Program-made: the position numbers and the translations under genes
DNA from: an uncultured Chloroflexia bacterium
GTDB taxonomy: Bacteria > Chloroflexota > Ktedonobacteria > Ktedonobacterales > JADMIN01
Direction: 5' to 3'
Assembly (NCBI GenBank): GCA_963840335.1
Contig: CAWIYP010000012.1
Coordinates: 218,661-282,660, forward strand
Length of the DNA stretch: 64,000 nt
The notes under the pieces: generated by a model
The model's database searches: none
Told to the model about the DNA's origin: nothing
What the model saw: the letters and a program-made list of their open reading frames with translations, nothing else
Shown: positions 1 to 64,000 of the stretch, piece by piece
Numbering within the stretch: the first letter of the stretch is position 1
Layout of the letters: the number at the start of each line of letters is the position of its first letter

Positions 1-2101
1 CCAACCCAATGCCACTGCCAGCCAGCGCTCCCACATATCCCGACCCTTTGGCGCCCGATGTCGAGATGCCCGGCTTGAACATCAAGCTGAGCGCTTGCTC
101 AGGCGTCAGGTCACGCGCCTCTTCAGCGGAGATGAGTTGCGCGCCAATCGCGGCGGCGATCAGCAGGTTCTCGTTGACCCCACGCCCATCGTCGCCAACG
201 TCTATCACGACCGTTGAACCGGATGTGTAGGCATGGAGCCACACCTTTCCCCTGGCAGGCTTGCCTGCTTCGGCGCGCTCCAGCGGCTGTTCGATGCCAT
301 GCGCGATGGCATTGCGCATCAGTTGGATGAGTGGGTTTTCCAACGCCTCCAGCAACGAACGATCGATCTCAACATCTTCGCCTCGCGCCTCGAAGTCCGT
401 CAGTTTGCCCATGTTTTTCGCCGCTACGAGTACCGAGAGGCGCACCCGTGGCATGATCTCACCCAGGCGCGCCAGACGCATATCCATCGCGTCTTCCTGG
501 ATGTCACGCGCCAGCCCCTCTTGTGTCTCCGTAAGCTGGCTCAGGCGATCAATCAGCGACGCCATCATGCCATAGTTCGCCGTGACATCCGCGACGGCCT
601 CGGTGAGCGCGCGCAAAGCGGAATCTATCTCGGTGTATCGCTCCATCTCCAGATCAGTCCAGGAGGCGCGCAGAAGACCCGAAGGGGTAGCGGGAGGGTC
701 GGGCGGCATAGCAGCGGGATTGCGTGCGCTCTGAACAGCGAGGGTATGATCCGTCCGCGCCGATGCGAGCAGATTGTCGAATGTCAGGGGGTGTGAATCG
801 CTGATCTGCGCGCTTTTCTCGCGCAAGCGCTGAAGCGTCTCCCGCATCTCTTCCTGCGCGCGGAGGATCTCGCCGCGATTGCGCGCTACAGCGCCGCGAT
901 TGGCCGCCAGTGCGCTGAGTTGATTCATCAGCATATCGAGCTTGCGCGCCTCGACCCGCAGCACCAGATCGCCTTCCGAGTGTCGCGGGCGCGTCTCTTC
1001 CAGACTGAAGGATACCGGAGGTCTCGGATACGCGCCGCTTTCGTCTCGGGCGATCTCGCCCATTTCATGCCCGCGTGTCAGCTCATCGCGCAAGGCTTCC
1101 GCTTCCTCGATCAATGCGGGCGCAGGCTCCTTGTGGTTCTCGACGGCGGTCAGCCCGCGCTCAAAGAGATCGAGGAAGCGAGCCAGGCCTGTCAGAAACG
1201 CGCTATCGGTCGTAGCTCTGCTCGCTTGGCGCGCCAATAGCGTGCGCTGAAATGCCTCCGCGATCTTCGCTACATCATAGAATCTCAGTGTTGCGGCGGC
1301 GCCTTTGATTTTGTGTCCTATGAATTCCATATCCGCAAGCGCCGATACATCACCGGGTCGCTGCTCGAATTCAAGCATGTGCTTGCCGAGGTCGCGAATA
1401 TCTGTCTGTGTTTCCTGGCAAAATAGCTGGTGAACATCAGGGGTTAGGGTTTTCAGAATATCATCGTCTTCTGGCGTGAAACCGCCAAACACCGGAACGT
1501 CCTCGCCGCTTTCTGTCTTAGCGGTGAAGATCGGCGTCCCCGCCACGCGGGCGACACTCCTCGCATCCGCCTGAGCGTCACGCTTGCGTAGCCGCGCTCC
1601 CGCAAACGACTGGATCAACTCAAGATCATCCAGCGTCAACTCGCTGGCCCCCGCGAAGCTGTATTCCTCGGGGGTGGCGGCGCGCTCCGTAGGCGCGCTA
1701 CTGGCGCCACCGCGCAGTGTGCGCTCCAGGCGCAGCGCCAGGTTGCGGTCATGCTCGCTGAGCGGCCGCACATCGCCGCGCTCCGCGAATTGCTCGATGC
1801 GCCATTTCATGTAATGAAGCGTGTCATGCGCGCCAATTGGCGCGAACGGTTCAGCCGCGCTCGTCTCCACCGCCTCGCTGGCGGCGGCTGCGAGCGCAAG
1901 AGCCAGCGCGCTCAGGTCATCCACCGCGAATGCCTGGGCCAACTCAGCCGTCGCCGTCGCGAGGCGGGCCATCTCGCGCAGAGCCAGGGGCCGCTGCGCC
2001 ACCGGAGTCGCCGCGCTCAGCGAGACAGTATGCGACTCGATGGCTGTAAGCAGCGTCCGCATTTCATAGATGAAGCGAGTGAAGACAGGCGCATCAGGCA
2101 T
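1..2101 (-). CDS. cheA: CheA-type histidine kinase, partial (3' end lies beyond the left edge)
   Basis: The minus-strand frame is open from ATG 2101-2099 to the window edge. It is absent from the ORF track because it has no stop in the window. My translation shows the HPt motif DMEFIGHKIKGAAATLRF (~1262-1333), the N-box ENPLIQLMRNAIAHGIEQP (~285-349) and the DDGRGV G1 box (~180-196), all in frame with the ATG. The ATG overlaps the cheW stop (ATGCCTGA). Confidence 0.85.
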   Translation of the reverse strand, partial: MPDAPVFTRFIYEMRTLLTAIESHTVSLSAATPVAQRPLALREMARLATATAELAQAFAVDDLSALALALAAAASEAVETSAAEPFAPIGAHDTLHYMKWRIEQFAERGDVRPLSEHDRNLALRLERTLRGGASSAPTERAATPEEYSFAGASELTLDDLELIQSFAGARLRKRDAQADARSVARVAGTPIFTAKTESGEDVPVFGGFTPEDDDILKTLTPDVHQLFCQETQTDIRDLGKHMLEFEQRPGDVSALADMEFIGHKIKGAAATLRFYDVAKIAEAFQRTLLARQASRATTDSAFLTGLARFLDLFERGLTAVENHKEPAPALIEEAEALRDELTRGHEMGEIARDESGAYPRPPVSFSLEETRPRHSEGDLVLRVEARKLDMLMNQLSALAANRGAVARNRGEILRAQEEMRETLQRLREKSAQISDSHPLTFDNLLASARTDHTLAVQSARNPAAMPPDPPATPSGLLRASWTDLEMERYTEIDSALRALTEAVADVTANYGMMASLIDRLSQLTETQEGLARDIQEDAMDMRLARLGEIMPRVRLSVLVAAKNMGKLTDFEARGEDVEIDRSLLEALENPLIQLMRNAIAHGIEQPLERAEAGKPARGKVWLHAYTSGSTVVIDVGDDGRGVNENLLIAAAIGAQLISAEEARDLTPEQALSLMFKPGISTSGAKGSGYVGALAGSGIGL

Positions 2102-2717
2102 GATCTGGTCGCTCCTCCAGCGCGCTGAGCACATCCTCGACCAGTTGCGCGACCCGTAGCGCCAAGGCTACGCCATCCAGCCCCGGAACAGCAAACGCCT
2201 CCGCCACATACTGCGGTAATGGAGCAGCGCCCGGAACGGAGAGTGATGGAAGCGAACGACGATCATCATCGCGAATGACACAGATGTCGCCGATCTGGTC
2301 AACGAGCAGCGCCAATTGATGCTCGTCCTCGCCGACGATCAGCGCACGGAGTGGCTCCGTGCGCCCAATCGCTGACGTGGATGCGAGAGGCGCAAGTGAC
2401 GTATCGTTCGCCTGCCATGAGGCTTCTGGGCCTAGCGTCAGCATGGGCGTTGGGTCAATGAGCGCCACGATGTCCGTGCGCAACGGGAAGATGCCCCAGA
2501 GCCAATACGGGCTGAATGGCAATGCGACATGCCGTGGAACCGCGGGCAGCGCTTCCCGAAGCTCGGACAGGCGGACGAGGCAGGGCCATTCGCCAAGCCA
2601 GAACAACAGATATTGCTGTCTCTCCAACTCAGCGGGAGAGCCTGAAGGAGGAGTCACGGCGTTGCGCGGCGCAATGACATCACTCTGCGCGTCCGCCTCA
2701 CCGACATGACCATCCAT
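2094..2717 (-). CDS. cheW: CheW-like coupling protein
   Basis: 207-aa ORF. The stretch LLFWLGEWPCLVRLSELREALP...PYWLWGIFPLRTDIVALIDP is typical of the CheW domain. It is translationally coupled to cheA. Confidence 0.85.
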   Translation of the reverse strand: MDGHVGEADAQSDVIAPRNAVTPPSGSPAELERQQYLLFWLGEWPCLVRLSELREALPAVPRHVALPFSPYWLWGIFPLRTDIVALIDPTPMLTLGPEASWQANDTSLAPLASTSAIGRTEPLRALIVGEDEHQLALLVDQIGDICVIRDDDRRSLPSLSVPGAAPLPQYVAEAFAVPGLDGVALALRVAQLVEDVLSALEERPDHA

Positions 2718-2771
2718 CTCACGTAACCCTCATTGCCGTGCCGCCAACGAACATCCACGGACGCGCCGCCA

Positions 2772-3296
2772 CTAGTCGCGCGGCCACTCCAGGCCCAGCG
2801 CGATACGGATACGCTTGACCAGCGCAGGCGACTTGAACGGCTTGGCGATAAAATCCGACGCTCCAAGCAATTTCGAGTAGGCGCGATTCACGACACCGTC
2901 ACGTCCTGAGAGCATGATGATGAGCGTTTCGCCGCAGGCTGGGTTGGCGCGAAAGAGACGCGCCACGTCATAGCCATTCATCTTTGGCAGGCCGATATCG
3001 AGCAGCAGCACCCGCGGCGGCGCAATCTCGCCGTTCTTCAGCGCGGCGAGGGCCTGCAAGCCATCGGCGTACGAGATTGCGCTGATACCGACACGCTCCA
3101 GGCTCATCTCCACGACGCGGCGCACGGCTGGCGAGTCGTCGATCACCATCACCAGGGGCGAATCCTCATACTCAGTGGTGAAAAACGCATCCTCGTCGTC
3201 GAGGCGGCCACGCGCCTTGGCGCTATCATCGCCTGCCAGGTCGAGCCGTCGCGTCACGCTGGCGCGACCTACATTCGGATTCCGCGTATCCATCAT
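2772..3296 (-). CDS. Response regulator, receiver domain only (CheY-like) with an N-terminal extension
   Basis: 174-aa ORF. Receiver signature VMVIDDSPAVRRVVEMSLE...VLLLDIGLPKMNGYDVARLF...IIMLSG...KPF. Confidence 0.85.
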   Translation of the reverse strand: MMDTRNPNVGRASVTRRLDLAGDDSAKARGRLDDEDAFFTTEYEDSPLVMVIDDSPAVRRVVEMSLERVGISAISYADGLQALAALKNGEIAPPRVLLLDIGLPKMNGYDVARLFRANPACGETLIIMLSGRDGVVNRAYSKLLGASDFIAKPFKSPALVKRIRIALGLEWPRD

Positions 3297-3379
3297 CGTG
3301 GTCTATCCTCCCTGGAGGAGCGCCAGGCGTCCTCCCTCTGCGCGCCATAGACGCGCTGCTGGCCAAGACCAGGCCAGCC

Positions 3380-4669
3380 TCAACTCGTCATGGAGGCGAA
3401 GAGCGCCTCCCACGCTTCCTGGTTCTGTACACGGTCGCGCGGTGAAGCGACACGCGCATTGATACGCTTGAACGCGATCTCCAGCGTGTGCAGTAGCTCT
3501 TCGCGATAGGTCATGAACAGCGGATTAGGGGTGCTGTCCGCACTACGTGCGCTCGCCTCAAACATCCTGCGACAATACAGGGCGAAATCATTCTCGTCAA
3601 TATGGTTCTGGTCGATCACGAACGTATACGGCCCGATGCCACGGCGCCCCTCACGCTCCAGCAACGTCTCCAGCGTATCGGCGGCGAGCATCACATGACT
3701 CGCGCGGTAGGACTCCGCGAGCACATCCATCGTCTCGTTGATGAAGCTCACCAGCGCGACGAGACGATCAACATCTGTCCTGCACTTAAGCCACGTCTGC
3801 TCCATCTTGATCACCAGGCTAAAGAGATCGAAGCCATGCAGAGCTAGACGCGAGCCGTCGCTTGGCGCCCCATGCGCTCCCGCGTCGCTGCTCGGCAGTA
3901 GCAAGCCCTCCTGAACCAGCGGCCCTACCATCCGCGCGACATCTAGCTCAGGCATCCGTAGCGCCGTCGCGATACGCCGGACAGTATGATGTGCGTTGAC
4001 ACGCGCAATGATACGCCAGGCTTCGGGATGGAACTGGAGCGAGTGGTCAATAGGCGGGTCGCTCGTCATCGAGAGATAGGTGCGCATCCCCTCGGGCAGA
4101 AGATACTCCAGACGATCCCACTCATGCTGGTAGCGCAACGCCTCCATAGCCGCCGAAGTGGTCTCGACTCGTGGTGCGACCGCGTCGTCGGGCATCCGCT
4201 CACCCGTCTGAAAGACATAGTCGCCAGCTTTCCAGAGCGAAAGCTCGCGAATCGTCCACAGCGTCTGGGTGCGCAGCGCCTTCTCCAACTGCTGTGGCGT
4301 GATGATGCGACGATCTACCAGCCGCTCACCGATGCGCTTGCCGAGAGCGTCTTGTATCTGAAGCTGAAACACATAGTCCATCTGCTGCTTGCTGGCGAGT
4401 TGGAGCTGTTGCAGCACATTGCCGAGCGTGAGCGCCTCGCGATCCTGCTCCTGTGCGCCTACAATGTTGCCATGATCGAAGTAGACGATACCACTCCCAC
4501 CCTTGGCGGATTTGAGGTGCAAAGCGCCAGACTTGTTGTCCAGGTTCATACCCTGAAGCAAGTCTACCAGGCTGAAATCTTCCAGCCGTCCCTGAAATGT
4601 ACGAGCTTGCGCCAATGCACCAATCCTCATCGCCAGCAGTTCGCACTCTCGCGCGAACACACAATGCAC
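3380..4669 (-). CDS. DUF4388-type domain protein with an uncharacterised C-terminal region
   Basis: 429-aa ORF. The N-terminus GRLEDFSLVDLLQGMNLDNKSGALHLKS..GIVYFDHGNIVGA resembles the DUF4388 signature. It is the first gene of the Che-like operon. The true start may be the internal Met 13 codons in. Confidence 0.6.
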   Translation of the reverse strand: MHCVFARECELLAMRIGALAQARTFQGRLEDFSLVDLLQGMNLDNKSGALHLKSAKGGSGIVYFDHGNIVGAQEQDREALTLGNVLQQLQLASKQQMDYVFQLQIQDALGKRIGERLVDRRIITPQQLEKALRTQTLWTIRELSLWKAGDYVFQTGERMPDDAVAPRVETTSAAMEALRYQHEWDRLEYLLPEGMRTYLSMTSDPPIDHSLQFHPEAWRIIARVNAHHTVRRIATALRMPELDVARMVGPLVQEGLLLPSSDAGAHGAPSDGSRLALHGFDLFSLVIKMEQTWLKCRTDVDRLVALVSFINETMDVLAESYRASHVMLAADTLETLLEREGRRGIGPYTFVIDQNHIDENDFALYCRRMFEASARSADSTPNPLFMTYREELLHTLEIAFKRINARVASPRDRVQNQEAWEALFASMTS

Positions 4670-4751
4670 TCCGTCACCCCTGCCATACCCCGCAAACGTG
4701 AACCGACCGCATTATATGCCCGCCACCCATTCCCCGACAATTCTTGACGAC

Positions 4752-5273
4752 TTACGAGGGCGGCGGCCCGATCAGATGGAGATCTCCCGCTGGGGCCTCC
4801 GCAGCCAATGCGGCCGCCTCACGCCGCACTCCCGGATGCCAGGCATGCGGCGCGATCTCCGCGAGCGGAACCAGCGCGAACGCCCGCTGGAGCAGATGCG
4901 CGTGAGGAATGGTCAACGCTGGGGTATCAAGTAGCTCGTCGCCAAAGAGCAGGATGTCGATGTCTATCGGACGTGGGCCATAGCGCGGGCCAGACGCCCG
5001 CCCCAGATCACGCTCGATCTGCTTGACCACCGCCAGGAGCGTGTGCGGGTCGAGGCGAGTCCAGCCCTCCACCACCATGTTGTGAAAACGCGGCTGATCT
5101 TCGACGAGCAGCGGCGCGGAATCCCAGATGGACGAGCGGCGTGTAATCCGCACCCTCTCCGCGAGCCGCTCGATAGCCGCTCCCAGGAAAGCATCGCGGT
5201 CGCCCATGTTTGAGCCAAGTCCCAGGTAGACGAGCGATTCACCCACGTCAGCAGACTCGTCCCGGACGCCCAT
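4752..5273 (-). CDS. folK: 2-amino-4-hydroxy-6-hydroxymethyldihydropteridine pyrophosphokinase
   Basis: 173-aa ORF. Motifs LVYLGLGSNMGDR, GPRPIDIDILLFGD and LTIPHAHLLQRAFALVPLAEI are HPPK hallmarks. Confidence 0.85.
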   Translation of the reverse strand: MGVRDESADVGESLVYLGLGSNMGDRDAFLGAAIERLAERVRITRRSSIWDSAPLLVEDQPRFHNMVVEGWTRLDPHTLLAVVKQIERDLGRASGPRYGPRPIDIDILLFGDELLDTPALTIPHAHLLQRAFALVPLAEIAPHAWHPGVRREAAALAAEAPAGDLHLIGPPPS

Positions 5274-5541
5274 CTCGCATGCTCCTCCATCACCGCGTGA
5301 GGGCGTTTCCTCAGCGCACTCTCAACATGTGACTGACCTGACAACTGGCGCGCATATGGCGTAGATGCTTGCGCGATGCTATAAAATGGATAGCGAAACG
5401 GCGCAGTTTCGCCTCGGTGACGAGACAAACGGCGCGCTGACATCATCATACACTGGCTTAGGGGACACGCACAGTCTATCTGTGGCGTGACGACCTGGCT
5501 TTTTATTACCACTTTGCGCGCAAAGGCGGAAGAACTCATCC

Positions 5542-6903
5542 ATGATAGCTGTGGTAGGTCTGGATCACCATCGTGCGAGCGTAGAAGCCCGCGGACGCTT
5601 GACGTTTACCGACGACCGGCTAGAAGAAGCGCTCCAGACACTGGGCGCTAACCCGTGGATTGATGAGGTGGTCATCCTCTCCACCTGCAACCGCACAGAA
5701 GTCTACCTGGCCAGCCGCGAGATTGACGAGGCGCTGGACCAGACGCGCGCATATCTCGCGAGCACCTTCGACCGGACGCGCGCAGCCAGCGGCTCTGGCC
5801 ACACAGCCATCGCGAGCGCGCCTATCGAGTTGGCGCATGCGCTCTACACCTACGAAGGCGGCTCTGCGGTGCGACATGCCTATGAGGTCGCCGCCGGCCT
5901 GCGCTCGATGGTGATTGGCGAGCCTCAGATACTGGGACAGGTACGCACCGCGCTCGGAGCCGCTGAGCGCGCTACTGTGGTTGGCGAGGAGCTTCGCGGC
6001 GTTTTTACCGGCGCCCTCAAGATTGGTAAGCGCGTGCGGACCGAGACCGACATCAACCGTGCGGATGTCTCGGTCGCGGGTCTGGGGGTGCGCGCCGCTC
6101 GCGAGGCGCTGGGTAGCCTACGCGGCAAGACAGCGCTGCTCATCGGCGCGGGACGAACGAATCAGTTGAGTGGGGCGTTGCTCCAGACCGAAGCTATCGG
6201 CAAGACACTGATCGCCAATCGCTCGCGCGAATCCGCGGAGGCGCTGGCCAGCCAGCTCGGCGGCGAGGCTATCACGTTCGCGCAACTCGAAGCCGCCATC
6301 GCTCAGGCGGATATCATCATCAGCGCCACTGCCGCGCCGCATCTCGTGCTGGAGCGCGAGACGGTCGCGCGGGGCCTCGTCGGACGCCAGACGCCGCTAA
6401 TCGCGCTCGACCTGGCCGTGCCAGCGGATATGGAAGCAAGTGTTGGCGAGCTACCTGGCGTCACACTGCTCACTCTCGATACCCTCCGCGAGATGACCGA
6501 CCCCGACGCCCACGCCGACCCCGCCGTCGTCGCAGCCCTGCGCGGCCATGAGCGCGACATCGAGCTGGCGCGGCAGATCATCGCCGAGGGCATGCGCGAC
6601 TATGCCCGCGCGCAGACCGTTCGTCTCGCGGCGCCAGGCATCGCGGCTCTGCGCCGCCATGTCGACCGTTCCGAGGAGCAGGAGCTTACCGAGGCGCTCG
6701 CCCAGCTCAGCCACCTCAGCGACCGCGACCGCGCGGTCATTGAGCGTTTTGCGTCGCGTCTGGTTGACAAGATGTTCCACCACCTCGTCCGACGTATTCG
6801 CTCCCTCGCCGAGTATGACGAAATCCCCCCCGATATCACGATGCGCGTGCTTTCGCAGCTCTTCGCCGAGCCACCAACCCACGATCGCGACACCAACGAG
6901 TAA
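5542..6903 (+). CDS. hemA: Glutamyl-tRNA reductase
   Basis: 453-aa ORF. It has the catalytic-Cys motif ILSTCNRTEVY and the NAD(P) fold LLIGAGRTNQL, with typical length. Confidence 0.9.
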   Translation: MIAVVGLDHHRASVEARGRLTFTDDRLEEALQTLGANPWIDEVVILSTCNRTEVYLASREIDEALDQTRAYLASTFDRTRAASGSGHTAIASAPIELAHALYTYEGGSAVRHAYEVAAGLRSMVIGEPQILGQVRTALGAAERATVVGEELRGVFTGALKIGKRVRTETDINRADVSVAGLGVRAAREALGSLRGKTALLIGAGRTNQLSGALLQTEAIGKTLIANRSRESAEALASQLGGEAITFAQLEAAIAQADIIISATAAPHLVLERETVARGLVGRQTPLIALDLAVPADMEASVGELPGVTLLTLDTLREMTDPDAHADPAVVAALRGHERDIELARQIIAEGMRDYARAQTVRLAAPGIAALRRHVDRSEEQELTEALAQLSHLSDRDRAVIERFASRLVDKMFHHLVRRIRSLAEYDEIPPDITMRVLSQLFAEPPTHDRDTNE

Positions 6904-6989
6904 CTCCGGAGAGCCACATACCCCAGGTTTGCCCACCAGGATGATTGTAGATAACCATACAACATACATACAGAGATGAGAGGCTAATC

Positions 6990-7589
6990 ATGGAGTTCGC
7001 GGACGTGGTGCGCAAACGACGCATGGTGCGGCATTTCGCCAGCGATCCGGTGGCGCCAGAGGTAATCGCGCGGATCCTCGACCTGGCACGGCGGGCGCCG
7101 AGCGCGGGATTCACCCAGGGACAGTCGTTCGTCGTGGTGACACGCGCGGAAACGCGGCATGAGATCGGGCGCATCTGTGGCGAGGAGGAGTACACGGCTG
7201 ACGGGTTCCATCCGTGGATTTCCGAGGCGCCTGTGATCGTGGTTCCCTGCGTCAGCGAGGCCGCCTACCACCGCCGCTATCAGGAAGCGGACAAGCTGGA
7301 TGAGCAGGGCGCCGAGACCGAATGGCCCGTTCCCTACTGGTTCATGGACATCGGCTGCTCGGTGCAGACGCTGCTGCTGGCAGTGGTGAACGAAGGACTG
7401 GCGGCGGGCTTCGCGGGCGCGCCGACGACCGTGCGCATGGGTGAGTTGCGGCAGTTGCTCGGCATCCCCGACGAAGTGACGCCAGTCGGGGTCATCCCTA
7501 TCGGACGCCCAGCCGAAGATCTCCGCTCACCATCAATCAAGCGCGGCCGCAAGCCAATCGCGGAGTTTGCGCACTACGAAACATGGTGA
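6990..7589 (+). CDS. Nitroreductase family protein
   Basis: 199-aa ORF. VRKRRMVRHFASDPV...ILDLARRAPSAGFTQGQSFVVV is typical of the nitroreductase fold. Confidence 0.8.
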   Translation: MEFADVVRKRRMVRHFASDPVAPEVIARILDLARRAPSAGFTQGQSFVVVTRAETRHEIGRICGEEEYTADGFHPWISEAPVIVVPCVSEAAYHRRYQEADKLDEQGAETEWPVPYWFMDIGCSVQTLLLAVVNEGLAAGFAGAPTTVRMGELRQLLGIPDEVTPVGVIPIGRPAEDLRSPSIKRGRKPIAEFAHYETW

Positions 7590-7698
7590 GTGGGCGTCAA
7601 CGACCAATACTCCCGCAGATTGACGCCAATCAGCGCCAGCGGTATGCTGCGCCTTGTAGCGACGGCATGCGGTATTGCCATGAAAGGGAACTAGCTCG

Positions 7699-8265
7699 AT
7701 GCGTTGGAGCGCGAAGATCGTTCAGGCCAGGCGTGCGCTCTCGCCGCGCCCACTCGTCATCCTGACGGCTCTGCTGGCGGCGCTGGCGCTGGTTCTGAGC
7801 GCGTGCGGCTCGAATAGCCTGCCCAGCGGCGTCTACACCAGCCAGAAATACGGCTTCAGCGTCGCCTATCCCTCAGGTTGGCAGATCAACACATCCCCAA
7901 ATCCAGCCGCCACAGCGCCGCTCATTGTGCTTATCACGCGCACGGGCGCGACTGAGCTTCCCGGCTCGCAAATATCGTCTCTCACCATCAACGTGCTCGA
8001 TATGAATAATCCTGGCATCGCGCAGAACGCCGCCTCGCTGAGCGCCAACAAGAACCTCACCAAGACCACCGTTGGCGGTCAGCCTGGCTTCCGCGACACG
8101 CCAGTCTCGCAGCCCGGCGGTGGCGCGAACTCCTCCGTCGCGGTGATTCACAGCGACTTCTACGTCGTTCACGGCGCGTATTTCTACACCCTCAGCACTG
8201 ACGCGCTCCCAGGGGACAGCGCCGTACTCAGCCAGATGACGCAGAGCTTCAAGCTACTGGGCTAA
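7699..8265 (+). CDS. Putative lipoprotein, function unknown
   Basis: 188-aa ORF. It has a signal peptide with the lipobox LVLSAC-GS. I recognise no catalytic motif. Confidence 0.6.
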   Translation: MRWSAKIVQARRALSPRPLVILTALLAALALVLSACGSNSLPSGVYTSQKYGFSVAYPSGWQINTSPNPAATAPLIVLITRTGATELPGSQISSLTINVLDMNNPGIAQNAASLSANKNLTKTTVGGQPGFRDTPVSQPGGGANSSVAVIHSDFYVVHGAYFYTLSTDALPGDSAVLSQMTQSFKLLG

Positions 8266-8296
8266 GACAACCGCACGTCTCTTCCCCTCGCCAGGC

Positions 8297-10408
8297 TTAA
8301 CGCACACGGCGCCGCTCATCGGGCATCGCATTGTGAGCTGCGAGCAATTCGACGAGCCATTGCTCATCGTATATCGGCACGCCCAGCTTCTCCGCCTTCG
8401 CCAGCTTGCTGCCGGGCGCCGCGCCGACGATCAGGTGATCCAGGGTCTTCGTCACGCTGGTGGCGATCTTGCCGCCTAGCGCGCGGAGCGCATCCTCGGC
8501 CTGCCCGCGCGTCAGGCGCTCCAGAGAGCCAGTGAGCAGGAAGGTTTGCCCAATCAGCGGCATGCCGTCGCCCACCAGGAGCGCATCAGCGGGCGCGGCC
8601 AGCGTCAGGCCTGACGCGCGCAGTCGCTCGATCAGCGCGCGGTTCTCCTCCTCATGCGTCCACTGATACACGCTCTGGGCGATGCGGGGGCCGATGCCCG
8701 GGAGCGCCGCGATCTCCTCCTCGCTCGCCGCCAGCAGCGCATCGCAATCGTGGAAGGCGCTCACCAGCGTTTCAGCGGCTTTCTCGCCGACAAAGCGTAT
8801 CCCCAGCCCAAAGAGCGCCCGCGCGAACGGCTGCGCCTTGCTAGCCTCGATGGCAGCGAGCAGATTGGTCGCGCTCTTCTTCTGGAATCCTGGCAGCCCC
8901 AGCAGATCATCCAGCGTCAGGCGATAGATGTCTGAAGGGTCAGCTACCAGCCCTGCCGTCACCAGGCGCAGCACGATCATCTCGCCCATTCCCTGAATGT
9001 CCATCGCGCCACGGCTGACGAAGTGCTGCAATCCTTCCAGCCGTCTGCCTGGGCACGCTAGATTCGGGCAATAGGTCACCTTCTCATCTTCGTTGCGCAC
9101 AGCGGGAGTGTGACAGATGGGGCATTCCTTCGGAAATTCCCAGACGCGCTCTGAGCCATCGCGCAGCTCGACCAGCGCCTTCACCACGCCGGGAATGACG
9201 TCGCCATGTCGCTGCACGACGACGGTATCGCCGATGCGCAGGTCTTTGCGCGCAACCTCGTCGGCGTTGAAAAGCGTCGCGTTCGCGACGGTGACGCCGC
9301 CAATCTGCACTGGCTCCAGCCGTGCATTGGGGATTAGTGCGCCTGTGCGCCCTACCGTAACGACGATATCGAGCAGCCTGGTATTCGCTTCGATTGGCGG
9401 GAACTTGTACGCGATGCCCCAGCGCGGATCGCGCGCCACGACCCCAAGCTCCTGCTGCTGCCAGCGCGCGTCTATCTTGACGACAGCGCCGTCAATGTCA
9501 TAGGGTACCTCGAAGCGCGTCAGGCTCATCTGGTCGGCGTAGGCTTGCGCCGCTTCGAGTGAGTCCAGCCGCGTCACCAGGGAGCTGACAGGAAATCCCC
9601 AGGCGCGCAGCCATGCGAGCGCCTCCCACTGGCCCTCTGGCTCTGGCGCGCCCGCGATGGACGCGATCTGGTACGCGAGGAATGAGAGTGGACGCTGCGC
9701 GGTCATCCGCACGTCCTTCTGGCGCAGTGAGCCAGCGGCGGAGTTGCGCGCGTTCGCGAAGAGCTTCGGCTCCACGCCCGCCGCTCGCGCCTCATCGGCC
9801 AGCCGCGCATTGAGCGCCTCGAAGTCGGCGCGTAGCATATAAATCTCGCCACGCACCTCCACCTGCGCGGGAATCGGCGCGGCGTCCGTAGATTCCAGGC
9901 GCTGGGGGATGTCGCGTACCGTGCGGACATTCGCGGTGACGTTCTCGCCCACCTCGCCATTGCCACGTGTGGCGCTCACCCGCAGCACGCCGTCACGATA
10001 GACGAGATTCATGCTCAGCCCATCGATTTTTGGCTCACCGACAAAGCTAAACGTCGCTTCCGGCAGGATATGCTGCGCGCGATCACGCCAGGCGATCAGC
10101 TCCTCCGGCGCCCGCACATTGGCCAGGCTCAGCATGGGCGTCAGATGGCGAAATTTCGTGAAGCCCGTCGCTGGCTCGCCTGCGACACGCTGCGTCGGCG
10201 AGGCGGGCGTGATCAGTTCTGGGTGCGCGTCTTCGAGCGCGCGGAGGGCGCGCATCAGTCCATCGTACTCGGCGTCGGAGATGGTGGGGCTATCCAGCAC
10301 ATAGTAGTCGTAGTCAGCCTTGCGAATACGCTCACGCAGCGCCTCAGCCTCTTGTGCGAGATCACGCCCCGTTGCGTCCGCGCGCAACTCATCATCTGAC
10401 GCCGACAC
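8297..10408 (-). CDS. ligA: NAD-dependent DNA ligase
   Basis: 703-aa ORF. It has the adenylation motif EPKIDGLS, the Zn finger CPICHTP...CPNLACP, HhH repeats and a C-terminal BRCT-like region. Confidence 0.95.
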   Translation of the reverse strand: MSASDDELRADATGRDLAQEAEALRERIRKADYDYYVLDSPTISDAEYDGLMRALRALEDAHPELITPASPTQRVAGEPATGFTKFRHLTPMLSLANVRAPEELIAWRDRAQHILPEATFSFVGEPKIDGLSMNLVYRDGVLRVSATRGNGEVGENVTANVRTVRDIPQRLESTDAAPIPAQVEVRGEIYMLRADFEALNARLADEARAAGVEPKLFANARNSAAGSLRQKDVRMTAQRPLSFLAYQIASIAGAPEPEGQWEALAWLRAWGFPVSSLVTRLDSLEAAQAYADQMSLTRFEVPYDIDGAVVKIDARWQQQELGVVARDPRWGIAYKFPPIEANTRLLDIVVTVGRTGALIPNARLEPVQIGGVTVANATLFNADEVARKDLRIGDTVVVQRHGDVIPGVVKALVELRDGSERVWEFPKECPICHTPAVRNEDEKVTYCPNLACPGRRLEGLQHFVSRGAMDIQGMGEMIVLRLVTAGLVADPSDIYRLTLDDLLGLPGFQKKSATNLLAAIEASKAQPFARALFGLGIRFVGEKAAETLVSAFHDCDALLAASEEEIAALPGIGPRIAQSVYQWTHEEENRALIERLRASGLTLAAPADALLVGDGMPLIGQTFLLTGSLERLTRGQAEDALRALGGKIATSVTKTLDHLIVGAAPGSKLAKAEKLGVPIYDEQWLVELLAAHNAMPDERRRVR

Positions 10409-10551
10409 GAATCACTCCTTATCACATGGGAGAATAGTCGCACCAGGCCAGGGTGTACACGAGCGCGTGGTCTGGTGGTGGGCCACAAAGCAGTCTAACA
10501 CACACCTGTGGCCATGCAATGGTTCATTCTCACCGTGCGCGCGGAAAGCGG

Positions 10552-11556
10552 CTAGCTGGTGGCAGGCGCAGGCCCACGCCGCAGCGCCAGCGCCTGCGGA
10601 CGGATGCTCACCTCGAAGCGGGTAGACCGCGTGATCTCGCCATCTTCCTGCGAATAGACCGGCGTGCTCGACTCCATCGTGATATGATGGCACCGGACGA
10701 TGGTTACTTCTGGCTCGTTCAGGTGCTCCCCACGCTCGACCACTGGCAGCAGCCGCAGCGCCCGCAGCATCTTGGGCTTCGTGATAATGCACACGTCGAA
10801 GAGGCCATCCTGCGGCTGCGCGCCAGGATTGATCTGGAAGCCACCGCCATACGCGGGCCCGATGCTCACGGCGACCAGCACCAGGTCGCGATGGATCGCT
10901 TCGGCATCATCCCATTGAACCGTCAGCGTGGGGCAGGCCTTGTCATAGTGGAAGAATAGCTCCGAGAGCGCGGAGGTCATATAGAGCGCCTGCCCTCTGA
11001 TTCCGTAGCGCTTAATGCGCTCCGACGCGACCGAGACGTTCGCGTCGAGTCCCACACTGATCGCGTTCACGAAGTAGCGACCGTTGAGAACGCCGACATC
11101 CATCCACTCGATCGGCCCGTTGATCGCAAGGTCGAGCGCACGCTTGAAATCAGTTGGAGCATACGCCACATAGGTTGCGTAATCGTTGCCGTTCCCGGCG
11201 GGCACGACGCCGAAGGGAACCGCGACGCCTGAGGAGAGGATCCCTTCAGCCGCCTCATGGATGACACCGTCACCACCGACCGCGACCACCGGGCGTCCCG
11301 CGCGCGCCGCATCCGCCGCGATCAGCGTCGCGTCGCCGGGCCGCGCGGTCAGCGTCAGCTCGCCACGCCCACCAACGAGCGCCTTTTCTAGCGCACGCTT
11401 GAGTTTGGCGGCTCGTCCACCATTACTGGCGGGATTCAGGATCACGACTGGCAGCGCGTCGGGACTCGACGCGACAGTAGGCGCGGGCGACGTCTGCGTC
11501 GCGGTCTCTGGCTCGCGCATGGAGCGGGTCTCCTCAAACGCCAGCGCCGACTTCAA
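10552..11556 (-). CDS. Diacylglycerol/lipid kinase family protein (YegS-like)
   Basis: 334-aa ORF. Motifs VILNPASNGGRA and VVAVGGDGVIHEAAEG are present. The start codon is uncertain because several in-frame Met codons occur. Confidence 0.8.
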   Translation of the reverse strand: MKSALAFEETRSMREPETATQTSPAPTVASSPDALPVVILNPASNGGRAAKLKRALEKALVGGRGELTLTARPGDATLIAADAARAGRPVVAVGGDGVIHEAAEGILSSGVAVPFGVVPAGNGNDYATYVAYAPTDFKRALDLAINGPIEWMDVGVLNGRYFVNAISVGLDANVSVASERIKRYGIRGQALYMTSALSELFFHYDKACPTLTVQWDDAEAIHRDLVLVAVSIGPAYGGGFQINPGAQPQDGLFDVCIITKPKMLRALRLLPVVERGEHLNEPEVTIVRCHHITMESSTPVYSQEDGEITRSTRFEVSIRPQALALRRGPAPATS

Positions 11557-11661
11557 CGCTGGTGGGGGGGGCAGTAATGCGAGCTATTCTAACAGGAAAC
11601 ATGACATTCCGCACGAGCCACTTTTGCGCCACGCCAGCGTGAAGAGGCGCCGCCTGGCTGC

Positions 11662-13362
11662 TCAGAAGCGGCGCTTCTCACGCTGCTCACCGAAGACAGC
11701 GCGCAGCGTATCGCTAATCTCGCCAAGCGTCGCATAAACCTCCACCGCCGCCAGGATGCGTGGCATGAGATTCTCGGAGCCACGAGCAGCCGACTCCAGC
11801 GCGGCCAGTGTCGCGCCGACGGCGGCGTTGTCGCGCCGCGCCCGCAACTCCGCCACGCGCTGCGCCTGACGTCGCCCAGCCTCTGGGTCAACCTTCAGGA
11901 TGGGCGGTAGCTTTGTCTCTGCCGTCTGGAACTTGTTCACTCCAACAACGATGCGGCGTTGCCCATCCAAATCACGCTGGTAGCGATACGCCGCTTCCTC
12001 GATTTCGCGCTGGATGTAACCCTGCTCCACCGCGCGCACGCTGCCCCCCAGCGCATCAATCTGCTCGATGTATTCCCATGCGCGGCGCTCCAGATCGTTC
12101 GTCAGCGATTCAACGTAGTACGAGCCTGCCAGCGGATCAATGGTATCGGCCACGCCCGTCTCGTAGGCCAGCACCTGCTGTGTGCGCAGGGCCAGCAGCG
12201 CGGATTCCTCTGTCGGCAGCGAGAGCGCCTCGTCCTTGGCGTTCGTGTGTAGCGATTGCGTGCCACCCAGCGCCGCCGCCATCGCCTGGTACGCCGTCCG
12301 CATGATATTGTTGTCGGGCTGTTGCGCTGTTAGCGTCGAGCCTGCCGTCTGGGTATGGAAGCGCAGCATCAGCGAGCGATCTTCCTTCGCGTGGAAGCGC
12401 TCTCGCATGATGCGCGCCCACATGCGCCGCGCCGCCCGGAACTTGGCGACTTCCTCAAAAAAGAGATTGTGCGAATTGAAGAAGAATGAGAGCTGTCCCG
12501 CGAATCCATCTACATCGAGGCCCGCATCAATGGCCGCCTGCACGTAGGCGATGCCGTTGGCCAGCGTGAAGCCGATCTCCTGCGCCGCCGTCGCGCCCGC
12601 CTCGCGGATGTGGTAGCCGCTGATGCTGATCGTATTCCAGCGCGGAATCTCGTCGGCGCAGTAGCGGAAGAGGTCAGTGATGACACGCATCGAAGGCGCG
12701 GGCGGAAAGATATACGTCCCGCGGGCGATATATTCTTTGAGGATGTCGTTCTGCACGGTGCCGGAGAGCTTGCGCGTGTCGGCGCCTTGCTCGTGCGCGA
12801 CCGCGACATAGAGCGCCAGCAAGATGGCAGCGGTCGCGTTGATCGTCATCGAGGTGGTGATGCGCTCCAGAGGGATATCCGCGAAGAGCGTCCGCATGTC
12901 CTCCAGGCTGGAGATCGAGACGCCGACCTTGCCCACCTCGCCCTCGGCCAGAACGTGGTCAGCATCGTAGCCCATCTGTGTAGGCAAGTCGAAGGCGACT
13001 GAGAGGCCAGAGCCACCCTGCTCTAGCAGATAGCGATAGCGGCGATTCGACTCCTCGGCGGTGGCATAGCCCGCGTACTGGCGCATCGTCCACAGACGCC
13101 CACGATACATCGTCGGCTGAATGCCTCGCGTGAAGGGATATTCGCCCGGGAACCCCAACGCCTCCGCTGGCTGCCACTCGGCCAGGTCGGCCTCGGTGTA
13201 GAGGGGCTGCGTCTCGATCTCAGAACTGGTGGTAAAGCGCGGCTCTCGCTCGCCCGCGCGCTCAACGGCGCGGCGATACGGCCCATCACGCCAGCGCTCG
13301 GCCTCTGCCCGGGCCTCGTCACGCGCCGCTGTATGGTCACGCTTGGTGGCGTCATCGCTCAT
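11662..13362 (-). CDS. Methylmalonyl-CoA mutase family, large catalytic (TIM-barrel) subunit
   Basis: 566-aa [31 protein letters not shown] and [12 protein letters not shown] are canonical. No B12-binding small subunit is adjacent in the window. Confidence 0.9.
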
Positions 13363-13786
13363 TGGGGCGTCTCCTCCTCGATCATCATTGATCCGCGAGC
13401 TGCGCAGGCGGCAGGCCAGATGGAGCCTGCGGTCATGGCACAGCGTAACACGCCATGACCGCCAGCGCCAACCAGCGTCACGACGCGCGGCGAGCCATCA
13501 CCAGCAAGCGAGTACGCGGCGAAAGTGTGACCGCAGACACTGACTTTTCGATTGGCCCCTGCTATGCTTTGTATAGCTACGGGTGAGGCGCCTGTGTCAC
13601 GCGCGTAGCTGAGACCGTCCTGAGAGCGGCTAATGCGAGTGCAACCCGAATCCGACATGGCGCGTACACAGTAAGTAAAGCGGTGAGCGCGCGACACTCA
13701 GGCATACGCGCTCATCGTCGCCGGTGGCGCCAGGCCCAGCCTATGGGCCGCTGCCACTGAGCGTACAAGCATGAAGGAGGCGCCGG

Positions 13787-14500
13787 GTGGGACGCGATGC
13801 GGCCGCACTGGACGCTACAAAAATTCTGGCTCGCTCCGTTCCACGGAGTCGAACGGAAGGCGCTAGCGCCATTCACAACGCTGATCTCTCCGAAGACACT
13901 GGACTGGTTCGCCGTGCGCTCCAAGGTGACCAGCAGGCCTTCGCCACGATTGTGGAAAAATATAAAGATCCCGTCTTCAACGTCGCATATCGTATGCTCG
14001 GCAATCCAACCGAGGCCGAAGATGTGGCGCAGGAGACGTTTGTGCGCGCGTACACGCAATTACGCACCTATCAAGAGGGGCGGCGCTTCAGCACATGGCT
14101 GCTCTCCATCGCCTCGCACCTCTCGATAGACCAGCTACGCCGCCGCCGCTTCCTGGCGCTGCCGCTGGAAAACGCTCCCTTCCTCGAATGGATCGCCGAC
14201 CTCGGCGCTGGCCCTGAGCAGGCAGCGCTCCAACTCGAAGCGTCCGACGAGATGCAGAAGGTATTGAGCGTGCTTCCGCCGAAGTACCGCACGGTGCTTA
14301 TCTTGCGCTACTGGTACGATCTCTCCTACGAAGAGATCGCCGAGATGCTCGGGCTGACCTCCGCGCTCGTGAAAGCGCGGCTCCATCGCGCGCGTGAACT
14401 GGTCGCCCGCACCCTCAAAGCGCAAGGTCTCGACATGACACTCGCCAGCGAGGATACCCATGAGTCACATCGCCAGCCGGCTGCGGGAGGCCGCAACTAG
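13787..14500 (+). CDS. ECF-type RNA polymerase sigma factor
   Basis: Region 2 is FATIVEKYKDPVFNVAYRMLGNPTEAEDVAQETFVRAY. Region 4 is LRYWYDLSYEEIAEMLGLTSALVKARLHRAR. The GTG start at 13787 is uncertain. Confidence 0.8.
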   Translation: MGRDAAALDATKILARSVPRSRTEGASAIHNADLSEDTGLVRRALQGDQQAFATIVEKYKDPVFNVAYRMLGNPTEAEDVAQETFVRAYTQLRTYQEGRRFSTWLLSIASHLSIDQLRRRRFLALPLENAPFLEWIADLGAGPEQAALQLEASDEMQKVLSVLPPKYRTVLILRYWYDLSYEEIAEMLGLTSALVKARLHRARELVARTLKAQGLDMTLASEDTHESHRQPAAGGRN

Positions 14501-15077
14501 GCGCCGTGTGATGGACGCCGTTGTGGATACCTCGCGACCGCACATCACCCACCGCTCCACATCGGCCCAACTCGCGCCCCACAGCGCCGACCAATGGGCT
14601 TCCGCTGTGGGCGCAGAGTTGCTCGCCCCGCTTGCCTTCGAGGAGCGTCGTTCCTCGCCACCTGCCCTGCGTGTGGTCGCGCCACCGCGCACCTCCACCG
14701 ACTTCACGGCGCAGGTCATGGCGCGAGTCGCCTCCATGCCACCGGAACCCGACCCACGCGAGCAACGCGCGCGGGTGCGTCGGGCGCACATGCGCCGCTT
14801 CGCGCGCATCTACCTCATGCTGGTCATTGTAAGCGGTGCCGCATTGGTCGCGCTCGCCTTCTATGCCCCATGGGCGCCGGTGAAGGCCCTCGCGAGTGTC
14901 ATCAGCGCGACATTGGTCGTCGTCACACTGGCCTCGTTTGTCAGCAACGCGACCGATGGCCTCGTGAGCGGCTTCGGTGTCGCCTGGGTGGTCATGCTGG
15001 CCGCGCTGGCGCCCGCGCTTTTCCTGGTGACCCGCCGAACCACACGCAAGCGTGGCGCCCGGCCACAGAGACGGTGA
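14460..15077 (+). CDS. Putative membrane anti-sigma factor
   Basis: 205-aa ORF overlapping the sigma gene by 41 nt. It has TDFTAQVMARVASMP followed by two or three predicted TM helices (IYLMLVIVSGAALVALAFY...). The call rests on position and architecture only. Confidence 0.45.
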   Translation: MSHIASRLREAATRRRVMDAVVDTSRPHITHRSTSAQLAPHSADQWASAVGAELLAPLAFEERRSSPPALRVVAPPRTSTDFTAQVMARVASMPPEPDPREQRARVRRAHMRRFARIYLMLVIVSGAALVALAFYAPWAPVKALASVISATLVVVTLASFVSNATDGLVSGFGVAWVVMLAALAPALFLVTRRTTRKRGARPQRR

Positions 15078-16221
15078 TCGCGCCATGAGATCGTTGATGC
15101 CTCCAGATGAGGCGCTCATGCCGCACATTCCGCGACACGAAGGCTGGAGCGCCACACCCCCACCCCCGACATCAGATAGACGCAGGCGCGCCATCTCGGC
15201 GCTGCTGGCGCTCGTCGGCATGCTCATCTGGGCCATAGCCGCCGCGCCGCAAATCGTCTCGCTCGCGCCGCAGGGCGCCAGCCTGCCGCTCATCACGACG
15301 CACTGGATCAGCAACCTCACCGCCTTCACCCATAGCGGGCAGCCAGTTGGCGCGATGAATGGCAACGCGGGAGCCGCACAGGCTTGCTCGACATCGAACG
15401 CCAGCGCCTTTGGCTCTGACTTGCTTGTGCCAGCGAATGAGTGGGTCTGTGGCGATGCGCTGGCTGTCGGTGGCTCGATGACGGTGCGTGGGCGTGTGCA
15501 AGGCGACGCGCAGGCTATTGGGGGCGGCGTCATCGTCTCTGGTGAGGTTGGCGGCGATGTCACAGCGATTGGCGGCGACATCACCGTGCAGCCGGGCGGA
15601 CACGTCCACGGCAAGCTCCAGACCATCGGCGGACACATCATCATCCAGCCGGGAGCCTTTGCCGAGCAGGTCGCCCCAGTGAGCGCCAATCCCCTGTCTG
15701 ACTCCCATTCAACCACTACACCGTTCCATCTGCTCGCGCCTGAGACAAGCTCATTCTGGCTGGGGCTGCTCTTCTGGATCTGCGCCACACTCGGCCTGAC
15801 CGCGTTCGTGCCAGAAGCGGTGGGGCATGTGCGCTATACCATCGCGCATCGCTTCCTGCTGAGCGGCTTCTCTGGCGCGCTCATCGGCGCCATCGGCCTC
15901 CTGCTCGCGGCGGCGCTCTTCCTCACCTGCCTGGGCATCCCCGTGACCGTGGCGATTGGCCTGGCGTTGTGGCTGGCCTGGGTCACTGGCACGGTCGCGT
16001 TTGGTAGCTGGCTTGGCGCCTCGCTGCTGCGTGGGCTGGGAAACCGTGAGCCATCGCTGCTGCTCTCGTCGCTGCTGGGCGTCCTCCTCCTCTCGATGCT
16101 CAAAGCGCTGCCCGTGGCGGGGATTGTCGTCTCGGTCACCGTGGGCTGTGTCGCGCTTGGCGCCGCCACCATTACACTACTCTCGGCGCGGCGTGTCTCC
16201 TACGCTCACCTGCGCTGGTAG
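15052..16221 (+). CDS. Membrane protein with bactofilin-like (polymer-forming, beta-helical) repeats
   Basis: The repeats GDALAVGGSMTVRGRVQGDAQAIGGGVIVSGEVGGDVTAIGGDITVQPGGHVHGKLQTIGGHIII are flanked by an N-terminal TM helix and about four C-terminal TM helices. The start is uncertain (15052 or ATG 15085). Confidence 0.6.
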   Translation: MAPGHRDGDRAMRSLMPPDEALMPHIPRHEGWSATPPPPTSDRRRRAISALLALVGMLIWAIAAAPQIVSLAPQGASLPLITTHWISNLTAFTHSGQPVGAMNGNAGAAQACSTSNASAFGSDLLVPANEWVCGDALAVGGSMTVRGRVQGDAQAIGGGVIVSGEVGGDVTAIGGDITVQPGGHVHGKLQTIGGHIIIQPGAFAEQVAPVSANPLSDSHSTTTPFHLLAPETSSFWLGLLFWICATLGLTAFVPEAVGHVRYTIAHRFLLSGFSGALIGAIGLLLAAALFLTCLGIPVTVAIGLALWLAWVTGTVAFGSWLGASLLRGLGNREPSLLLSSLLGVLLLSMLKALPVAGIVVSVTVGCVALGAATITLLSARRVSYAHLRW

Positions 16222-16345
16222 CGCCGCACGCCTGCAGGTCACCCGCCCGCGAGTCACCGACTGTGCCATACTGCGAGGGAGCGCGTAACCGGCGCGCCCG
16301 GCGCCAGCGAACGCCTACCAGCCAGTATGAAGCGGAGTAGAGAGC

Positions 16346-17674
16346 ATGACAGCGCCATCGCGGCGTGCGTTCGCGGCGGAACGCATCTGGTACGAGGGGC
16401 GATTCCAGCCCGGCCTGGCAATCATCGTCGCGAACGGACGCATCGAGCGAATAGTCCCGCTCGCCGAATTACCCGCCGATCTCGCGATGGAGCGCTTCCC
16501 ACGTCGGCTGCTGCTGCCCGGCTCCATCAACGCCCACAACCACTCGTTCCAGTCACTGCTGCGCGGAGTCGCCGATGACTGCGACTTCTTCACCTGGCGC
16601 GACCGCGCGCTCTATGGCTACACGCCGCGCATGACCGAGGAGGTCATCTACCATGGCGCGCGCTTCGCCTTCGCCGAGATGCTGCGGGCTGGCGTCACGA
16701 CTGTCTGCGACTTCTTTTACATTCACAGCGGCGGCAACGCCAACGATCAGGCTGTCATTCGCGCCGCGCGTGACGTCGGCATCCGCATCACCCTCGCCCG
16801 CACCATGTACGACTGGACCGGCGCGCCACCGCAGTATCAGGAGACGATAGACGAGGCGGTGGGACGCACACGCGAGCTATGGCAGGAGTACCGTGGCGCC
16901 GATGATGTCAGCGTCTGCCCGGCGCCGCACTCGCCCCACGCCGCCAGCCCGGAGATGATCGTCGCAGGTTCGCGGCTGGCGGAGGAGTTGGGAACGCGCT
17001 TCCACATCCACGTCGCGGAGGGCCAGTACGAGCGCGACCAGATCATGAAACAGTCTGGCCTGACGCCGATTCGCTGGCTGGAGTCGCTGGGCGTTGCGCT
17101 CGACCTCGCGACCATCATTCACGGCTGCTGGCTGGAGGACGACGACATCCGCCTGATGGGCGAGCGCGACGTGCGGCTGGTCTACAATCCCGCCAGTAAC
17201 ATGTTCCTCGGCGACGGCGTGACCCGCATCCCAGAGATGCTGGCGGCGGGCGTCAAGGTCGGGCTGGGCAGCGATGGCGGCTGCTCGAACAATCGCGTCT
17301 CAGTCTTCGATGAGATGCGCATGTGCGCGCTGTTGCAGAAGCTGACAGCTCTCGACTCGAACGTGCTGCCAGCGGAGACGGCGCTGGCGATGGGCACGGC
17401 TGGCTCAGCCGATACGCTGGCCATCCCCGCTGGACGCATCGCGCCCAACCACTTCGCGGACTTCACACTGATCGATATGGATGATCCCTCCCTCCAGCCA
17501 CCGTGGCGTTACGAGAAAAATATCGTCTATGCGATGACGCCGCAAGCCATTCGCGAGGTGATCGTCGGTGGGCGCTCCGTCCTACGCGACGACACGCTGC
17601 TGCTCACCCCTTGGACCGAAGTGCTCGGCGGGATGCTGGAGGCGACGCGCGACTGGCCACGCGACCTGGGATGA
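16346..17674 (+). CDS. Amidohydrolase-superfamily deaminase/chlorohydrolase-like protein
   Basis: 442-aa ORF. It has the metal-binding motif LLPGSINAHNHSFQSLLRG, plus HIHVAEG and GLGSDG. Confidence 0.8.
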   Translation: MTAPSRRAFAAERIWYEGRFQPGLAIIVANGRIERIVPLAELPADLAMERFPRRLLLPGSINAHNHSFQSLLRGVADDCDFFTWRDRALYGYTPRMTEEVIYHGARFAFAEMLRAGVTTVCDFFYIHSGGNANDQAVIRAARDVGIRITLARTMYDWTGAPPQYQETIDEAVGRTRELWQEYRGADDVSVCPAPHSPHAASPEMIVAGSRLAEELGTRFHIHVAEGQYERDQIMKQSGLTPIRWLESLGVALDLATIIHGCWLEDDDIRLMGERDVRLVYNPASNMFLGDGVTRIPEMLAAGVKVGLGSDGGCSNNRVSVFDEMRMCALLQKLTALDSNVLPAETALAMGTAGSADTLAIPAGRIAPNHFADFTLIDMDDPSLQPPWRYEKNIVYAMTPQAIREVIVGGRSVLRDDTLLLTPWTEVLGGMLEATRDWPRDLG

Positions 17675-17777
17675 GTGCGGCAGCCCCTACCACGCACGCC
17701 AGCATGCTAGAATACGGCTGTTGAGCCGTTCGGCGTGACGCAGCGGGCGGCGACCATGACGAAGGAGTCATACGACG

Positions 17778-19778
17778 ATGAGCGATACGACACAGCCACC
17801 CGCCGCTACCTCGCCGACCCCCGACAATTGGGAATCGCTGAACGAACCAATCGCCTGGCGCCCCAGCGACGACTACCTCCAGCGCAGCCGACTCCTGCGC
17901 TTCATGCGCCGTCACAACATCGGCGATTACGACGCGCTGCTGCGGCAGGCCAGCGACGATCCCGCGTGGTTCTGGGACGCCGTCTCGGAAGACCTCGGCC
18001 TCGTCTGGCAGCGCCCCTATACGCAGGTGATGGACACCACGAGCGGGCCGCAGTGGACGCGCTGGTATCTGAATGGTCAGTTCAACTACGTCGCCACCGC
18101 GCTCGACCAGCACGCCGAGGGCGCCAGCGCCAGCCGCACAGCGCTCATCTGGGAGGGCGAAGACGGCGAAGTGCGCAGCTTTACCTACGCGGAACTGCTG
18201 GCGCTGACCAACCGTACGGCGAACGCGCTGCGTGCGCTCGGCGTGGGCAAGGGTGATCGCGTCGGCGTCTACATGCCGATGATCCCAGAAGTGGTGGCCG
18301 CGACGCTGGCCTGCGGCAAGCTTGGCGCCATCTACACACCGATCTTCTCGGGCTATGGCGCGGAGGCGGTCGCCGCGCGCCTGCGCGATAGTGGCGCCAA
18401 GCTGCTCATCACCGCCGACGGGTTCTATCGCCGAGGGAAGGTCGTCCCGATGAAGGAGACCGCCGACGCCGCCCTGAGCGCCGCGCCAACCGTGGAGCGT
18501 GCGCTGGTCGTGCGGCGCATCGGTGGCGCGACGCCGTGGGAACCCGCGCGCGATATCGCCTGGGATGAGGCGCTGGCGGCGCAGTCCGACGCCTGTGAGA
18601 CAGCCATCACCGAGGCCGAAGACCCGTACATGCTCATCTACACCTCTGGCACCACGGGACGCCCCAAAGGCGCTGTGCATGTCCACTGTGGCTTCCCCGT
18701 CAAGGGCGCGCAGGACATGGCGCACTGCTTCGACGTGCAGCCTGACGACACGCTCTTCTGGCTCACCGACATGGGCTGGATGATGGGGCCGTGGGCGGTC
18801 AGCGGCGCCCTGATGCTCGGCGCCACCCTGGCGATCTACGAGGGCGCGATAGACTACCCCGACACTGACCGCCTGTGGGACTTCGTTGAGCGACACAAGG
18901 TGACGGTCATGGGCATTTCGCCAACAGTAATCCGCTCGCTGATGACGCTGGGCGACGAACCAGTGCGCAAGCACAATCTCAGCGCGCTGCGCGTCCTCGG
19001 CTCGACGGGCGAGCCGTGGAACTCTGGCCCCTGGCACTGGCTCTTCGAGGTTGTCGGCGGTGGCAAGCTCCCGATCATCAACTACTCCGGTGGCACCGAA
19101 GTCTCCGGTGGCATCGTCGGCTGCACCACCATCACGCCGATCAAACCCTGCTCCTTCTCTGGGCCAGTGCCCGGCATGGCCGCCGATGTCGTGGATGAGC
19201 GTGGCGCCTCAGTGCGCGGACAGGTAGGAGAGCTGGTCATCCGCACGCCCTGGCCTGGCATGACCCGCGGCTTCTGGCAGGATCCCGAGCGCTACGAAGA
19301 AGCCTACTGGACGCGATTCCCAGGGATCTGGACTCACGGCGACTGGGCGGCCATTGATAGCGACGGCTTCTGGTACATCCTGGGCCGCTCGGATGACACC
19401 ATCAAAGTGGCGGGCAAGCGGCTCGGCCCGGCTGAGGTGGAATCCGCCGCTGTGGCGCACCCGCTGGTGAGCGAGGCAGCCGCCATCGGCGCGCCGCATC
19501 CAATCAAGGGCGAGGTCGTAGTCGTCTTCGCGGTGCTGCGCCCTGGTGTCGAGCCGACGGAACAGCTACGCGAGGAGGTGCGCGCGAGTGTAACGAATGC
19601 CCTTGGCCCAGCCCTCAAGCCTGACGCCGTCTACTTTGTCACGCAACTCCCCAAGACGCGCAACGGCAAGGTGCTGCGGCGGCTGATCCGCGCACGGCAT
19701 CTCGGGCAGACCGACCTGGGTGATCTTTCGTCGCTCGAAAGCCCGGAGGCCCTGGAGGCCATCGCCCAAACCCGCTGA
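17778..19778 (+). CDS. AMP-forming acyl-CoA synthetase (acetyl/acetoacetyl-CoA synthetase-like)
   Basis: 666-aa ORF. It has the AMP-binding motif YTSGTTGRPKG, ILGRSDDTIKVAGKRLG and the C-terminal KTRNGKVLRR. Confidence 0.85.
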   Translation: MSDTTQPPAATSPTPDNWESLNEPIAWRPSDDYLQRSRLLRFMRRHNIGDYDALLRQASDDPAWFWDAVSEDLGLVWQRPYTQVMDTTSGPQWTRWYLNGQFNYVATALDQHAEGASASRTALIWEGEDGEVRSFTYAELLALTNRTANALRALGVGKGDRVGVYMPMIPEVVAATLACGKLGAIYTPIFSGYGAEAVAARLRDSGAKLLITADGFYRRGKVVPMKETADAALSAAPTVERALVVRRIGGATPWEPARDIAWDEALAAQSDACETAITEAEDPYMLIYTSGTTGRPKGAVHVHCGFPVKGAQDMAHCFDVQPDDTLFWLTDMGWMMGPWAVSGALMLGATLAIYEGAIDYPDTDRLWDFVERHKVTVMGISPTVIRSLMTLGDEPVRKHNLSALRVLGSTGEPWNSGPWHWLFEVVGGGKLPIINYSGGTEVSGGIVGCTTITPIKPCSFSGPVPGMAADVVDERGASVRGQVGELVIRTPWPGMTRGFWQDPERYEEAYWTRFPGIWTHGDWAAIDSDGFWYILGRSDDTIKVAGKRLGPAEVESAAVAHPLVSEAAAIGAPHPIKGEVVVVFAVLRPGVEPTEQLREEVRASVTNALGPALKPDAVYFVTQLPKTRNGKVLRRLIRARHLGQTDLGDLSSLESPEALEAIAQTR

Positions 19779-19924
19779 AACCACACGCACCGTCCGCCAT
19801 AACGCAATGGCCAAAGTGGCCTCAGCATTGACGCCGTACCCGATGACAGCTACCATGAAACCACTGCATATTTCTGGGGGTTTGATTCGGGTACGACTAT
19901 CTCTATCGCGACGCTACGGCGTCG

Positions 19925-20890
19925 TTGGCATGCTTGGGGTGGGGCGAGGCGATTTCACGATACGCGAGTATTCCCACGTGTCACCGGCGGAAGGTAATTG
20001 AATTGGCAAGCGTCGAAATCCAGACACCCGAAGGCGTCATGCGCGTGCGGCTCGACCGTGATCATTTCACCATCGGGCGTCTCACAACCAATGATATTGC
20101 GTTGCCATTTCCACATATCTCGCGGCATCATGCTGAGCTACGCCGCAACGGTCAGACCTGGTGGGTAGTTGATACGCAAAGCACCAATGGCCTGCATGTC
20201 GGCGCCCAGCGCGTTAATGAGAGTCCCCTCGCGCCCGGCGCTATCGTGATGCTCTCGCCACACGTCTCACTGACCCTGCGCGAAGAGTCGGTTCCCAGCT
20301 ACCCACAATCACAACCGCAGGTTCAACCGCAACCGCCCTTCCACCAGCAGCCCAACTTCCAGTCGCCGCAGCCCAGTTATCCGCAATCATACAGCGCGCC
20401 TTCGCAGGTTCCGATGTCCGCGCCGATTACTCCGCTGCATGAGCTGGGGCCACGCTCACCCTATGCCGATGACGAAGCGCCCTTCTACCCACAGATGCGC
20501 CAACACGACCCGTCGCGCGCGATGCAGCATCTCCCCTATCCACCGCACGCGCCTGCGGCGCCCGTCCCGTTTGACAGGCGCCCTCAGCCTCCTGCGGCGC
20601 CCTCGAACGGTGGCATGAGTGGCGGCATGGTAGACCCACAGCGCCAGATGGCGCAGAGCTTCGATCAGCGGCGCACCGCCTTCGCCCCACCTTCACCCCT
20701 CTTGCATGTCTGCCAGACATGCGGTCAGCGCACAGCGCCCGATGCGGTGTACTGCCAGAACTGCCACCATTCCATCGCCAGTGAGTGCGTGCGCTGCCGC
20801 CTGAGTCTGCTGCCGATCCAGGATCTCTGCCCCCGCTGCCAGACGCCCAATCCCTTCGCCGTGCGCCGCTTCCACCGCGCGGAGCGGTAA
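19925..20890 (+). CDS. FHA-domain protein with a P/Q-rich linker and a C-terminal double zinc ribbon
   Basis: FHA domain: FTIGRLTTNDIALPFPHISRHHAELRRNGQTWWVVDTQSTNGLHVG. The linker is about 130 aa and rich in P, Q and S. C-terminus: CQTCGQRTAPDAVYCQNCHH...CVRCRLSL...CPRCQTPNP. The likely true start is TTG 20003 or ATG 20039. Confidence 0.75.
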   Translation: MACLGWGEAISRYASIPTCHRRKVIELASVEIQTPEGVMRVRLDRDHFTIGRLTTNDIALPFPHISRHHAELRRNGQTWWVVDTQSTNGLHVGAQRVNESPLAPGAIVMLSPHVSLTLREESVPSYPQSQPQVQPQPPFHQQPNFQSPQPSYPQSYSAPSQVPMSAPITPLHELGPRSPYADDEAPFYPQMRQHDPSRAMQHLPYPPHAPAAPVPFDRRPQPPAAPSNGGMSGGMVDPQRQMAQSFDQRRTAFAPPSPLLHVCQTCGQRTAPDAVYCQNCHHSIASECVRCRLSLLPIQDLCPRCQTPNPFAVRRFHRAER

Positions 20891-21051
20891 ACGAGCGCCA
20901 AGACGCACGTCCGCGCCCCCAGAGGTTGACGTCGAGCCTCCGCGCACGACACAATACCGCCGGACATCTCCGCGCGTCTCCGCTATCGCGTGGAACATAC
21001 ACTTCGGACGAATCATGTCTCGACACTATTCACCTTCTGAGGAGGCGTATC

Positions 21052-21279
21052 GTGCCAACCATTCTCGACACGAAAGCGTGGACACTCACAGCCAGCATAG
21101 TCGCCCCGCGCGCGCATGCGCCCAATGAGCCAGACGCCGAACTCGACGACGATGATCTGGATGAAGAATTCGACGACCTGGACGACGAAGAAGACTTCGA
21201 AGACGATGATGGTGACGATGACGACTGGGAAGACCAGTTTGAGGATGAAGCAGAAGACGACGATTTCGATGACGAATAA
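21052..21279 (+). CDS. Small hyperacidic protein (75 aa)
   Basis: A GTG at 21052 lies 6 nt after GAGGAGG (21039-21045). Of the last 48 residues, 36 are D or E (LDDDDLDEEFDDLDDEEDFEDDDGDDDDWEDQFEDEAEDDDFDDE). The upstream part of track ORF 20785-21279 overlaps the FHA gene and is probably not translated. Confidence 0.5.
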   Translation: MPTILDTKAWTLTASIVAPRAHAPNEPDAELDDDDLDEEFDDLDDEEDFEDDDGDDDDWEDQFEDEAEDDDFDDE

Positions 21280-21387
21280 CTGATTGCCCGTCTATATACG
21301 TGGCCTTGAATAGATCGGAACCGCTAGCGGACAGACATTTTCTGGCCTCACAGCGGCGTCACTGTCGAAATCGCACAAGAACTGCCC

Positions 21388-21416
21388 TTGACATATTCAC
21401 GGCCACGTGTTAGGCT
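21388..21416 (+). promoter_or_regulatory. Sigma70-like promoter of an orphan transcription unit
   Basis: TTGACA (21388-21393), 17-nt spacer, TAGGCT (21411-21416). It lies in an AT-richer intergenic region with no conventional gene downstream. Confidence 0.35.
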
Positions 21417-21422
21417 GAAAGT

Positions 21423-21830
21423 ACCTCCGAGAGGTGGCGCAGGACAAAAGCTCCGGCGTCCGATGAGTGGAACTAGGGAAAGGAGACTCGACCGATGTTC
21501 CCAATGAAGAAGCCGATTCGCCTGCTCGGAATGGTTATTCAGGTGGACAGAAGCCTCCCGTGGGAGCGGGAAAGCAGGACGGCAGCGCCAATCGTTTAGC
21601 GCATCGCGTGGCTTCCGCAACAGGAATCGCTTAACGCACCGATGACATACATTGATTGGCTAGCGAATCTGGAAGCGCGACCGTCTGGCCTAGTCTCGAG
21701 CGCCGACCCGGGCATCCATCGAACACTCCGATGAGCAAGTAGTGGAACCGCCATTTACGCCAGCTAGGTTCAATACTCCCCAACACGACCTATATGTTTA
21801 GGGCCACCCGATGAGGTGGCCCTTTACGTT
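21423..21830 (+). ncRNA. Candidate ~0.4-kb non-coding or small-ORF transcript, class unknown
   Basis: It is bounded by the promoter above and the hairpin terminator below. It contains a 34-codon ORF with an SD (AGGAG 21481-21485, ATG 21495, stop 21599) and four copies of CCGATGA. No match to tmRNA, RNase P, SRP or 6S consensus was found by eye. Confidence 0.3.
21800..21830 (+). terminator. Intrinsic terminator-like hairpin
   Basis: AGGGCCACC-cgatga-GGTGGCCCT followed by TTACGTT. The T-tract is on the plus strand only. Confidence 0.6.
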
Positions 21831-21852
21831 GCCCGCGAAACCGTTCACCGCG

Positions 21853-23652
<1,800 letters not shown>

Positions 23653-23858
23653 GTGGCTAGGTCGCGGCGAGCGCCCCCGAGGCGCCTGTGAGGCGCGCTG
23701 GGCGGCCTTGCCATCCTTTCAATCTGCTGATTAACGCCAGCCGCGCCATGGCGGTGGCGATGGTATCACGGTTCGGTGATTGCGCATGGCTCTCGGCCAC
23801 CATTATAGCCCGTGGAAGCGCCTGTGCGGGCGACTTTCCCATGGCGTGGATGCCGCGA

Positions 23859-24968
23859 CTATTCGATGATGCCACCGCCGAGCGTTTCATCGCCCTCCGC
23901 GCCACCATAAAAGACCGCCGCCTGCCCTGGCGTCACCGCCTGCGCCGCCACATCGAGGCGCACCTCCGCCCGCCCCTCAGCGAGCGGCGTGATCGTCGCG
24001 CCGACCAGCGCCGCCTTGTAGCGCAGCTTCACCCGCGCCGTGAAGGGCTGCTCCGGCGCGTGGCCAGAGGTCCACGTTGTCTGGTGATGGTGAACGTCTC
24101 GCGCGCCAGCTGCTCGGCGGGGCCGACCACGAGCGCATTCTGCGCGCGCATCGAGGCGCAAGACACGCAGCGGCTCGCGCGCGGTGACACCCAGGCCCTT
24201 GCGCTGCCCCACGGTGTAGTACGCCAGCCCCTGATGCTCGCCAACCTGCTGGCCTGTCGTATCGAGAATTGGCCCAGGCTGCGGCGCTGCACGCCCGGTC
24301 GCCTCGGCGTACCGACGCATGAAGCCGCGATAGTCATTGCCCGCGACGAAGCAGATTTCCTGGCTCTCGGCCTTCGTTGCGACCGGCAGCCCGCGCTCCG
24401 CCGCCAGCGCCCGCACCTGCGGCTTTGTCAGCTCGCCCAGCGGAAAGAGCGCATGCTGGAGCTGCCGCTGCGTCAGCACATGCAGCATATAGGACTGATC
24501 CTTCGCGGTGTCCACGCCCTGCCGCAGCCGCCGCAGCCCCGTGGCGGGATCATCATCCACACGCACATAGTGGCCCGTCGCCAGATACTCCGCTCCCAGC
24601 GCCAGCGCCCGCTCCAGCAGCAGCGTGAAGCGGATGTGGCGGTTGCAGCGCAGGCAGGGATTCGGCGTGCGGCCAGCCGCGTACTCCTCGTAGAAGAAGT
24701 CGACAATCGTCTCCTGGAAGGGCTGCTCGACGTTGACGACGTAGAAGGGGATGTCGAGCGCCGCCGCGACTCGTCGCGCATCATTGACCGACTCCAGCGA
24801 GCAGCACTTGTTCTCGGCGACCAGCTCCTCGCCATCATCGCCGATCACCGTTGGCTCGGACCACAGCCGCAGCATGATGCCGACGACATCGTAGCCCTGC
24901 TCCTTGAGCAGCGCCGCCGCCACCGAGCTATCTACGCCGCCGCTCATCCCAACGACCACGCGCGTCAT
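23859..24968 (-). CDS. mnmA: tRNA-specific 2-thiouridylase
   Basis: The PP-loop MTRVVVGMSGGVDSSVAA starts at ATG 24968. The 129-codon upstream extension in track ORF 23859-25355 has no homology signal and is probably a high-GC artefact. Confidence 0.9.
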   Translation of the reverse strand: MTRVVVGMSGGVDSSVAAALLKEQGYDVVGIMLRLWSEPTVIGDDGEELVAENKCCSLESVNDARRVAAALDIPFYVVNVEQPFQETIVDFFYEEYAAGRTPNPCLRCNRHIRFTLLLERALALGAEYLATGHYVRVDDDPATGLRRLRQGVDTAKDQSYMLHVLTQRQLQHALFPLGELTKPQVRALAAERGLPVATKAESQEICFVAGNDYRGFMRRYAEATGRAAPQPGPILDTTGQQVGEHQGLAYYTVGQRKGLGVTAREPLRVLRLDARAECARGRPRRAAGARDVHHHQTTWTSGHAPEQPFTARVKLRYKAALVGATITPLAEGRAEVRLDVAAQAVTPGQAAVFYGGAEGDETLGGGIIE

Positions 24969-25202
24969 CGCCTGCGCCTCTCGCTCTCCCGCTTGCCCGA
25001 ATTCACCCGCTCGCGCCACGACGCAATCGCCCGCGCGAACCTCATCAGCATAGTATACGCCGCCGTCGGCGCCTGCCTCAAGCGCGCAAGCCTGCGCCGC
25101 GCTTGTCGGTCGCGCTACGATAGAGCTAGAGCTGTCGTTTGCTGGAATGCGCAACGCGCGGGGATGCGCGCCCAGAAGGGGATGCGCGAGGAGGGATACG
25201 GT

Positions 25203-27290
25203 ATGACGAAGCGAGATGCGGGCGTCATTCTCACCCGGCTGGATGGCGCTGAGCCGCGCTACTGGCCCATCGAGAAGTATGGCGTCATCGGCGATTGCCG
25301 CACCGCTGCGCTGGTCGCGCCGGATGGCGGGATTGACTGGCTCTGCCTGCCGCATTTCGATAGTTCGGCGGCCCTCTGCAAGCTGCTCGACGCCGATAAG
25401 GGTGGAGTGTTCCGCGTGCGTCCAGGGGAAGCCTGTGAGTCCGCCATGCGCTACATTCCCGCCTCGAACGTGCTCCAGACAACCTTCACCACCCCGACAG
25501 GCGTCGTCAGCATGCTCGACTTCATGCCCATCCGCGCGCGGCGCCCCTCAGAACAGGCGCTGGCGAAGCTACTCGCGCTGGCCCCCGTCGCCAGCCACAG
25601 CCAACGCGCGACGATCGAGCGCGAGCTTGGCAATGATGTCGCCGCCGCCCACCGCATTAACCGTATCATCTCCTGCGAGCATGGCGAGACCACGCTCGAC
25701 CTCATGCTCAAACTCACACCCAATTACGCCCGCAGCGTCGCGCAGATCACTCTCCACAGCGAGCATCCCCACGCGATAAGCGCGATCATTCAATCGGATG
25801 ACCAGTTCTTCGTCTTCGTCGCGAAACCGATGACTGGGTATGAGAACACTATCGAAGCGCCAACCTCGAGCGCACACGATGGGCTGCTCCACGCAAGCTG
25901 GCGGCTGCGGGCTGGCCAGCGTGTCAGCGTCGCGCTCAACTACGCGCGCAATCAGCGCGAGGCGGAGGCGCTGCTCAAGCGGCTCTGGCTGCTTGACCTC
26001 GACGACGACGCAGCGGAGACGCTGGACTACTGGCAGACATGGGCTGACATCTGCGACTACCAGGGGCCATACGCCGACGCGGTGCTACGCTCGGCGCTCG
26101 CGCTCAAGCTCTGCGTCTTCGAGCCGACCGGCGCCATCGTCGCCGCGCCAACCACCTCGCTCCCCGAAGACATCGGCGGCGAGCGCAACTGGGACTATCG
26201 ATTTACCTGGCTGCGTGACTCATCATTCACGCTCCAGGCGCTGGGGAATCTGGGCTATCATGGCGAGGCGCGCGACTACTTCCACTTCCTCCACGACCTC
26301 CACCTGCTGCATGGCGACCAGTTCCGCGTCCTCTACACGCTGCATGGCGACTCAGCGGACGCCACCGCTGAGCGCGATCTATCGCATCTGGAAGGCTACC
26401 GTGGTTCACGCCCCGCGCGCATCGGCAATGGAGCCGCAAACCAGCGACAAATGGACATTTACGGCGAGCTTGCCGACGCCGCGTTCCTCTATGCCGAGGC
26501 GATGGGCTACTGCACAGGCCCACGCGCGCGCGAGACTCCGCGCGACCTGCGTGAGTTGGCCGCCGTCCTCGCCGACTTCGTGGCCGACCACTGGCAGGAC
26601 ATTGATCGTGGCATCTGGGAGGTGCGCGGCCCGGAGCGCGCGTTCGTCTATTCGCGTGTGATGTGCTGGGTAGCGCTCGACCGCGCGCTCTGCCTGACGG
26701 AACGCCACGCCAGCAACGAGCGGCGCTCCCACTGGAGCGACGCCAGCGAGCGCATCCGGGCGGATTTGCTTACGCATGGCTACAGCGATGAGCTGCATAC
26801 CTTCACGCAGGCATACGGCGTGGATGCCGTGGACGCCGCGAACTTCCGTATCGCGCTCGTCGGTTATCTGCCGCTGACCGATGATCGGTTGCGCTCCACC
26901 ATCACGACCACTGGTCATCTGCTCCAGAGCGATAAGGCGCTGATCTATCGCTACCGTCCGGCAGCGCTGGAGCCGCCGCACGACCAGAGCGCGGCGACTG
27001 ATGACGGCCTGGAGGGCGCGGAGGGCGCATTTCTCGTCTGCGCTTTCTGGTATGTCAGCGATCTCGCGCTGATAGGGGAGGTCGAGGAGGCGCGCAGACG
27101 CTTCGAGCGATTGCTCGCCTATGCCAGCCCGCTTGGCCTCTACTCAGAGGAGGTTGACCCCAGTAGCGGCGCGCTGCTGGGCAACTTCCCGCAGGCCTTC
27201 ACGCACATCGGCCTCATCAACGCCGCCAACCATCTACGCCGCGCCGAGGAGCGCGCTCAGCGCCAGGCGGAAAGCGCGCCGCCCGCCTGA
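25203..27290 (+). CDS. Glycoside hydrolase family 15 protein (glucoamylase/trehalase-like)
   Basis: ATG 25203 follows GAGGAGGG. Motifs: YGVIGDCRTAALVAPDGGIDWLCLPHFDS, NWDYRFTWLRDSSFT, WEVRG. It is the 3' part of the 1200-aa track ORF. Confidence 0.85.
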   Translation: MTKRDAGVILTRLDGAEPRYWPIEKYGVIGDCRTAALVAPDGGIDWLCLPHFDSSAALCKLLDADKGGVFRVRPGEACESAMRYIPASNVLQTTFTTPTGVVSMLDFMPIRARRPSEQALAKLLALAPVASHSQRATIERELGNDVAAAHRINRIISCEHGETTLDLMLKLTPNYARSVAQITLHSEHPHAISAIIQSDDQFFVFVAKPMTGYENTIEAPTSSAHDGLLHASWRLRAGQRVSVALNYARNQREAEALLKRLWLLDLDDDAAETLDYWQTWADICDYQGPYADAVLRSALALKLCVFEPTGAIVAAPTTSLPEDIGGERNWDYRFTWLRDSSFTLQALGNLGYHGEARDYFHFLHDLHLLHGDQFRVLYTLHGDSADATAERDLSHLEGYRGSRPARIGNGAANQRQMDIYGELADAAFLYAEAMGYCTGPRARETPRDLRELAAVLADFVADHWQDIDRGIWEVRGPERAFVYSRVMCWVALDRALCLTERHASNERRSHWSDASERIRADLLTHGYSDELHTFTQAYGVDAVDAANFRIALVGYLPLTDDRLRSTITTTGHLLQSDKALIYRYRPAALEPPHDQSAATDDGLEGAEGAFLVCAFWYVSDLALIGEVEEARRRFERLLAYASPLGLYSEEVDPSSGALLGNFPQAFTHIGLINAANHLRRAEERAQRQAESAPPA

Positions 27291-27396
27291 TCGCGCCAGA
27301 CGTCGCGCACCCATCGGCGCCGCTGCCCACGCATGATAGACTGGAGGCGGAAGTAGCGCCGCTACACATGGTCAGGCCAGTGCTCAGGCGCGTGCG

Positions 27397-29100
27397 ATGG
27401 GCGAGAGGGGTATGAGCGAACCAACGGGCGAGACGAAGGCGATCCGGCGCCAGGCGCCAAAGCGCACCGCCGACGACATCTCAGCGATCATGCGTCGTGT
27501 GCATGGCCGCGACACCACTCCTGAGATGCGTCTGCGGCGGGCGCTCTGGGCGCGTGGGCTGCGCTACAGCGTCGCCGCCGCTGCGCTCCCCGGCAAGCCC
27601 GATATCGTCTTCCCCACCGCGCGTCTGGCCGTATTCGTGGATGGCGACTACTGGCATGGCAACCAGTGGCGCCGGCGGGGCAAGCTCGCACTGGAGGAGC
27701 AGTTCGCTGCGTCAGCGGAGGCATCGCGGGCCTACTGGCTGCGCAAGATTCGCCGTAACATGCGCCGCGACTGCGAAGCGACCGCCGCGCTGCTCCGCGG
27801 CGGCTGGACGATACTGCGCCTGTGGGAGAGTCAGATTACAGCGGATATGGAGGGATGCGTGAGCCTCATCGCCGACACGCTCGCCGACCAGCGCGGGGAG
27901 AATGGCCCAGCGCCCACCGACCTACGTGCGCGCCTGCCCCAGAAGACCTGCGCCGAATTCTTCGCCGGCATCGGGCTGATGCGCCTGGGACTGGAGCGGC
28001 AGGGCTGGCGCATCACCTTCGCCAACGACATCGACGAACGCAAGCGCGCCATGTATCTCGCCCACTTCGCGCCAGAGGGCGACACATCCGACTTTGCGCT
28101 GGGCGATGTGCATACACTGCCCGTGGAGCGCGTGCCGAGCGTGACACTGGCCACCGCGAGCTTCCCCTGCAACGACCTCTCGCTGGCTGGCGGACGGCAG
28201 GGGCTGGCAGGCGCGCATTCCTCGGCATTCTGGGGCTTCATCCGCACTCTCGATGAGCTTGGCCCACGCCGCCCGCCGCTGGTGTTGCTGGAGAATGTGC
28301 CAGGCTTCCTCACCTCACATGGCGGAGCAGACTTCGCCCGCGCGCTGCGTGCGCTCGACGCTCTGGGCTATGTGGTGGATGCTTTCCAGCTCGACGCCGC
28401 CCGCTTCACACCACAGAGCCGCCGCCGTCTCTTCGTCATTGGCGCGCAGGCCGCTCTCTTCGCAGATACACCCAGCGAGGCGCCGACGCTCACCGCCAGC
28501 GAGCTACGGCCCCAGGCGCTGCTCGACGCCATCCCCGCGACCACCGACGTGCGCTGGCGCGTGCGTCCGCTGCCAGAGCCACCGCAACGTGAGACGCGCC
28601 TCGACGACATCCTCGATGATCTGCCAGAGTCAGCGCCGGAGTGGTGGTCCTCTGACCGCGCCAGCTACCTGCTGGGCCAGATGAGTCCGCGCCACCGCGC
28701 CCTGGCCGACGCCATGATCGCGGGGGAGCGCTGGAGCTATGGCGCCGTCTTCCGCCGCATGCGCCAGGGCCGCTCGATGGCCGAGCTGCGAGTGGATGGC
28801 ATGGCTGGCTGCCTGCGCACCCCACGCGGCGGCAGCGGGCGGCAGATCATCTTCCGGGGCGGCGGCGGACGCTACCAGGCGCGGCTGCTGACCCCACGCG
28901 AGGCGGCGCGGCTGATGGGCGCGGGCGAGTTCCGCATCTCCGGCTCGCTCAATGACGCACTCTTCGGCTTCGGCGATGCGGTCTGCGCCGACGCCATCGC
29001 CTGGATCGCCACCTACTACCTCGATCCGCTCATCAACGAGCTGATGCGGGGCGCGCCACTGCGCGCCGCGAGCGCGTCTGTCGCGAGAGATGAGCGCTGA
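27397..29100 (+). CDS. Fusion protein: Vsr-type very-short-patch-repair endonuclease domain plus DNA (cytosine-5) methyltransferase
   Basis: N-terminal Vsr motifs: DTTPEMRLRRAL, LPGKPDIVFP, VFVDGDYWHG, RRNMRRD, GWTILRLWE. C-terminal C5-MTase motifs: I FFAGIGL, IV SFPCNDLSLAG, VI ENVPGF, VIII QSRRRLFVIG, X GFGDAVC. It is one uninterrupted 567-aa ORF. Confidence 0.85.
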   Translation: MGERGMSEPTGETKAIRRQAPKRTADDISAIMRRVHGRDTTPEMRLRRALWARGLRYSVAAAALPGKPDIVFPTARLAVFVDGDYWHGNQWRRRGKLALEEQFAASAEASRAYWLRKIRRNMRRDCEATAALLRGGWTILRLWESQITADMEGCVSLIADTLADQRGENGPAPTDLRARLPQKTCAEFFAGIGLMRLGLERQGWRITFANDIDERKRAMYLAHFAPEGDTSDFALGDVHTLPVERVPSVTLATASFPCNDLSLAGGRQGLAGAHSSAFWGFIRTLDELGPRRPPLVLLENVPGFLTSHGGADFARALRALDALGYVVDAFQLDAARFTPQSRRRLFVIGAQAALFADTPSEAPTLTASELRPQALLDAIPATTDVRWRVRPLPEPPQRETRLDDILDDLPESAPEWWSSDRASYLLGQMSPRHRALADAMIAGERWSYGAVFRRMRQGRSMAELRVDGMAGCLRTPRGGSGRQIIFRGGGGRYQARLLTPREAARLMGAGEFRISGSLNDALFGFGDAVCADAIAWIATYYLDPLINELMRGAPLRAASASVARDER

Positions 29101-29359
29101 TGATGTTTTATGTGTTGAATGGGAAATGTGTGCGGCAAGCTGGCGGTTAAAACCGCGCCTGGAAGGCCTGCGGGCCACAAAGTGCGCCTTCGCGCACTGG
29201 GTTCCACGCAAGAATCCGTGCGCATGGCCCGCGATATATCCGCCACGCGCGCTTCACTCCGCCCATAGCCTAGCCCGCGTCGGCGGGCTTCGCGGCCCGC
29301 AGCCCTCCAGGCGCGAGTTCACTTGCCAGCAGCCACAAGTAAACGAAACCGAGGATAGC

Positions 29360-30799
29360 GTGACGAGTGACCCGATAAACGACGACTGGCGGGACATCGC
29401 CACCACAGCGGATGATCCGAACGGGCTGCGTGGTAAGCGTGTGCTGGTGATGGGGCTGGGGCTGCTCGGTGGCGGCGTCGCGGCGGCGCGCTATGCCGTC
29501 GCGCAGGGCGCCGCCGAGGTGACGGTGACCGACCTGCGCTCGGAGGCAATGCTGGCGGAGAGCGTCGCGCGCCTGGCTGGCCTGCCCATCCGCTATGTGC
29601 TGGGGAGCCACGACACGGACGACTTCCAGCAAGCCGATGTCGTTGTGCGCAATCCGAACGTCAAGCGCAATTCGCCCTACCTCGCCATCGCGCGCGAGGC
29701 GGGCAAGCGCATCGAGATGGAAATCGCCTGGTTCTTCCGCGCATGCCCCGGCAAGATCGCTGGCGTCACCGGCACGCGGGGCAAGAGCACGACGACCCTG
29801 CTCCTCCACCATATCCTCGATGTCGCGGGCTGGCACCCGCTGCTAGGCGGCAACCTCGGCGGCATCGAAACGGTCTCGCTGCTGCCGGAGATCACCCCTG
29901 ACCGCTGGACCGTGCTGGAGCTGGGCAACTGGATGCTCGAAGGGCTGCATACCGTGCGCCGCAGCCCACAGCTCAGCATCTTCACCAATCTGCTCCCCGA
30001 CCACCTCGACTCCTACGACTCGATGGAGGACTACGGCCAGGCCAAGACCAGCATCTTCCGCTATCAGCGCGCGGGCGACCTGGCGCTCTTCAACACCGAC
30101 AACGACTACACCCAGCGCTACGCCAACGAGGCGAGCGGCGCCGATGTCTGGCTCTTCAGCGCGGAGCGCGGCGTCAGCTACCCGCGCGACCGCCCGGCGG
30201 AGACACGACCCTTCCGCTACGCCGACGCCATCCGCCTCCGTGGCGCGCATAACCTGGCCAACGTGCAGGCGGCGACCCTCGCGGCGGAGCTTCTGGGCAT
30301 TCCAGAGGACATCATCCGCGCGGGGGTGGAGTCGTTCGGCGGGGTTCCGCACCGGCTGGAGGTTGTCCGCACACTGGACGGCGTGACCTGGGTGAACGAC
30401 AGCGCGAGCACCGCGCCCATCGCGGGAATAGCGGCGCTGCATAGCTTCACCGAACCGATTGTCCTCATCGCGGGCGGCAACACCAAGCAGATAGACCACC
30501 ACGACTACGCCGAAGAGGCCGCCACCCGCGCCAAACACATTATCCTGCTGAAGGGCAGCGCCACCGAAGCCTTCGCGGCGGATGTGCGCGCGGCGGCGGC
30601 GCGTCACAGCCTCCCCGATCCCATCGAGGGCATCTACGACAATTTCGCGGCGGCCATCCAACGGGCGCGCGAGCTAGCCGCGCCGGGTGATGTTGTGTTG
30701 CTCTCGCCTGGCTTCACCAGCTTCGGCATGTTCCTGCACGAATTCGACCGGGGCGACCAGTTCCGCGCGCTGGTGCGCGCGTTGCCTGAGCAGCCGTAG
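29360..30799 (+). CDS. murD: UDP-N-acetylmuramoylalanine--D-glutamate ligase
   Basis: RVLVMGLGLLGGG and GVTGTRGKSTT (P-loop) are present with Mur ligase C-terminal motifs. I infer a GTG start at 29360. The upstream 90 codons of the track ORF look non-coding. Confidence 0.88.
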   Translation: MTSDPINDDWRDIATTADDPNGLRGKRVLVMGLGLLGGGVAAARYAVAQGAAEVTVTDLRSEAMLAESVARLAGLPIRYVLGSHDTDDFQQADVVVRNPNVKRNSPYLAIAREAGKRIEMEIAWFFRACPGKIAGVTGTRGKSTTTLLLHHILDVAGWHPLLGGNLGGIETVSLLPEITPDRWTVLELGNWMLEGLHTVRRSPQLSIFTNLLPDHLDSYDSMEDYGQAKTSIFRYQRAGDLALFNTDNDYTQRYANEASGADVWLFSAERGVSYPRDRPAETRPFRYADAIRLRGAHNLANVQAATLAAELLGIPEDIIRAGVESFGGVPHRLEVVRTLDGVTWVNDSASTAPIAGIAALHSFTEPIVLIAGGNTKQIDHHDYAEEAATRAKHIILLKGSATEAFAADVRAAAARHSLPDPIEGIYDNFAAAIQRARELAAPGDVVLLSPGFTSFGMFLHEFDRGDQFRALVRALPEQP

Positions 30800-30815
30800 C
30801 CGCGACAGTCGCTCG

Positions 30816-32042
30816 CTACTCGGCCCAGGGCAGCGCGTCGTTGAGCAGCAGCGCCTGCGCGACCTCGCCGGAGCGGATGACGCCCTCGCCTTCTGGCACG
30901 ATCAGCAGCGCCGTCGCCCCCTGGAGCGAGGAGATCAGGTGCGATTCCTGCTCACCCGTCGCCCGCGCGATCAGCGTGCCACCGCGCGAGGCCAGCCGCA
31001 CCCGCACGAAGTGGCGCCGGTCAGCGCGCCGCTGCTCCTCGCCCTCCAGCACCACATCAATCAGGGGCCGCTCCACCTGCGCCGCGCCGAGCATCCTCCG
31101 GATGGCCGGGCGCCCAAACAGCTCGAACGTCACCGCCGCCGAGACTGGATTCCCCGGCAACCCCAGCAGCGGCGTCTCGCCCAGCGCGCCAAATGCCAGC
31201 GGCTTCCCAGGACGCATCCGCACGCGCCAGAACTCCATCGCGCCCTGCTCACTCAGCATCTGCTTCACCAGGTCATAGTCGCCGACCGAGACGCCGCCAG
31301 AGGTCAGAATCAGATCGTATCCCTGCCGCGTCTGCGCCAGCATCGCGCGTAGCTCATCCTCGCGGTCGGGCGCGATGCCCAGCGCCACCGGCTCAGCGCC
31401 AGCACGGGTCACGGCGGCGATGAGATACGGCGTATTGCTGTTGTAGATTTGCCCCGGCTGGAGCGGTTGCCCCACTGGAACCAGCTCATCGCCCGTCGCC
31501 AGAATGGCCACACGCGGGCGGCGTGTCACGCGCACAGGCGAGACCCCCAGGGCCGCGAGCAGCGCGATCTCCGCCGGGCCAATCTCTGTCCCCGCTCGCG
31601 CCAGCAGCATGCCGGGGCGCGCATCCTCGCCCGCGTGGCGCACATTCGTCCCCGCCGCGACCGCCGCGCTGATCGTCACCCAGCCATCCGCGACCTCGGT
31701 TAGCTCCTGCTGGAGCGCCGCATCCGCGCCATCGGGCAGCGGGGCGCCCGTGAGGATGCGCACCGCCTCGCCAGCCGCCACGACGCCGGGATAGACGCTG
31801 CCCGCCGGAACCTCGCCCACCAGCCGCAGCCGCACGGGCGCCGCCGTCGTCGCGCCGCGAGTATCCGCCGAGCGCAGCGCATAGCCATCCATCGCGGAGT
31901 TGGCGAAGGGCGGCGATGATGTCTGCGCCAGGGCGTCCTCCGCCAGTACACGCCCCAGCGCCTCCGTCAGCGGAATGGACTCCGCCAGGAGGGGCTGGAA
32001 TCGCGCCAGCACACGCTCGCGCGCCTCTTCGACTGCCAGCAT
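30816..32042 (-). CDS. moeA: Molybdopterin molybdenumtransferase
   Basis: 408-aa ORF. SPPFANSAMDGYALR, ILTSGGVSVGDYD and LPGNPVSA are MoeA hallmarks. Confidence 0.9.
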   Translation of the reverse strand: MLAVEEARERVLARFQPLLAESIPLTEALGRVLAEDALAQTSSPPFANSAMDGYALRSADTRGATTAAPVRLRLVGEVPAGSVYPGVVAAGEAVRILTGAPLPDGADAALQQELTEVADGWVTISAAVAAGTNVRHAGEDARPGMLLARAGTEIGPAEIALLAALGVSPVRVTRRPRVAILATGDELVPVGQPLQPGQIYNSNTPYLIAAVTRAGAEPVALGIAPDREDELRAMLAQTRQGYDLILTSGGVSVGDYDLVKQMLSEQGAMEFWRVRMRPGKPLAFGALGETPLLGLPGNPVSAAVTFELFGRPAIRRMLGAAQVERPLIDVVLEGEEQRRADRRHFVRVRLASRGGTLIARATGEQESHLISSLQGATALLIVPEGEGVIRSGEVAQALLLNDALPWAE

Positions 32043-32220
32043 CGTTCTCGACCTCCCGCGACCAAACAGCGGCGCGTCACGCGACTTGCGCCCTCAACAC
32101 ATCCGAATTGTAGCGCAGATGGGCGCGACCTCACGAAACACTGGCCAGCGCACGGTATACTGAGAGACATGACCATCGCCGACCGACATCATCCTTCACT
32201 TGAGCCAGGAGACCTGATCC

Positions 32221-33394
32221 GTGCAACTCTCGCAACGGCTACGCAGTCTGCCGCCTTACCACTTCGCCGACTACAACCAGAAGATCGCCGACCTGCGCGC
32301 GAGCGGCGTGGACATCATCAATCTCTCGATTGGCGATCCTGACCTGGCGACCCCGCCAGAAGTCATCGCCACGCTCACCGAGAGCGCCCAGAACCCCTAC
32401 AACCAGCGCTATCCCGAATATGAAGGCATGCCCGATCTGCTCGAACGCTTTCGCCGCCTGGTTCGAGCGCCGCTTCGGCGTCGCCCTCGATCCACGCCGC
32501 CAGCTCACCACGCTCATCGGCTCGAAGGAAGGGCTGGCGCACCTGCCAATGGCCGTGATGGACGAAGGCGACATCGCGCTGATGCCGAATCCCGCATACC
32601 CCGTCTACGCGACCGCTGTCGCCCTGGTAGGCGGCGTCTGCTATGACCTGCCGCTCACGGAGGAACATGGCTGGCTCCCCGACCTCAACGTCATTCCCGC
32701 CGATACGCTCGCCCGCGCCAAAACGCTCTGGCTCAACTACCCGAATAATCCCACCGGAGCCGCCGCGTCGTTGGAGTTCTTCGAGGAAGCCGTCGCTTTC
32801 GCCCGCAAGCATGACCTGCTGATCGTGCATGACATGGCCTACGCTGAAGTGCGTTACGACGGCGCGCGTCCCGCCAGCATCCTGCAAATCCCTGGCGCCA
32901 CGGATGTCGCGGTGGAATTCCACTCCTTCTCGAAGGCATACAACATGGCGGGCTTCCGGCTGGGGATGATGGCGGGAAACGCGCTGGTCTGCGGTGGCCT
33001 GACCCGGCTCAAGAGCAACATTGACACTGGCGTCTTCCGCCCGCTGCAACTCGCCGCCGTGCGCGCCCTGGAACTGCCGGAAAGCTGGCTCGCCGAGCGC
33101 AACGCCATCTACCAGCGCCGCCGCGATACGCTGGCCACGACGTTGCATGAGCTGGGCCTGCGGGTCGCGACACCCGAAGCTGGCCTTTACCTCTGGCCGC
33201 GAATACCAGCGGGCGAGACCACGGCGGCGTTCGCGCTGCGGATGCTCGACCAGGCCGCCGTGGCCATCACGCCGGGAACGAACTTCGGCAGCCAGGGCGA
33301 AGGCTATCTGCGCATCTCGCTGACCGCCCCCGACGAGCGCATCGCCGAGGCCGCCAGCCGCCTGCGCGCTGCCCTCGCGCCCGCGCGCCCATAG
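32221..33394 (+). pseudogene. Class I/II (LL-diaminopimelate-type) aminotransferase, frame-disrupted as sequenced
   Basis: The N-terminus (LPPYHFADYNQKIADLRASGVDIINLSIGDPD...YPEYEGMPDL) is in frame 1. The rest (AFAAWFERRFGV...SFSKAYNMAGFRLG) is in frame 2. The switch falls near 32437-32446. The span of 1174 nt equals 3n+1. Confidence 0.8.
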
Positions 33395-33401
33395 CCTGAG
33401 T

Positions 33402-33882
33402 CTAGAGGTCGGGCGCGTTCACGCCGTGCGCGCCCAGCGTCAGGCTCAGCTCGCCGCCGTGGTGGATGTCATGCTCGATGACGTGCCAGATGACCCACTG
33501 GCGCGTGCGCTCGCCGTGCCGTGTGGCGAAGGCGGCGTCGAGATCGGCAGGCGTCCACCGCGCCAGGCTATCCGCCACCAGACGCCAGGTCGTCTCCAGA
33601 CCTGATTTCGAGTTTCGCCGCGTTCAGCTCTGGCGGATTGTCATCGTCCCATGTGTAGTATTCCTCGATGTAGGCGTCGCCCTCGCCCAGGATGCCGTGA
33701 AACCACCAGGCCCGCGCTGAGATGATATGCGCCGCCAGCTCGCTGACGGTACGCAGCCCAGGCGCGACACGCAGCGCCAGGTGGTCTGGCGTCAGTGGCG
33801 CGACCGCCTCGACGAGCAGACGATTGTAGCGATCCCACCCCGCATAGAACGGCGTGAGCGATGTATCAGCTTGTGTGGACAT
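33402..33882 (-). pseudogene. DinB-family protein, frame-disrupted as sequenced
   Basis: ATG 33882 follows GGAGAG. The first frame stops at 33568. The conserved C-terminus LETTWRLVADSLARWTPADL...WVIWHVIEHDIHHGGELSLTLG continues in the next frame to TAG 33402. The span of 481 nt equals 3n+1. The switch is near 33590-33612. Confidence 0.7.
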
Positions 33883-34063
33883 CGGTCTCTCTCCTCTAAT
33901 GGCGCGTTCACGGGTGATGCTCTCCAGTGAGTCGCGCCGCTCAGATAGTATACCCACGCGATACTCCACGCATCGCCCGCTCGGTGTAGAATAGACCGAG
34001 AAGTACGCGAATAGGCGTATCTCAGTTGCCACCCGACAGCGGGCGAGATCGTGAGGCGATGCG

Positions 34064-34708
34064 ATGGCACGCACGGTGGAGCGTGCGCCGATTCCCGATA
34101 CAGGGCAGTTTCTGCTGGCGGTCGTGGGCGCGCTGCTGGTGGGCGGCCTCTACTTCCAGCTTCCCGATAATGTCGTTTTCGGCCCGCACTGGCTGCTATT
34201 GGCCGTCGAAGCGGTCGCGGTCTTGCCACCAGTCGTGGCGCATATCAGCGGGCGGCGCATGCCCCATCGTGTCGCGCGCGCCTTCGCCTATGCGCTGCTG
34301 GTGGCGCTGACACTGGCGCTGGCAAGCTCACTCGCGCTGCTGGTGCATCACATCCACGATCTGACACCACCAGAGCTGTTGACCTCTGGTGTGCTGCTCT
34401 GGGTCAGCAATGTGCTGGTCTTTGCCTCGTGGTACTGGGAGACCGACGGCGATGGCCCCGTCATCCGCCACCGCAACGCCCACGAGGCCGCCGACTTCCA
34501 GTTTCCCCAGCAGGAAGGCGGCAATCGCAGCGGCTGGCGTCCCGGCTTCGTGGACTACCTGTTCCTCGCGTTCTGCTCGGCGACCGCGCTCAGCCCAGCC
34601 GACACGAATCCGCTGACACGCCGCGCGAAGCTGCTGATGATGGTCGAGGCGCTGATCTCAATGCTGGTGCTGGTGCTCCTCCTCGCCCGCTTCGTCAATA
34701 TCGCCTGA
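34064..34708 (+). CDS. DUF1345-like integral membrane protein
   Basis: 214-aa ORF with about 5 TM helices. It contains WRPGFVDYLFLAFCSATALSPADTNPLTRRAKLLMMVEALISM. Confidence 0.7.
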   Translation: MARTVERAPIPDTGQFLLAVVGALLVGGLYFQLPDNVVFGPHWLLLAVEAVAVLPPVVAHISGRRMPHRVARAFAYALLVALTLALASSLALLVHHIHDLTPPELLTSGVLLWVSNVLVFASWYWETDGDGPVIRHRNAHEAADFQFPQQEGGNRSGWRPGFVDYLFLAFCSATALSPADTNPLTRRAKLLMMVEALISMLVLVLLLARFVNIA

Positions 34709-34861
34709 ACGAGCGTTGGATGGGGTTGTACTGTAGGGCTTTCTCAACAATCTCTTCAGCGGTTGGGTGGTATCCTACAGCATATTTTACAGAATAGCCC
34801 CTCTACCCTGCAGGGGGCTGAACAGTCATCGCAATTCATCATTGAGCAAAGGAAGAAGCAC

Positions 34862-35491
34862 ATGGAGGAAAGAGACGAACGAGACGCGCCAAAGACCGAT
34901 GAACGTTCCTCTCTCGATAGGCAGGCCGTGGGCGGGAAACCCGCCCACACGGAATCGAAGGAAGACAAGGGAAACGGGTCGGAATTGGCGCCACACCACC
35001 ACCTTCCCACACCAGACCTTCAGTTGCTCCGCCTCGATCACGCGCCCGCCCTGCTCGCGTTCGAGCGGGAGAATCGGGCGTACTTCGCGGCGTCGATTCC
35101 TGATCGGGGAGACGAGTTCTTTGCCGAATTCGACACGCAGTATGCGCAACAACTTGCGTTGCAGGCCGCCGGGACGAATTACCTTCACGTGCTGGTGACC
35201 GAGCGCGGCGAGGTAGTGGGGCGGGTGAACCTGTACGAAGTAGCAGATGGGTCGGCGGAACTCGGGTACCGGATCGCGCAGAAGGCCGCGGGGCAAGGAC
35301 TGGCCACAGCGGCGGTGCGCCAGGTACGCGAGCTTGCCGCTACAGCGTATGGACTTACCAGGCTGCGCGCAAGGGTCACGTTGGACAATCCAGCCTCGCG
35401 CAAAGTACTTGAACACAACGGATTCGTCGCCGATGATGAGCTCACGCTCAACGGCAAGCCAGCCCTATCCTACATCTGCGAGCTTCTGTAA
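34862..35491 (+). CDS. GNAT-family N-acetyltransferase (RimJ/RimL-like)
   Basis: ATG 34862 follows AAGGAAG. It contains VVGRVNLYEVADGSAELGYRIAQKAAGQGLATAAV...NPASRKVLEHNGF. Confidence 0.75.
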   Translation: MEERDERDAPKTDERSSLDRQAVGGKPAHTESKEDKGNGSELAPHHHLPTPDLQLLRLDHAPALLAFERENRAYFAASIPDRGDEFFAEFDTQYAQQLALQAAGTNYLHVLVTERGEVVGRVNLYEVADGSAELGYRIAQKAAGQGLATAAVRQVRELAATAYGLTRLRARVTLDNPASRKVLEHNGFVADDELTLNGKPALSYICELL

Positions 35492-35702
35492 TCTCGCTTT
35501 TTCTTGCTCCACGCCGCATCAGATCATCCGCATAATCTCTCATCCACGCTAAGCCAGCGATTTCACTCGCTGGCTCTCTGGTTCTCACCTTGACACAGCG
35601 CACGCTCGCACGTTATCTCTGTGTACAGACACTTCCCATTTGGAAGTTTTGTGATGGTTCGCACGATCACCCTTGAAGCAAGTAGACAGAGGACAACACA
35701 GC

Positions 35703-36310
35703 ATGGCGATTACCCGCGAGCGATTTGACCAGGGCATGACACTTGAGGAGTACAAGGCGCAGATGACGCAGAACCGCGAGGCGTTCGCGGCGAATGAGGC
35801 GGCTGTGATCTTACGGCCAGAGGATGTGGCGTTCTTCGAGCAGTCTTCCGGCGACGATCAACGCACTGATCATCACCGAGGACTGGTGCGGCGACGCGCT
35901 GGCGAATGCGCCCGTGCTGGCGAAAGTGGCCGAGCAGACGGGCAAGCTGAACCTGCGCGTTCTTCCTGCGCGACCAGAATCTCGACCTCGCCGACCAATA
36001 CCTGAAGGAAGGCAAGTACCGCTCGGTTCCCGTCTTCGTCTTTTTCGATGAGGAGATGCGCGAGCTTGGCCACTTCATCGAGCGGCCCGCGCGAGTGACG
36101 GCGGAGATGCAGGCGGCTACCGCCGAGCTAGTCGCCGCGCACCCCGAGATACCCGACCTTGGCGCCTCCTTCGAGAGCATGAGCGACGCCGCGAAGGCCC
36201 TGCGCTTCCAGTCGCTCAGCGAGCTTCGCCAGCAGCGCGCCGCCACCTGGACGGAGATGCTGCTCGACGACATCGAGGCGCTGCTCAGCGCCAGCGTCAC
36301 GACCCGCTAG
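35703..36310 (+). pseudogene. Thioredoxin-fold protein, two frame disruptions as sequenced
   Basis: Three consecutive frames carry MAITRERFDQGMTLEEYKAQ...VAFFEQ, then LPATINALIITEDWCGDALANAPVLAKVAEQTGKLNLRV, then FLRDQNLDLADQYLKEGKYRSVPVFVFFDEEMRELGHFIERP. The switches are near 35844 and 35960 (TT run). The span of 608 nt equals 3n+2. Confidence 0.7.
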
Positions 36311-36336
36311 CCTCACTCCATCGCTCACCCTCCAAC

Positions 36337-36385
36337 ATAGCCCCACTCGCAGCGACATGCGCTACGCGAGTGGGGCTATTTGCGC
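36337..36385 (+). terminator. Intrinsic terminator-like hairpin
   Basis: A 14-bp stem ATAGCCCCACTCGC / GCGAGTGGGGCTAT (36337-36379) is followed by TTGCGCC, just after the stop at 36310. Confidence 0.5.
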
Positions 36386-36498
36386 CTGGAGAGTCGTATA
36401 CTACGCCTGTGAAGGAGCACGCACGACATCCGTTCAGTTGGCGTATGCGCTCAAGAGTGACGTGAGCGTTCACTCGGCGCTGAAAGGGGTCTGACATC

Positions 36499-37654
36499 AT
36501 GGGACAGGCTGCGCGTGAGGTAGTGATCGTTGAAGCGGCGCGTACACCGGTGGGCAGACGCAATGGCGCGCTGCGCGATGTCCATCCGGTGATGCTGGCG
36601 GCGCAGATCATGCGCGAAGTGACGCAGCGCGCGGGCATCGAGCCTGGCATGGTCGAGGATGTCGTCTGGGGCTGCGTCAGCCAGGTCGGCGAGCAGGGTC
36701 TGAACATCGGGCGCAACGCAGTGCTGGCGGCGGGCTTCCCCGTCACGGTCCCCGCGACGACGGTAGATCGCCAGTGCGGCTCAGGACAGCAGGCGATTCA
36801 CTTCGCGGCGAACCTGATCCAGTCGGGCGTCTGCGATCTGACCATCGCGGGCGGTGTCGAGAGCATGTCGCGCATTCCCATCGGCTCATCCATCGCGGCG
36901 GGTGGCTCGCCGTTCCCGCCCTCGCTGCTGGAGGTCTACCCCATCACCCACCAGGGGCTTGTCGGCGGAGATGATCGCTGACCAGTGGAATATCAGCCGC
37001 GAGGAGATGGACGCGCTGAGCCTGCGCAGCCACCAGCGCGCGGCGGCGGCGCAGGACGCGGGCGCCTTCGACCGCGAGATCGCCCCGGTCGCGCTGGCGG
37101 ATGGCTCCTCGGTGTCGCGCGACGAGGGCGTGCGCCGCGATACCACGCTGGAGCGACTGGCCTCGCTCCAGCCCGCCTTCAAGCCCGATGGCAAGGTGAC
37201 AGCGGGCAGCAGCAGCCAGATCAGCGATGGCGCCGCCGCGCTGCTCCTCACCACACCGGAGCGCGCGGCGACGCTGGGGCTGCGGCCACGCGCGCGCATC
37301 GTCGCCCAGCGCGTCGTCGGCGTGGACCCCGTGACGATGCTGACCGGCCCGATTCCCGCCACCCAGCAGATTCTGGAGCGCGCGGGCCTGACGGTGGACG
37401 ACATTGATCTCTTCGAGATCAACGAAGCCTTCGCGCCGGTCGTGCTGGCCTGGGAGAAGGAACTACACGCCGACATGGAGCGCGTCAACGTCAACGGCGG
37501 CGCCATTGCGCTGGGGCATCCGCTCGGGGCATCTGGCGCGCGTCTGATGGTGACGCTGCTGCATGAATTGGAGCGGCGCAACGCCCGCTACGGCTTGCAG
37601 GCGATGTGTTGCGGTGGCGGCCTCGGCACGGCGACGATCATCGAGCGACTCTGA
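36499..37654 (+). pseudogene. Acetyl-CoA C-acetyl/acyltransferase (thiolase), one frame disruption as sequenced
   Basis: The N-terminal half (VVIVEAARTPVGRRNG...TVDRQCGSGQQAI, active-site Cys) is in frame 1. The C-terminal half (SAEMIADQWNISREEMD...NVNGGAIALGHPLGASG...CCGGGLG) is in frame 2. The switch is at the GGGG run 36954-36957. The span of 1156 nt equals 3n+1. Confidence 0.85.
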
Positions 37655-37827
37655 GCGCGGCGGCATGCGGCTTCGGCCTCAAATGTGCGGCAAGAGTGAT
37701 ACAATTCGCTCGGACGACTGGACGCCTGCATGACAGGCGCGGAAGCCCCCGGCGAGTAGGACGCGGCGATGTGGCCGCGCCGCTGGAGTTGTTTTCCAGA
37801 AAAACCGCTTACAGGAGGATATCTCTC

Positions 37828-38838
37828 ATGGCAACGCGAGTCGCGATCAACGGTTTCGGGCGCATCGGTCGCCAGAGCCTGAAAGCCATGCTCGAACGCT
37901 ACCCAAACGACATCGATGTCGTCGCCGTCAATGACCTCACCGACTCCGAATCGAACGCGCATCTCTTCCGCTACGACTCCACCTATGGCCGCTTCGATGG
38001 CACGGTCGAAGTCGCTGGCAACGATATCGTCATCAATGGCAAGCGCATCCGCGTCTTCTCGCAGCGTGACCCCGGCCAGATTCCCTGGGGCGAGGTTGGC
38101 GCCGAGATCGTCATCGAGAGCACTGGCTTCTTCACCGATGGCGCCAAGGCGGCGGCGCACAAGCGCGACAGCGTCAAGAAGGTCATCATCTCCGCCCCGG
38201 CGAAGGGTGAGGACATCACCATCGTCCTTGGCGTGAATGAGGACAAGTACGATCCCGCCACCCACAACATCATCTCAAACGCCTCCTGCACAACCAACTG
38301 CCTCGCCCCCGCCGCCAAGGTCATCAACGACGCCTACGGCATCGAAAAGGGTCTGATGACCACCGTCCACTCCTACACCAACGACCAGCGCATCCTCGAT
38401 GTCGTGCATAGCGACCTGCGCCGCGCCCGCGCCGCCGCCCAGAACATCATCCCCACCAGCACTGGCGCCGCTCGCGCGCTCGCGCTGGTGATCCCTGAGT
38501 TGAAGGGTCGCTTCGACGGCTTCTCGCTACGGGTACCGACAGCGACGGTCTCGGTCGTCGATTTCGTCGCGACGCTCAACAAGGGCACATCCGTCGAGGC
38601 GGTGAACGCGCTGTTCCAGGAGCAGGCTGCCAGCAAGCTGAAGGGCATCCTCGCCTACACCGATGAGCCGCTGGTCTCCTCCGACTTCCGAGGCGACTCG
38701 CACTCCTCCACGATTGACGGCCTCTCGACGATGATGCTCGGCGACAACTTCCTCAAGGTCATCGCCTGGTACGACAACGAGTGGGGCTATTCGTCGCGCG
38801 TGGCCGACCTGACCCGCTTCGTCGGCGAGCGCCTGTAG
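37828..38838 (+). CDS. gap: Glyceraldehyde-3-phosphate dehydrogenase
   Basis: ATG 37828 follows [18 protein letters not shown] and the catalytic [12 protein letters not shown] are present. The upstream part of the track ORF (from 37606) is non-coding. Confidence 0.95.
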
Positions 38839-38853
38839 GGGAGACCAGGCGAG

Positions 38854-40086
38854 ATGGACAAAGCGACCGTTCGCGACATCAACGCGCACGGCAAACGGGT
38901 GCTGGCGCGCGTGGACTTCAACGTTCCGCAGGACGAGAGCGGGGCGATCACGGATGACACGCGCATCCGCGCCTCGCTGCCGACCATTCGCGCGCTGCTC
39001 GACCAGGGCGCCGCGCTCGTGCTGATGAGCCACCTGGGCCGCCCCAAGGGCCAGGTCAACCCGAAATACAGTCTGCGTCCGGTGGCAGAGCGCCTGAGCG
39101 AGTTGCTGGGGCGTCCTGTCCCGCTCGCGCCGGACTGCGTGGGGCCAGAGGTCGAGGCGATGGCGCGCGCGCTCAAGCCGGGCGATGTGCTGCTGCTCGA
39201 AAATCTGCGCTTCCATCCAGAGGAAGAGGCGAATGACCCCGCCTTCGCGCGGCAGCTCGCTGCGCTGGGCGAAGTCTACGTCAACGACGCCTTCGGCACG
39301 GCTCACCGCGCCCACGCCAGCACCGAAGGCGTGGCGCACGACCTGCCAGCCGTCGCGGGCTTCCTCATGGAGAAAGAGCTGAACTTCCTTGGCGCCGCGC
39401 TGGAGCATCCCAGGCGCCCGCTGGTCGCGATTTCTGGCGGAGCGAAGGTTTCCGACAAGATCGCCGCGCTCGACCGGCTGATCGACATCGCCGACGCGGT
39501 GCTGATCGGTGGCGGCATGGCCAACACCTTCTTCAAAGCGCAAGGGATGGATGTTGGCGATTCACTGGTAGAGGATGACAAGCTCGACGAGGCGCGCCGC
39601 CTGATGGCGAAAGCCGCCAGTGCGGGCAAGCGCTTCATCCTGCCTGTGGATGTGGCCGTTGGCGACAAGTTCTCCGCCGACGCCGCGCGCGTCCTGACAT
39701 CGCCTGACGCCGTTCACGCGGGCTGGCGCATCCTCGATGTCGGCCCGCAGACGCTGATCGCGTTTGGCGAGGCGCTGAGTGACGCCGCGACTATCGTCTG
39801 GAATGGCACGCTTGGCGTCTCCGAGTTCCCCGCCTTCGCGCTGGGAACAGACGCGCTGATCGGGCTGCTCGTCGAGCGCACCGAGGCGGGCGCCATCACC
39901 ATCGTCGGTGGCGGCGACTCCGCGGCGGCGGTCGAGAAGGCCGGGGCGGCGGAAAAGCTCACCCACGTCTCCACCGGCGGCGGCGCCTCGCTGGAGTTCA
40001 TGGAAGGCCGCAAGCTGCCCGGCGTCGAGGCGCTGCTGGAGCGTGCGCAGCTCCCACCTGATCTGCGCAGCAATGGGGTCGCGTAG
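38854..40086 (+). CDS. pgk: Phosphoglycerate kinase
   Basis: 410-aa ORF. RVDFNVP, LMSHLGRPKG, and FGTAHRAHAST are present, plus a C-terminal GGGDS. Confidence 0.95.
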   Translation: MDKATVRDINAHGKRVLARVDFNVPQDESGAITDDTRIRASLPTIRALLDQGAALVLMSHLGRPKGQVNPKYSLRPVAERLSELLGRPVPLAPDCVGPEVEAMARALKPGDVLLLENLRFHPEEEANDPAFARQLAALGEVYVNDAFGTAHRAHASTEGVAHDLPAVAGFLMEKELNFLGAALEHPRRPLVAISGGAKVSDKIAALDRLIDIADAVLIGGGMANTFFKAQGMDVGDSLVEDDKLDEARRLMAKAASAGKRFILPVDVAVGDKFSADAARVLTSPDAVHAGWRILDVGPQTLIAFGEALSDAATIVWNGTLGVSEFPAFALGTDALIGLLVERTEAGAITIVGGGDSAAAVEKAGAAEKLTHVSTGGGASLEFMEGRKLPGVEALLERAQLPPDLRSNGVA

Positions 40087-40110
40087 GCGGCGCCTGAATC
40101 TTATGCTTGC

Positions 40111-40154
40111 GTAACCGCCCTGCGCCATATGTGAGTATGGCGCAGGGCGGTTAC
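40111..40154. terminator. Perfect 19-bp hairpin between convergent pgk and mrr-like gene
   Basis: GTAACCGCCCTGCGCCATA-tgtgag-TATGGCGCAGGGCGGTTAC. There is no clear U-tract on either strand, so its function as a bidirectional terminator is inferred. Confidence 0.55.
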
Positions 40155-40166
40155 GACTTTATCGCG

Positions 40167-40937
40167 TCAGGCAGATGAATCAAGCCCCAAGTCTGGGAAT
40201 GGCTCAACACTGTATTGCTCGCATATCCGGTTTACTTCCTCGCGACCCGCGAGAACGATAACACTCGCCTCTATAGCCTCGCGGTGTTGCTCACCTGTAA
40301 GCCGTCCAGTTGTGATGAACATCGCGCGATTGACCCGACGCGCGAAGCACCCACTGAGAAACTTGAGCCATTCGATCTCTGTTGGCGCATTGCTCGGCCC
40401 GTGCAACTTGACTTGCACGCCAATACTCAGGCCCACACCTTCATCCTGGGATAGCCCGGCGCCGTAAAAATCAAGCCCACGCTCGTTGCGCTTGAATCGG
40501 CCTGTATGAATCTATGCGTATTTCGGATACATCCGCTTCAGAAGTATGGCGATATGCTGCTCGAACATCTCTCCTCGAACAACATTGGATGGCACATCGC
40601 GAACCAAAGCCGAATCGACATCTATGACCTGCGTTGTCCTGGCTACTGACGGCGCGAATTGAAGGAACTCGCGGCCTTCTGGTGTGATGCGCCACCCAGG
40701 CTTGTTCTTGTCATGAGCGTAGATGAATCCCGCTTTTACCGCGTACGTATTCACAATGCGCCGCAACGACGCCTTCCCTTGCTCCGAAAGCAGGTTCCCA
40801 TGCATTGCGCGCTCAACCGCAGCGTAAATGGCCTGAATTTCAGCCTCTCCACCGGCATCTTCTATTGCTCGCAAAGCCAGCGTAGCCTGATCGTCCAGGG
40901 TCAGACCAGCTTCCGATCCGGTGAGACTATCCGCCAT
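40167..40937 (-). pseudogene. mrr: Mrr-type (type IV) restriction endonuclease with an in-frame amber codon
   Basis: It has an N-terminal winged-helix-like region (EIQAIYAAVERAM...KAGFIYAHDKNKPGWRITPEGREFL). The PD-(D/E)xK core is FEQHIAILLKRMYPKYA*IHTGRFKRNERGLDFYG...IGVQVKLHG...AMFITTGRLT. A TAG at 40514-40512 joins track ORFs 40512-40937 and 40167-40436 in the same frame. The gene is visibly AT-richer than its flanks. Confidence 0.75.
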
Positions 40938-41095
40938 ATATTCGTCGCCTCAGTGTGTGGTCAGCGAGCACGCAGAGCAGTAGAACGCCTCATCAGAACA
41001 GCCCTTGCAGCCAGATAGCAAGGATGGTTTCATAAGATCAGTCTAACATATGCTCAGACCTACCTATCGAACTTTAAGCAAGGAGCACATTCGGA

Positions 41096-41890
41096 ATGAG
41101 TTCCTCATCACACCCGACTTCACCACGACGACCTATCGTCGCGGGCAACTGGAAGATGAACTATGGCCCTTCGGAGGCGCATGACTTCATCTCGCGCATT
41201 CTCGATGACCTCGAACGTGTGCGCGGTGTGGACTGTGTGATCTGCCCTCCGGCGATCTCCATCGCGGCGGCCCATGCCGTCACGATGGCCAGCGGCATCA
41301 TGCTTGGCGCGCAGAACATGTATGACGCGGAGAAAGGCGCCTTCACAGGCGAGATTTCGCCGCTGATGCTGCATGGACTCTGCGACTACGTGATTCTGGG
41401 GCACTCCGAGCGACGCGCGATTTTTGGCGAGACAGACGAGTTCGTCAATCGCAAGACGCTCTCAGCCTTCACGCATGGTCTGCGCCCGATTGTCTGTGTC
41501 GGCGAGCGGCTGGAGGACCGCGAGGCCAACCTGACCGAGCGTGTCATCTCGACACAGGTGCGCGGCAGCCTCGCCAACCTGCCCACCGCCCGGCTGAGTG
41601 AGCTTGTTGTGGCGTATGAGCCGGTGTGGGCGATTGGCACAGGCCGCGCCGCCACCGCGCAAGACGCCGCCGACGTCATCGCCATCATCCGCGCGCTGCT
41701 CGCCGAGATGTACGGCGCGGAGGCGACGGCAGGCGTGCGCGTCCAGTACGGCGGCAGCGTCACCGCCGCCAACGCCGCCGAGCTTGCCGCCGTGCCCGAC
41801 ATCGATGGCGCGCTGGTCGGGGGAGCGAGCCTCACGCCCGACTTCGTGACCATCGCCAGCGCGTTTGGCCAGGCCAAGGGTTGGGACTGA
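41096..41890 (+). CDS. tpiA: Triosephosphate isomerase
   Basis: 264-aa ORF. It contains VAGNWKMN, ILGHSERR and VVAYEPVWAIGTG. Confidence 0.95.
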   Translation: MSSSSHPTSPRRPIVAGNWKMNYGPSEAHDFISRILDDLERVRGVDCVICPPAISIAAAHAVTMASGIMLGAQNMYDAEKGAFTGEISPLMLHGLCDYVILGHSERRAIFGETDEFVNRKTLSAFTHGLRPIVCVGERLEDREANLTERVISTQVRGSLANLPTARLSELVVAYEPVWAIGTGRAATAQDAADVIAIIRALLAEMYGAEATAGVRVQYGGSVTAANAAELAAVPDIDGALVGGASLTPDFVTIASAFGQAKGWD

Positions 41891-41907
41891 TACCGCGCCG
41901 CATGCTT

Positions 41908-41949
41908 GAAACCGCCGTGGAGTTTTTCTCCACGGCGGTTTCTCATTCC
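41908..41949 (+). terminator. Intrinsic terminator after tpiA
   Basis: A 15-bp stem GAAACCGCCGTGGAG-ttttt-CTCCACGGCGGTTTC is followed by a T-rich TCATTCC. Confidence 0.65.
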
Positions 41950-42095
41950 CCTCGCGCCATGCCGAATAGGCGCTCATCCGCTGAAATGTGGCGCTTCATC
42001 GCGTCCCTCCGTCTTGAGAGCAGAGACCCCACACAGCGAGACGACGAACCGCCCGTGAGCGGGCTGTGTGGCGGCAAGACTGGAGGGCGCAGCGT

Positions 42096-42455
42096 ATGCG
42101 CGTACTATGGTTCAACTGGCGCGCCACCGGGCGTGATGAAGACGTTTCGCAGGCAGCCTGCGGCGTGCGGCGAGAGCGCACAGCGGATGAAATCACCCTT
42201 TCGCTGCGGATGATCCCGCTCTATCGGGTGCAGCTTCTGAGCCGCGCTGCCGATGCCCCACTCGCGCGCTGGTGGTCGCCGGATGGTCGCGCGATGCTGG
42301 CGCAGCTTCTCGGCCCTGAGCGAGCGGAGCGCGCCCTGCGTGACATCACCGAGTTGGGGGTCGCCGTCATCGCGGTCTGCCCGCGCGAGCTGGCGGAACA
42401 CTACTATGACGAGCTGACACGGCTCGCCCTGCCCTGCGCCATCCAGCCCGCATGA
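42096..42455 (+). CDS. Hypothetical small protein
   Basis: ATG 42096 lies 8 nt after GGAGGG. Third-position GC is high in the C-terminal two thirds. I recognise no motif. Confidence 0.4.
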   Translation: MRVLWFNWRATGRDEDVSQAACGVRRERTADEITLSLRMIPLYRVQLLSRAADAPLARWWSPDGRAMLAQLLGPERAERALRDITELGVAVIAVCPRELAEHYYDELTRLALPCAIQPA

Positions 42456-42524
42456 GCGCCACACCACGAGCGACGCCCCGCTTCCCCAGGTGAGGAGGCG
42501 GGGCGTCGTTCTGTGTGTGGCGGG

Positions 42525-44093
42525 TCAGGCCAGCGCTGCCTCAACTGGAACCTTCGCGCCAACAGGATTGACATGCCGCGCGCCAGGAACCCGCTGCGCC
42601 AGGCCCATCACGAGCAGCGGCGCCGTCAGCGACGCATCCGCCGCGACGCTCACCCCCTGCGCCAGCGGAGCCGCGCCCAGCGTCACATCGCCGAGCAGCG
42701 CGGGCCGCGCGCCGCCAAGGGCCACAGCGGCCTCGCGCGCCTGGAGCAGCAGACTATCCTCCAGCCCGGCGCCCACGCGGAGCACGCCCAGACTTGCCCG
42801 CGCGCCAAGGATACGCGCCAGACCCGCGAGATCGCCGCTGGCGTCGAGGCTTACGCTCGCCCCCTGCTCACGCGCCGCCAACAATGCCGCGCCGATGGCG
42901 CTGGCGCTCAGGTCGGGCGTGAAGATCGCCACTCCAAACGTCGCCGCCGCCTGCAACAGCCCCTTGCGTGGCGCCACGCTCGGCAGCGCCTCCCCGAGCG
43001 CCTTCCACAGGCCAGCGCCCGTGGTCAGGCGCGATGCGTCCACCTTGCCGAGGAAGTCACGCACGAAGGCCAACGTGGCCGCGCGCCCCTCATCACTGGC
43101 GATCACCCCCGCGTCGTCGGCGTAATGCGCATACCCCAGCGATTCGTAGAGATCGGCGAAGAGGTCGTCGGCGCTCGCCACGATGACATCTACATAGCGG
43201 TGCTCGACCGCATAGACCAACGTCTCGCGCAGTCCAGCGGCGATCACTGGCTTCGCGAGCGTCAGCGCGATGGTCGCATCATCCGCGCGCACCAGCCGCT
43301 CCCACGTCGCCAGCGCCTTGCCCAGTGCTCGGCCATCGCCCGCGCCCGCCATCAGCTTATCGAGCAGCCCACTCACCGACGCGGTGGGATTCACCAGCGG
43401 CGGCTCTGTGGCGGTCAGCGTGCGCCCCTGCTCCAGCGTCACCGTCTCGCCCGCATGGCCCAGCGGCACGGCAGTGGCGCCGCCACGCGCGCACGGCTCG
43501 CATTCGCTCTCCCCAGCGGCTCCATCTGAGCCGAGATCGGGCGTGACGCCATACTGCGGCCAGAGCATCCGCCCCTCGCCCACGCGCTGCGCCAAAGCCG
43601 CCTCGCGTTCGCTGGCCAGCGGCGCGGGATGATCAGGCAGGGCTGGTTCTTTGCTCACGATGCCAGCGGCCAGGCGCGCATCAGCGGCGGCGATCAACTC
43701 ATCGGTCGCGCCATTCGCGCCGTGGTGCGGCCCCTTGAAGGAGAGGCCGCGCTGCACCAGCATGCGATCCATCTCCTGGACATCGAACGCCTCTTTGATG
43801 TAGGCGATGGCCTTCTCGTGATCGAAGTTCTTGCACGAGAAGATGTCCATGGTGAAGTAGTCGAGTTCGGGGAAGGTGTGGATGGCGATGTGGCTCTCGG
43901 CGATCACGACAAGGCCAGAAACGCCGGAATACGCGGGGTCGGGGGCCTGATACTCGAACATGTATGGGCCGCCGATTTTGGTCATGCCAATCGCGGAGGG
44001 GTAATCGTTCAGGACTTGCTCGACGAGGATGCGGTCAGCGAGCTTGCGGGTATCGCAACGCGAACCATCAATGATGAGGTGTGGACCGAACAC
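42525..44093 (-). CDS. Fusion protein: pyruvoyl-type S-adenosylmethionine decarboxylase (SpeH-like) plus deoxyhypusine-synthase-like domain
   Basis: A GTG start lies 7 nt after AAGGAG. The N-terminal ~120 aa carry the self-processing motif VIAESHIAIHTFPE. A linker of ~90 aa follows. The C-terminal ~300 aa resemble the DHS family (GRALGKALATWERLV...TIALTLAKPVIAAGLRETLVYAVEHRYVDVIVASADDLFADL). It is a single 522-aa ORF. Confidence 0.8.
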   Translation of the reverse strand: MFGPHLIIDGSRCDTRKLADRILVEQVLNDYPSAIGMTKIGGPYMFEYQAPDPAYSGVSGLVVIAESHIAIHTFPELDYFTMDIFSCKNFDHEKAIAYIKEAFDVQEMDRMLVQRGLSFKGPHHGANGATDELIAAADARLAAGIVSKEPALPDHPAPLASEREAALAQRVGEGRMLWPQYGVTPDLGSDGAAGESECEPCARGGATAVPLGHAGETVTLEQGRTLTATEPPLVNPTASVSGLLDKLMAGAGDGRALGKALATWERLVRADDATIALTLAKPVIAAGLRETLVYAVEHRYVDVIVASADDLFADLYESLGYAHYADDAGVIASDEGRAATLAFVRDFLGKVDASRLTTGAGLWKALGEALPSVAPRKGLLQAAATFGVAIFTPDLSASAIGAALLAAREQGASVSLDASGDLAGLARILGARASLGVLRVGAGLEDSLLLQAREAAVALGGARPALLGDVTLGAAPLAQGVSVAADASLTAPLLVMGLAQRVPGARHVNPVGAKVPVEAALA

Positions 44094-44363
44094 GTGTGTC
44101 TCCTTGCTATGCGGACAACGCCGCTAGCTCTCGCCGGTGTGAAAACAGGCGATATACCAGTTGAGATAGTTGTAGATAGCCAGAGATGGCCTTACTGGTA
44201 CACATACCAGCCCTTTCCTTTCGCCGAACTCCCTACCCAATCGGATCTCTATGCCATTGCGGCAGCCGCGCACGGCCAGGTTCTCTGGCGCGCGAGGAGG
44301 CGGTTCAGCGTATCGCATTACTTCGCGTATACGGGTGGGGGGTATACCGCCCGCAGCGTAGGC

Positions 44364-44392
44364 ACTATACGTTGCGGGAGGAGCAACGTCAA
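44364..44392 (-). promoter_or_regulatory. Sigma70-like promoter upstream of the speH-DHS fusion
   Basis: On the minus strand: TTGACG (44392-44387), 17-nt spacer, TATAGT (44369-44364). This implies a leader of ~260 nt. Confidence 0.45.
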
Positions 44393-44411
44393 GCCACGCC
44401 GCAGTCACGAC

Positions 44412-45418
44412 CTAGCGCTGGGCGGGATGCTCCAACTGCTCCAGGAAGGAAGCGAGGTCGTAAGGTAGCGGCTTATCGAAGACTATCCACTCACCTGTCA
44501 TGGGATGGCGAAATTCCAGATGCCCGGCGTGAAGGAACTGGCGTGGCGGCATCGGCTCCTGAGGTCGCCCATACACGGAATCACCGACGACTGGATGACG
44601 CAACGCGGCGAGATGCACACGAATCTGGTGTGTCCGCCCCGTCTCCAGTTCTACCTCCAGCAGCGTTCGCCCGGGATAGATAGCGCAGGGTTCGATAGTG
44701 GGTGCGCGGCCGCACGCCCACCATGCGCCTCGCTGACCAGCGCCATGCGCAGGCGGGTGCGCGGGTCGCGGCCAATCGGCGCGTCAATTGTGCCGCTGGG
44801 CAGGCTCGATGCGGCCCTCCACCAGCACGATGTAGCGCTTGACCATCGCACGCTCACGCATCTGGTCGGCCAGCGCCGTATGCGTCGCGGCGTCCTTCGC
44901 GATGACGAGCAGCCCCGAGGTATCCTTATCGAGCCGATGGACGATGCCCTGGCCGCTGCGGATTCTCGCTGTCCTCCAGGCCAGGCGCGTGGGCCAGCAG
45001 CGCATTGACCAGCGTGCCAGTCGCATGCCCCGGCGCCGGATGCGTCACCAGTCCGGCGGGCTTGTCGATGACGAGGAGATGGCGTCCTCGTAGATGACGA
45101 TGCGAGGGGAATATCCTCTGGCTGCGGCGCGGCGCCAGCCGCCAGCGCCGCGGCCTGGCCCAGCGTCGGCGCGAGCGCGAGCCGCTGGTCAACTTCCAGA
45201 ATGGCGCTGGGCTTGGCTGGCTTGCCGTCCACCGTCACCTCACCCGCCTTGATGGCCGCCTGCGCCCTGGTGCGCGAGAGGTCGGGGCGCAGGCCTGCCA
45301 GCGCACGGTCGAGGCGCTGCCCCGCCACCTCCTCCGCGACGACGAGATCCTCCCACGCGGCGTGGTCGGCGTCGCCAGATGAGGTGGTGGGTGAAACGGC
45401 GCGCTTGTTCTGGCCCAT
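44412..45418 (-). pseudogene. rluD: 23S rRNA pseudouridine synthase RluD-type, about six frame disruptions as sequenced
   Basis: All conserved blocks are present but spread over three frames: the S4 domain (GQRLDRALA...[11 protein letters not shown]), [107 protein letters not shown]. The span of 1007 nt equals 3n+2. Confidence 0.85.
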
Positions 45419-45500
45419 GTCGGCTCTATCGCTCTTTCATTTACTCACGCCGGTCGCGGGTCTGCGTCCAAGGACACAGCCAGGCAGCGCGAGTGCGCGC

Positions 45501-46070
45501 TTACTTGCGCTCGCCGACACTCTGGCCGCCCTTGGACGGCACAGTCGCGCTCTCCGCTCCACCATTCGTGGCCGTATTGGCGCTCATTCCATAGAGGAAA
45601 ATGGCGATGACGATGACCCCTACCGTAATGGCGCTATCCGCGACATTGAAGACCGCGAAATTGAAGACGCCAGGAATCTGGAAGTGGATGAAATCAACGA
45701 CGAAGGAGCGTGTGAAGCGGTCGAACAAGTTCCCGATAGCGCCGCCCAGCACCAGCGCGAATCCCAGCCGCAACCAGAGTGACGCGCTCTCGCGGAATCG
45801 CCAGTAGAGGTAGCAGATCAGGGCGAACGCCACCGCGATCAGGACAAACTTGATGTTCTGCCCCTCGAAGAGGCTGAAGGCGACGCCCGTATTCTGCACA
45901 TAGTAGAGCGTCAGCACATCGCCAAAGACGGGGATGGGTGGGCGCAGGCCCGTAACGCCAAAGTACTGGACAATCCACATCTTCGTCAATTGATCGACGA
46001 TCAGAACCGCTAGTCCAACCATCAACGCGAGTAAATCATGGTATCGGGACGCCGACATGCTACCTCTCAT
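45501..46070 (-). CDS. lspA: Lipoprotein signal peptidase II
   Basis: 189-aa ORF. It contains VDQLTKMW, NTGVAFS, GGAIGNLFDR and FNVADSAITVG, with four TM helices. Confidence 0.85.
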   Translation of the reverse strand: MRGSMSASRYHDLLALMVGLAVLIVDQLTKMWIVQYFGVTGLRPPIPVFGDVLTLYYVQNTGVAFSLFEGQNIKFVLIAVAFALICYLYWRFRESASLWLRLGFALVLGGAIGNLFDRFTRSFVVDFIHFQIPGVFNFAVFNVADSAITVGVIVIAIFLYGMSANTATNGGAESATVPSKGGQSVGERK

Positions 46071-46124
46071 CGGCCCCGGTCAGGGCCACATCTCCGACGA
46101 AACGGTGTTTCACTGCGCAAACAG

Positions 46125-46514
46125 CTACGCGCCGCTTTCAACTAGCGTCTGACACGCTATGCAGAGTGTCGCATAGGGCAGCGCGTTGAGACGGCGCGGA
46201 TCGATCTCTTTGCCGCAGCGCTCACAGATACCGTATTGACCAGCATCCAATCGTTCGAGGGCAAGGTTGATCTGCGTCTGGAGCGCGCGATCATTGTCCA
46301 GCATCGCTTGATTCCGGTCAAACTCCGTGAGAGCGGCGCCTTCATCGGCTTGCTCGCTGGTGACTCCTGTGCCGTCGAGACCTTCGCTGGGACTTATGGC
46401 CTGCACACCTTCGGTGCGCGCGTAGATGTCGCGCTCGACCTGCGCCAGGTCGGCCATCAGTCGCTGCCGAACCGCCGCCTCATCATAGTTCGCCATGCGC
46501 CGTCCTCCTGCCAT
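46125..46514 (-). CDS. DksA/TraR-family C4 zinc-finger protein
   Basis: It contains YGICERCGKEIDPRRLNALPYATLCIACQ. The start may be the internal Met (MANYDE). Confidence 0.8.
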   Translation of the reverse strand: MAGGRRMANYDEAAVRQRLMADLAQVERDIYARTEGVQAISPSEGLDGTGVTSEQADEGAALTEFDRNQAMLDNDRALQTQINLALERLDAGQYGICERCGKEIDPRRLNALPYATLCIACQTLVESGA

Positions 46515-46725
46515 CGAACATCAACCCATGAGGTCTGCTCGCGTCTCGAATCGTACCACATCGTACGATCTTGCCTCAGTTCGCTCGGCTGACTCTCCCG
46601 AATTTGGCGCCAATTTTTCGCCTACCCGTAACATCATGCTCACAAATGCAACTAACAGGATGACAGACACGCTACGCGGGTTTGCGTCGCGTTCTTAATT
46701 TCACTTCCTTGGAGGGAACAAACAC

Positions 46726-47688
46726 ATGCTTGCTAAGCTCACGACCGTTCTCAAGAGCAAGGTGGCCCTGGCGGCCCTGGGCGCCATCGTCGTAGGTGGC
46801 GGCGGCGGCGCGGTCGCCGTCGCGGCGAATACAGGCCACCTCCAGACGCTCGGCATCAACCTCAATGTTGGTCTCGGATTCTAAGTCGCCCGATGCGTCC
46901 GAGACTCCTGATTCCCACGCACATCCAGTGTCGGTCGAGGGCTTGCTGGCAGCTTGCGACACAAGCGCTACCCCGAACACCCTCTCTGTGACCGACAAGG
47001 CGGGCAAGAGCTGGACGTTCGTCATCACCTCGACAACGACGCTTCAATGGCGACAGAGCAGCGCGCATTCCGACGCCAGTTCCAACGGTGGCGCATCCAC
47101 GGGCGACAACAGCGCCAACGCTGGCGGCGCGAGCACCGGCGCGACACTGGCGCGAACAGCGGTGGCGCGAGCACCGGCGACACGACCGGTGGCGCGAGCA
47201 CCAGCGCAGCAGCGCGCACGCCGCCCACGCTGGCCGATGTCTGCGCGACGGCGAACATCGGCGCCCGCATCGTCGAGGTGCAAGCCACACCTGACGGCGC
47301 CAACTACGATGCCTGGAAGGTGACGCTCCAGGGCGCGCCGGAGAACAGCCAGAACAGCGGCGCAGCAGGGCGGCGACACTAGCAGCAACAGCGGCGATTC
47401 GTCGAGCCACTGCAGGGGTCTGACAGCAGCAAAGGCTCCAACGAGCAGAATCAGGTCAACGGAACAGTGACGTCGGTCAGCGCGAACAGCTTCACGCTGC
47501 AGACGGCGAACGGCTCACATCACCGTCAACGTCGACGCCACGACCCACTTCTCGGCGTTGCCGGCCTGGCCACGCTCCAGACCAACAGCCAGGTCTCCGT
47601 GCAGGGCACGGTCTCTGGCACGACCATCACCGCTACCAGCGTCGAGGTGCGCGACTCGTCGTCCACCCCGAACCCAACCGACCACTAG
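46726..47688 (+). pseudogene. Secreted/membrane-anchored repeat protein (DUF5666-like beta segments), about six frame disruptions as sequenced
   Basis: ATG 46726 follows GGAGGG and is followed by a signal/TM segment (VALAALGAIVVGGGGGAVAVAA). Sensible sequence then alternates between frames: SDSKSPD...LSVTDKAGKSWTFVITSTTTL, GGASTGDTTGGASTS...ARIVEVQATPDGANYDAWKVTLQG, VNGTVTSVSANSFTLQTANGS, ITVNVDATTHFSALPG, LATLQTNSQVSVQGTVSGTTITATSVEV. Confidence 0.6.
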
Positions 47689-47817
47689 CGAATCACACAC
47701 CAGGCGTGCGGAGATACTGGGACTGACCTCCCATGTCTCCGCGCGTTCGGGCCAATGGTCATCGTTTTTCCCGCATGAGGACGGTGATACCAACCAAGCG
47801 GAGAGGCCTTAGCGCGC

Positions 47818-48542
47818 ATGAGTCGAGCGCGAGGAGAGCGGAGCGCGGATAACGCTACGGCGGGACATCCCCCGCAGCGCACGCGGAACGCTAGCGCGCA
47901 AACGGGACTGACCTGGCCGCCTGCGCTGCCATTCGAGCAGACGCTCCGGCAGGCGCAAGCCGCCGACCAGCAGGCGATGGGAATGCTTGTATAAGCGATT
48001 TCTGCCTGTGGTCTATCGTTACGCCCTCGCGCATGTCGGCGATGTCCACACGGCGGAAGATGTGACGTCCGAGACGTTCTTCACCATCGTCGAGCGTATC
48101 GGTGAGACTCGCGCTCGCGATGAGTTGAGGATTCGTCGCCTGGGCGCTAGGGATCGCGCGGAACAAGGTCGCGATGCACTTCCGCCGACAACGCACCCGC
48201 CCTGACGCACAGTTACTCTCTGATCAGTTCGACTTCATCGGCCACCAGCCACACGAGCGCGACCCACTCGATGTCATTACGGCGCGCGAGAGTTGGGGAG
48301 AGGTTGTCGCGGCGCTCGACCGCTTAACCGAGGAGCAGCGCGCCGTAATTCTCTATCGCAGCGTGCTGGGCTATAGCGCAGAGGATGTAGGTCAATTGCT
48401 TGGGAAACAGCCAGGCGCCGTACGGGCGCTGCAATTCCGGGCGCTGGCCTCGCTCGCGCGCTTCCTGGAGGGTGCTGGCTCCGATGTTTTGCCGCCGACC
48501 GAAGGCGCTTCACGAACGTCGCAACGTGGAGGGGAGGAGTGA
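47818..48542 (+). pseudogene. ECF-type sigma factor, two frame disruptions as sequenced
   Basis: Region 2 (YKRFLPVVYRYALAHVGDVHTAEDVTSETF), FVAWALGIARNKVAMHFRRQR and region 4 (LTEEQRAVILYRSVLGYSAEDVGQLLGKQPGAVRALQFRA) sit in three successive frames. The switches are near 47988 and 48131. Confidence 0.75.
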
Positions 48543-48544
48543 GC

Positions 48545-49717
48545 ATGCGCCCAGAAGATGAGCTTGATGCGCTCCTGAGTGATTCCACCCAGGCCCAGCG
48601 CGCCAGCAGCGAGTTACCGCCCACTGCTCAGCGCCGCCGCGCGCCTCTCGCCACTGCGTGACGCCTCACCCGACCGCGCCTTCGCCGATGATCTGGAAGC
48701 GCGACTGATGGCGCACATGGAACAGCGCGCCATGACGCCTGCCCATCCGCGCCATTCCGACCCGCGCCACCCACGCGCCGCCTGCTGCGCATCCCGCCGC
48801 GCACCGCCTGGGCCGCCATCGCCGCCGCGCTGATCCTGACCATCGGCCTGGGAGCGCTGACGGCGAAGGCTTCGCCAGGCGCCCCGCTCTACGTCGTGCG
48901 CCAGTTCGCGCAGACACTCGCCGCCCAGGCGCTCGCGACGCCCACCACCGACCCCAATGTCGCGCTCTCGCGGGCACAGGCCGACCTCGCCGCATTCAAG
49001 ACGGCCAGCGCGAACGAGAATGAGGTCGGCGCCGTCGCCGCGCTCACCAGGCTGCGCGCCGACGACGCGCTTGCGGCGCGGCAGGCAGCGGCCATCAGCG
49101 ATACAGCTACTCGCCAGAGCATCCAGGCCACCATCAGCGCCTTCCGAGCGAGCGCCCAGCCTGACCTGCGGGCATCGCTCTCTTGGCTTGGCTGGCAGTC
49201 ACGCGCGAAGGTGACCGACATCCTGCGTGGCTGGGGATATACATCTCTCATGGTCTCAGAGATTGATATCCAGTCTGACGGCGCTCCTGGTGCCGGTGGC
49301 AGCCAGAAGTCTGGCGCCAACGCCACGACGCTCATCGTCGCGCATGGACAGGGCTTCACCTCCGGAACGCAACTGCTGCTGAATGGGGCGCCCATCGGCG
49401 TGCGGATTTCGCTGACCGCTACCCAGTTCGTCGTGCGCGTTCCCACAAGCGCGCTCAACCAGCAAGCGTCACACAATCTGGCGTTGGCGGTCGCGAATCC
49501 TGATGGGACTGTGGCTCTGGCGCGCGAGACCCAGCGCGAGGATCATGGCTCATCGGGCGCATCGGCGACCCCTGGCTCAGGTGATCAGGGCGGCGATCAT
49601 GGCGGTTCCAGCGACTCTTCGGGCGGCTCCCCAGAGGCGACTGTGACTGCCAGCCCAGAGGCGACCTCCAGCCCCAATAAATCAGGCGCCGAAGCGACCA
49701 CAACACCCAGCCACTAA
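48545..49717 (+). pseudogene. Putative membrane anti-sigma factor with a large extracytoplasmic domain, two compensating frame disruptions as sequenced
   Basis: ATG 48545 lies 2 nt after the sigma stop and follows GGAGGGGAGGAG. Frames run 2, 0, 2, with switches near 48621 (CCC run) and 48740-48790. The TM segment is AWAAIAAALILTIGLGAL. The call rests on position and architecture. Confidence 0.55.
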
Positions 49718-49720
49718 CGC

Positions 49721-50287
49721 TCACCGAGTGGGCGAATCAGCCGAGGGCCGTGGAGCGGTAGGGCTGGCGGGCGTCTTTCGGGCCTGCGCCTGAATCTCCG
49801 CGCGCACGGTGGTGTATTTCGTGAGGCGCTCCTCCAGCGTCTGGCGCATGCGCTCCATGCCCGCGAGTTTCTCTTCGAGCAGGGCAAGCTGGCGATTGGT
49901 GACCTGCTCGGCGGCGTCGAGCGCGCGGAGACGGCGCGCCGGATCGGCGTCCTGCCGCCACTGCGCCTTGATACGCTCACGCTCCATCTCCGCCGCCACC
50001 ATCTCACGAATCTCTTTGAGCTCCAGCCCCAGCAGATCGCGCATCGCGATGATCTGCTCCAGCACATGAATGTCAGCCTCGCTATAGAGCCGATAGTTGC
50101 CTTCAGAACGCTGCGCGGGCGCGAGCAGACCTAGCTCTTCGTAGTAGCGCAGGGTGCGCTTGGTGAGGCCAGTGCGGCGCGCCACTTCGTCGATCCGCAG
50201 GAAGCGCTCACCCGCGTGATCGCTGGTGGTATCGTCGCTGGCGCTGGCCGAAGCTCCGCCCCGGTTCGCGTCTATGTCGTTGGTCAT
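49721..50287 (-). CDS. MerR-family transcriptional regulator
   Basis: HTH LRIDEVARRTGLTKRTLRYYEELGLLAP is followed by a long coiled-coil C-terminus. Confidence 0.85.
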   Translation of the reverse strand: MTNDIDANRGGASASASDDTTSDHAGERFLRIDEVARRTGLTKRTLRYYEELGLLAPAQRSEGNYRLYSEADIHVLEQIIAMRDLLGLELKEIREMVAAEMERERIKAQWRQDADPARRLRALDAAEQVTNRQLALLEEKLAGMERMRQTLEERLTKYTTVRAEIQAQARKTPASPTAPRPSADSPTR

Positions 50288-50534
50288 CGAGGCTCACTCT
50301 ATTCTTTAGCACGCTAGCGCGTGATACAGCGGATATTCAAAGCTCCCTGCCCATAGTATACGGGCCACTCAAATAGCATGTTGTGGCGCGTGAATCAGCG
50401 CTTCGCCCATCCTGGGTACAGGGTAGCGAGGAGCCATGCCCGATGTGGTACCATCTTAACGTTGAGGCAGGGGCGTTTCACCCCAGTGTGGCCAGTCCGT
50501 CTGAATGACCTGTGTTCCCGAAAGAAGGTAGCGC

Positions 50535-52049
50535 ATGCAGGGCGACGCCGACGACCAGCGGCCCAGCGCCAACAGCGCTGGGTGGGCGTTGACTGACGCA
50601 GTAACCGATGATGACCCCCTTGATCGTCCGCATGAAGCATGCGGCGTATTCGGTATTTACGCCCCCGACATGGATGTCGCCCGTGTCACGTTCTTCGGCC
50701 TCTACGCTCTGCAACATCGGGGGCAAGAGAGCGCGGGTATTGTCACGACGGATGGCGACTCGAACCTGCACGAGCATCGCCAGATTGGCCTCGTTTCGCA
50801 GGTCTTCACGGAAGACAGCTTGCGCCACCTGCCTGGTTTCGCCGCGATCGGGCATACGCGCTACTCGACGACTGGCTCTAACCGCCAGGAAAACGTGCAG
50901 CCCGTGATCACAAACGGAACACTCGGCGCTGTCGCCATCGCGCACAACGGCAACCTCACCAACACACTGACCCTCCGCGCACGCCTACTCGATGACGGCG
51001 AGACGCTCGCCACGACCAGTGATACTGAGATCATCGCGCGGATGCTCGCCAACGCCCCCGGCACGACCTACGCCGAGAAGCTGCGCCGTGTCATGCCATC
51101 ACTCCAGGGGTCGTACAGCCTGACGATTCTCACGCCCACCGAGCTGATCGCCGTGCGCGACCCCTTCGGCGTGCGCCCGCTCTGCCTTGGCCAGCTCAAT
51201 GGCCATTGGGTCGTCGCGTCGGAGACCTGCGCGCTCGACACCATCGGCGCCACATTCACGCGCGAGGTCGAGCCAGGCGAGATCATCATCATCAACGGCG
51301 ATGGCGAGGAGGGCCTGCACTCCAGCCAGGGGCAAACGTCCGTGAAGCGCGCGACATGCCTCTTCGAGTACATCTATTTCGCGCGCCCCGACAGCGTCAT
51401 CATGGATCGCTCGCTCTATCCTGCACGACAGCGGATGGGCGTACAGCTTGCCGAAGAGTATCCTGTGAAGGCTGATATCGTCATCGGCGTGCCTGATTCC
51501 GCAACGCCTGCCGCCGCCGGATACGCCACCGCGCGCGGCATCCCCTACGCCGAGGGCCTCATCAAGAATCGCTACATCGGGCGCACGTTCATCCAACCCG
51601 ACCAACAGATGCGCGCCCTCGGTGTGAAGATGAAGTTCAACGCCCTCAGCGCCATCCTCAAGGGCAAGCGTGTCGTGATGATCGATGATAGCATCGTGCG
51701 CGGCACCACCTCACGCCCGCTCGTGCAGTTGCTGCGCGACGCGGGCGCGACCGAGGTGCATCTCGGCATTAGCTCGCCGCCATTCAAGTGGCCCTGCTAT
51801 CTTGGGCTGGATGTCGCCCGCCGCGAGGAGCTAATCGCCGCGCGCTACGACGAGATCGAAGACATTCGCCGCGAGATTGGCGCTGACAGCATTCACTATC
51901 TAAGCCTGGAGGGTCTGGTCAAAGCGATTGACCTGCCCGGTGACTCGTTCTGTGTCGGCTGCTTTACGGGGAACTACCCGATGCCGGTGCAGATGGATCT
52001 TGCGGACAAGCTGGCGCTGGAACCACCGACTGCGGAAATCAGCCGCTAG
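50535..52049 (+). CDS. purF: Amidophosphoribosyltransferase
   Basis: It has the N-terminal nucleophile motif CGVFGIY after a propeptide, the PRPP loop VVMIDDSIVRGTT, and C-terminal Cys residues. The start codon is uncertain. Confidence 0.9.
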   Translation: MQGDADDQRPSANSAGWALTDAVTDDDPLDRPHEACGVFGIYAPDMDVARVTFFGLYALQHRGQESAGIVTTDGDSNLHEHRQIGLVSQVFTEDSLRHLPGFAAIGHTRYSTTGSNRQENVQPVITNGTLGAVAIAHNGNLTNTLTLRARLLDDGETLATTSDTEIIARMLANAPGTTYAEKLRRVMPSLQGSYSLTILTPTELIAVRDPFGVRPLCLGQLNGHWVVASETCALDTIGATFTREVEPGEIIIINGDGEEGLHSSQGQTSVKRATCLFEYIYFARPDSVIMDRSLYPARQRMGVQLAEEYPVKADIVIGVPDSATPAAAGYATARGIPYAEGLIKNRYIGRTFIQPDQQMRALGVKMKFNALSAILKGKRVVMIDDSIVRGTTSRPLVQLLRDAGATEVHLGISSPPFKWPCYLGLDVARREELIAARYDEIEDIRREIGADSIHYLSLEGLVKAIDLPGDSFCVGCFTGNYPMPVQMDLADKLALEPPTAEISR

Positions 52050-52095
52050 TCGCGCATGTCTCCGCCGCCGCGAGCGTGAAAGGATCACCGCCCAG

Positions 52096-52461
52096 ATGCC
52101 GAATCCGCGCGAACTGCTCTCACGCCTGATCGCGATACCAGGCGTGCGCGCCGCTGTGCTGGTTGGGCGCGAGGGCCTGCTGATCGAATCCGTCGGGCGC
52201 GCTGACGACCGCACACGCGAAGCGCTGGGCGCGCTGGGAGCCAGCGCGCTGAGTGTCACGGAGTCGCTGGGCGCGGAACTTGGCGCGGGGCCGACCGTCG
52301 CGACCATTCTCGAATATGAGGATGCGCTGGTCTCTGTGGATCCACTGGGCGAGTTCGCGACCGTGGTGACCCTCGCCGAGAACGCCGCCAGCCTGGGCCG
52401 TATTCGCCACACGCTGCAATCTCAGCAGGCCGAGCTTTTGCGCCTGCTCGACCTGCGCTAA
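52096..52461 (+). CDS. Roadblock/LC7 (MglB-like) domain protein
   Basis: ATG 52096. The sequence LLSRLIAIPGVRAAVLVGREGLLIESVG...ILEYEDALVSVDPLGEFATVVTLAENAASLGRIR fits the Roadblock/LC7 pattern. The upstream part of the track ORF overlaps purF. Confidence 0.7.
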   Translation: MPNPRELLSRLIAIPGVRAAVLVGREGLLIESVGRADDRTREALGALGASALSVTESLGAELGAGPTVATILEYEDALVSVDPLGEFATVVTLAENAASLGRIRHTLQSQQAELLRLLDLR

Positions 52462-52489
52462 TCGCGCTTCGAAGAACGTTGGAGGAGAC

Positions 52490-53539
52490 ATGACGCAGCC
52501 TGCCCGCGCCTATGCGGACGCTGGCGTAAACCTGGATGCCGCAGACCAAGCCAAGCGGCAGATGCGCGAAGCAATTCGCTCCACCCACGGGCCACAGGTG
52601 CTCGGAGCGATGGGCGGATTTGGCGGCATCTTCGCGATTGGCGAGCTTGGGCTGCGTGACCCTGTGCTGGTCTCATCTATCGACGGCGTCGGCACCAAGC
52701 TCAAGATCGCCTTCACTCTCAACCGTCACGAGTCCGTCGGCAAAGACCTGGTCGCGCACTGCGTCAACGACATCCTCGTCTGCGGCGCCCGCCCGCTCTT
52801 CTTCCTCGACTACCTCGCCCTCGGCGCGATGGATGGCGATCAGGCGGTGGCGGTCGTGCGCGGAGTGGCGGAGGGCTGCCGCGAAGCTGGCTGCGCGCTC
52901 ATCGGCGGCGAGACCGCCACGATGCCAGGCTTCTATGCTCCTGGAGAATATGACCTCGCGGGCGCGATTGTCGGCGTTGTCGAGCGTGACCGCCTCATTA
53001 GCGGCCAGGCGATCCGCGCGGGTGATGTCGCGGTGGGCTTCCCATCGCTTGGCCTGCATACCAACGGCTACGCCCTCGCGCGTCATGCCCTGGCTAACGA
53101 CGACCTCAGCGCCACTCCGCCAGAGCTGAGCCGTTCCCTCGGTGATGAACTGCTCCAGCCACACCGCTGCTACCTGCAAGATGTCTGGCGGCTGCTAGAG
53201 CAAGGCCTTGTCACCGGCATGGCGCACATCACCGGTGGCGGTCTGGTGGACAACGTGCCACGTGTACTGCCCGATGGCCTCGGCGTGGATTTCGACGCGA
53301 ACACCTGGGAAGTGCTGCCGATCTTCCGTCTCATCCAGCAGCGCGGACAGATTGCCTGGGAAGAGATGCAGCGGGTCTTCAACCTGGGCATCGGTTTCGT
53401 CGCTTTCGTCCATGCGGAAGACGCGGACCGCGCGCTGGCGATGGTCAGCGAAGCGGGCGGGCGCTCAATCGGTGTTGTCCGCGAATGGGACAGTGAGCAG
53501 TCGCAGACGCCGCGTGTACGTGTGGAGGGGCTGGCATGA
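52490..53539 (+). CDS. purM: Phosphoribosylformylglycinamidine cyclo-ligase
   Basis: 349-aa ORF. It contains GGFGGIF, DGVGTKL and HCVNDILVCGARPLFFLDY. Confidence 0.95.
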   Translation: MTQPARAYADAGVNLDAADQAKRQMREAIRSTHGPQVLGAMGGFGGIFAIGELGLRDPVLVSSIDGVGTKLKIAFTLNRHESVGKDLVAHCVNDILVCGARPLFFLDYLALGAMDGDQAVAVVRGVAEGCREAGCALIGGETATMPGFYAPGEYDLAGAIVGVVERDRLISGQAIRAGDVAVGFPSLGLHTNGYALARHALANDDLSATPPELSRSLGDELLQPHRCYLQDVWRLLEQGLVTGMAHITGGGLVDNVPRVLPDGLGVDFDANTWEVLPIFRLIQQRGQIAWEEMQRVFNLGIGFVAFVHAEDADRALAMVSEAGGRSIGVVREWDSEQSQTPRVRVEGLA

Positions 53540-54180
53540 CTTCGCCACAGCCTCAGGCGCCACTCCCCAGCATCGGTGTGCTGGTCTCTGGCCGTGGAAG
53601 CAATCTTCAGGCGATCTTGCGCGCCATCGCGAACGGCGAGCTACGCGCGCGAGTCTCGCTGGTCATCGCCAGCCGCCAAGACGCCCCAGCCCTCACGATT
53701 GCCACCGCGGCTGGCATCCCCACGCGGATCATCGTCCCACGCGAGTATCCCAGCCGCACGGAGGCCGCTGCGGAAATCATCGCGGCGCTGCGTGAGGCGG
53801 GGGCGCGTGTCGTGGCCCTCGCGGGTTACAAGCCGATTCTCGATGCGAGCGTCATCGCCGCCTTCCCCAATGCCATCATCAATGTCCATCCGTCCCTGCT
53901 CCCGGCCTTCGCTGGCGGCATGGCGCCGCGCCCGCAGACGGAGGCGCTGGAGGCCGGGGTGAAGATTTCTGGCTGCACTGTCCACTTCGTCACCGAGGAT
54001 GTGGACGCTGGGCCGATTATCGCGCAGGCCGCCGTCTCAGTGCTGGATGACGATACCGTCGAGACGCTCTCCGCACGCATCCTGGAGCAAGAGCATCGGC
54101 TGCTCCCCCGCGCGCTCGGCCTCGCGCTCTCTGGCCGCCTCATTGTAGACGGACGCCGTGTCATCCAACGCGCAGACTGA
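53536..54180 (+). CDS. purN: Phosphoribosylglycinamide formyltransferase
   Basis: It contains VLVSGRGSNLQAI, INVHPSLLPAF and a 4-nt overlap with purM (ATGA). Confidence 0.9.
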   Translation: MTSPQPQAPLPSIGVLVSGRGSNLQAILRAIANGELRARVSLVIASRQDAPALTIATAAGIPTRIIVPREYPSRTEAAAEIIAALREAGARVVALAGYKPILDASVIAAFPNAIINVHPSLLPAFAGGMAPRPQTEALEAGVKISGCTVHFVTEDVDAGPIIAQAAVSVLDDDTVETLSARILEQEHRLLPRALGLALSGRLIVDGRRVIQRAD

Positions 54181-54290
54181 TTCCGCGCATATCTTCCCAG
54201 CAATGCGCGGGAAACGCGCAACAACACGCCCCAGGTTCCTCCCGCATGCGGAGAAGAGCCTGGGGCGTGGAGTTATGCGACACGAGCGCG

Positions 54291-55354
54291 CTAGGAGTCG
54301 TGCTCCTGCTGCTCGCTCACTTCGGTTACGCGAGGGCGAGTCGTGCGTGGCGAACGCTTTTTCTGCTTGCCACCGTCCTCGTTTTCATCACGGAAGCGGG
54401 GAGTATCGCGACGGACCGCATGATGCCGTTCCCATCCGGTGTTCGTCGCCTCATCACGACCCTGCGGTGCAGGCGCTGAGGAACGGCGCGGTCCTCGATT
54501 ATCGCCAAAGTCACGGCGCGGCGGACGATCACCGAAGTCACGGCGCGGTCCTCGATCACCGCCGAAGTCACGGCGCGGCGGGCGATCACCAAAGTCACGG
54601 CGCGGCCCACGATCACCGCCAAAGTCACGCCGTGGCGGGCGATCACCGAAGTCACGGCGCGGCCCACGATCCTCGCCATAGTCGCGGCGCGGTGGGCGCT
54701 CGTCATAGTCGCGGCGCGGTGGGCGCTCGTCATAGTCGCGGCGCGGTGGGCGCTCGTCATAATCGCGACGCGGCTGGCGGTCGCCGAAGTCGCGCCGCGG
54801 ACCACGATCTTCACCGTAGTCGCGACGTGGCGGGCGATCGCCGAAGTCACGGCGCGGACCACGATCTTCACCGTAGTCGCGACGCGGCGGACGGTCATCA
54901 TAATCGCGGCGCGGGGGACGGTCATCGTAGTCGCGGCGTGGCGGGCGGTTATCATAATCGCGGCGCGGCGGGCGATCGTCAAAGTCACGCCGTGGCGGAC
55001 GATCGCCAAAGTCACGCCGTGGCGGGTGGTCGCCAAAGTCACGTCGTGGCGGCCACGATCGCCGCCAAAGTCACGCCGTGGCGGACGGTCGCCAAAGTCG
55101 CGCTGCTGGCGCTCCTCCGCCTCGTTGACATGAATGGTGCGACCATCCATCATTGTCCCTTCGAGGGACTGAATCGCACGGCGCGCGGCGTCGTCTTCCG
55201 CCATCTGCACGAAGCCAAAACCCTTGCTCTGTCCCGAAGCGCGGTCGCGCACGACACTGGCCTCAGCCACTTCACCATACACACTGAAAAGCTCCGCGAG
55301 TTGCTCATCACTGGCGGAGTAGGGGAGATTCCCCACGTACACACGAATAGCCAC
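54291..55354 (-). CDS. RRM-type RNA-binding protein with a long R/P/D tandem-repeat tail (one frame disruption as sequenced)
   Basis: GTG 55354 lies 5 nt after AAGGAG. The RRM has RNP2 IRVYVGNL and RNP1 KGFGFVQM. The tail [17 protein letters not shown] then leaves the repeat frame near 55047-55052. The repeat frame continues to TAG 54293-54291, whereas the as-sequenced frame stays open to 54326. Confidence 0.8.
54480..55095 (-). repeat. Coding tandem repeat, 27-36-nt units (about 22 units)
   Basis: It includes three perfect 27-mers CATAGTCGCGGCGCGGTGGGCGCTCGT at 54677-54757. On the minus strand the units encode [18 protein letters not shown] and similar. Several reading frames on both strands are stop-free through the array. 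Confidence 0.9.
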
Positions 55355-55711
55355 ACAGGCTCCTTGAACATTCTCGGCGTCGAACTGTCTCCGGCCCATA
55401 CCGGCAAGACATACGCCCTCGCTGACCCGCTTCACGCGAATCTCAAACACAACGCAACACACATCACTCGTTCTGGCGCACACTTCCGCGAACACCTTCA
55501 AGCGACCAAAACAACCATGCTTCCTCGATCATCCCCGGACAGAGACAAACCATCCCAGGAAAGCGTCCGCTCTCAGACACATCACACCATTCGCGACGCC
55601 CTACCACACGCAGCTTGCGCTATCGCTATAATGGAGAGGTTGCGCGCCCATCCGTAGGCAGCGCAGGTAACAGATGCGTACCAGGCGCGCTCGCAACAGA
55701 GGAGTCACACC

Positions 55712-56623
55712 ATGTCTGATTATACCGCATTGGACGATGCGCTTGCGCCTGCGATTGGGTTTATGCACCTGGACGCTCAATACACAGACTACGAGACGGC
55801 GCGCGTGGTCATCACCCCGGTACCTTTCGATGGCACGACTTGCTACCGCCCCGGGACACGGGAAGGCCCGCAAGCTATCATCGCCGCCTCGCGCAACCTG
55901 GAGTATTACGACGCGGAGCTGCGACGCTCGCCTTATACCGTCGGCATCCACACCCTGCGCCCAATCGAGATTATCAACGGCGACGCTGAGGCGATGGTCG
56001 CCCGCACAGAATGGGTGACGGGGCAGTTGCTCGATGCGGGCAAGTTCGTTGTCACGCTTGGCGGCGACCACCTCACCTCCATCGGCGTCATCCGCGCCTT
56101 CGCCCAGCGCCACGCGGGCATGAGTGTCTTGCAGCTAGACGCGCACGCTGATCTACGCGATGAATATGAAGGCGCCACCTGTAGCGCCGCCACGATCATG
56201 CGGCGCACGCTGGAGGTTTGCCCACGCACGGCGCAGGTCGGCATACGTAGCCTGAGCGAGCCTGAGGCGCGCCTGGTCGAGGAGCGCAAGCTGCCGCTCA
56301 TTCTCGCCAGCGAGATTCACGAGCAAACGCTGCGTGGTCGGCGTGAATGGATCAGTGAAGTCGTGAACGCGCTCACTGATGAGGTCTACATCACCTTCGA
56401 CATTGACGCCTTCGACCCCTCGCTCGTGCCGGGAACAGGCACGCCTGAGCCAGGCGGTCTGGGCTGGTATGACGCCATAGACCTGCTCACTGAGGTTGCT
56501 CGACACAAGCGGATCATCGGCTTCGATGTCGTGGAGCTTTCGCCACTACTCGAAGACCACGTCAGTCCCGTCGTCGCCGCGAAACTCGTCTATAAGCTGA
56601 TCGGCCTCGCGCTGCCAGAGTAG
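55712..56623 (+). CDS. speB: Agmatinase (ureohydrolase family)
   Basis: Mn-binding motifs GGDHLTS, LQLDAHADLRD and ITFDIDAFDPSLVPGTGTPEPGGL are present. Confidence 0.85.
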   Translation: MSDYTALDDALAPAIGFMHLDAQYTDYETARVVITPVPFDGTTCYRPGTREGPQAIIAASRNLEYYDAELRRSPYTVGIHTLRPIEIINGDAEAMVARTEWVTGQLLDAGKFVVTLGGDHLTSIGVIRAFAQRHAGMSVLQLDAHADLRDEYEGATCSAATIMRRTLEVCPRTAQVGIRSLSEPEARLVEERKLPLILASEIHEQTLRGRREWISEVVNALTDEVYITFDIDAFDPSLVPGTGTPEPGGLGWYDAIDLLTEVARHKRIIGFDVVELSPLLEDHVSPVVAAKLVYKLIGLALPE

Positions 56624-56745
56624 CGAAATAGAGCGGATGCGCTGGCTCGCGACGCGGAAGTCGGTGAAAGTATGCTAGCATAGGTGATAGCCAGGCTTCG
56701 TCGCTTGCCGCGCAACGACGTGCGCTGTACAGAAAGAAGTCGCTC

Positions 56746-58128
56746 ATGAGCGCCTCGGATACCGACGCACCGCATACCCCAACCACACGCGGAGCAAAAC
56801 ACGCTGCGGATTCAGCAACAAACGGCGCGAGCGCGGATAGCGCCGCCGAGACTCCCGCCACCACGACGTCCGCTCCCCCGTCAAGCGCAGGGGCTCCGCA
56901 GCGTCGACCGACGATTGAGGATATCTGGCAGGCTAGCGATGTCATACACGCGCACATCCACCATACGCCACTCCTGTCCTCGCATACGCTGGGAAGGATG
57001 ACAGACGCCACCGTCTTTCTCAAGGCGGAAAACCTCCAGCGCTCAGGCTCCTACAAGGTGCGCGGCGCCACCTACAAGCTCTCGCGCCTGACCGAGGAGG
57101 AGCGAGCGCATGGTGTCATCGCGGCTTCAGCGGGGAACCACGCGCAAGGCGTCGCCATCGCCGCGTCTGCCCTCGGAATCGCCTGTACCATCGTCATGCC
57201 CGCCACGGCGCCGCTGGCCAAGATCGCCGCGACGGAGGGCTTTGGCGCGGAAGTTATCCTGTATGGGCAAGGATTCGGTGAAGCCTATGCGCGTGCGCGA
57301 GAGATTGAAGCCGAGACAGGCGCGACCTTCATCCATCCCTTCGACGACCCCGACATCATCGCCGGGCAGGGAACCGTTGGACTGGAAATTTTCAGCGACA
57401 TGCCCGATGTTGAGGCGATTGTCGTCTCGATTGGCGGAGGAGGCTTGATCTCTGGAATCGCTACAGCCCTCAAAAAGCTCAATCCCGACGTACGCATCTA
57501 CGGTGTCGAAGCGGCAGGCGCGGCGCCGATGCTGCGCTCGATCGATGCCGGGCGCCTGGTCACACTCGACGAGGCCAGCACTATCGCCGATGGCATCGCG
57601 GTGAAACAATGTGGCGAGTTGACCTATGCTATCACTCGCGACCTGGTGGATGAGGTCGTCACGGTCGAAGAGGATGAAATCATCCGCGCCGTGCTGCTGT
57701 TGATGGAGCGCTGCAAGCTGGTGGTCGAAGGCGCTGGCGCGGCGGGCGTCGCGGCGCTGATCGCCGGGAAGCTGCCCATCAAGGGGAAGCGCACGGCGGT
57801 CGTGCTGAGCGGCGGCAATATTGACATGACGATGGTTGGCCGCATCATCGCGCACGGCCTGAGCATTCAGGGACGCTATCTTTCTCTGCGCGTCCTTGTT
57901 CCCGACCGCCCCGGACAACTGCTGAAGCTGCTCAACGTCGTCGCCGAGCAGGGCGTCAACGTACTCGATGTCTCGCACCACCGCGCTGCGCCACGCGCGC
58001 CCATTCAGCAGGTCGAAGTCTCGCTCGTGCTGGAGACACGCGACCGCGAGCACTGCGACTTCTTGATCGGGCTGTTGCGCGAGCGGGGATTCGCCGTCAA
58101 GGAAGAGAACCACGTCTTCGATCGCTAG
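56746..58128 (+). CDS. ilvA: Threonine ammonia-lyase (threonine dehydratase) with a C-terminal ACT-like domain
   Basis: It has the PLP-Lys motif SGSYKVRGA, the GGGGLISG loop and a C-terminal regulatory domain LRVLVPDRPGQLLKLLNVVAEQGVNV. An N-terminal low-complexity extension of ~50 aa makes the start uncertain. Confidence 0.85.
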   Translation: MSASDTDAPHTPTTRGAKHAADSATNGASADSAAETPATTTSAPPSSAGAPQRRPTIEDIWQASDVIHAHIHHTPLLSSHTLGRMTDATVFLKAENLQRSGSYKVRGATYKLSRLTEEERAHGVIAASAGNHAQGVAIAASALGIACTIVMPATAPLAKIAATEGFGAEVILYGQGFGEAYARAREIEAETGATFIHPFDDPDIIAGQGTVGLEIFSDMPDVEAIVVSIGGGGLISGIATALKKLNPDVRIYGVEAAGAAPMLRSIDAGRLVTLDEASTIADGIAVKQCGELTYAITRDLVDEVVTVEEDEIIRAVLLLMERCKLVVEGAGAAGVAALIAGKLPIKGKRTAVVLSGGNIDMTMVGRIIAHGLSIQGRYLSLRVLVPDRPGQLLKLLNVVAEQGVNVLDVSHHRAAPRAPIQQVEVSLVLETRDREHCDFLIGLLRERGFAVKEENHVFDR

Positions 58129-58156
58129 GCGCTAGCGCTTGTAATTGCCCGCGCGC

Positions 58157-58735
58157 CTAGACGGCGACGCGGGCGGTGGCGTCGAGGGCATGGCGCAGTT
58201 CCCATGCGAAGGCGTCAATGGCGGCGGCGGTAAAGTACCCAGCGGGTGGCTCAATGTCGATGACAGGCTTGATCTGCGCAATCGCGCGGGCATAGCCAGG
58301 GATGCCGCGCGTGGCGGGCGCATCGGTGATAAGGCGCGCGGTCGTCCAGTAGAGCGCCGCGCATCCGCGAATGTCTCCTGAGTTGTAGCGTGGCGCGCCG
58401 ACATTGATGGCGGCGGCGATCAGCGTATGAATATCCTGCAGTGAGCCAAATCCCGTCACCTCAGGTATATCATCAATGCTGAGCAGCCGCCGCCGTATCT
58501 GCTCGAGCGGCGTAGCGTCGAGCGCATCAATCACCAGACGCTGCTGCGTGTCGCAGAGCATCATCACGAGGCGCTCCCACGCGGGTTGGAGATCATCATT
58601 GGCGGCGACCAGACGTATCGCGGCGAATGCCGTCTCATAGACGGGCATCTGGGCCTCTGGCTGGCCACCCCGTCTGAGCGTCCGCGCTCGCTCATCGGCG
58701 TCGCGGATGATCTGCTTAACCATGATGATGCGCAT
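58157..58735 (-). CDS. Hypothetical protein
   Basis: 192-aa ORF with coding-like composition. I recognise no motif. Confidence 0.45.
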   Translation of the reverse strand: MRIIMVKQIIRDADERARTLRRGGQPEAQMPVYETAFAAIRLVAANDDLQPAWERLVMMLCDTQQRLVIDALDATPLEQIRRRLLSIDDIPEVTGFGSLQDIHTLIAAAINVGAPRYNSGDIRGCAALYWTTARLITDAPATRGIPGYARAIAQIKPVIDIEPPAGYFTAAAIDAFAWELRHALDATARVAV

Positions 58736-58891
58736 GATCGCTCCCGTGTTCTGGCAGAAGAAGTATCTACAGGACTGTCACAGCGCGCATCCTGCTTACG
58801 ACTATGAGGCGTCCCACACCTCCTGTCAGGGTATCGTAGCAAGTAGCTGACCTAAATGCGAAGCGATGGGAAAAATAGGGCAAAAACGACC

Positions 58892-58929
58892 AAAAAAACG
58901 CGGTTCCTCAGAATCCTGAGAAACCGCGT
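58892..58929 (-). terminator. Intrinsic terminator after tRNA-Pro
   Basis: Minus-strand CGCGGTTTCTCAG-gattc-CTGAGGAACCGCG is followed by TTTTTTT. Confidence 0.7.
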
Positions 58930-58931
58930 GC

Positions 58932-59007
<76 letters not shown>

Positions 59008-59017
59008 ATGCCCAATC

Positions 59018-59047
59018 ACCATAGCACAGCCAGCGGCGCACAGTCAA
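59018..59047 (-). promoter_or_regulatory. Sigma70-like promoter for tRNA-Pro
   Basis: On the minus strand: TTGACT (59047-59042), 18-nt spacer, TATGGT (59023-59018). It ends 10 nt before the mature tRNA 5' end. Confidence 0.45.
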
Positions 59048-59096
59048 GTTTTGCGCTGCCCGCCTGCCATGTGACCTCTTCCCTCGCAGGCATACA

Positions 59097-60479
59097 ATGA
59101 AAACGCCACTGACGATATCCTCTAAAGTGAGAAAGGCGCCCATCATGGGAGAGCGTGACCTGCGACCCTGGCTTACTCCGACCGAAGCGACCCGCGTGGA
59201 TGACCTGCTGACCGAATTCGCCTCGCTCCCCCCAGAGCAATCCGCTGAGCGCATCACCGCTTATGCGCGCCGCAGTGACGCTGCCTATGATGAAGAGTCC
59301 ATCGTCCTCTACGCGGGCACCAACGTCATGGATCCCAGGGCGCGCGCCATCCAGGCGAGCAGTCTGGGGAGCCGCCCCAGCCTGGGATATCCCGGCGCCA
59401 AGTACGAGACGGGCCTCGAAGATGCGGAGGGCATCGAGGTCGGCTGTCTCGCGCTCGGTCGCCAGGTCTTCGGCGCACCCTACGTCGAGTTTCGCGTTGC
59501 GAGCGGCTCGCTGGCCAACCTCTACGCCTTCATGGCACTGGCCAAGCCCGGCGATACTATCCTTGCGCTGCCCACCAGCGCCGCCGGACACGCCACCCAC
59601 CGCGAGACCGGCGCCGCCGGACTCTACGGCCTGCGCATCGTTGACATTCCCTGGGACGCTGAGCGCATGACGGTGGATATCGAGGGCCTGGCCGAGGTCG
59701 CGCGCCGCGAGCGCCCGCGCATCATCCTGCTGGGGGGCAGCCTCGTCCTCTTTCCGTATCCCGTGCGCGAGGCTCGCGACATCGCCAATGAGGTGGGCGC
59801 GACGCTGATGTACGACGCCGCCCACGTCTCCGCGCTCATCACCACCGCTGGAAGTCCCCACTTCCAGAGTCCGCTCGATGAAGGCGCGCAGGTCGTCACC
59901 TTTTCCACCTACAAGTCGCTGGGTGGCCCCTCCGGCGGGATGCTACTCACCCGCGAGCCGGAGCTGGCTGAGCGCATCGAGCGCATCGCCTATCCCGGCC
60001 TGACCGCCAACTTCGACGATGGGCGTATAGCCGCGCTGGCGATCTCGCTGGCGGGGTTCAGCCGCTTTGGCGCTGGCTACGTCGCGGCGATGCTGGCGAA
60101 TGGGCAGGCGCTCGCGACCGCCCTTGCGGTGGAGGGGCTGCCCGTCGTCGCCGCCGAGCGTGGCTTCACCGCGACCCACCACATCGCCCTCGAAGCGCAG
60201 CGCTTCGGCGGGGGCGATCATGCCGCGCGCACGCTCGCACAGAGCGCCATCCATTCCAGCGGCATCGGCCTCCCCGGCGCGGAGGTTCCCGGCGATTACA
60301 ACGGCCTGCGCTTCGGGACGCAGGAGGTGACACGCTGGGGCATGGGGCCAGACGAGATGCGCGTCATCGCGGGCCTCGTAGCCGACGCGCTCTTCGCCCG
60401 CCGCCCCGCGCAGGTGATCGCCGCTGAAGCGCGCGCACTCAAAGCCGAGTTCCAGCGTCTGCGGTTCGTGCTACCGTAG
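59097..60479 (+). CDS. Serine hydroxymethyltransferase-family PLP enzyme (divergent)
   Basis: SHMT-like blocks are present: LYAGTNVMDPRA, GYPGAKYETG, FRVASGSLANLY and the PLP-Lys block VTFSTYKSLGGPSGGMLL. The start is uncertain (59097 or ATG 59146). Confidence 0.75.
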   Translation: MKTPLTISSKVRKAPIMGERDLRPWLTPTEATRVDDLLTEFASLPPEQSAERITAYARRSDAAYDEESIVLYAGTNVMDPRARAIQASSLGSRPSLGYPGAKYETGLEDAEGIEVGCLALGRQVFGAPYVEFRVASGSLANLYAFMALAKPGDTILALPTSAAGHATHRETGAAGLYGLRIVDIPWDAERMTVDIEGLAEVARRERPRIILLGGSLVLFPYPVREARDIANEVGATLMYDAAHVSALITTAGSPHFQSPLDEGAQVVTFSTYKSLGGPSGGMLLTREPELAERIERIAYPGLTANFDDGRIAALAISLAGFSRFGAGYVAAMLANGQALATALAVEGLPVVAAERGFTATHHIALEAQRFGGGDHAARTLAQSAIHSSGIGLPGAEVPGDYNGLRFGTQEVTRWGMGPDEMRVIAGLVADALFARRPAQVIAAEARALKAEFQRLRFVLP

Positions 60480-60485
60480 CGCTGC

Positions 60486-61604
60486 TCAGGGCGTCGCCGT
60501 CACAGTCGCGGTGGCGCTGCCAGTGGGCGAGGCCGATGGTGCGGCGGTGGGCGAGACGGTAGTGGTCGGCGTGGGCGTCGGGGAAAGCACTGAATAGCCC
60601 CAGTTCAGCAACTTCGTGGCGTCGGTGAAGCGGCCATTATAGATTGGCTCACCCAATACCACGCCGATCAGCGTGCCAGCGGGGCGCTTCACCATGAAGA
60701 CCAGGCAGTAGCCAGCGCCACCCGTATAGCCAGTCTTGATGCCAATCGCGCCGGTATAGGCGAATGGCTGCGTTGGCAACAGCTCGTTCGTATTGACGAG
60801 ATGGAAGGTGTGGTGAGTCGCGTTCGCTGGCAGCGTCTTGCTTGGCGTCTCGACAACCCGCGCAAAGGTCGGACTCTCCATCGCATACGCCGTCAGCTTG
60901 ACAAGATCGCTCGCTGAAGTGTAATGGCCAGTTTGATCCAGGCCATGCGGATTCGCGTAGTGGGTGTGCGAGAGGCCCAACAACGCAGCCTCCAGATTCA
61001 TCAGCGCGACGAAGTGGCTCTGCGACCCAGCGACCCCATCGGCGATGGCGATGGCGGCGTCATCGCCCGATGGCAGCATCAGGCAGTAGAGCAATTCCTG
61101 GAGAGTGAGCTTCTCGCCCAGCCGCAGCCCCGCGATGCTCGTGCCGTCGAACTCGATGTTGTAGGCATCCGCGCCGACGGTGATCGTTTGATTCAGCTTG
61201 CCATAGGTCAGCGCCACGACCGCCGTCATGATCTTGGTCGTGCTAGCCATGGGCATCGAGGTATCGGAGTTGAGTGTCAGCAATGGCTGGCCAGTGGTCA
61301 GGTCGTAGAGTTCCGCTTCCTTCGCTGACAGCATTGGAGCGGGAGTCGCCGCCGCGCCATTCGGGCCAAACGTCTCTGGGGTCGCCGTTGGGCCAGGGGT
61401 TGTCGTCGCGGTTGTAGTGGCGGTGGTGGTGGCCGTGGGTATCATTGTGACGTCAATCGTCGCGGTTGGCGTGGCGTCGCTCGGAGCGAGCGCGCCGGCG
61501 GCGGCGGCTGGCTGCAGCGACCACGCGCTGACCAGGGCAGCCACCGCAAGCGCCAGTACGACTACCCGCGCGCGATTCGTCCATAAACGCATTGGCCTGC
61601 CCAC
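60486..61604 (-). CDS. D-alanyl-D-alanine carboxypeptidase (S11 family, PBP5-like)
   Basis: It has a signal peptide, a T-rich linker, the SxxK motif MASTTKIMTA, then SGDDAA and KTGYTGGAG. Confidence 0.85.
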   Translation of the reverse strand: MGRPMRLWTNRARVVVLALAVAALVSAWSLQPAAAAGALAPSDATPTATIDVTMIPTATTTATTTATTTPGPTATPETFGPNGAAATPAPMLSAKEAELYDLTTGQPLLTLNSDTSMPMASTTKIMTAVVALTYGKLNQTITVGADAYNIEFDGTSIAGLRLGEKLTLQELLYCLMLPSGDDAAIAIADGVAGSQSHFVALMNLEAALLGLSHTHYANPHGLDQTGHYTSASDLVKLTAYAMESPTFARVVETPSKTLPANATHHTFHLVNTNELLPTQPFAYTGAIGIKTGYTGGAGYCLVFMVKRPAGTLIGVVLGEPIYNGRFTDATKLLNWGYSVLSPTPTPTTTVSPTAAPSASPTGSATATVTATP

Positions 61605-61688
61605 AGCGCTGTTTCTCCTTCACAATGTCACAAAGTTTCTCTCAGTATCGCATGCTTCAGCGCAAGCGTGCGACGCCACATTGCCCGG

Positions 61689-62789
61689 TCACATCCGCAT
61701 CCCGACAAGACAGAGCATCGGGATGGTCATCGCCAGCTCTCCGCCATTGACCTGCATGCGCGTCGTCAGCCGTCGCTCCACTTCGTTGAAGACCAGCCGC
61801 CGCACTGTCAGATCAGAGATGATCGAGCGCCAGCCAAGCATATACGTCGTCTGGATGATCGGTGAGCGCAAGAACGCCAGCGGCGAGGGAAAGCGCATAG
61901 TAAACGTATCCGTCACCTCGCGCAGCGGCTGAAAGCCCGCGCGCTCCATCTGCTTGCGCGCCTCGGCGACCGTCGGGCGCTGGGCGATCTGCTCGGCGAA
62001 CAGGCGCTGGTAATCGCCCAACTTGAGATCACGTAGCGTCAGGTAGTAAATGTCGAGAAACTCACGCATCGCCGATTGTAGCGGCATCGTCAGGAGGATG
62101 TGGCCGCGTGGTCGCAGCAGCCGCCACATCGCTCCCAGCGCGCCTTCGCGGTCGGCAAAGCTGGTAAGCCCCAGATTGCAGGTGATGGCGTCGAAGGAGC
62201 CTTCAGGCAGACCACTGCGCATCACATCGGCGACGAGGAAGGTTACGTTGCGCAGCCAGGCGTCTCGCCCTTTGCGGATAGCGACCGCTATCGCTTCCTC
62301 CCAGGTGTCAATGCCCGCGAGATCGCAATCTTGCCCGATATATTGCGCCAACTCCAGTGTCGGAAAGCCTGTGCCACAGGCGACATCGAGCCCCTGCCAG
62401 CCACTTTCGCGCGACAACGTGAGGAAGGCGCTAAGCAACAGCCGCCCGAACGGCGCCGACCACTGCGGCATGATCAGCGCATCGTAGAGTTCCGCGAAGC
62501 CTGGCTCATGTATGTCATAGGTGACAGTGAGGTAGTCCTCGGTATCGGCGCGGGCGCTGATGGCGAGCGCGGCGGGGCTAAGTCCATTTCCACCTGACGG
62601 TGGACGGGTCAGCGATGGGTCAGGCAGATCGATGGCGCCATGCGCGCCCGGCCCCATCCACTTGAGCGCGCCCATACGCCCGGTGTACCCCAGGCGCGCG
62701 CGCGAGGGATCCCAGTCATCCCAATCGTCGTCACCCTGGCCACCACCCAGCGATCCGAGCGGCGGCAGGCGGTTATCAAATGGCGCCAC
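61689..62789 (-). CDS. Class I SAM-dependent methyltransferase with an N-terminal extension
   Basis: Motif I is GLDVACGTGFPTLELA and the post-I acidic residue is in LAGIDT. An N-terminal region of ~110 aa (DDDWDDWDPS...) has no recognisable fold. Confidence 0.75.
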   Translation of the reverse strand: MAPFDNRLPPLGSLGGGQGDDDWDDWDPSRARLGYTGRMGALKWMGPGAHGAIDLPDPSLTRPPSGGNGLSPAALAISARADTEDYLTVTYDIHEPGFAELYDALIMPQWSAPFGRLLLSAFLTLSRESGWQGLDVACGTGFPTLELAQYIGQDCDLAGIDTWEEAIAVAIRKGRDAWLRNVTFLVADVMRSGLPEGSFDAITCNLGLTSFADREGALGAMWRLLRPRGHILLTMPLQSAMREFLDIYYLTLRDLKLGDYQRLFAEQIAQRPTVAEARKQMERAGFQPLREVTDTFTMRFPSPLAFLRSPIIQTTYMLGWRSIISDLTVRRLVFNEVERRLTTRMQVNGGELAMTIPMLCLVGMRM

Positions 62790-62803
62790 TCTCGCCTCCG
62801 CGT

Positions 62804-63988
62804 CTAATTGACGCCTGATTCAGAGCGCCACGCCACTGGCAGCGCCGCGCCAAAGCCTGTCTTTGTCGGCGCGGGAGTCTTTGGCTTGGTGGCTGGCGTC
62901 GCCGTGCCAGGAATCTTCGCGAAGATGCCGAACTTGATCGTCTGGGCAAGGTAGGGATCAGTCGGCGAGTCACTGGTGTCTGAGGCCGGGCGATTCCAGT
63001 AGATGCGCACCATGCCAACACCTGTCTGGTAATATGGCAACGCGCAATAGCCATGGAAGTTGCTCGTCTTGCTCGGTGGCAGCGGCGATTCAGTGCCGCT
63101 CTTTAACTTATAGTTGATGCCATCGAGATACCAGACGCATGAGAGCGTGTTTGTGGTCTTCTGAGACGCGCCAACAATATTCGCGACCACATACACCGTC
63201 GAGTTGACCTGGAAATACGATGAGATGTCCACCGCATTGTAGTTGTTGTCGATGCCGTGCGCTGTCACCGCTGAGGTGACAATCTTCGCCGATGGCCCAG
63301 GGGTCGAGATGGGTTTTGAGGGAATCTGGCTCACGTCCACTGTCGGCGAAGCAGCCACAATATGGAGCGGCCCGATCAGCACATTGGCGAGCTGCCGCTG
63401 CCCGAAGAAGCCCAGCCCCGCGCAGACACCTACCGTCACCAGCAGGATGCTCAGCATGCCGCTGATGACACGCCCAGAGCTGAGGCGGCGCTTGCGCTTC
63501 GGCCCGGTCGCGGGGATGTAGGCGGGACGGCGCATGCCGATGGCCCGCTCCTCTTCATCCGTCTGGGGGAAGCCGGGCAGCGCGCCCATCACCCCACCCT
63601 CAGCGGAGGGCGGCATCGGCTCGCCGTACTGCGGAGCCAGCGCCCGCGAGGGATCCACGCCCCCATACTCTCCAGAATTGGAGCGATAGCCGGGGCGGCT
63701 ATTGGACGCGGGCGCGTAGTTGTAGTTCTCGTCGTCCCAGCTATCGCCGCTCCCTGGACGCCGAGCGCCAGGGCCACGGTTCAGCAGCCCGCCGCCGCTC
63801 CCGCCGCTCCCGCCGCCCCAGTCGGCGCCAGATCCTCGGCGTGAGCCACTGGAACCGCTGCCTGGCTGCGAACGCCCCCGCACTCCCGAACCACCACCGC
63901 CACGTGTCGAAAAGCGGGGCGGGGGAGCGCCACACTCAGGGCATGGCCCCGTGCGGAGGCGCGGCGCGCCACAGTTGTCGCATTCCAT
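62804..63988 (-). CDS. Zinc-ribbon protein with a disordered G/S/R-rich region, one TM helix and an extracytoplasmic domain
   Basis: The N-terminus is MECDNCGAPRLRTGPCPECG. About 150 aa of G/S/R/P-rich sequence follow. The TM helix is VISGMLSILLVTVGVCAGLGFF. The C-terminal domain is ~190 aa. Confidence 0.55.
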   Translation of the reverse strand: MECDNCGAPRLRTGPCPECGAPPPRFSTRGGGGSGVRGRSQPGSGSSGSRRGSGADWGGGSGGSGGGLLNRGPGARRPGSGDSWDDENYNYAPASNSRPGYRSNSGEYGGVDPSRALAPQYGEPMPPSAEGGVMGALPGFPQTDEEERAIGMRRPAYIPATGPKRKRRLSSGRVISGMLSILLVTVGVCAGLGFFGQRQLANVLIGPLHIVAASPTVDVSQIPSKPISTPGPSAKIVTSAVTAHGIDNNYNAVDISSYFQVNSTVYVVANIVGASQKTTNTLSCVWYLDGINYKLKSGTESPLPPSKTSNFHGYCALPYYQTGVGMVRIYWNRPASDTSDSPTDPYLAQTIKFGIFAKIPGTATPATKPKTPAPTKTGFGAALPVAWRSESGVN

Positions 63989-64000
63989 GACTCATCCCTC

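Follow-up and report, generated by a model that had tools for sequence, protein, structure and literature searches.

That cytosine methylation is coupled to repair by Vsr is textbook knowledge. E. coli Dcm/Vsr combines a C5-cytosine methylase (Dcm) that has no adjacent restriction enzyme with the Vsr endonuclease, and dcm and vsr are two overlapping genes with vsr downstream. Methylases are also found in Type II restriction-modification (R-M) systems with a DUF4928 protein (PADLOC models PDLC03543 and PDLC03243), known from plasmids or islands and accompanied by Vsr in some cases only. Genomic islands of Marinobacter were reported to carry a gene set of Vsr, DUF4928 and a C5-cytosine methyltransferase (C5-MTase) (PMC9035990), while in Caulobacter crescentus the solitary C5-MTase ScmA is functionally tied to a Vsr-like protein, VsrA, without restriction (PMC12907096).

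The locus described here, within the 64-kb stretch of DNA analysed as a whole (the window), differs from each of these. Like Dcm/Vsr it joins a C5-cytosine methylase to Vsr with no adjacent restriction enzyme, but here both are parts of one polypeptide, Vsr is N-terminal and its zinc site is absent. Vsr, DUF4928 and C5-MTase are separate genes in Marinobacter, in contrast to the Vsr-MTase fusion found here; the methylase module is shared with the DUF4928 systems, whereas the window is devoid of a DUF4928 gene and the locus lies in a conserved housekeeping neighbourhood. The genes of ScmA and VsrA are unlinked, and the likeness to this pair is drawn from their published description. E. coli Dcm itself is distant from the fused methylase (43.8 bits with profile PRK10458, cut-off 710), and its CCWGG target cannot be assumed. 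We consider it likely that the gene encodes a bifunctional methylate-and-repair enzyme of Type II R-M descent, now an orphan between GH15 and murD.

A single reading frame for Vsr and methyltransferase modules

The fused gene and its immediate neighbours are positioned as follows.
27397..29100, + strand: whole fused gene; ATG start, 567 aa, stop codon included, uninterrupted open reading frame (ORF)
27412, + strand: second in-frame ATG (M6), preceded by the purine-rich GAGAGGGG; could be the true start of the fused gene
25173..27290 (start approximate), + strand: GH15 glycoside hydrolase, upstream neighbour; synteny marker outside the system
29291..30799, + strand: MurD-like ligase, downstream neighbour; synteny marker outside the system

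The ORF listing, reading of the DNA, Pfam and NCBIfam agreed with the first-pass annotation that a single 567-aa ORF carries both Vsr and C5-MTase, and direct reading of the sequence recovered every motif quoted there in its place. The flanks, annotated as housekeeping on account of GH15 and murD, indeed comprise LepA, MnmA and GH15 upstream and MurD, MoeA and an aminotransferase downstream; all ten neighbour genes covered by a Pfam scan (~11 kb upstream and 9 kb downstream) were housekeeping, metabolic or without Pfam match. A scan for promoter and terminator consensus sequences found nothing, such a consensus being uninformative in a 64% GC Chloroflexota-like genome.

Two adjacent genes could be joined into a single ORF by an assembly or sequencing error that removes a stop codon or shifts the frame. 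Separate genes are indeed known: dcm and vsr overlap in E. coli, and on Rhizobium pRL11 vsr and a related methylase lie in the same frame, separated by stops. However, the continuous ORF with its in-frame variable linker recurs in independent assemblies of hundreds of species, which leaves the artefact a negligible probability. A relative of the fused protein is encoded in at least 570 genomes at species level, which span about a dozen phyla; in the best 80 of these at least 570 genome loci the match spans both modules, and all of the 120 nearest protein clusters carry both Pfam domains (Vsr and methylase). On these comparisons the single-polypeptide fusion is evidently real and no assembly artefact. 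The match over both modules on Rhizobium pRL11 was rejected as a fusion, as it represents two genes with intervening stops; the Vsr encoded there is of the canonical zinc type and looks truncated. Fusions in the reverse order, MTase-Vsr, also occur.

The first-pass annotation had stated that a common architecture would cost the fusion its novelty, and this distribution is that outcome. The fused architecture is abundant, already auto-annotated and catalogued, and apparently uncharacterised. The locus is thus an ordinary one, because methylation-Vsr coupling is textbook knowledge and the architecture is abundant and auto-annotated, and there is little novelty at this position. The literature covered, which included few subscription journals and no REBASE, yielded no paper that describes or characterises a fused Vsr-MTase; this absence is weak evidence.

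Sequence and structure of the two modules

The Vsr module comprises the following features.
27472..27891, + strand: Vsr (T:G mismatch endonuclease) module, zinc-less subtype, aa 26-165; Pfam and NCBIfam matches above cut-off
27601..27603, + strand: Asp69 in GKPDIV(F), aligned with Asp51, a catalytic residue in E. coli Vsr; in 83/83 family members
27634-27669, + strand: FVDGDYWHGNQW block, a Vsr motif quoted in the first-pass annotation
27640..27669, + strand: DGDYWHGNQW block, from the alignment to E. coli Vsr and the family alignment
27736..27771, + strand: WLRKIRRNMRRD block; W114 (=W86), K117 (=K89), N121 (=N93) and D125 (=D97) all retained
27823..27831, + strand: WES; Ser145 replaces the fourth zinc ligand Cys117, S in 73/83 sequences

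The Vsr assignment survived profile searches, with matches above the curated cut-offs to Pfam Vsr PF03852 (aa 28-93, E=4.2e-24, 84.6 bits, cut-off 27) and NCBIfam TIGR00632 vsr (aa 26-145, 102.9 bits, cut-off 97.85). The fused protein matched E. coli Vsr 1cw0 among PDB sequences (4e-13). An AF2 model of the Vsr module alone (pLDDT 84.7) found the E. coli Vsr-DNA complex 1cw0 as best Foldseek match (E=3.4e-5, TM 0.60), and its top matches, 1cw0 and 1vsr, place it in the Vsr fold.

Residue conservation was counted in an alignment of 83 family sequences, for which we assume the residue numbering and roles of E. coli Vsr as in structure 1cw0. The fused protein shares with E. coli Vsr the catalytic Asp and His, the intercalating aromatics and the Lys and Asn that read the mismatch. 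The DGDYWHGNQW block retains D82 (=H64), Y85/W86 (=F67/W68, intercalating) and H87 (=H69). D69, H87 and D82 (E. coli D51, H69 and position 64, a metal ligand) are present in 83/83 family members, and M32, Y/F85, W86, W114, K117 and N121 (=M14, F67, W68, W86, K89 and N93) are 98-100% conserved (n=83), as is D125 across the 83 sequences. The E. coli counterparts of W114, K117, N121 and D125 intercalate or read the mismatch.

The zinc site of E. coli Vsr (C66, H71, C73 and C117) is missing: D84, N89 and W91 occupy the first three positions, within the DGDYWHGNQW block, and S145 the fourth. Replacement of zinc ligands, pointed out in the first-pass annotation as a deviation, is therefore present at all four positions, but it is not peculiar to this protein. 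The zinc-less signature is family-wide and appears in nearly all of the best 150 representative matches, many stand-alone Vsr proteins of ~150 aa included, which is why we place the module in a zinc-less subfamily of Vsr. The zinc site characterises the E. coli prototype but does not define the Vsr family as delimited by profiles. With none of the four zinc ligands known from the structurally characterised Vsr, the module could differ from the E. coli enzyme in stability or activity. The Vsr structures surfacing in PDB searches were those of the zinc-containing E. coli enzyme only (1cw0, 1vsr and 1odg).

These replacements, together with an 11-residue insertion after the WH motif seen in the alignment to E. 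coli Vsr and lower confidence of the full-length model around residues 81-100, would also fit a module that died catalytically through loss of the zinc site and remains attached to the methylase in a DNA-binding or structural capacity only. Against this, the catalytic and DNA-contacting residues are kept at 98-100% across many phyla, the dN/dS of the Vsr module (0.17-0.41) is similar to that of the methylase module (0.15-0.27), the isolated module is predicted to fold confidently, and stand-alone proteins that consist of little else bear the same signature and would have no other reason to be retained. We hold a dead remnant to be very unlikely, and nicking activity of the module is what we infer.

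The remainder of the protein is organised as follows.
27892..27945, + strand: inter-module linker, aa 166-183; always in frame in relatives, poorly conserved
27946..29046, + strand: C5-cytosine DNA methyltransferase module, aa 184-550; PF00145, TIGR00675, PADLOC and Foldseek matches
27958..27978, + strand: motif I FFAGIGL (AdoMet binding); invariant in the family
28162..28182, + strand: motif IV FPCNDLS with catalytic Cys258; C258 in 83/83, N259 in 77/83, T in 6
28291..28299, + strand: motif VI ENV; invariant in the family
28414..28434, + strand: motif VIII QSRRRLF; QxRxR invariant in the family
28435..28860, + strand: variable region between motifs VIII and IX, presumed target-recognition domain (TRD)
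28972..28983, + strand: motif X GDAV; Asp527 at a position that is Asn in most C5-MTases, D in 82/83

The linker varies in length and sequence in the family alignment. The methylase module was recognised by Pfam DNA_methylase PF00145 (aa 185-538, E=7.6e-37), by NCBIfam TIGR00675 dcm (124.1 bits, cut-off 100.65) and, end to end, by PADLOC MTase_II PDLC03243 (E=4.8e-114). M.HhaI was matched in PDB sequences (1.8e-15) and was the best Foldseek match of the module (TM 0.72 on the target). Motifs I, IV (PC), VI (ENV), VIII (QxRxR) and X occur in canonical order, so that the complete C5-MTase motif set of the first-pass annotation stands. Its remark on an unusual motif IV is correct as to PCNDLS, but PC[N/T]DLS is found in 83/83 family sequences; the commonest C5-MTase forms have PCQ in motif IV and GN in motif X, and the PCN and GD seen here are near-constant in the family. 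PCNDLS is also the motif IV form of eukaryotic DNMT3-like methylases; an affinity to DNMT3 was rejected, since no DNMT3 chain appeared in the PDB sequence matches (E<=10) or the top 50 structural matches. By the position of the TRD in M.HhaI, region 28435..28860 is presumed to be the target-recognition domain, and the conservation profile showed the blocks WW, QMSPRHR, SMAELR and GCLRTPRGGS inside it.

The methylase module also matched DruM of Druantia type II (PADLOC PDLC00028) over the full model (E=9.1e-89). Druantia type II combines DruM with the helicase DruE and further partner genes, and to our knowledge a Vsr module is not part of it. Membership was rejected, since no partner genes are present and the neighbours are LepA, MnmA, GH15, MurD and MoeA.

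Restriction partner and the orphan clade

A DUF4928 protein is encoded directly downstream of the fused gene in 41 of 82 non-redundant related loci, and in every relative examined that is positive for this putative restriction enzyme (REase) its gene starts at most ~250 nt, usually tens of nt, past the fused-gene match. The protein matches PADLOC REase_II model PDLC03543, a Type II restriction enzyme (E=6.9e-50). PADLOC alone names it so; Pfam, NCBIfam, PDB and a search of 5.8 billion proteins returned only "DUF4928 family protein" or "hypothetical". Unfused relatives of the methylase adjoin DUF4928 on small conjugative plasmids. Judging from these neighbourhoods, the fused-gene family is not primarily an orphan one, and the window copy would be a secondary orphan, because DUF4928 follows in half of the loci and matches the PADLOC REase model.

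At the window locus, the MurD-like ligase sits where relatives carry the DUF4928 gene. tblastn with the partner REase of the family detected no DUF4928 in the whole window, in line with the earlier statement that no restriction gene lies beside the fused gene; a complete Type II R-M system (MTase and DUF4928) is accordingly missing from these 64 kb. The first-pass notion of an orphan methylase coupled to repair thus holds for this locus, with one polypeptide and no adjacent REase, but not for the family, half of which keeps DUF4928.

As 64 kb of the genome are in view, a cognate restriction gene could lie elsewhere in it, and many 6-bp palindromes are strongly depleted in the window, a sign that restriction enzymes may have acted on this DNA. 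Nevertheless, the close downstream position of DUF4928 in all REase-positive relatives examined, its absence from the window and the composition of the clade around the window copy make a distant partner unlikely. This clade comprises ten loci, all without DUF4928 at that position, and six have murD downstream. The synteny MnmA-GH15-fusion-MurD is kept in at least five MAG species of this Ktedonobacterales clade. In a quick neighbour-joining (NJ) tree, which carries no support values, loci with and without the REase are interspersed and the window copy falls into an all-negative clade, a pattern that reads as repeated loss of the REase in the family. The linker showed dN/dS values of 0.29-2.2 (undefined for one comparison) against 0.15-0.41 in the modules; by this measure both modules are under purifying selection in the Ktedonobacterales clade, with the linker drifting.

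The neighbourhood data also bear on whether the Vsr-like module could act as the nuclease of a restriction or "addiction" device on one chain, attacking unmethylated or mismatched sites, with host DNA protected by the methylase to which it is fused. The Vsr fold is also used by homing and restriction nucleases: I-Bth0305I (3r3p) was the third structural match of the Vsr-module model, and the fused protein gave weak MTES_1575 and DUF559 profile matches. In Caulobacter, moreover, the Vsr-like protein triggers the SOS response once the solitary ScmA is deleted (PMC12907096). However, a separate REase is already encoded directly downstream in half of the family, the T:G-reading and intercalating residues of E. 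coli Vsr are almost fully conserved, and the best structural match of the module is Vsr itself. Addiction also fails to explain retention against deletion, because losing the fused gene removes nuclease and methylase together. We therefore regard such a device as quite unlikely. The Vsr-type nuclease and the separate REase of relatives are likewise indirect evidence against a Type IIG-like single-chain R-M enzyme, whose fused nuclease would cut unmodified target DNA.

Target site and proposed function

For the target site, Markov-corrected observed/expected counts of 4- and 6-bp palindromes were determined in the window and in 41 REase-positive and 41 REase-negative loci, and the two sets of loci were contrasted for 4-, 5- and 6-bp palindromes. 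Many palindromes were depleted generically, and no motif was selectively depleted where the REase is present (best z -2.3 over ~150 tests). The palindrome statistics showed no over-representation footprint of very-short-patch (VSP) repair for any candidate site. CGATCG was considered as a candidate target on the assumption that XorII is an m5C system with a vsr homolog; it was dropped, as its depletion is alike in REase-positive (0.58) and REase-negative (0.60) loci, and a literature search on this lead yielded passing citations only.

In the bifunctional methylate-and-repair model that we favour, the C-terminal module would methylate a specific short DNA sequence as a Type II-style C5-cytosine methyltransferase. 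Deamination of 5-methylcytosine to thymine would create a T:G mismatch, the Vsr module would nick 5' of the T, and very-short-patch resynthesis would restore the C. Fusion would ensure that the mutagenic and the repair activity are made, inherited and lost together. The family probably originated in a mobile Type II R-M system with the DUF4928 REase gene directly downstream; in the Ktedonobacterales lineage this gene would have gone, leaving the fused V-M gene as a stable chromosomal orphan. The full-length AF2 model (pTM 0.83) hints at a fixed inter-domain arrangement. A further proposal, which we put forward tentatively and hold to be rather doubtful, is that the zinc-less Vsr works in cis with the TRD of the methylase as one site-finding machine that either methylates C or nicks T:G, kept in Ktedonobacterales for an epigenetic, non-defence role long after loss of the REase.

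The zinc-less Vsr subfamily to which the module belongs is large, and we found no biochemical study of a zinc-less Vsr. DUF4928 becomes assignable to this methylase family as its restriction enzyme, and its specificity, hence that of the methylase, could then be easily determined. ScmA and VsrA of Caulobacter provide a model for the persistence of methylase-Vsr pairs. The window locus would be a clear natural case in which an R-M-V system has decayed to an orphan V-M gene, maintained by selection at a fixed chromosomal position, and is as such relevant to the persistence of solitary cytosine methylases.

Architecture and distribution of the fused gene

The first-pass annotation had placed a Vsr mismatch endonuclease and a C5-cytosine methyltransferase (MTase) in one polypeptide. 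The ORF listing and reading of the DNA bore this out, and every Vsr and MTase motif that it quoted was located in its place:

27397..29100, + strand: fused Vsr-MTase ORF, ATG start, 567 codons, uninterrupted
aa 166-183 of the product: inter-module linker, variable in length and sequence among relatives, in frame in all

Both halves exceed curated profile thresholds. Pfam Vsr (PF03852) matched aa 28-93 (E=4.2e-24) and DNA_methylase (PF00145) aa 185-538 (E=7.6e-37), while NCBIfam TIGR00632 (vsr) scored 102.9 bits over aa 26-145 (cut-off 97.85) and TIGR00675 (dcm) 124.1 bits (cut-off 100.65). PDB sequence searches linked aa 30-148 to E. coli Vsr 1cw0 (4e-13) and aa 186-349 to M.HhaI (1.8e-15). 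The second in-frame ATG of the ORF, at 27412 (Met6; window 27397-27414), follows the purine-rich GAGAGGGG, and translation may actually begin there rather than at 27397. Residues 1 to ~20 were modelled with very low confidence, and residues 1 to ~25 are poorly conserved.

The top 120 matches in a 5.8-billion-protein collection (59-90% identity, 515-599 aa) all carry PF03852 plus PF00145. In a search that took a single genome for each species, at least 570 of at least 599 pattern matches encode a relative; alignments of the best 80 of these run from around residue 20-30 to around 555 and so cover both modules. A stop codon lost in this single assembly is excluded for practical purposes, because the fused relatives cover both modules and the linker is in frame everywhere; judged from these alignments, the fusion is real. 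The matches listed fall into Chloroflexota (including Ktedonobacterales), Acidobacteriota, Bacillota, Nitrospirota, Planctomycetota, Desulfobacterota-type lineages, Armatimonadota, Poribacteria, Hydrogenedentota, Verrucomicrobiota and Omnitrophota. In public annotation, such fusion proteins already go by the name 'DNA mismatch endonuclease Vsr' or by 'DNA (cytosine-5-)-methyltransferase'. The novelty previously ascribed to the architecture is thereby lost: the window protein is not rare and belongs to a large family that automatic annotation already covers. Among proteins found with the Vsr module as query, P0233 and P0236 carry a zinc-less Vsr module (see below) at the C-terminus of a C5-MTase, and P0216, P0155 and P0161 have other N-terminal Vsr versions fused to a C5-MTase. 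The architecture has therefore evidently arisen more than once. The openly searchable literature yielded no characterisation of a Vsr-MTase fusion or of a zinc-less Vsr, and earlier descriptions of either are possible.

Conserved features of the two modules

The Vsr module was aligned to E. coli Vsr and its residues were tallied over 83 family sequences.

Counterparts of E. coli Vsr residues in the window protein. Roles in brackets and zinc ligands are those that we take the 1cw0 structure to assign.
D51 (catalytic): D69, kept in 83/83
H64: D82 (Asp), 83/83
H69: H87, kept in 83/83
F67 (intercalating): Y/F85, F, Y or L in the family
W68 (intercalating): W86, kept in 83/83
W86 (intercalating): W114, kept in 83/83
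K89 (mismatch reading): K117, kept in 83/83
N93 (mismatch reading): N121, kept in 81/83
D97: D125, kept in 82/83
M14 (N-terminal clamp): M32, kept in 83/83
C66 (zinc ligand): D84, D in 79/83
H71 (zinc ligand): N89, G, N or H in the family
C73 (zinc ligand): W91, W in 75/83
C117 (zinc ligand): S145, S in 73/83

The zinc-ligand replacement described as a deviation of this protein thus extends to all four E. coli ligands, but it is family-wide (n=83) and no oddity of the window. The module also has an insertion of ~11 residues after the WH motif, and the family conservation profile revealed no substitute cluster of conserved Cys/His within it. With the module alone as query, an exhaustive search of 1.84 billion cluster representatives returned 9294 hits at E<=1e-3 (3171 at E<=1e-10). 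Nearly all of the best 150 bear the signature 'DG(D/E)xWHG ... WE(S/T)', among them many stand-alone proteins of 130-230 aa, and only about half a dozen show the canonical 'DGCFWH..C ... WEH' form. By this distribution, zinc-less proteins make up a large subfamily of Vsr, and the form is no peculiarity of the fusion. Modelled by itself with AlphaFold2, the module gave a confident structure (pLDDT 84.7) that matched the E. coli Vsr-DNA complex 1cw0 best (E=3.4e-5, TM 0.60), followed by 1vsr and the Vsr-like homing endonuclease I-Bth0305I. Zinc-less modules are also joined to a DUF4420 PD-(D/E)XK domain (P0186) and to a Peptidase_S74 intramolecular-chaperone domain (P0176), the latter typical of phage tail spikes.

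The MTase motifs follow the canonical order and are essentially invariant in the family: I FFAGIGL, IV FPCNDLS (Cys258), VI ENV, VIII QSRRRLF and X GDAV. The deviating motif IV does differ from PCQ as first noticed, but PC[N/T]DLS occurs in 83/83 sequences and the motif X Asp in 82/83, which makes PCN for PCQ and GD for GN traits of the family and no sign of decay. Modelled at full length (pLDDT 80, pTM 0.83), the protein matched M.HhaI best (TM 0.72 on target), and in PADLOC the module fits the REBASE-derived Type II MTase model PDLC03243 end to end (E=4.8e-114). PCNDLS is also motif IV of DNMT3 enzymes; a special relationship was rejected, with no DNMT3 chain in the PDB sequence hits (E<=10) or the top 50 structural hits. 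The module is likewise close to the PADLOC DruM2 model (9.1e-89), but the gene neighbourhood rules out Druantia membership.

The DUF4928 partner and its probable loss

The first-pass annotation saw housekeeping flanks and no restriction endonuclease, and both observations stand: LepA, MnmA and GH15 lie upstream, MurD, MoeA and an aminotransferase downstream, and tblastn detected no DUF4928 gene and no second Vsr or C5-MTase in the 64-kb window. In relatives L004 and L005/L006, by contrast, a gene for a 319-aa DUF4928 protein begins 2-15 nt past the end of the fused gene:

L005 11630-12589: DUF4928 gene, Type II restriction enzyme (REase) candidate
L004 11575-12534: DUF4928 gene, Type II REase candidate

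Of the 90 loci fetched, 43 (41 of 82 non-redundant) have DUF4928 directly downstream by tblastn. Small plasmids, conjugative or mobilizable, from Pseudomonas, Aeromonas, Burkholderia, Achromobacter and Enterobacter carry unfused MTase relatives (about 39-41% identity) that directly adjoin DUF4928 genes, and SGI1-related islands of Marinobacter carry separate genes for Vsr, DUF4928 and C5-MTase (PMC9035990). MTase and DUF4928 are thus a Type II R-M pair that is both old and mobile, and in one large branch Vsr was joined to the MTase. The strict adjacency and a match to the PADLOC Type II model REase_II (E=6.9e-50) permit assignment of Pfam DUF4928 (NCBI 'DUF4928 family protein') as the REase of this MTase family; sequence search found no PDB relative.

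A Rhizobium ruizarguesonis locus may encode a distinct R-M-like system that includes two vsr genes:

L091 (pRL11) 3971-9623: two vsr genes and a C5-MTase

Its first vsr is of the canonical zinc type and apparently truncated (116 aa, ending just past the GW..V.VW block). The locus further encodes a related C5-MTase with the motif PCQDLS, a 288-aa hypothetical protein from an overlapping gene, an ATP-binding protein of 611 aa and the second Vsr.

On a quick neighbour-joining tree of the 83 fusion proteins, without support values, REase-positive and REase-negative loci are intermixed, which implies repeated REase loss. The window fusion belongs to a clade of ten Ktedonobacterales/Chloroflexota loci, all ten lacking the REase. 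The earlier reading of an orphan methylase tied to deamination repair is essentially right, but the orphan state appears to be secondary to loss of DUF4928. Within the clade the chromosomal place is constant, with MurD as the next downstream gene in L001/L012, L011, L013 and L014 and close by in L015, and MnmA upstream in L001, L013 and L014; identities are 71-79% for the fusion proteins (tblastn best segment) and about 83-85% for MurD. Nei-Gojobori dN/dS between the window and six clade members was 0.17-0.41 for the Vsr module, 0.15-0.27 for the MTase module, and 0.29-2.2 for the 18-codon linker, undefined in one comparison. The module values indicate that both are maintained by selection despite REase absence.

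In the 79%-identical L001, an insert of about 5 kb (13296-18271) separates murD from moeA, unlike the window, where they adjoin (compare 30800-32042); it holds a class-I methyltransferase, hypothetical genes, a MoeA_C fragment, a DDE_3 transposase fragment and a Mrr_cat-ParA-like fusion protein. The window GH15 frame (23688-27290, +) runs on without a stop for about 1.5 kb upstream of the likely start (near 25173) and overlaps mnmA on the opposite strand (23859-25355, -); this extension looks like a GC-rich long-ORF artefact rather than a real 1200-aa protein.

Composition gave no lead on the target sequence of the MTase: comparing REase-positive with REase-negative loci, we found no 6-bp palindrome specifically depleted in the former, and many are depleted generically. 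Observed versus Markov-expected counts in the window (1-64000) were 0 vs 16 for ACGCGT, 1 vs 18 for CAGCTG, 3 vs 44 for CTCGAG, 1 vs 13 for both GGGCCC and AAGCTT, and 2 vs 20 for GAGCTC. Depletion this strong points to widespread avoidance of restriction sites or to a palindrome bias of the source genome as a whole. For CGATCG the counts were 11 vs 37, and for its C-to-T derivative TGATCG/CGATCA 99 vs 67; a link to the fused system was rejected because related loci show similar CGATCG depletion (about 0.6) whether or not they carry the REase.

Proposed role of the fusion

In the best-supported account, the C-terminal module would methylate cytosine at C5 within a short site and the N-terminal module would nick 5' of T in T:G mismatches left by 5mC deamination, whereupon polymerase and ligase would finish very-short-patch repair. 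Nick-and-resynthesis repair is established for E. coli Vsr, and by analogy we infer it for the window protein. Fusion enforces co-expression, 1:1 stoichiometry, co-inheritance and co-loss. According to recent work in Caulobacter, a Vsr-like protein damages cells devoid of their solitary cytosine methylase, and the study proposes a stabilising effect of Vsr genes on those for solitary methylases (PMC12907096). In a fusion, selection of this kind could act only against inactivating point mutations in the MTase half, not against deletion of the gene; the gene's retention therefore suggests that methylation itself is useful. Speculatively, this might lie in regulation or in protection from incoming cognate REases. 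The residual interest of the gene lies in a zinc-less Vsr subfamily for which we found no biochemical description, in a clean example of a selected orphan Vsr-MTase gene, and in a possible cis coupling of methylation and repair.

Follow-up and report, generated by a model that had tools for sequence, protein, structure and literature searches.

The gene described here encodes a single polypeptide in which a pyruvoyl decarboxylase domain is joined to a domain with the fold of deoxyhypusine synthase (DHS). It is a genuine, conserved gene of uncultured soil Chloroflexi and a new combination of known parts. Its product is probably a SpeDA-type arginine decarboxylase, permanently fused to a retained, non-catalytic SpeY domain. 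SpeY is a bacterial homologue of deoxyhypusine synthase, and normally condenses two molecules of agmatine. The window, that is the whole 64,000-nucleotide stretch of DNA analysed, had earlier been annotated from its letters alone, and that sequence-only reading took the gene for a fusion of S-adenosylmethionine decarboxylase (AdoMetDC) to a DHS-like enzyme.

Results

The fusion gene and its surroundings

The open reading frame lies at 42525..44093 on the minus strand, exactly where the sequence-only reading had placed it, and encodes 522 amino acids between a GTG start and a TGA stop codon. Its GC3 is 0.81, compared with a GC2 of 0.50, and a protein 100% identical to its product exists in public data. 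The start of the protein, MFGPHLI, lines up with the starts of standalone homologues in the alignment, and a Shine-Dalgarno sequence, AAGGAG (44100..44105, minus strand), could be read directly 6 nt upstream of the GTG. A consensus scan gave one sigma-70-like promoter candidate where 0.2 were expected, TTGACG-17-TATAGT (44364..44392, minus strand), a pattern match with 10 of 12 consensus positions about 270 nt upstream of the start. Directly past the stop codon is a GC-rich hairpin (42471..42508, minus strand) with an 11-bp perfect stem, CGACGCCCCGC / GCGGGGCGTCG, for which RNA folding gave a dG of -42.5 kcal/mol (z -5.76). The hairpin was not called by a terminator scan that requires a T-run, and is possibly a terminator without a U-run.

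Members of the fusion family were found in 51 GTDB species genomes, all from uncultured Ktedonobacterales/Ktedonobacteria. The reading frame is intact in 46 of the 51, and the genomes with an uninterrupted fusion include short-read assemblies and a complete genome. At least 120 clusters carry both Pfam domains among the matches listed. Indels in this part of the contig had raised the question of whether a stop or frameshift in the linker separates two genes. Frameshifts do occur in the genes neighbouring the fusion, and rluD is matched in frames -1, -2 and -3, but the fusion ORF itself is uninterrupted. Because the same architecture is intact in 46 of 51 genomes, an assembly artefact is excluded for the fusion. 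Apparent two-gene versions at L008/L051 (P0125; one contig) and at L054 were rejected; in both, the reading merely switches frame, at coordinates that adjoin or nearly adjoin. A further apparent two-gene version is P0138, at L007, whose halves are in different frames and whose linker failed to align.

No conserved operon partner of the fusion was found across 49 loci, where synteny is lineage-local only; lspA-rluD is upstream in at most 15 of them. The gene speE is absent from the recurring neighbours at the same loci, and domain searches of the suitably sized ORFs of the window detected no speE-type domain, as had been noted before. A second gene with a DS domain was found neither in the window nor among the neighbours in the 49 loci. 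The agmatinase gene (speB) that had been noticed 12 kb away is at 55712..56623 on the plus strand, 11.6 kb from the fusion and unlinked to it. Its product matches Pfam Arginase with 239 bits and passes TIGR01230 (252 bits, cutoff 174). In only two other genomes (loci L015 and L040) is an agmatinase orthologue within 10 kb of the fusion.

The N-terminal domain is a class 1b SpeD-family decarboxylase

Residues 1-118 (43740..44093, minus strand) were assigned to the class-1b SpeD family of pyruvoyl decarboxylases from Pfam, a PDB match, AlphaFold and conservation. The AdoMet_dc profile PF02675 matches residues 5-116 with 96.3 bits, against a gathering threshold of 25, and profile positions 1-107 are covered in full. 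A sequence search with the domain matched the AdoMetDC of T. maritima (PDB 1tlu, E 6e-11). AlphaFold predicted the domain with a pLDDT of about 95 when the alignment was enriched. With a family-only alignment the pLDDT was below 50, probably because this part of the protein is near-invariant, and the addition of diverse standalone homologues cured the effect. The domain is almost invariant within the fusion family, with a dN/dS of 0.046.

Alignment to 1tlu puts the predicted self-cleavage site between Glu66 and Ser67 (43893..43898, minus strand). Ser67 is equivalent to S63 of T. maritima and would become the pyruvoyl cofactor. The equivalents of H68 and C83 are the catalytic residues His72 (43878-43880) and Cys87 (43833-43835), both in the segment HTFPE...DIFSCKNFD (43833..43880, minus strand). 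The role of S63, H68 and C83 has been described for T. maritima SpeD (PMC10407285). E66-S67, H72 and C87 are invariant in 78 aligned sequences, and the conserved self-cleavage motif quoted in the earlier reading, VIAESHIAIHTFPELDYFTMDIFSC, is present at residues 63-87. The profile score, the Glu-Ser site and the catalytic His and Cys place the domain in the class 1b SpeD superfamily, and the conserved residues suggest that it self-cleaves. The earlier description of a complete small AdoMetDC therefore holds for the AdoMet_dc domain but is doubtful for AdoMet as the substrate, as relatives of the domain adjoin agmatinase or SpeY genes.

The C-terminal domain is a degenerate SpeY

Residues 234-514 (42552..43394, minus strand) form a domain of the DHS/SpeY fold, which we classify as a pseudo-SpeY on the evidence of the Pfam DS profile, AlphaFold, Foldseek and residue loss. 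PF01916 (DS) matches residues 253-453 with 89.3 bits (gathering threshold 27), but only over profile positions 12-228 of 288. The AdoMet_dc and DS searches proposed earlier thus both gave scores above gathering. A profile of the family aligns to full-length DHS chains, 6dft_B among them. AlphaFold gave the domain a pLDDT above 90, and the best Foldseek matches of the model are DHS structures (TM 0.73-0.77 on the target, probability 1.0). By profile and by fold the domain therefore belongs to the DHS/SpeY structural family. The NCBIfam equivalogs for DHS, SpeY and HSS all score far below their cutoffs, at 43-109 bits compared with 304-500; the best score is 109 bits against 434, and NF002699 and NF001980 give 59 against 500 and 43 against 450 respectively.

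To follow individual residues we used 47 sequences, the window protein and 46 relatives, numbered as in human DHS. The position of the catalytic lysine, K329, is Lys in none of the 47 sequences and a gap in 41. The loop GGLSGxTxxExxSWGK has been lost: all 47 sequences are gapped at its eight core positions, and 41 of them at its final G and K. E323 is deleted, and the W327 position is gapped in 46 sequences. The G133/G134 pair is Asp-Asp in most members, with E or N also present and Gly almost never (one Gly at one position). The E137 position is mainly Ala and in no sequence acidic. D238 is almost entirely replaced, mainly by Ala or Thr and also by V, and D243 almost entirely by small or neutral residues, mainly Ala; the D243 position is already non-acidic in active SpeY, where it is Phe in CdmS and Met in the SpeY of locus L064. 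K287 is mostly Asp, H288 is absent (a gap or Ser), the GGG motif reads GAG, and D313 is A, S or T. Among the NAD+-binding residues only D342-A343 are kept. CdmS/SpeY depends on NAD+ and on K299 and E293, which correspond to K329 and E323 (PMC10981699). The catalytic lysine, the NAD+ residues, the substrate and base residues and an equivalog score above cutoff, which mark an active enzyme, are all missing from the C-terminal domain. The NAD+ residues compared were the TTAGG or STGAN loop, D238, GGG and D313, and the substrate and base residues were K287/H288 or the PKN motif, E323 and W327. Of 57 columns that are each at least 95% conserved in active SpeY, the domain keeps nine. In the most divergent family members whole active-site segments, or large stretches of the former pocket, are deleted.

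The earlier assignment of this part to DHS-like proteins consequently stands at the level of the superfamily but not at the level of function. The expectation that the DHS catalytic Lys and NAD positions would be conserved fails, as the loop is deleted and G133/G134 have become Asp-Asp. With the catalytic and NAD-binding residues lost, the domain should therefore be incapable of DHS-style aminobutyl transfer. That activity, which the sequence-only reading had ascribed to the family, is further contradicted here by the loss of the substrate residues and the sub-cutoff equivalog scores.

The domain is nevertheless under purifying selection. Its dN/dS is 0.24 over 88 pairs, so that it evolves about five times faster than the N-terminal domain (0.046). 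Several polar residues outside the old catalytic set are invariant in the family (K246, E265, R289, D314, E317, R376-K377, Q381, D394, Q500-R501 and R506); a new conserved motif suggestive of catalysis was not identified in the domain. The fold is kept, the catalytic residues are lost and purifying selection acts, the combination that characterises a pseudoenzyme, and judged by its residues the domain is a degenerate, catalytically dead SpeY.

The linker between the two domains, residues 119-233 (43395..43739, minus strand), was delimited from conservation and AlphaFold. It is mostly predicted to be disordered, with pLDDT values mostly below 50, and has helices at residues 130-142 and 160-168. 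It had been described as a low-complexity segment of about 90 residues; its length is about 115 residues, it is of low complexity in part only, and it contains conserved motifs. In the window protein these are GPHHG, GATDELIAAA and WPQYGVTPD, and those invariant in the family are GPHHG, WPxYG and NPTxS..GLL.K. The dN/dS of the linker is 0.20.

Arginine is the most likely substrate

The N-terminal domain is most likely a pyruvoyl L-arginine decarboxylase of the SpeDA type, a substrate assignment that draws on the gene neighbourhoods of its relatives and on the literature. We read it in this way because standalone relatives adjoin agmatinase or bona fide SpeY and none of those sampled adjoins speE. 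The domain has 42-55% identity to the standalone subfamily, compared with 34-35% to T. maritima AdoMetDC. Members of the subfamily from several lineages (L061/L062, L063, L065 and L066) are 28-147 bp upstream of agmatinase genes, and the two agmatinase neighbours that were profile-scanned (L061 and L065) both pass TIGR01230. In an Armatimonadota MAG (L064) a member is 87 bp upstream of a separate SpeY gene, whose product passes NF001980 with 537 bits against a cutoff of 450 and served, with P0276, as a control for the equivalog searches. Among the nine standalone relatives sampled, speE was adjacent to none. Neighbourhoods were uninformative in four of the nine: no polyamine genes surround the three closest standalone homologues (Sericytochromatia, Schekmanbacteria and Bacteroidota), and the neighbourhood of an archaeal homologue likewise gave no clue to the substrate. 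The genomic association is thus with agmatine consumers instead of speE. In Armatimonadota and in DPANN archaea, SpeD homologues whose genes cluster with speB and speY have been characterised biochemically as arginine decarboxylases (ADCs) without AdoMetDC activity (PMC10407285). The taxa of the subfamily (Armatimonadota, Melainabacteria/Sericytochromatia, DPANN) overlap with the 'third emergence' clade of that study, an overlap in taxonomy only. None of ten clusters looked up gave the accession of a characterised SpeDA enzyme. The experimental criterion for AdoMetDC in the same study was restoration of spermidine in E. coli delta-speD.

Two sequence tests for AdoMetDC were also applied. True AdoMetDC is reported always to have a proline in the central region that SpeDA proteins do not conserve (PMC10407285). 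The fusion keeps this proline (in HTFPE) and passes the NCBIfam AdoMetDC equivalog TIGR03330 with 84.9 bits against 75.65. The SpeY-linked Armatimonadota homologue has the proline and passes TIGR03330 too. Because it does, neither test discriminates between AdoMetDC and ADC in the subfamily of the N-terminal domain, and both were rejected as uninformative. An ornithine decarboxylase of the SpeDC type was likewise rejected: the diagnostic Gln, Thr, Phe and Tyr are absent, and the fusion has VVIAESHIAIHTFPE...FSCKNF where SpeDC has VQLIETSLVSGHFAN...FSCNYY.

A relative with an intact SpeY domain

One metagenomic relative, P0276, bears on the origin of the fusion. Its N-terminal domain belongs to the same clade as that of the fusions with a dead SpeY domain (100/100 bootstraps, 70-85% identity), and its linker carries the same motifs. 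Its SpeY domain is intact, with a DS score of 314 bits and 54 of the 57 invariant columns; the equivalog score is 397 bits against a cutoff of 434. The gene context of P0276, with one gene weakly similar to CN_hydrolase and another for an aldo-keto reductase, was uninformative. In a neighbour-joining (NJ) tree of DS domains the dead clade is monophyletic (100/100 bootstraps), and P0276 fails to group with it (18/100 bootstraps), probably because of long-branch effects. The tree thus favours neither an 'ancestral relic' nor a 'secondary domain replacement'. No standalone SpeY labelled Ktedonobacterales was present among the best 120 relatives of the intact domain.

Our hypothesis is that the gene arose from a bifunctional SpeDA-SpeY ancestor, which converted arginine via agmatine to bis-guanidino-homospermidine. 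A channelling bifunctional enzyme may exist in P0276. If it does channel, its logic would be arginine to agmatine to bis-guanidino-homospermidine, and not decarboxylated AdoMet (dcAdoMet) plus spermidine.

Discussion

Taken as a SpeDA-type decarboxylase with a non-catalytic SpeY domain, the protein could work as follows. The proenzyme would be cut between Glu66 and Ser67 into a beta chain (residues 1-66) and an alpha chain (residues 67-522), and the new N-terminus of the alpha chain would be the pyruvoyl cofactor. His72 and Cys87 would complete the active site, which would convert arginine to agmatine. Agmatine would go on to putrescine through a separately encoded agmatinase; the enzyme encoded at 55712..56623 would likely use the agmatine that the fusion produces. 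The C-terminal domain keeps the DHS/SpeY fold, should no longer bind NAD or form the lysine-imine intermediate, and would be maintained by selection for something other than catalysis. It would most plausibly act as a scaffold for oligomerisation or as a regulatory module that the decarboxylase has come to need, and either role is conjecture. More specifically, and as a tentative proposal, the dead SpeY domain could be a cis-acting 'prozyme', an obligatory allosteric activator or polyamine-responsive regulator that became entrenched after an ancestral SpeDA-SpeY enzyme lost its second activity. If so, this would be the first pseudoenzyme-controlled polyamine synthesis in bacteria, convergent with the AdoMetDC prozyme and DHSp of trypanosomatids, and the extant intact P0276 would permit experimental reconstruction of the transition.

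Other explanations agree with parts of these data. The N-terminal domain could be a bona fide AdoMetDC that carries the dead SpeY as a regulatory or scaffold appendage and supplies dcAdoMet to an aminopropyltransferase encoded elsewhere. The retained proline, the TIGR03330 score, a catalytic triad identical to that of T. maritima SpeD and the public names, which read adenosylmethionine decarboxylase, all fit this explanation. We consider it unlikely, since a homologue directly upstream of a bona fide SpeY passes the same two tests, the closest informative standalone relatives adjoin agmatinase or SpeY and never speE, and the fusion partner derives from an agmatine-using enzyme; in addition speE is found in neither the window nor the recurring neighbours of the 49 loci, and the domain is no more than 34-35% identical to T. 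maritima SpeD. A bifunctional protein is very improbable; its DHS-like domain would have to be active and to draw on spermidine, or on what the decarboxylase makes, either for an unusual polyamine or for modifying a protein. In favour of it, the protein matches both Pfam profiles, structure comparison bears out the DHS fold and P0276 has an intact SpeY domain, but in the window protein and its 46 relatives the lysine loop is deleted, the NAD glycines are acidic, and H288, K287, D238, D243, E137 and E323 are lost. The equivalog scores far under cutoffs of 304-500 bits and the loss of entire active-site segments from the most divergent members point the same way. The channelled synthesis of an unusual polyamine proposed in the sequence-only reading is accordingly not supported for this protein, whose C-terminal domain has lost the necessary residues.

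Three further explanations concern the purpose of the C-terminal domain. It could serve as a docking subunit for a separate, active SpeY, as DHSp does for DHSc, and so tether agmatine production for channelling towards homospermidine. DHS-family enzymes form oligomers with active sites at the interfaces, trypanosomatids have a dead paralogue that activates its live counterpart (PMC3663545), and the domain keeps many SpeY-type structural motifs under purifying selection. However, the window and the 49 neighbourhoods contain no second DS gene for it to dock to, no Ktedonobacterales-labelled standalone SpeY appears among the best 120 relatives of the intact domain, and the NAD-binding residues are lost too, unlike those of DHSp, so that the dead domain cannot complement a shared site. 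We give this explanation a small chance, and one about as small to the idea that the domain has been neofunctionalised and now binds another ligand or runs another reaction, perhaps sensing polyamines or agmatine for feedback control or using different catalytic chemistry. Purifying selection, the conserved linker motifs and the family-invariant polar residues outside the old catalytic set would be expected of such a domain; deletion of the guanidyl-binding Glu (equivalent to E323) with its loop, replacement of the D238 and D243 acidics by small residues (the latter position being non-acidic already in active SpeY), evolution about five times faster than in the N-terminal domain, large pocket deletions in divergent members and the failure to identify a new catalysis-like motif would not. 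It is scarcely credible that the C-terminal part is merely decaying and has no function, or that the fusion was created by an assembly error or a frameshift. Neighbouring genes of the contig do contain frameshifts and the C-terminal domain is much less conserved than the N-terminal one, yet independent assemblies show an intact ORF in 46 of 51 genomes, dN/dS is 0.24 in the domain and 0.20 in the linker, the predicted fold has high confidence values, and the dead clade is of an age that let it diverge down to 44% identity while still in frame. The fusion of a SpeDA-type decarboxylase to a retained, non-catalytic SpeY domain is the reading that we favour.

Metabolic reconstructions of this lineage of soil bacteria, which is widespread and uncultured, are probably misled by the public labels 'adenosylmethionine decarboxylase' and 'deoxyhypusine synthase family'. 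Arginine decarboxylation is the likely first activity of the family, and DHS activity, to judge by the residues, should be absent. More generally, finding two Pfam domains in one protein is not enough to infer a two-step pathway with channelling. The speDA and speY genes of Armatimonadota are separate, P0276 joins two intact domains, and in about 50 species the fused SpeY is dead yet still under selection; this natural series is useful for studying the origin of pseudoenzyme domains and the reasons for their retention. In agreement with the sequence-only reading, no characterised enzyme of this architecture was found in the literature searched, nor was anything relevant on the polyamine content of Ktedonobacter or earlier descriptions of the fusion.

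Among the closest known systems are the speDA-speY-speB homospermidine clusters (Li, Liang, Phillips and Michael, JBC 2023, PMC10407285; JBC 2026, PMC13625781), where the two families are arranged as in the fusion, with SpeY coming after a class-1b SpeD homologue that decarboxylates arginine. L064 has both as adjacent separate genes. An agmatinase-family gene is present in those clusters and in the genome of the fusion, but here it is 11.6 kb away and not clustered. The fusion differs further in being one polypeptide, with a SpeY part that is devoid of the catalytic Lys and of the NAD-binding and substrate-binding residues. Neither of the two papers mentions a SpeDA-SpeY fusion. The agmatine homocoupling enzyme CdmS/SpeY of Thermus thermophilus (PMC10981699; NF002699 / NF001980) has the fold of the C-terminal domain and shares with it the motifs (S/T)xxx(N/D)L(F/Y)xD..E..G, GxRE and a C-terminal DAxxALPLLxTGL. 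CdmS requires NAD+, Lys299 and Glu293, whereas the window domain is without all three.

Pseudoenzymes in polyamine metabolism have been documented so far mainly in trypanosomatids, and in SpeD-SpeDC fusions. The trypanosomatid pseudoenzyme partners are a dead DHS paralogue, DHSp (PMC3663545; PDB 6dft_B), and the AdoMetDC prozyme (PMC5201418). Like DHSp, the domain described here is a dead DHS-family copy kept under selection within polyamine metabolism, and as with the AdoMetDC prozyme a pyruvoyl decarboxylase is associated with a pseudoenzyme. In trypanosomatids, which are eukaryotes, the pseudoenzyme is a separate paralogue whose partner is a live version of the same enzyme. The bacterial fusion instead carries its dead domain in cis, on a different enzyme; that domain has lost NAD binding too, and activation is only conjectured. 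In the SpeD-SpeDC fusions, which occur in another lineage, the degraded domain is a second SpeD homologue (ODC) and not a DHS/SpeY fold; intact bifunctional relatives exist there too, in parallel with P0276 and the dead clade.

Structure and integrity of the fusion gene

The sequence-only reading described a single ORF at 42525–44093 joining an S-adenosylmethionine decarboxylase (AdoMetDC) domain to a deoxyhypusine synthase (DHS)-like domain, and this arrangement is borne out by the position of the ORF and by both Pfam matches. The ORF lies on the minus strand, begins with GTG and is uninterrupted for 522 codons. AdoMet_dc matches aa 5–116 with 96 bits and DS matches aa 253–453 with 89 bits, both well over the gathering threshold, and the ES-H-C motif quoted in that reading was found in the N-domain. 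GC content is 0.81 at third positions compared with 0.50 at second positions. A Shine-Dalgarno sequence, AAGGAG, is located 6 nt 5′ of the start, a putative sigma-70-like site was picked up by pattern matching about 270 nt 5′ of the start, and a very stable hairpin (−42.5 kcal/mol, z −5.8) lies 3′ of the stop codon. By its third-position GC and these signals, the ORF looks like a real gene.

Indels had been suspected in this part of the contig. The suspicion holds for the contig and fails for the fusion, which is conserved. Just upstream of the fusion, the pseudouridine synthase gene rluD (44415–45466, minus strand) was matched by a relative's protein in successive frames −1, −2 and −3, and must therefore contain at least two frameshifts, which reflect either decay to a pseudogene or indel errors in this contig. 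A thiolase gene at 36056–37654 (plus strand) looks as if it has been broken by a frameshift in the same way: the ORF at 36854–37654 covers Thiolase_C but just the latter half of Thiolase_N, so that its N-terminal half is missing, and it has short ORFs immediately upstream.

Both domains of the fusion were present in all of the protein clusters listed (at least 120, with 59–100% identity). When each GTDB species was represented by one genome, the family was found in 51 genomes, all of them uncultured Ktedonobacterales/Ktedonobacteria MAGs and one a complete 5.07-Mb genome. The ORF was unbroken in 46 of these 51 and cut by contig ends in two; in a further two, from assemblies of long-read style, it switches frame between coordinates that adjoin or nearly adjoin. 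Searched exhaustively with phmmer, 1.84 billion representatives yielded only 16 proteins with E ≤ 1e-30, which makes the family a narrow one. Two Centralia MAG contigs labelled 'Proteobacteria bacterium' (L047 and L055) carry a Ktedonobacterales-type fusion, with 47% and 61% identity; the label is probably a taxonomic mislabel or binning error rather than a sign of horizontal transfer.

Loss of the SpeY active site

Sequence conservation in the family alignment is much lower in the DS domain than in the N-domain. The Pfam DS match of the fusion ends at profile position 228 of 288, and the protein scores far under every cutoff of the NCBIfam DHS, SpeY and HSS equivalogs. Residues were mapped across 47 family sequences in human DHS numbering; all positions used fall within segments 96–145 and 224–368, which are covered by the alignment of DHS chains. 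The catalytic lysine, K329, is Lys in none of the 47 sequences, W327 is a gap in 46, H288 is a small residue or a gap, and K287 is Asp in most. In the NAD loop, G133 and G134 are replaced by Asp-Asp in most sequences and by Glu or Asn in others. E137 and D243 have mainly become Ala, D238 is mainly Ala, Thr or Val, and D313, D316 and E323 are lost.

Deletion has removed the GGLSGxTxxExxSWGK loop: all 47 sequences have gaps at its eight core positions and 41 have gaps at the G and K that end it, again with Lys in none. The most divergent members (L050 and L052) have lost additional active-site segments. Sixty sampled active standalone SpeY-like proteins share 57 columns that are at least 95% conserved, and only nine of these are retained in the clade of degraded domains. 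The positive control was a standalone DS protein from an Armatimonadota MAG (L064), whose gene adjoins a SpeD-like one. It retains D238, GGG, K287 and PSEAVSWGKI, and its 537 bits exceed the cutoff of the 'homospermidine biosynthesis protein' equivalog, 450. CdmS/SpeY requires NAD+ and uses Lys299 (K329) and Glu293 (E323) (PMC10981699).

These sequence comparisons identify the C-terminal domain as a dead form of SpeY and no DHS-like enzyme. DHS-like catalysis, as proposed in the sequence-only reading, was abandoned because that chemistry needs NAD and the lysine, neither of whose positions is conserved in the 47 sequences, and because the features of an active SpeY are missing. A cluster of 13 standalone DS-family proteins of 353 aa (P0290, on contigs of up to 1.68 Mb), named 'deoxyhypusine synthase' by JGI, scores 206 bits with Pfam DS and is without both the SWGK lysine loop and the GGG-P-K-N motif; its PDLHASEF segment resembles the dead domain of the fusion. 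Unfused dead SpeY-like proteins may thus also occur in other bacteria.

A relative with an intact SpeY domain

In neighbour-joining trees based on BLOSUM62 distances, the dead DS domains formed a single clade (100/100 bootstraps). The phmmer matches included P0276, a protein of 581 aa from a single 6.2-kb JGI metagenome contig. Its N-domain groups inside the fusion clade (100/100 bootstraps), with 70–85% identity to dead-domain members compared with 42–53% to standalone homologues, and its linker carries the motifs of the dead-domain fusions. Its SpeY domain is intact, with STGANLFHD, GDSSFG, GGGTPKNF and FSEAQSWGKV, a Pfam DS match of 314 bits that spans the whole profile, and 54 of the 57 SpeY-invariant columns. 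It is the sole fusion of this kind among 170 full-length family sequences (not de-duplicated), and among the matches listed in a search of 5.8 billion proteins. The tree of DS domains puts P0276 among standalone SpeYs, monophyly with the dead clade receiving 18/100 bootstraps; this placement is unreliable because the branch to the dead clade is long. P0276 may be an ancestral relic or the outcome of later domain replacement.

Substrate of the N-domain

The catalytic set E66-S67, H72 and C87 is invariant in the N-domain, and the diagnostic residues of the ornithine decarboxylase SpeDC are absent. The domain belongs to a distinct SpeD subfamily with the signature IAESHIsIHTFP...DiFSCKxFD, whose members are 42–55% identical to the query, compared with 34–35% for Thermotoga maritima SpeD. 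Among nine standalone members whose neighbourhoods were sampled, five sit 28–147 bp upstream of an arginase-family gene and one sits 87 bp upstream of the bona fide SpeY gene of L064; speE adjoined none of the nine. The arginase-linked members include three bacterial loci of one syntenic lineage and one Micrarchaeia archaeon, and both arginase-family neighbours scanned (L061 and L065) pass the agmatinase equivalog. Agmatine is consumed by both agmatinase and SpeY.

In Capsulimonas (Armatimonadota) and in DPANN archaea, candidate genes for the arginine decarboxylase SpeDA occur in clusters that also contain speY and speB; purified SpeD homologues from these organisms had arginine decarboxylase kinetics, and the characterised candidates were without AdoMetDC activity (PMC10407285). 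A route from arginine through agmatine and bis-guanidino-homospermidine (G44G) to homospermidine has been described (PMC13625781). Since relatives of the N-domain adjoin agmatinase or SpeY genes, the characterised homologues linked to speY and speB are arginine decarboxylases, and the fusion partner is itself derived from SpeY, this comparative evidence makes it quite probable that the N-domain is an arginine decarboxylase.

Some subfamily members may have a different substrate or role, as their neighbours suggest. A close standalone SpeD-like gene in a Sericytochromatia MAG (L001, 88–1519) is divergent from efp, encoding elongation factor P, and one in Schekmanbacteria (L003, 3595–7626) is followed by an unknown 137-aa gene and by genes for a lysine-2,3-aminomutase-like radical SAM protein, an ATP-grasp protein and EamA.

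Genomic context

The fusion is flanked by gap-pgk-tpiA on the other strand and by lspA-rluD upstream on the same strand, and appears to be monocistronic among housekeeping genes. Across 49 loci, with genes called by a GC3 heuristic, it had no conserved neighbour beyond lineage-local synteny (at most 15 loci), and no polyamine family was found to recur. The agmatinase gene reported about 12 kb away is real and its product passes the curated agmatinase equivalog; an orthologue lies within 10 kb of the fusion in only two other genomes. No speE-type domain was detected across the suitably sized ORFs of the window, in agreement with the sequence-only reading.

Several other ORFs were recorded. A 129-aa ORF (42066–42455, plus strand) separates tpiA from the 3′ end of the fusion gene and is convergent with the latter; its GC3 of 0.77 resembles that of coding sequence, and it matched nothing in Pfam or NCBIfam. 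At 54326–55501 (minus strand) is the gene of a 390-aa protein containing an RNA recognition motif of the eukaryotic type (RRM_1, 77 bits), flanked by purN on one side and the agmatinase gene on the other and lying on the opposite strand; the overlapping plus-strand ORF at 54158–55657 had no family match. A single 567-aa ORF at 27397–29100 (plus strand) combines a Vsr very-short-patch-repair endonuclease (aa 28–93) with a C-5 cytosine DNA methylase (aa 185–538).

Proposed function and comparison with known systems

We propose that the proenzyme would cleave itself at E66/S67 into a beta chain of about 7 kDa and an alpha chain of about 47–50 kDa (sizes predicted by residue count), that the resulting pyruvoyl enzyme would convert arginine to agmatine, and that the unlinked agmatinase would convert agmatine to putrescine. 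Within the alpha chain, to which it would stay tethered, the pseudo-SpeY domain might be a structural or regulatory part, possibly acting in oligomerisation inherited from the quaternary structure of the DHS family and entrenched once SpeY activity was lost.

The N-domain might instead, with much lower probability, be a true AdoMetDC: it has the proline said to distinguish AdoMetDC from arginine decarboxylase and passes the NCBIfam AdoMetDC equivalog. Both features are shared by the SpeY-linked Armatimonadota homologue and therefore do not discriminate between the two activities, and the neighbours of its relatives point to arginine. An active bifunctional enzyme would accord with P0276 and not with the lost catalytic residues of the dead clade. 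That the C-terminal part is junk is very unlikely. The family profile aligns with full-length DHS chains, AlphaFold gives pLDDT above 90 for aa 210–514, and the best Foldseek matches of the model are all DHS structures (target-normalised TM 0.73–0.77, about 19% identity), so that the DHS fold is predicted to be kept. Nei-Gojobori dN/dS (88 sequence pairs, 72–93% identity) rises from 0.046 in the N-domain to 0.20 in the linker and 0.24 in the DS domain, which indicates relaxed but clear purifying selection on the dead domain. The linker, previously described as low-complexity, also carries the family-invariant motifs GPHHG, WPxYG and NPTxS..GLL.K. Two further rivals, both improbable, are a heteromer of the dead domain with a live SpeY and a DS domain neofunctionalised as a sensor.

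Neither a SpeD-family–SpeY fusion nor a dead DHS-family domain from bacteria was found described in the literature searched. The parts are already known, namely SpeDA, SpeY and pseudoenzymes in polyamine metabolism, and the SpeD-SpeDC protein of Victivallis is likewise a fusion with a degraded second domain.
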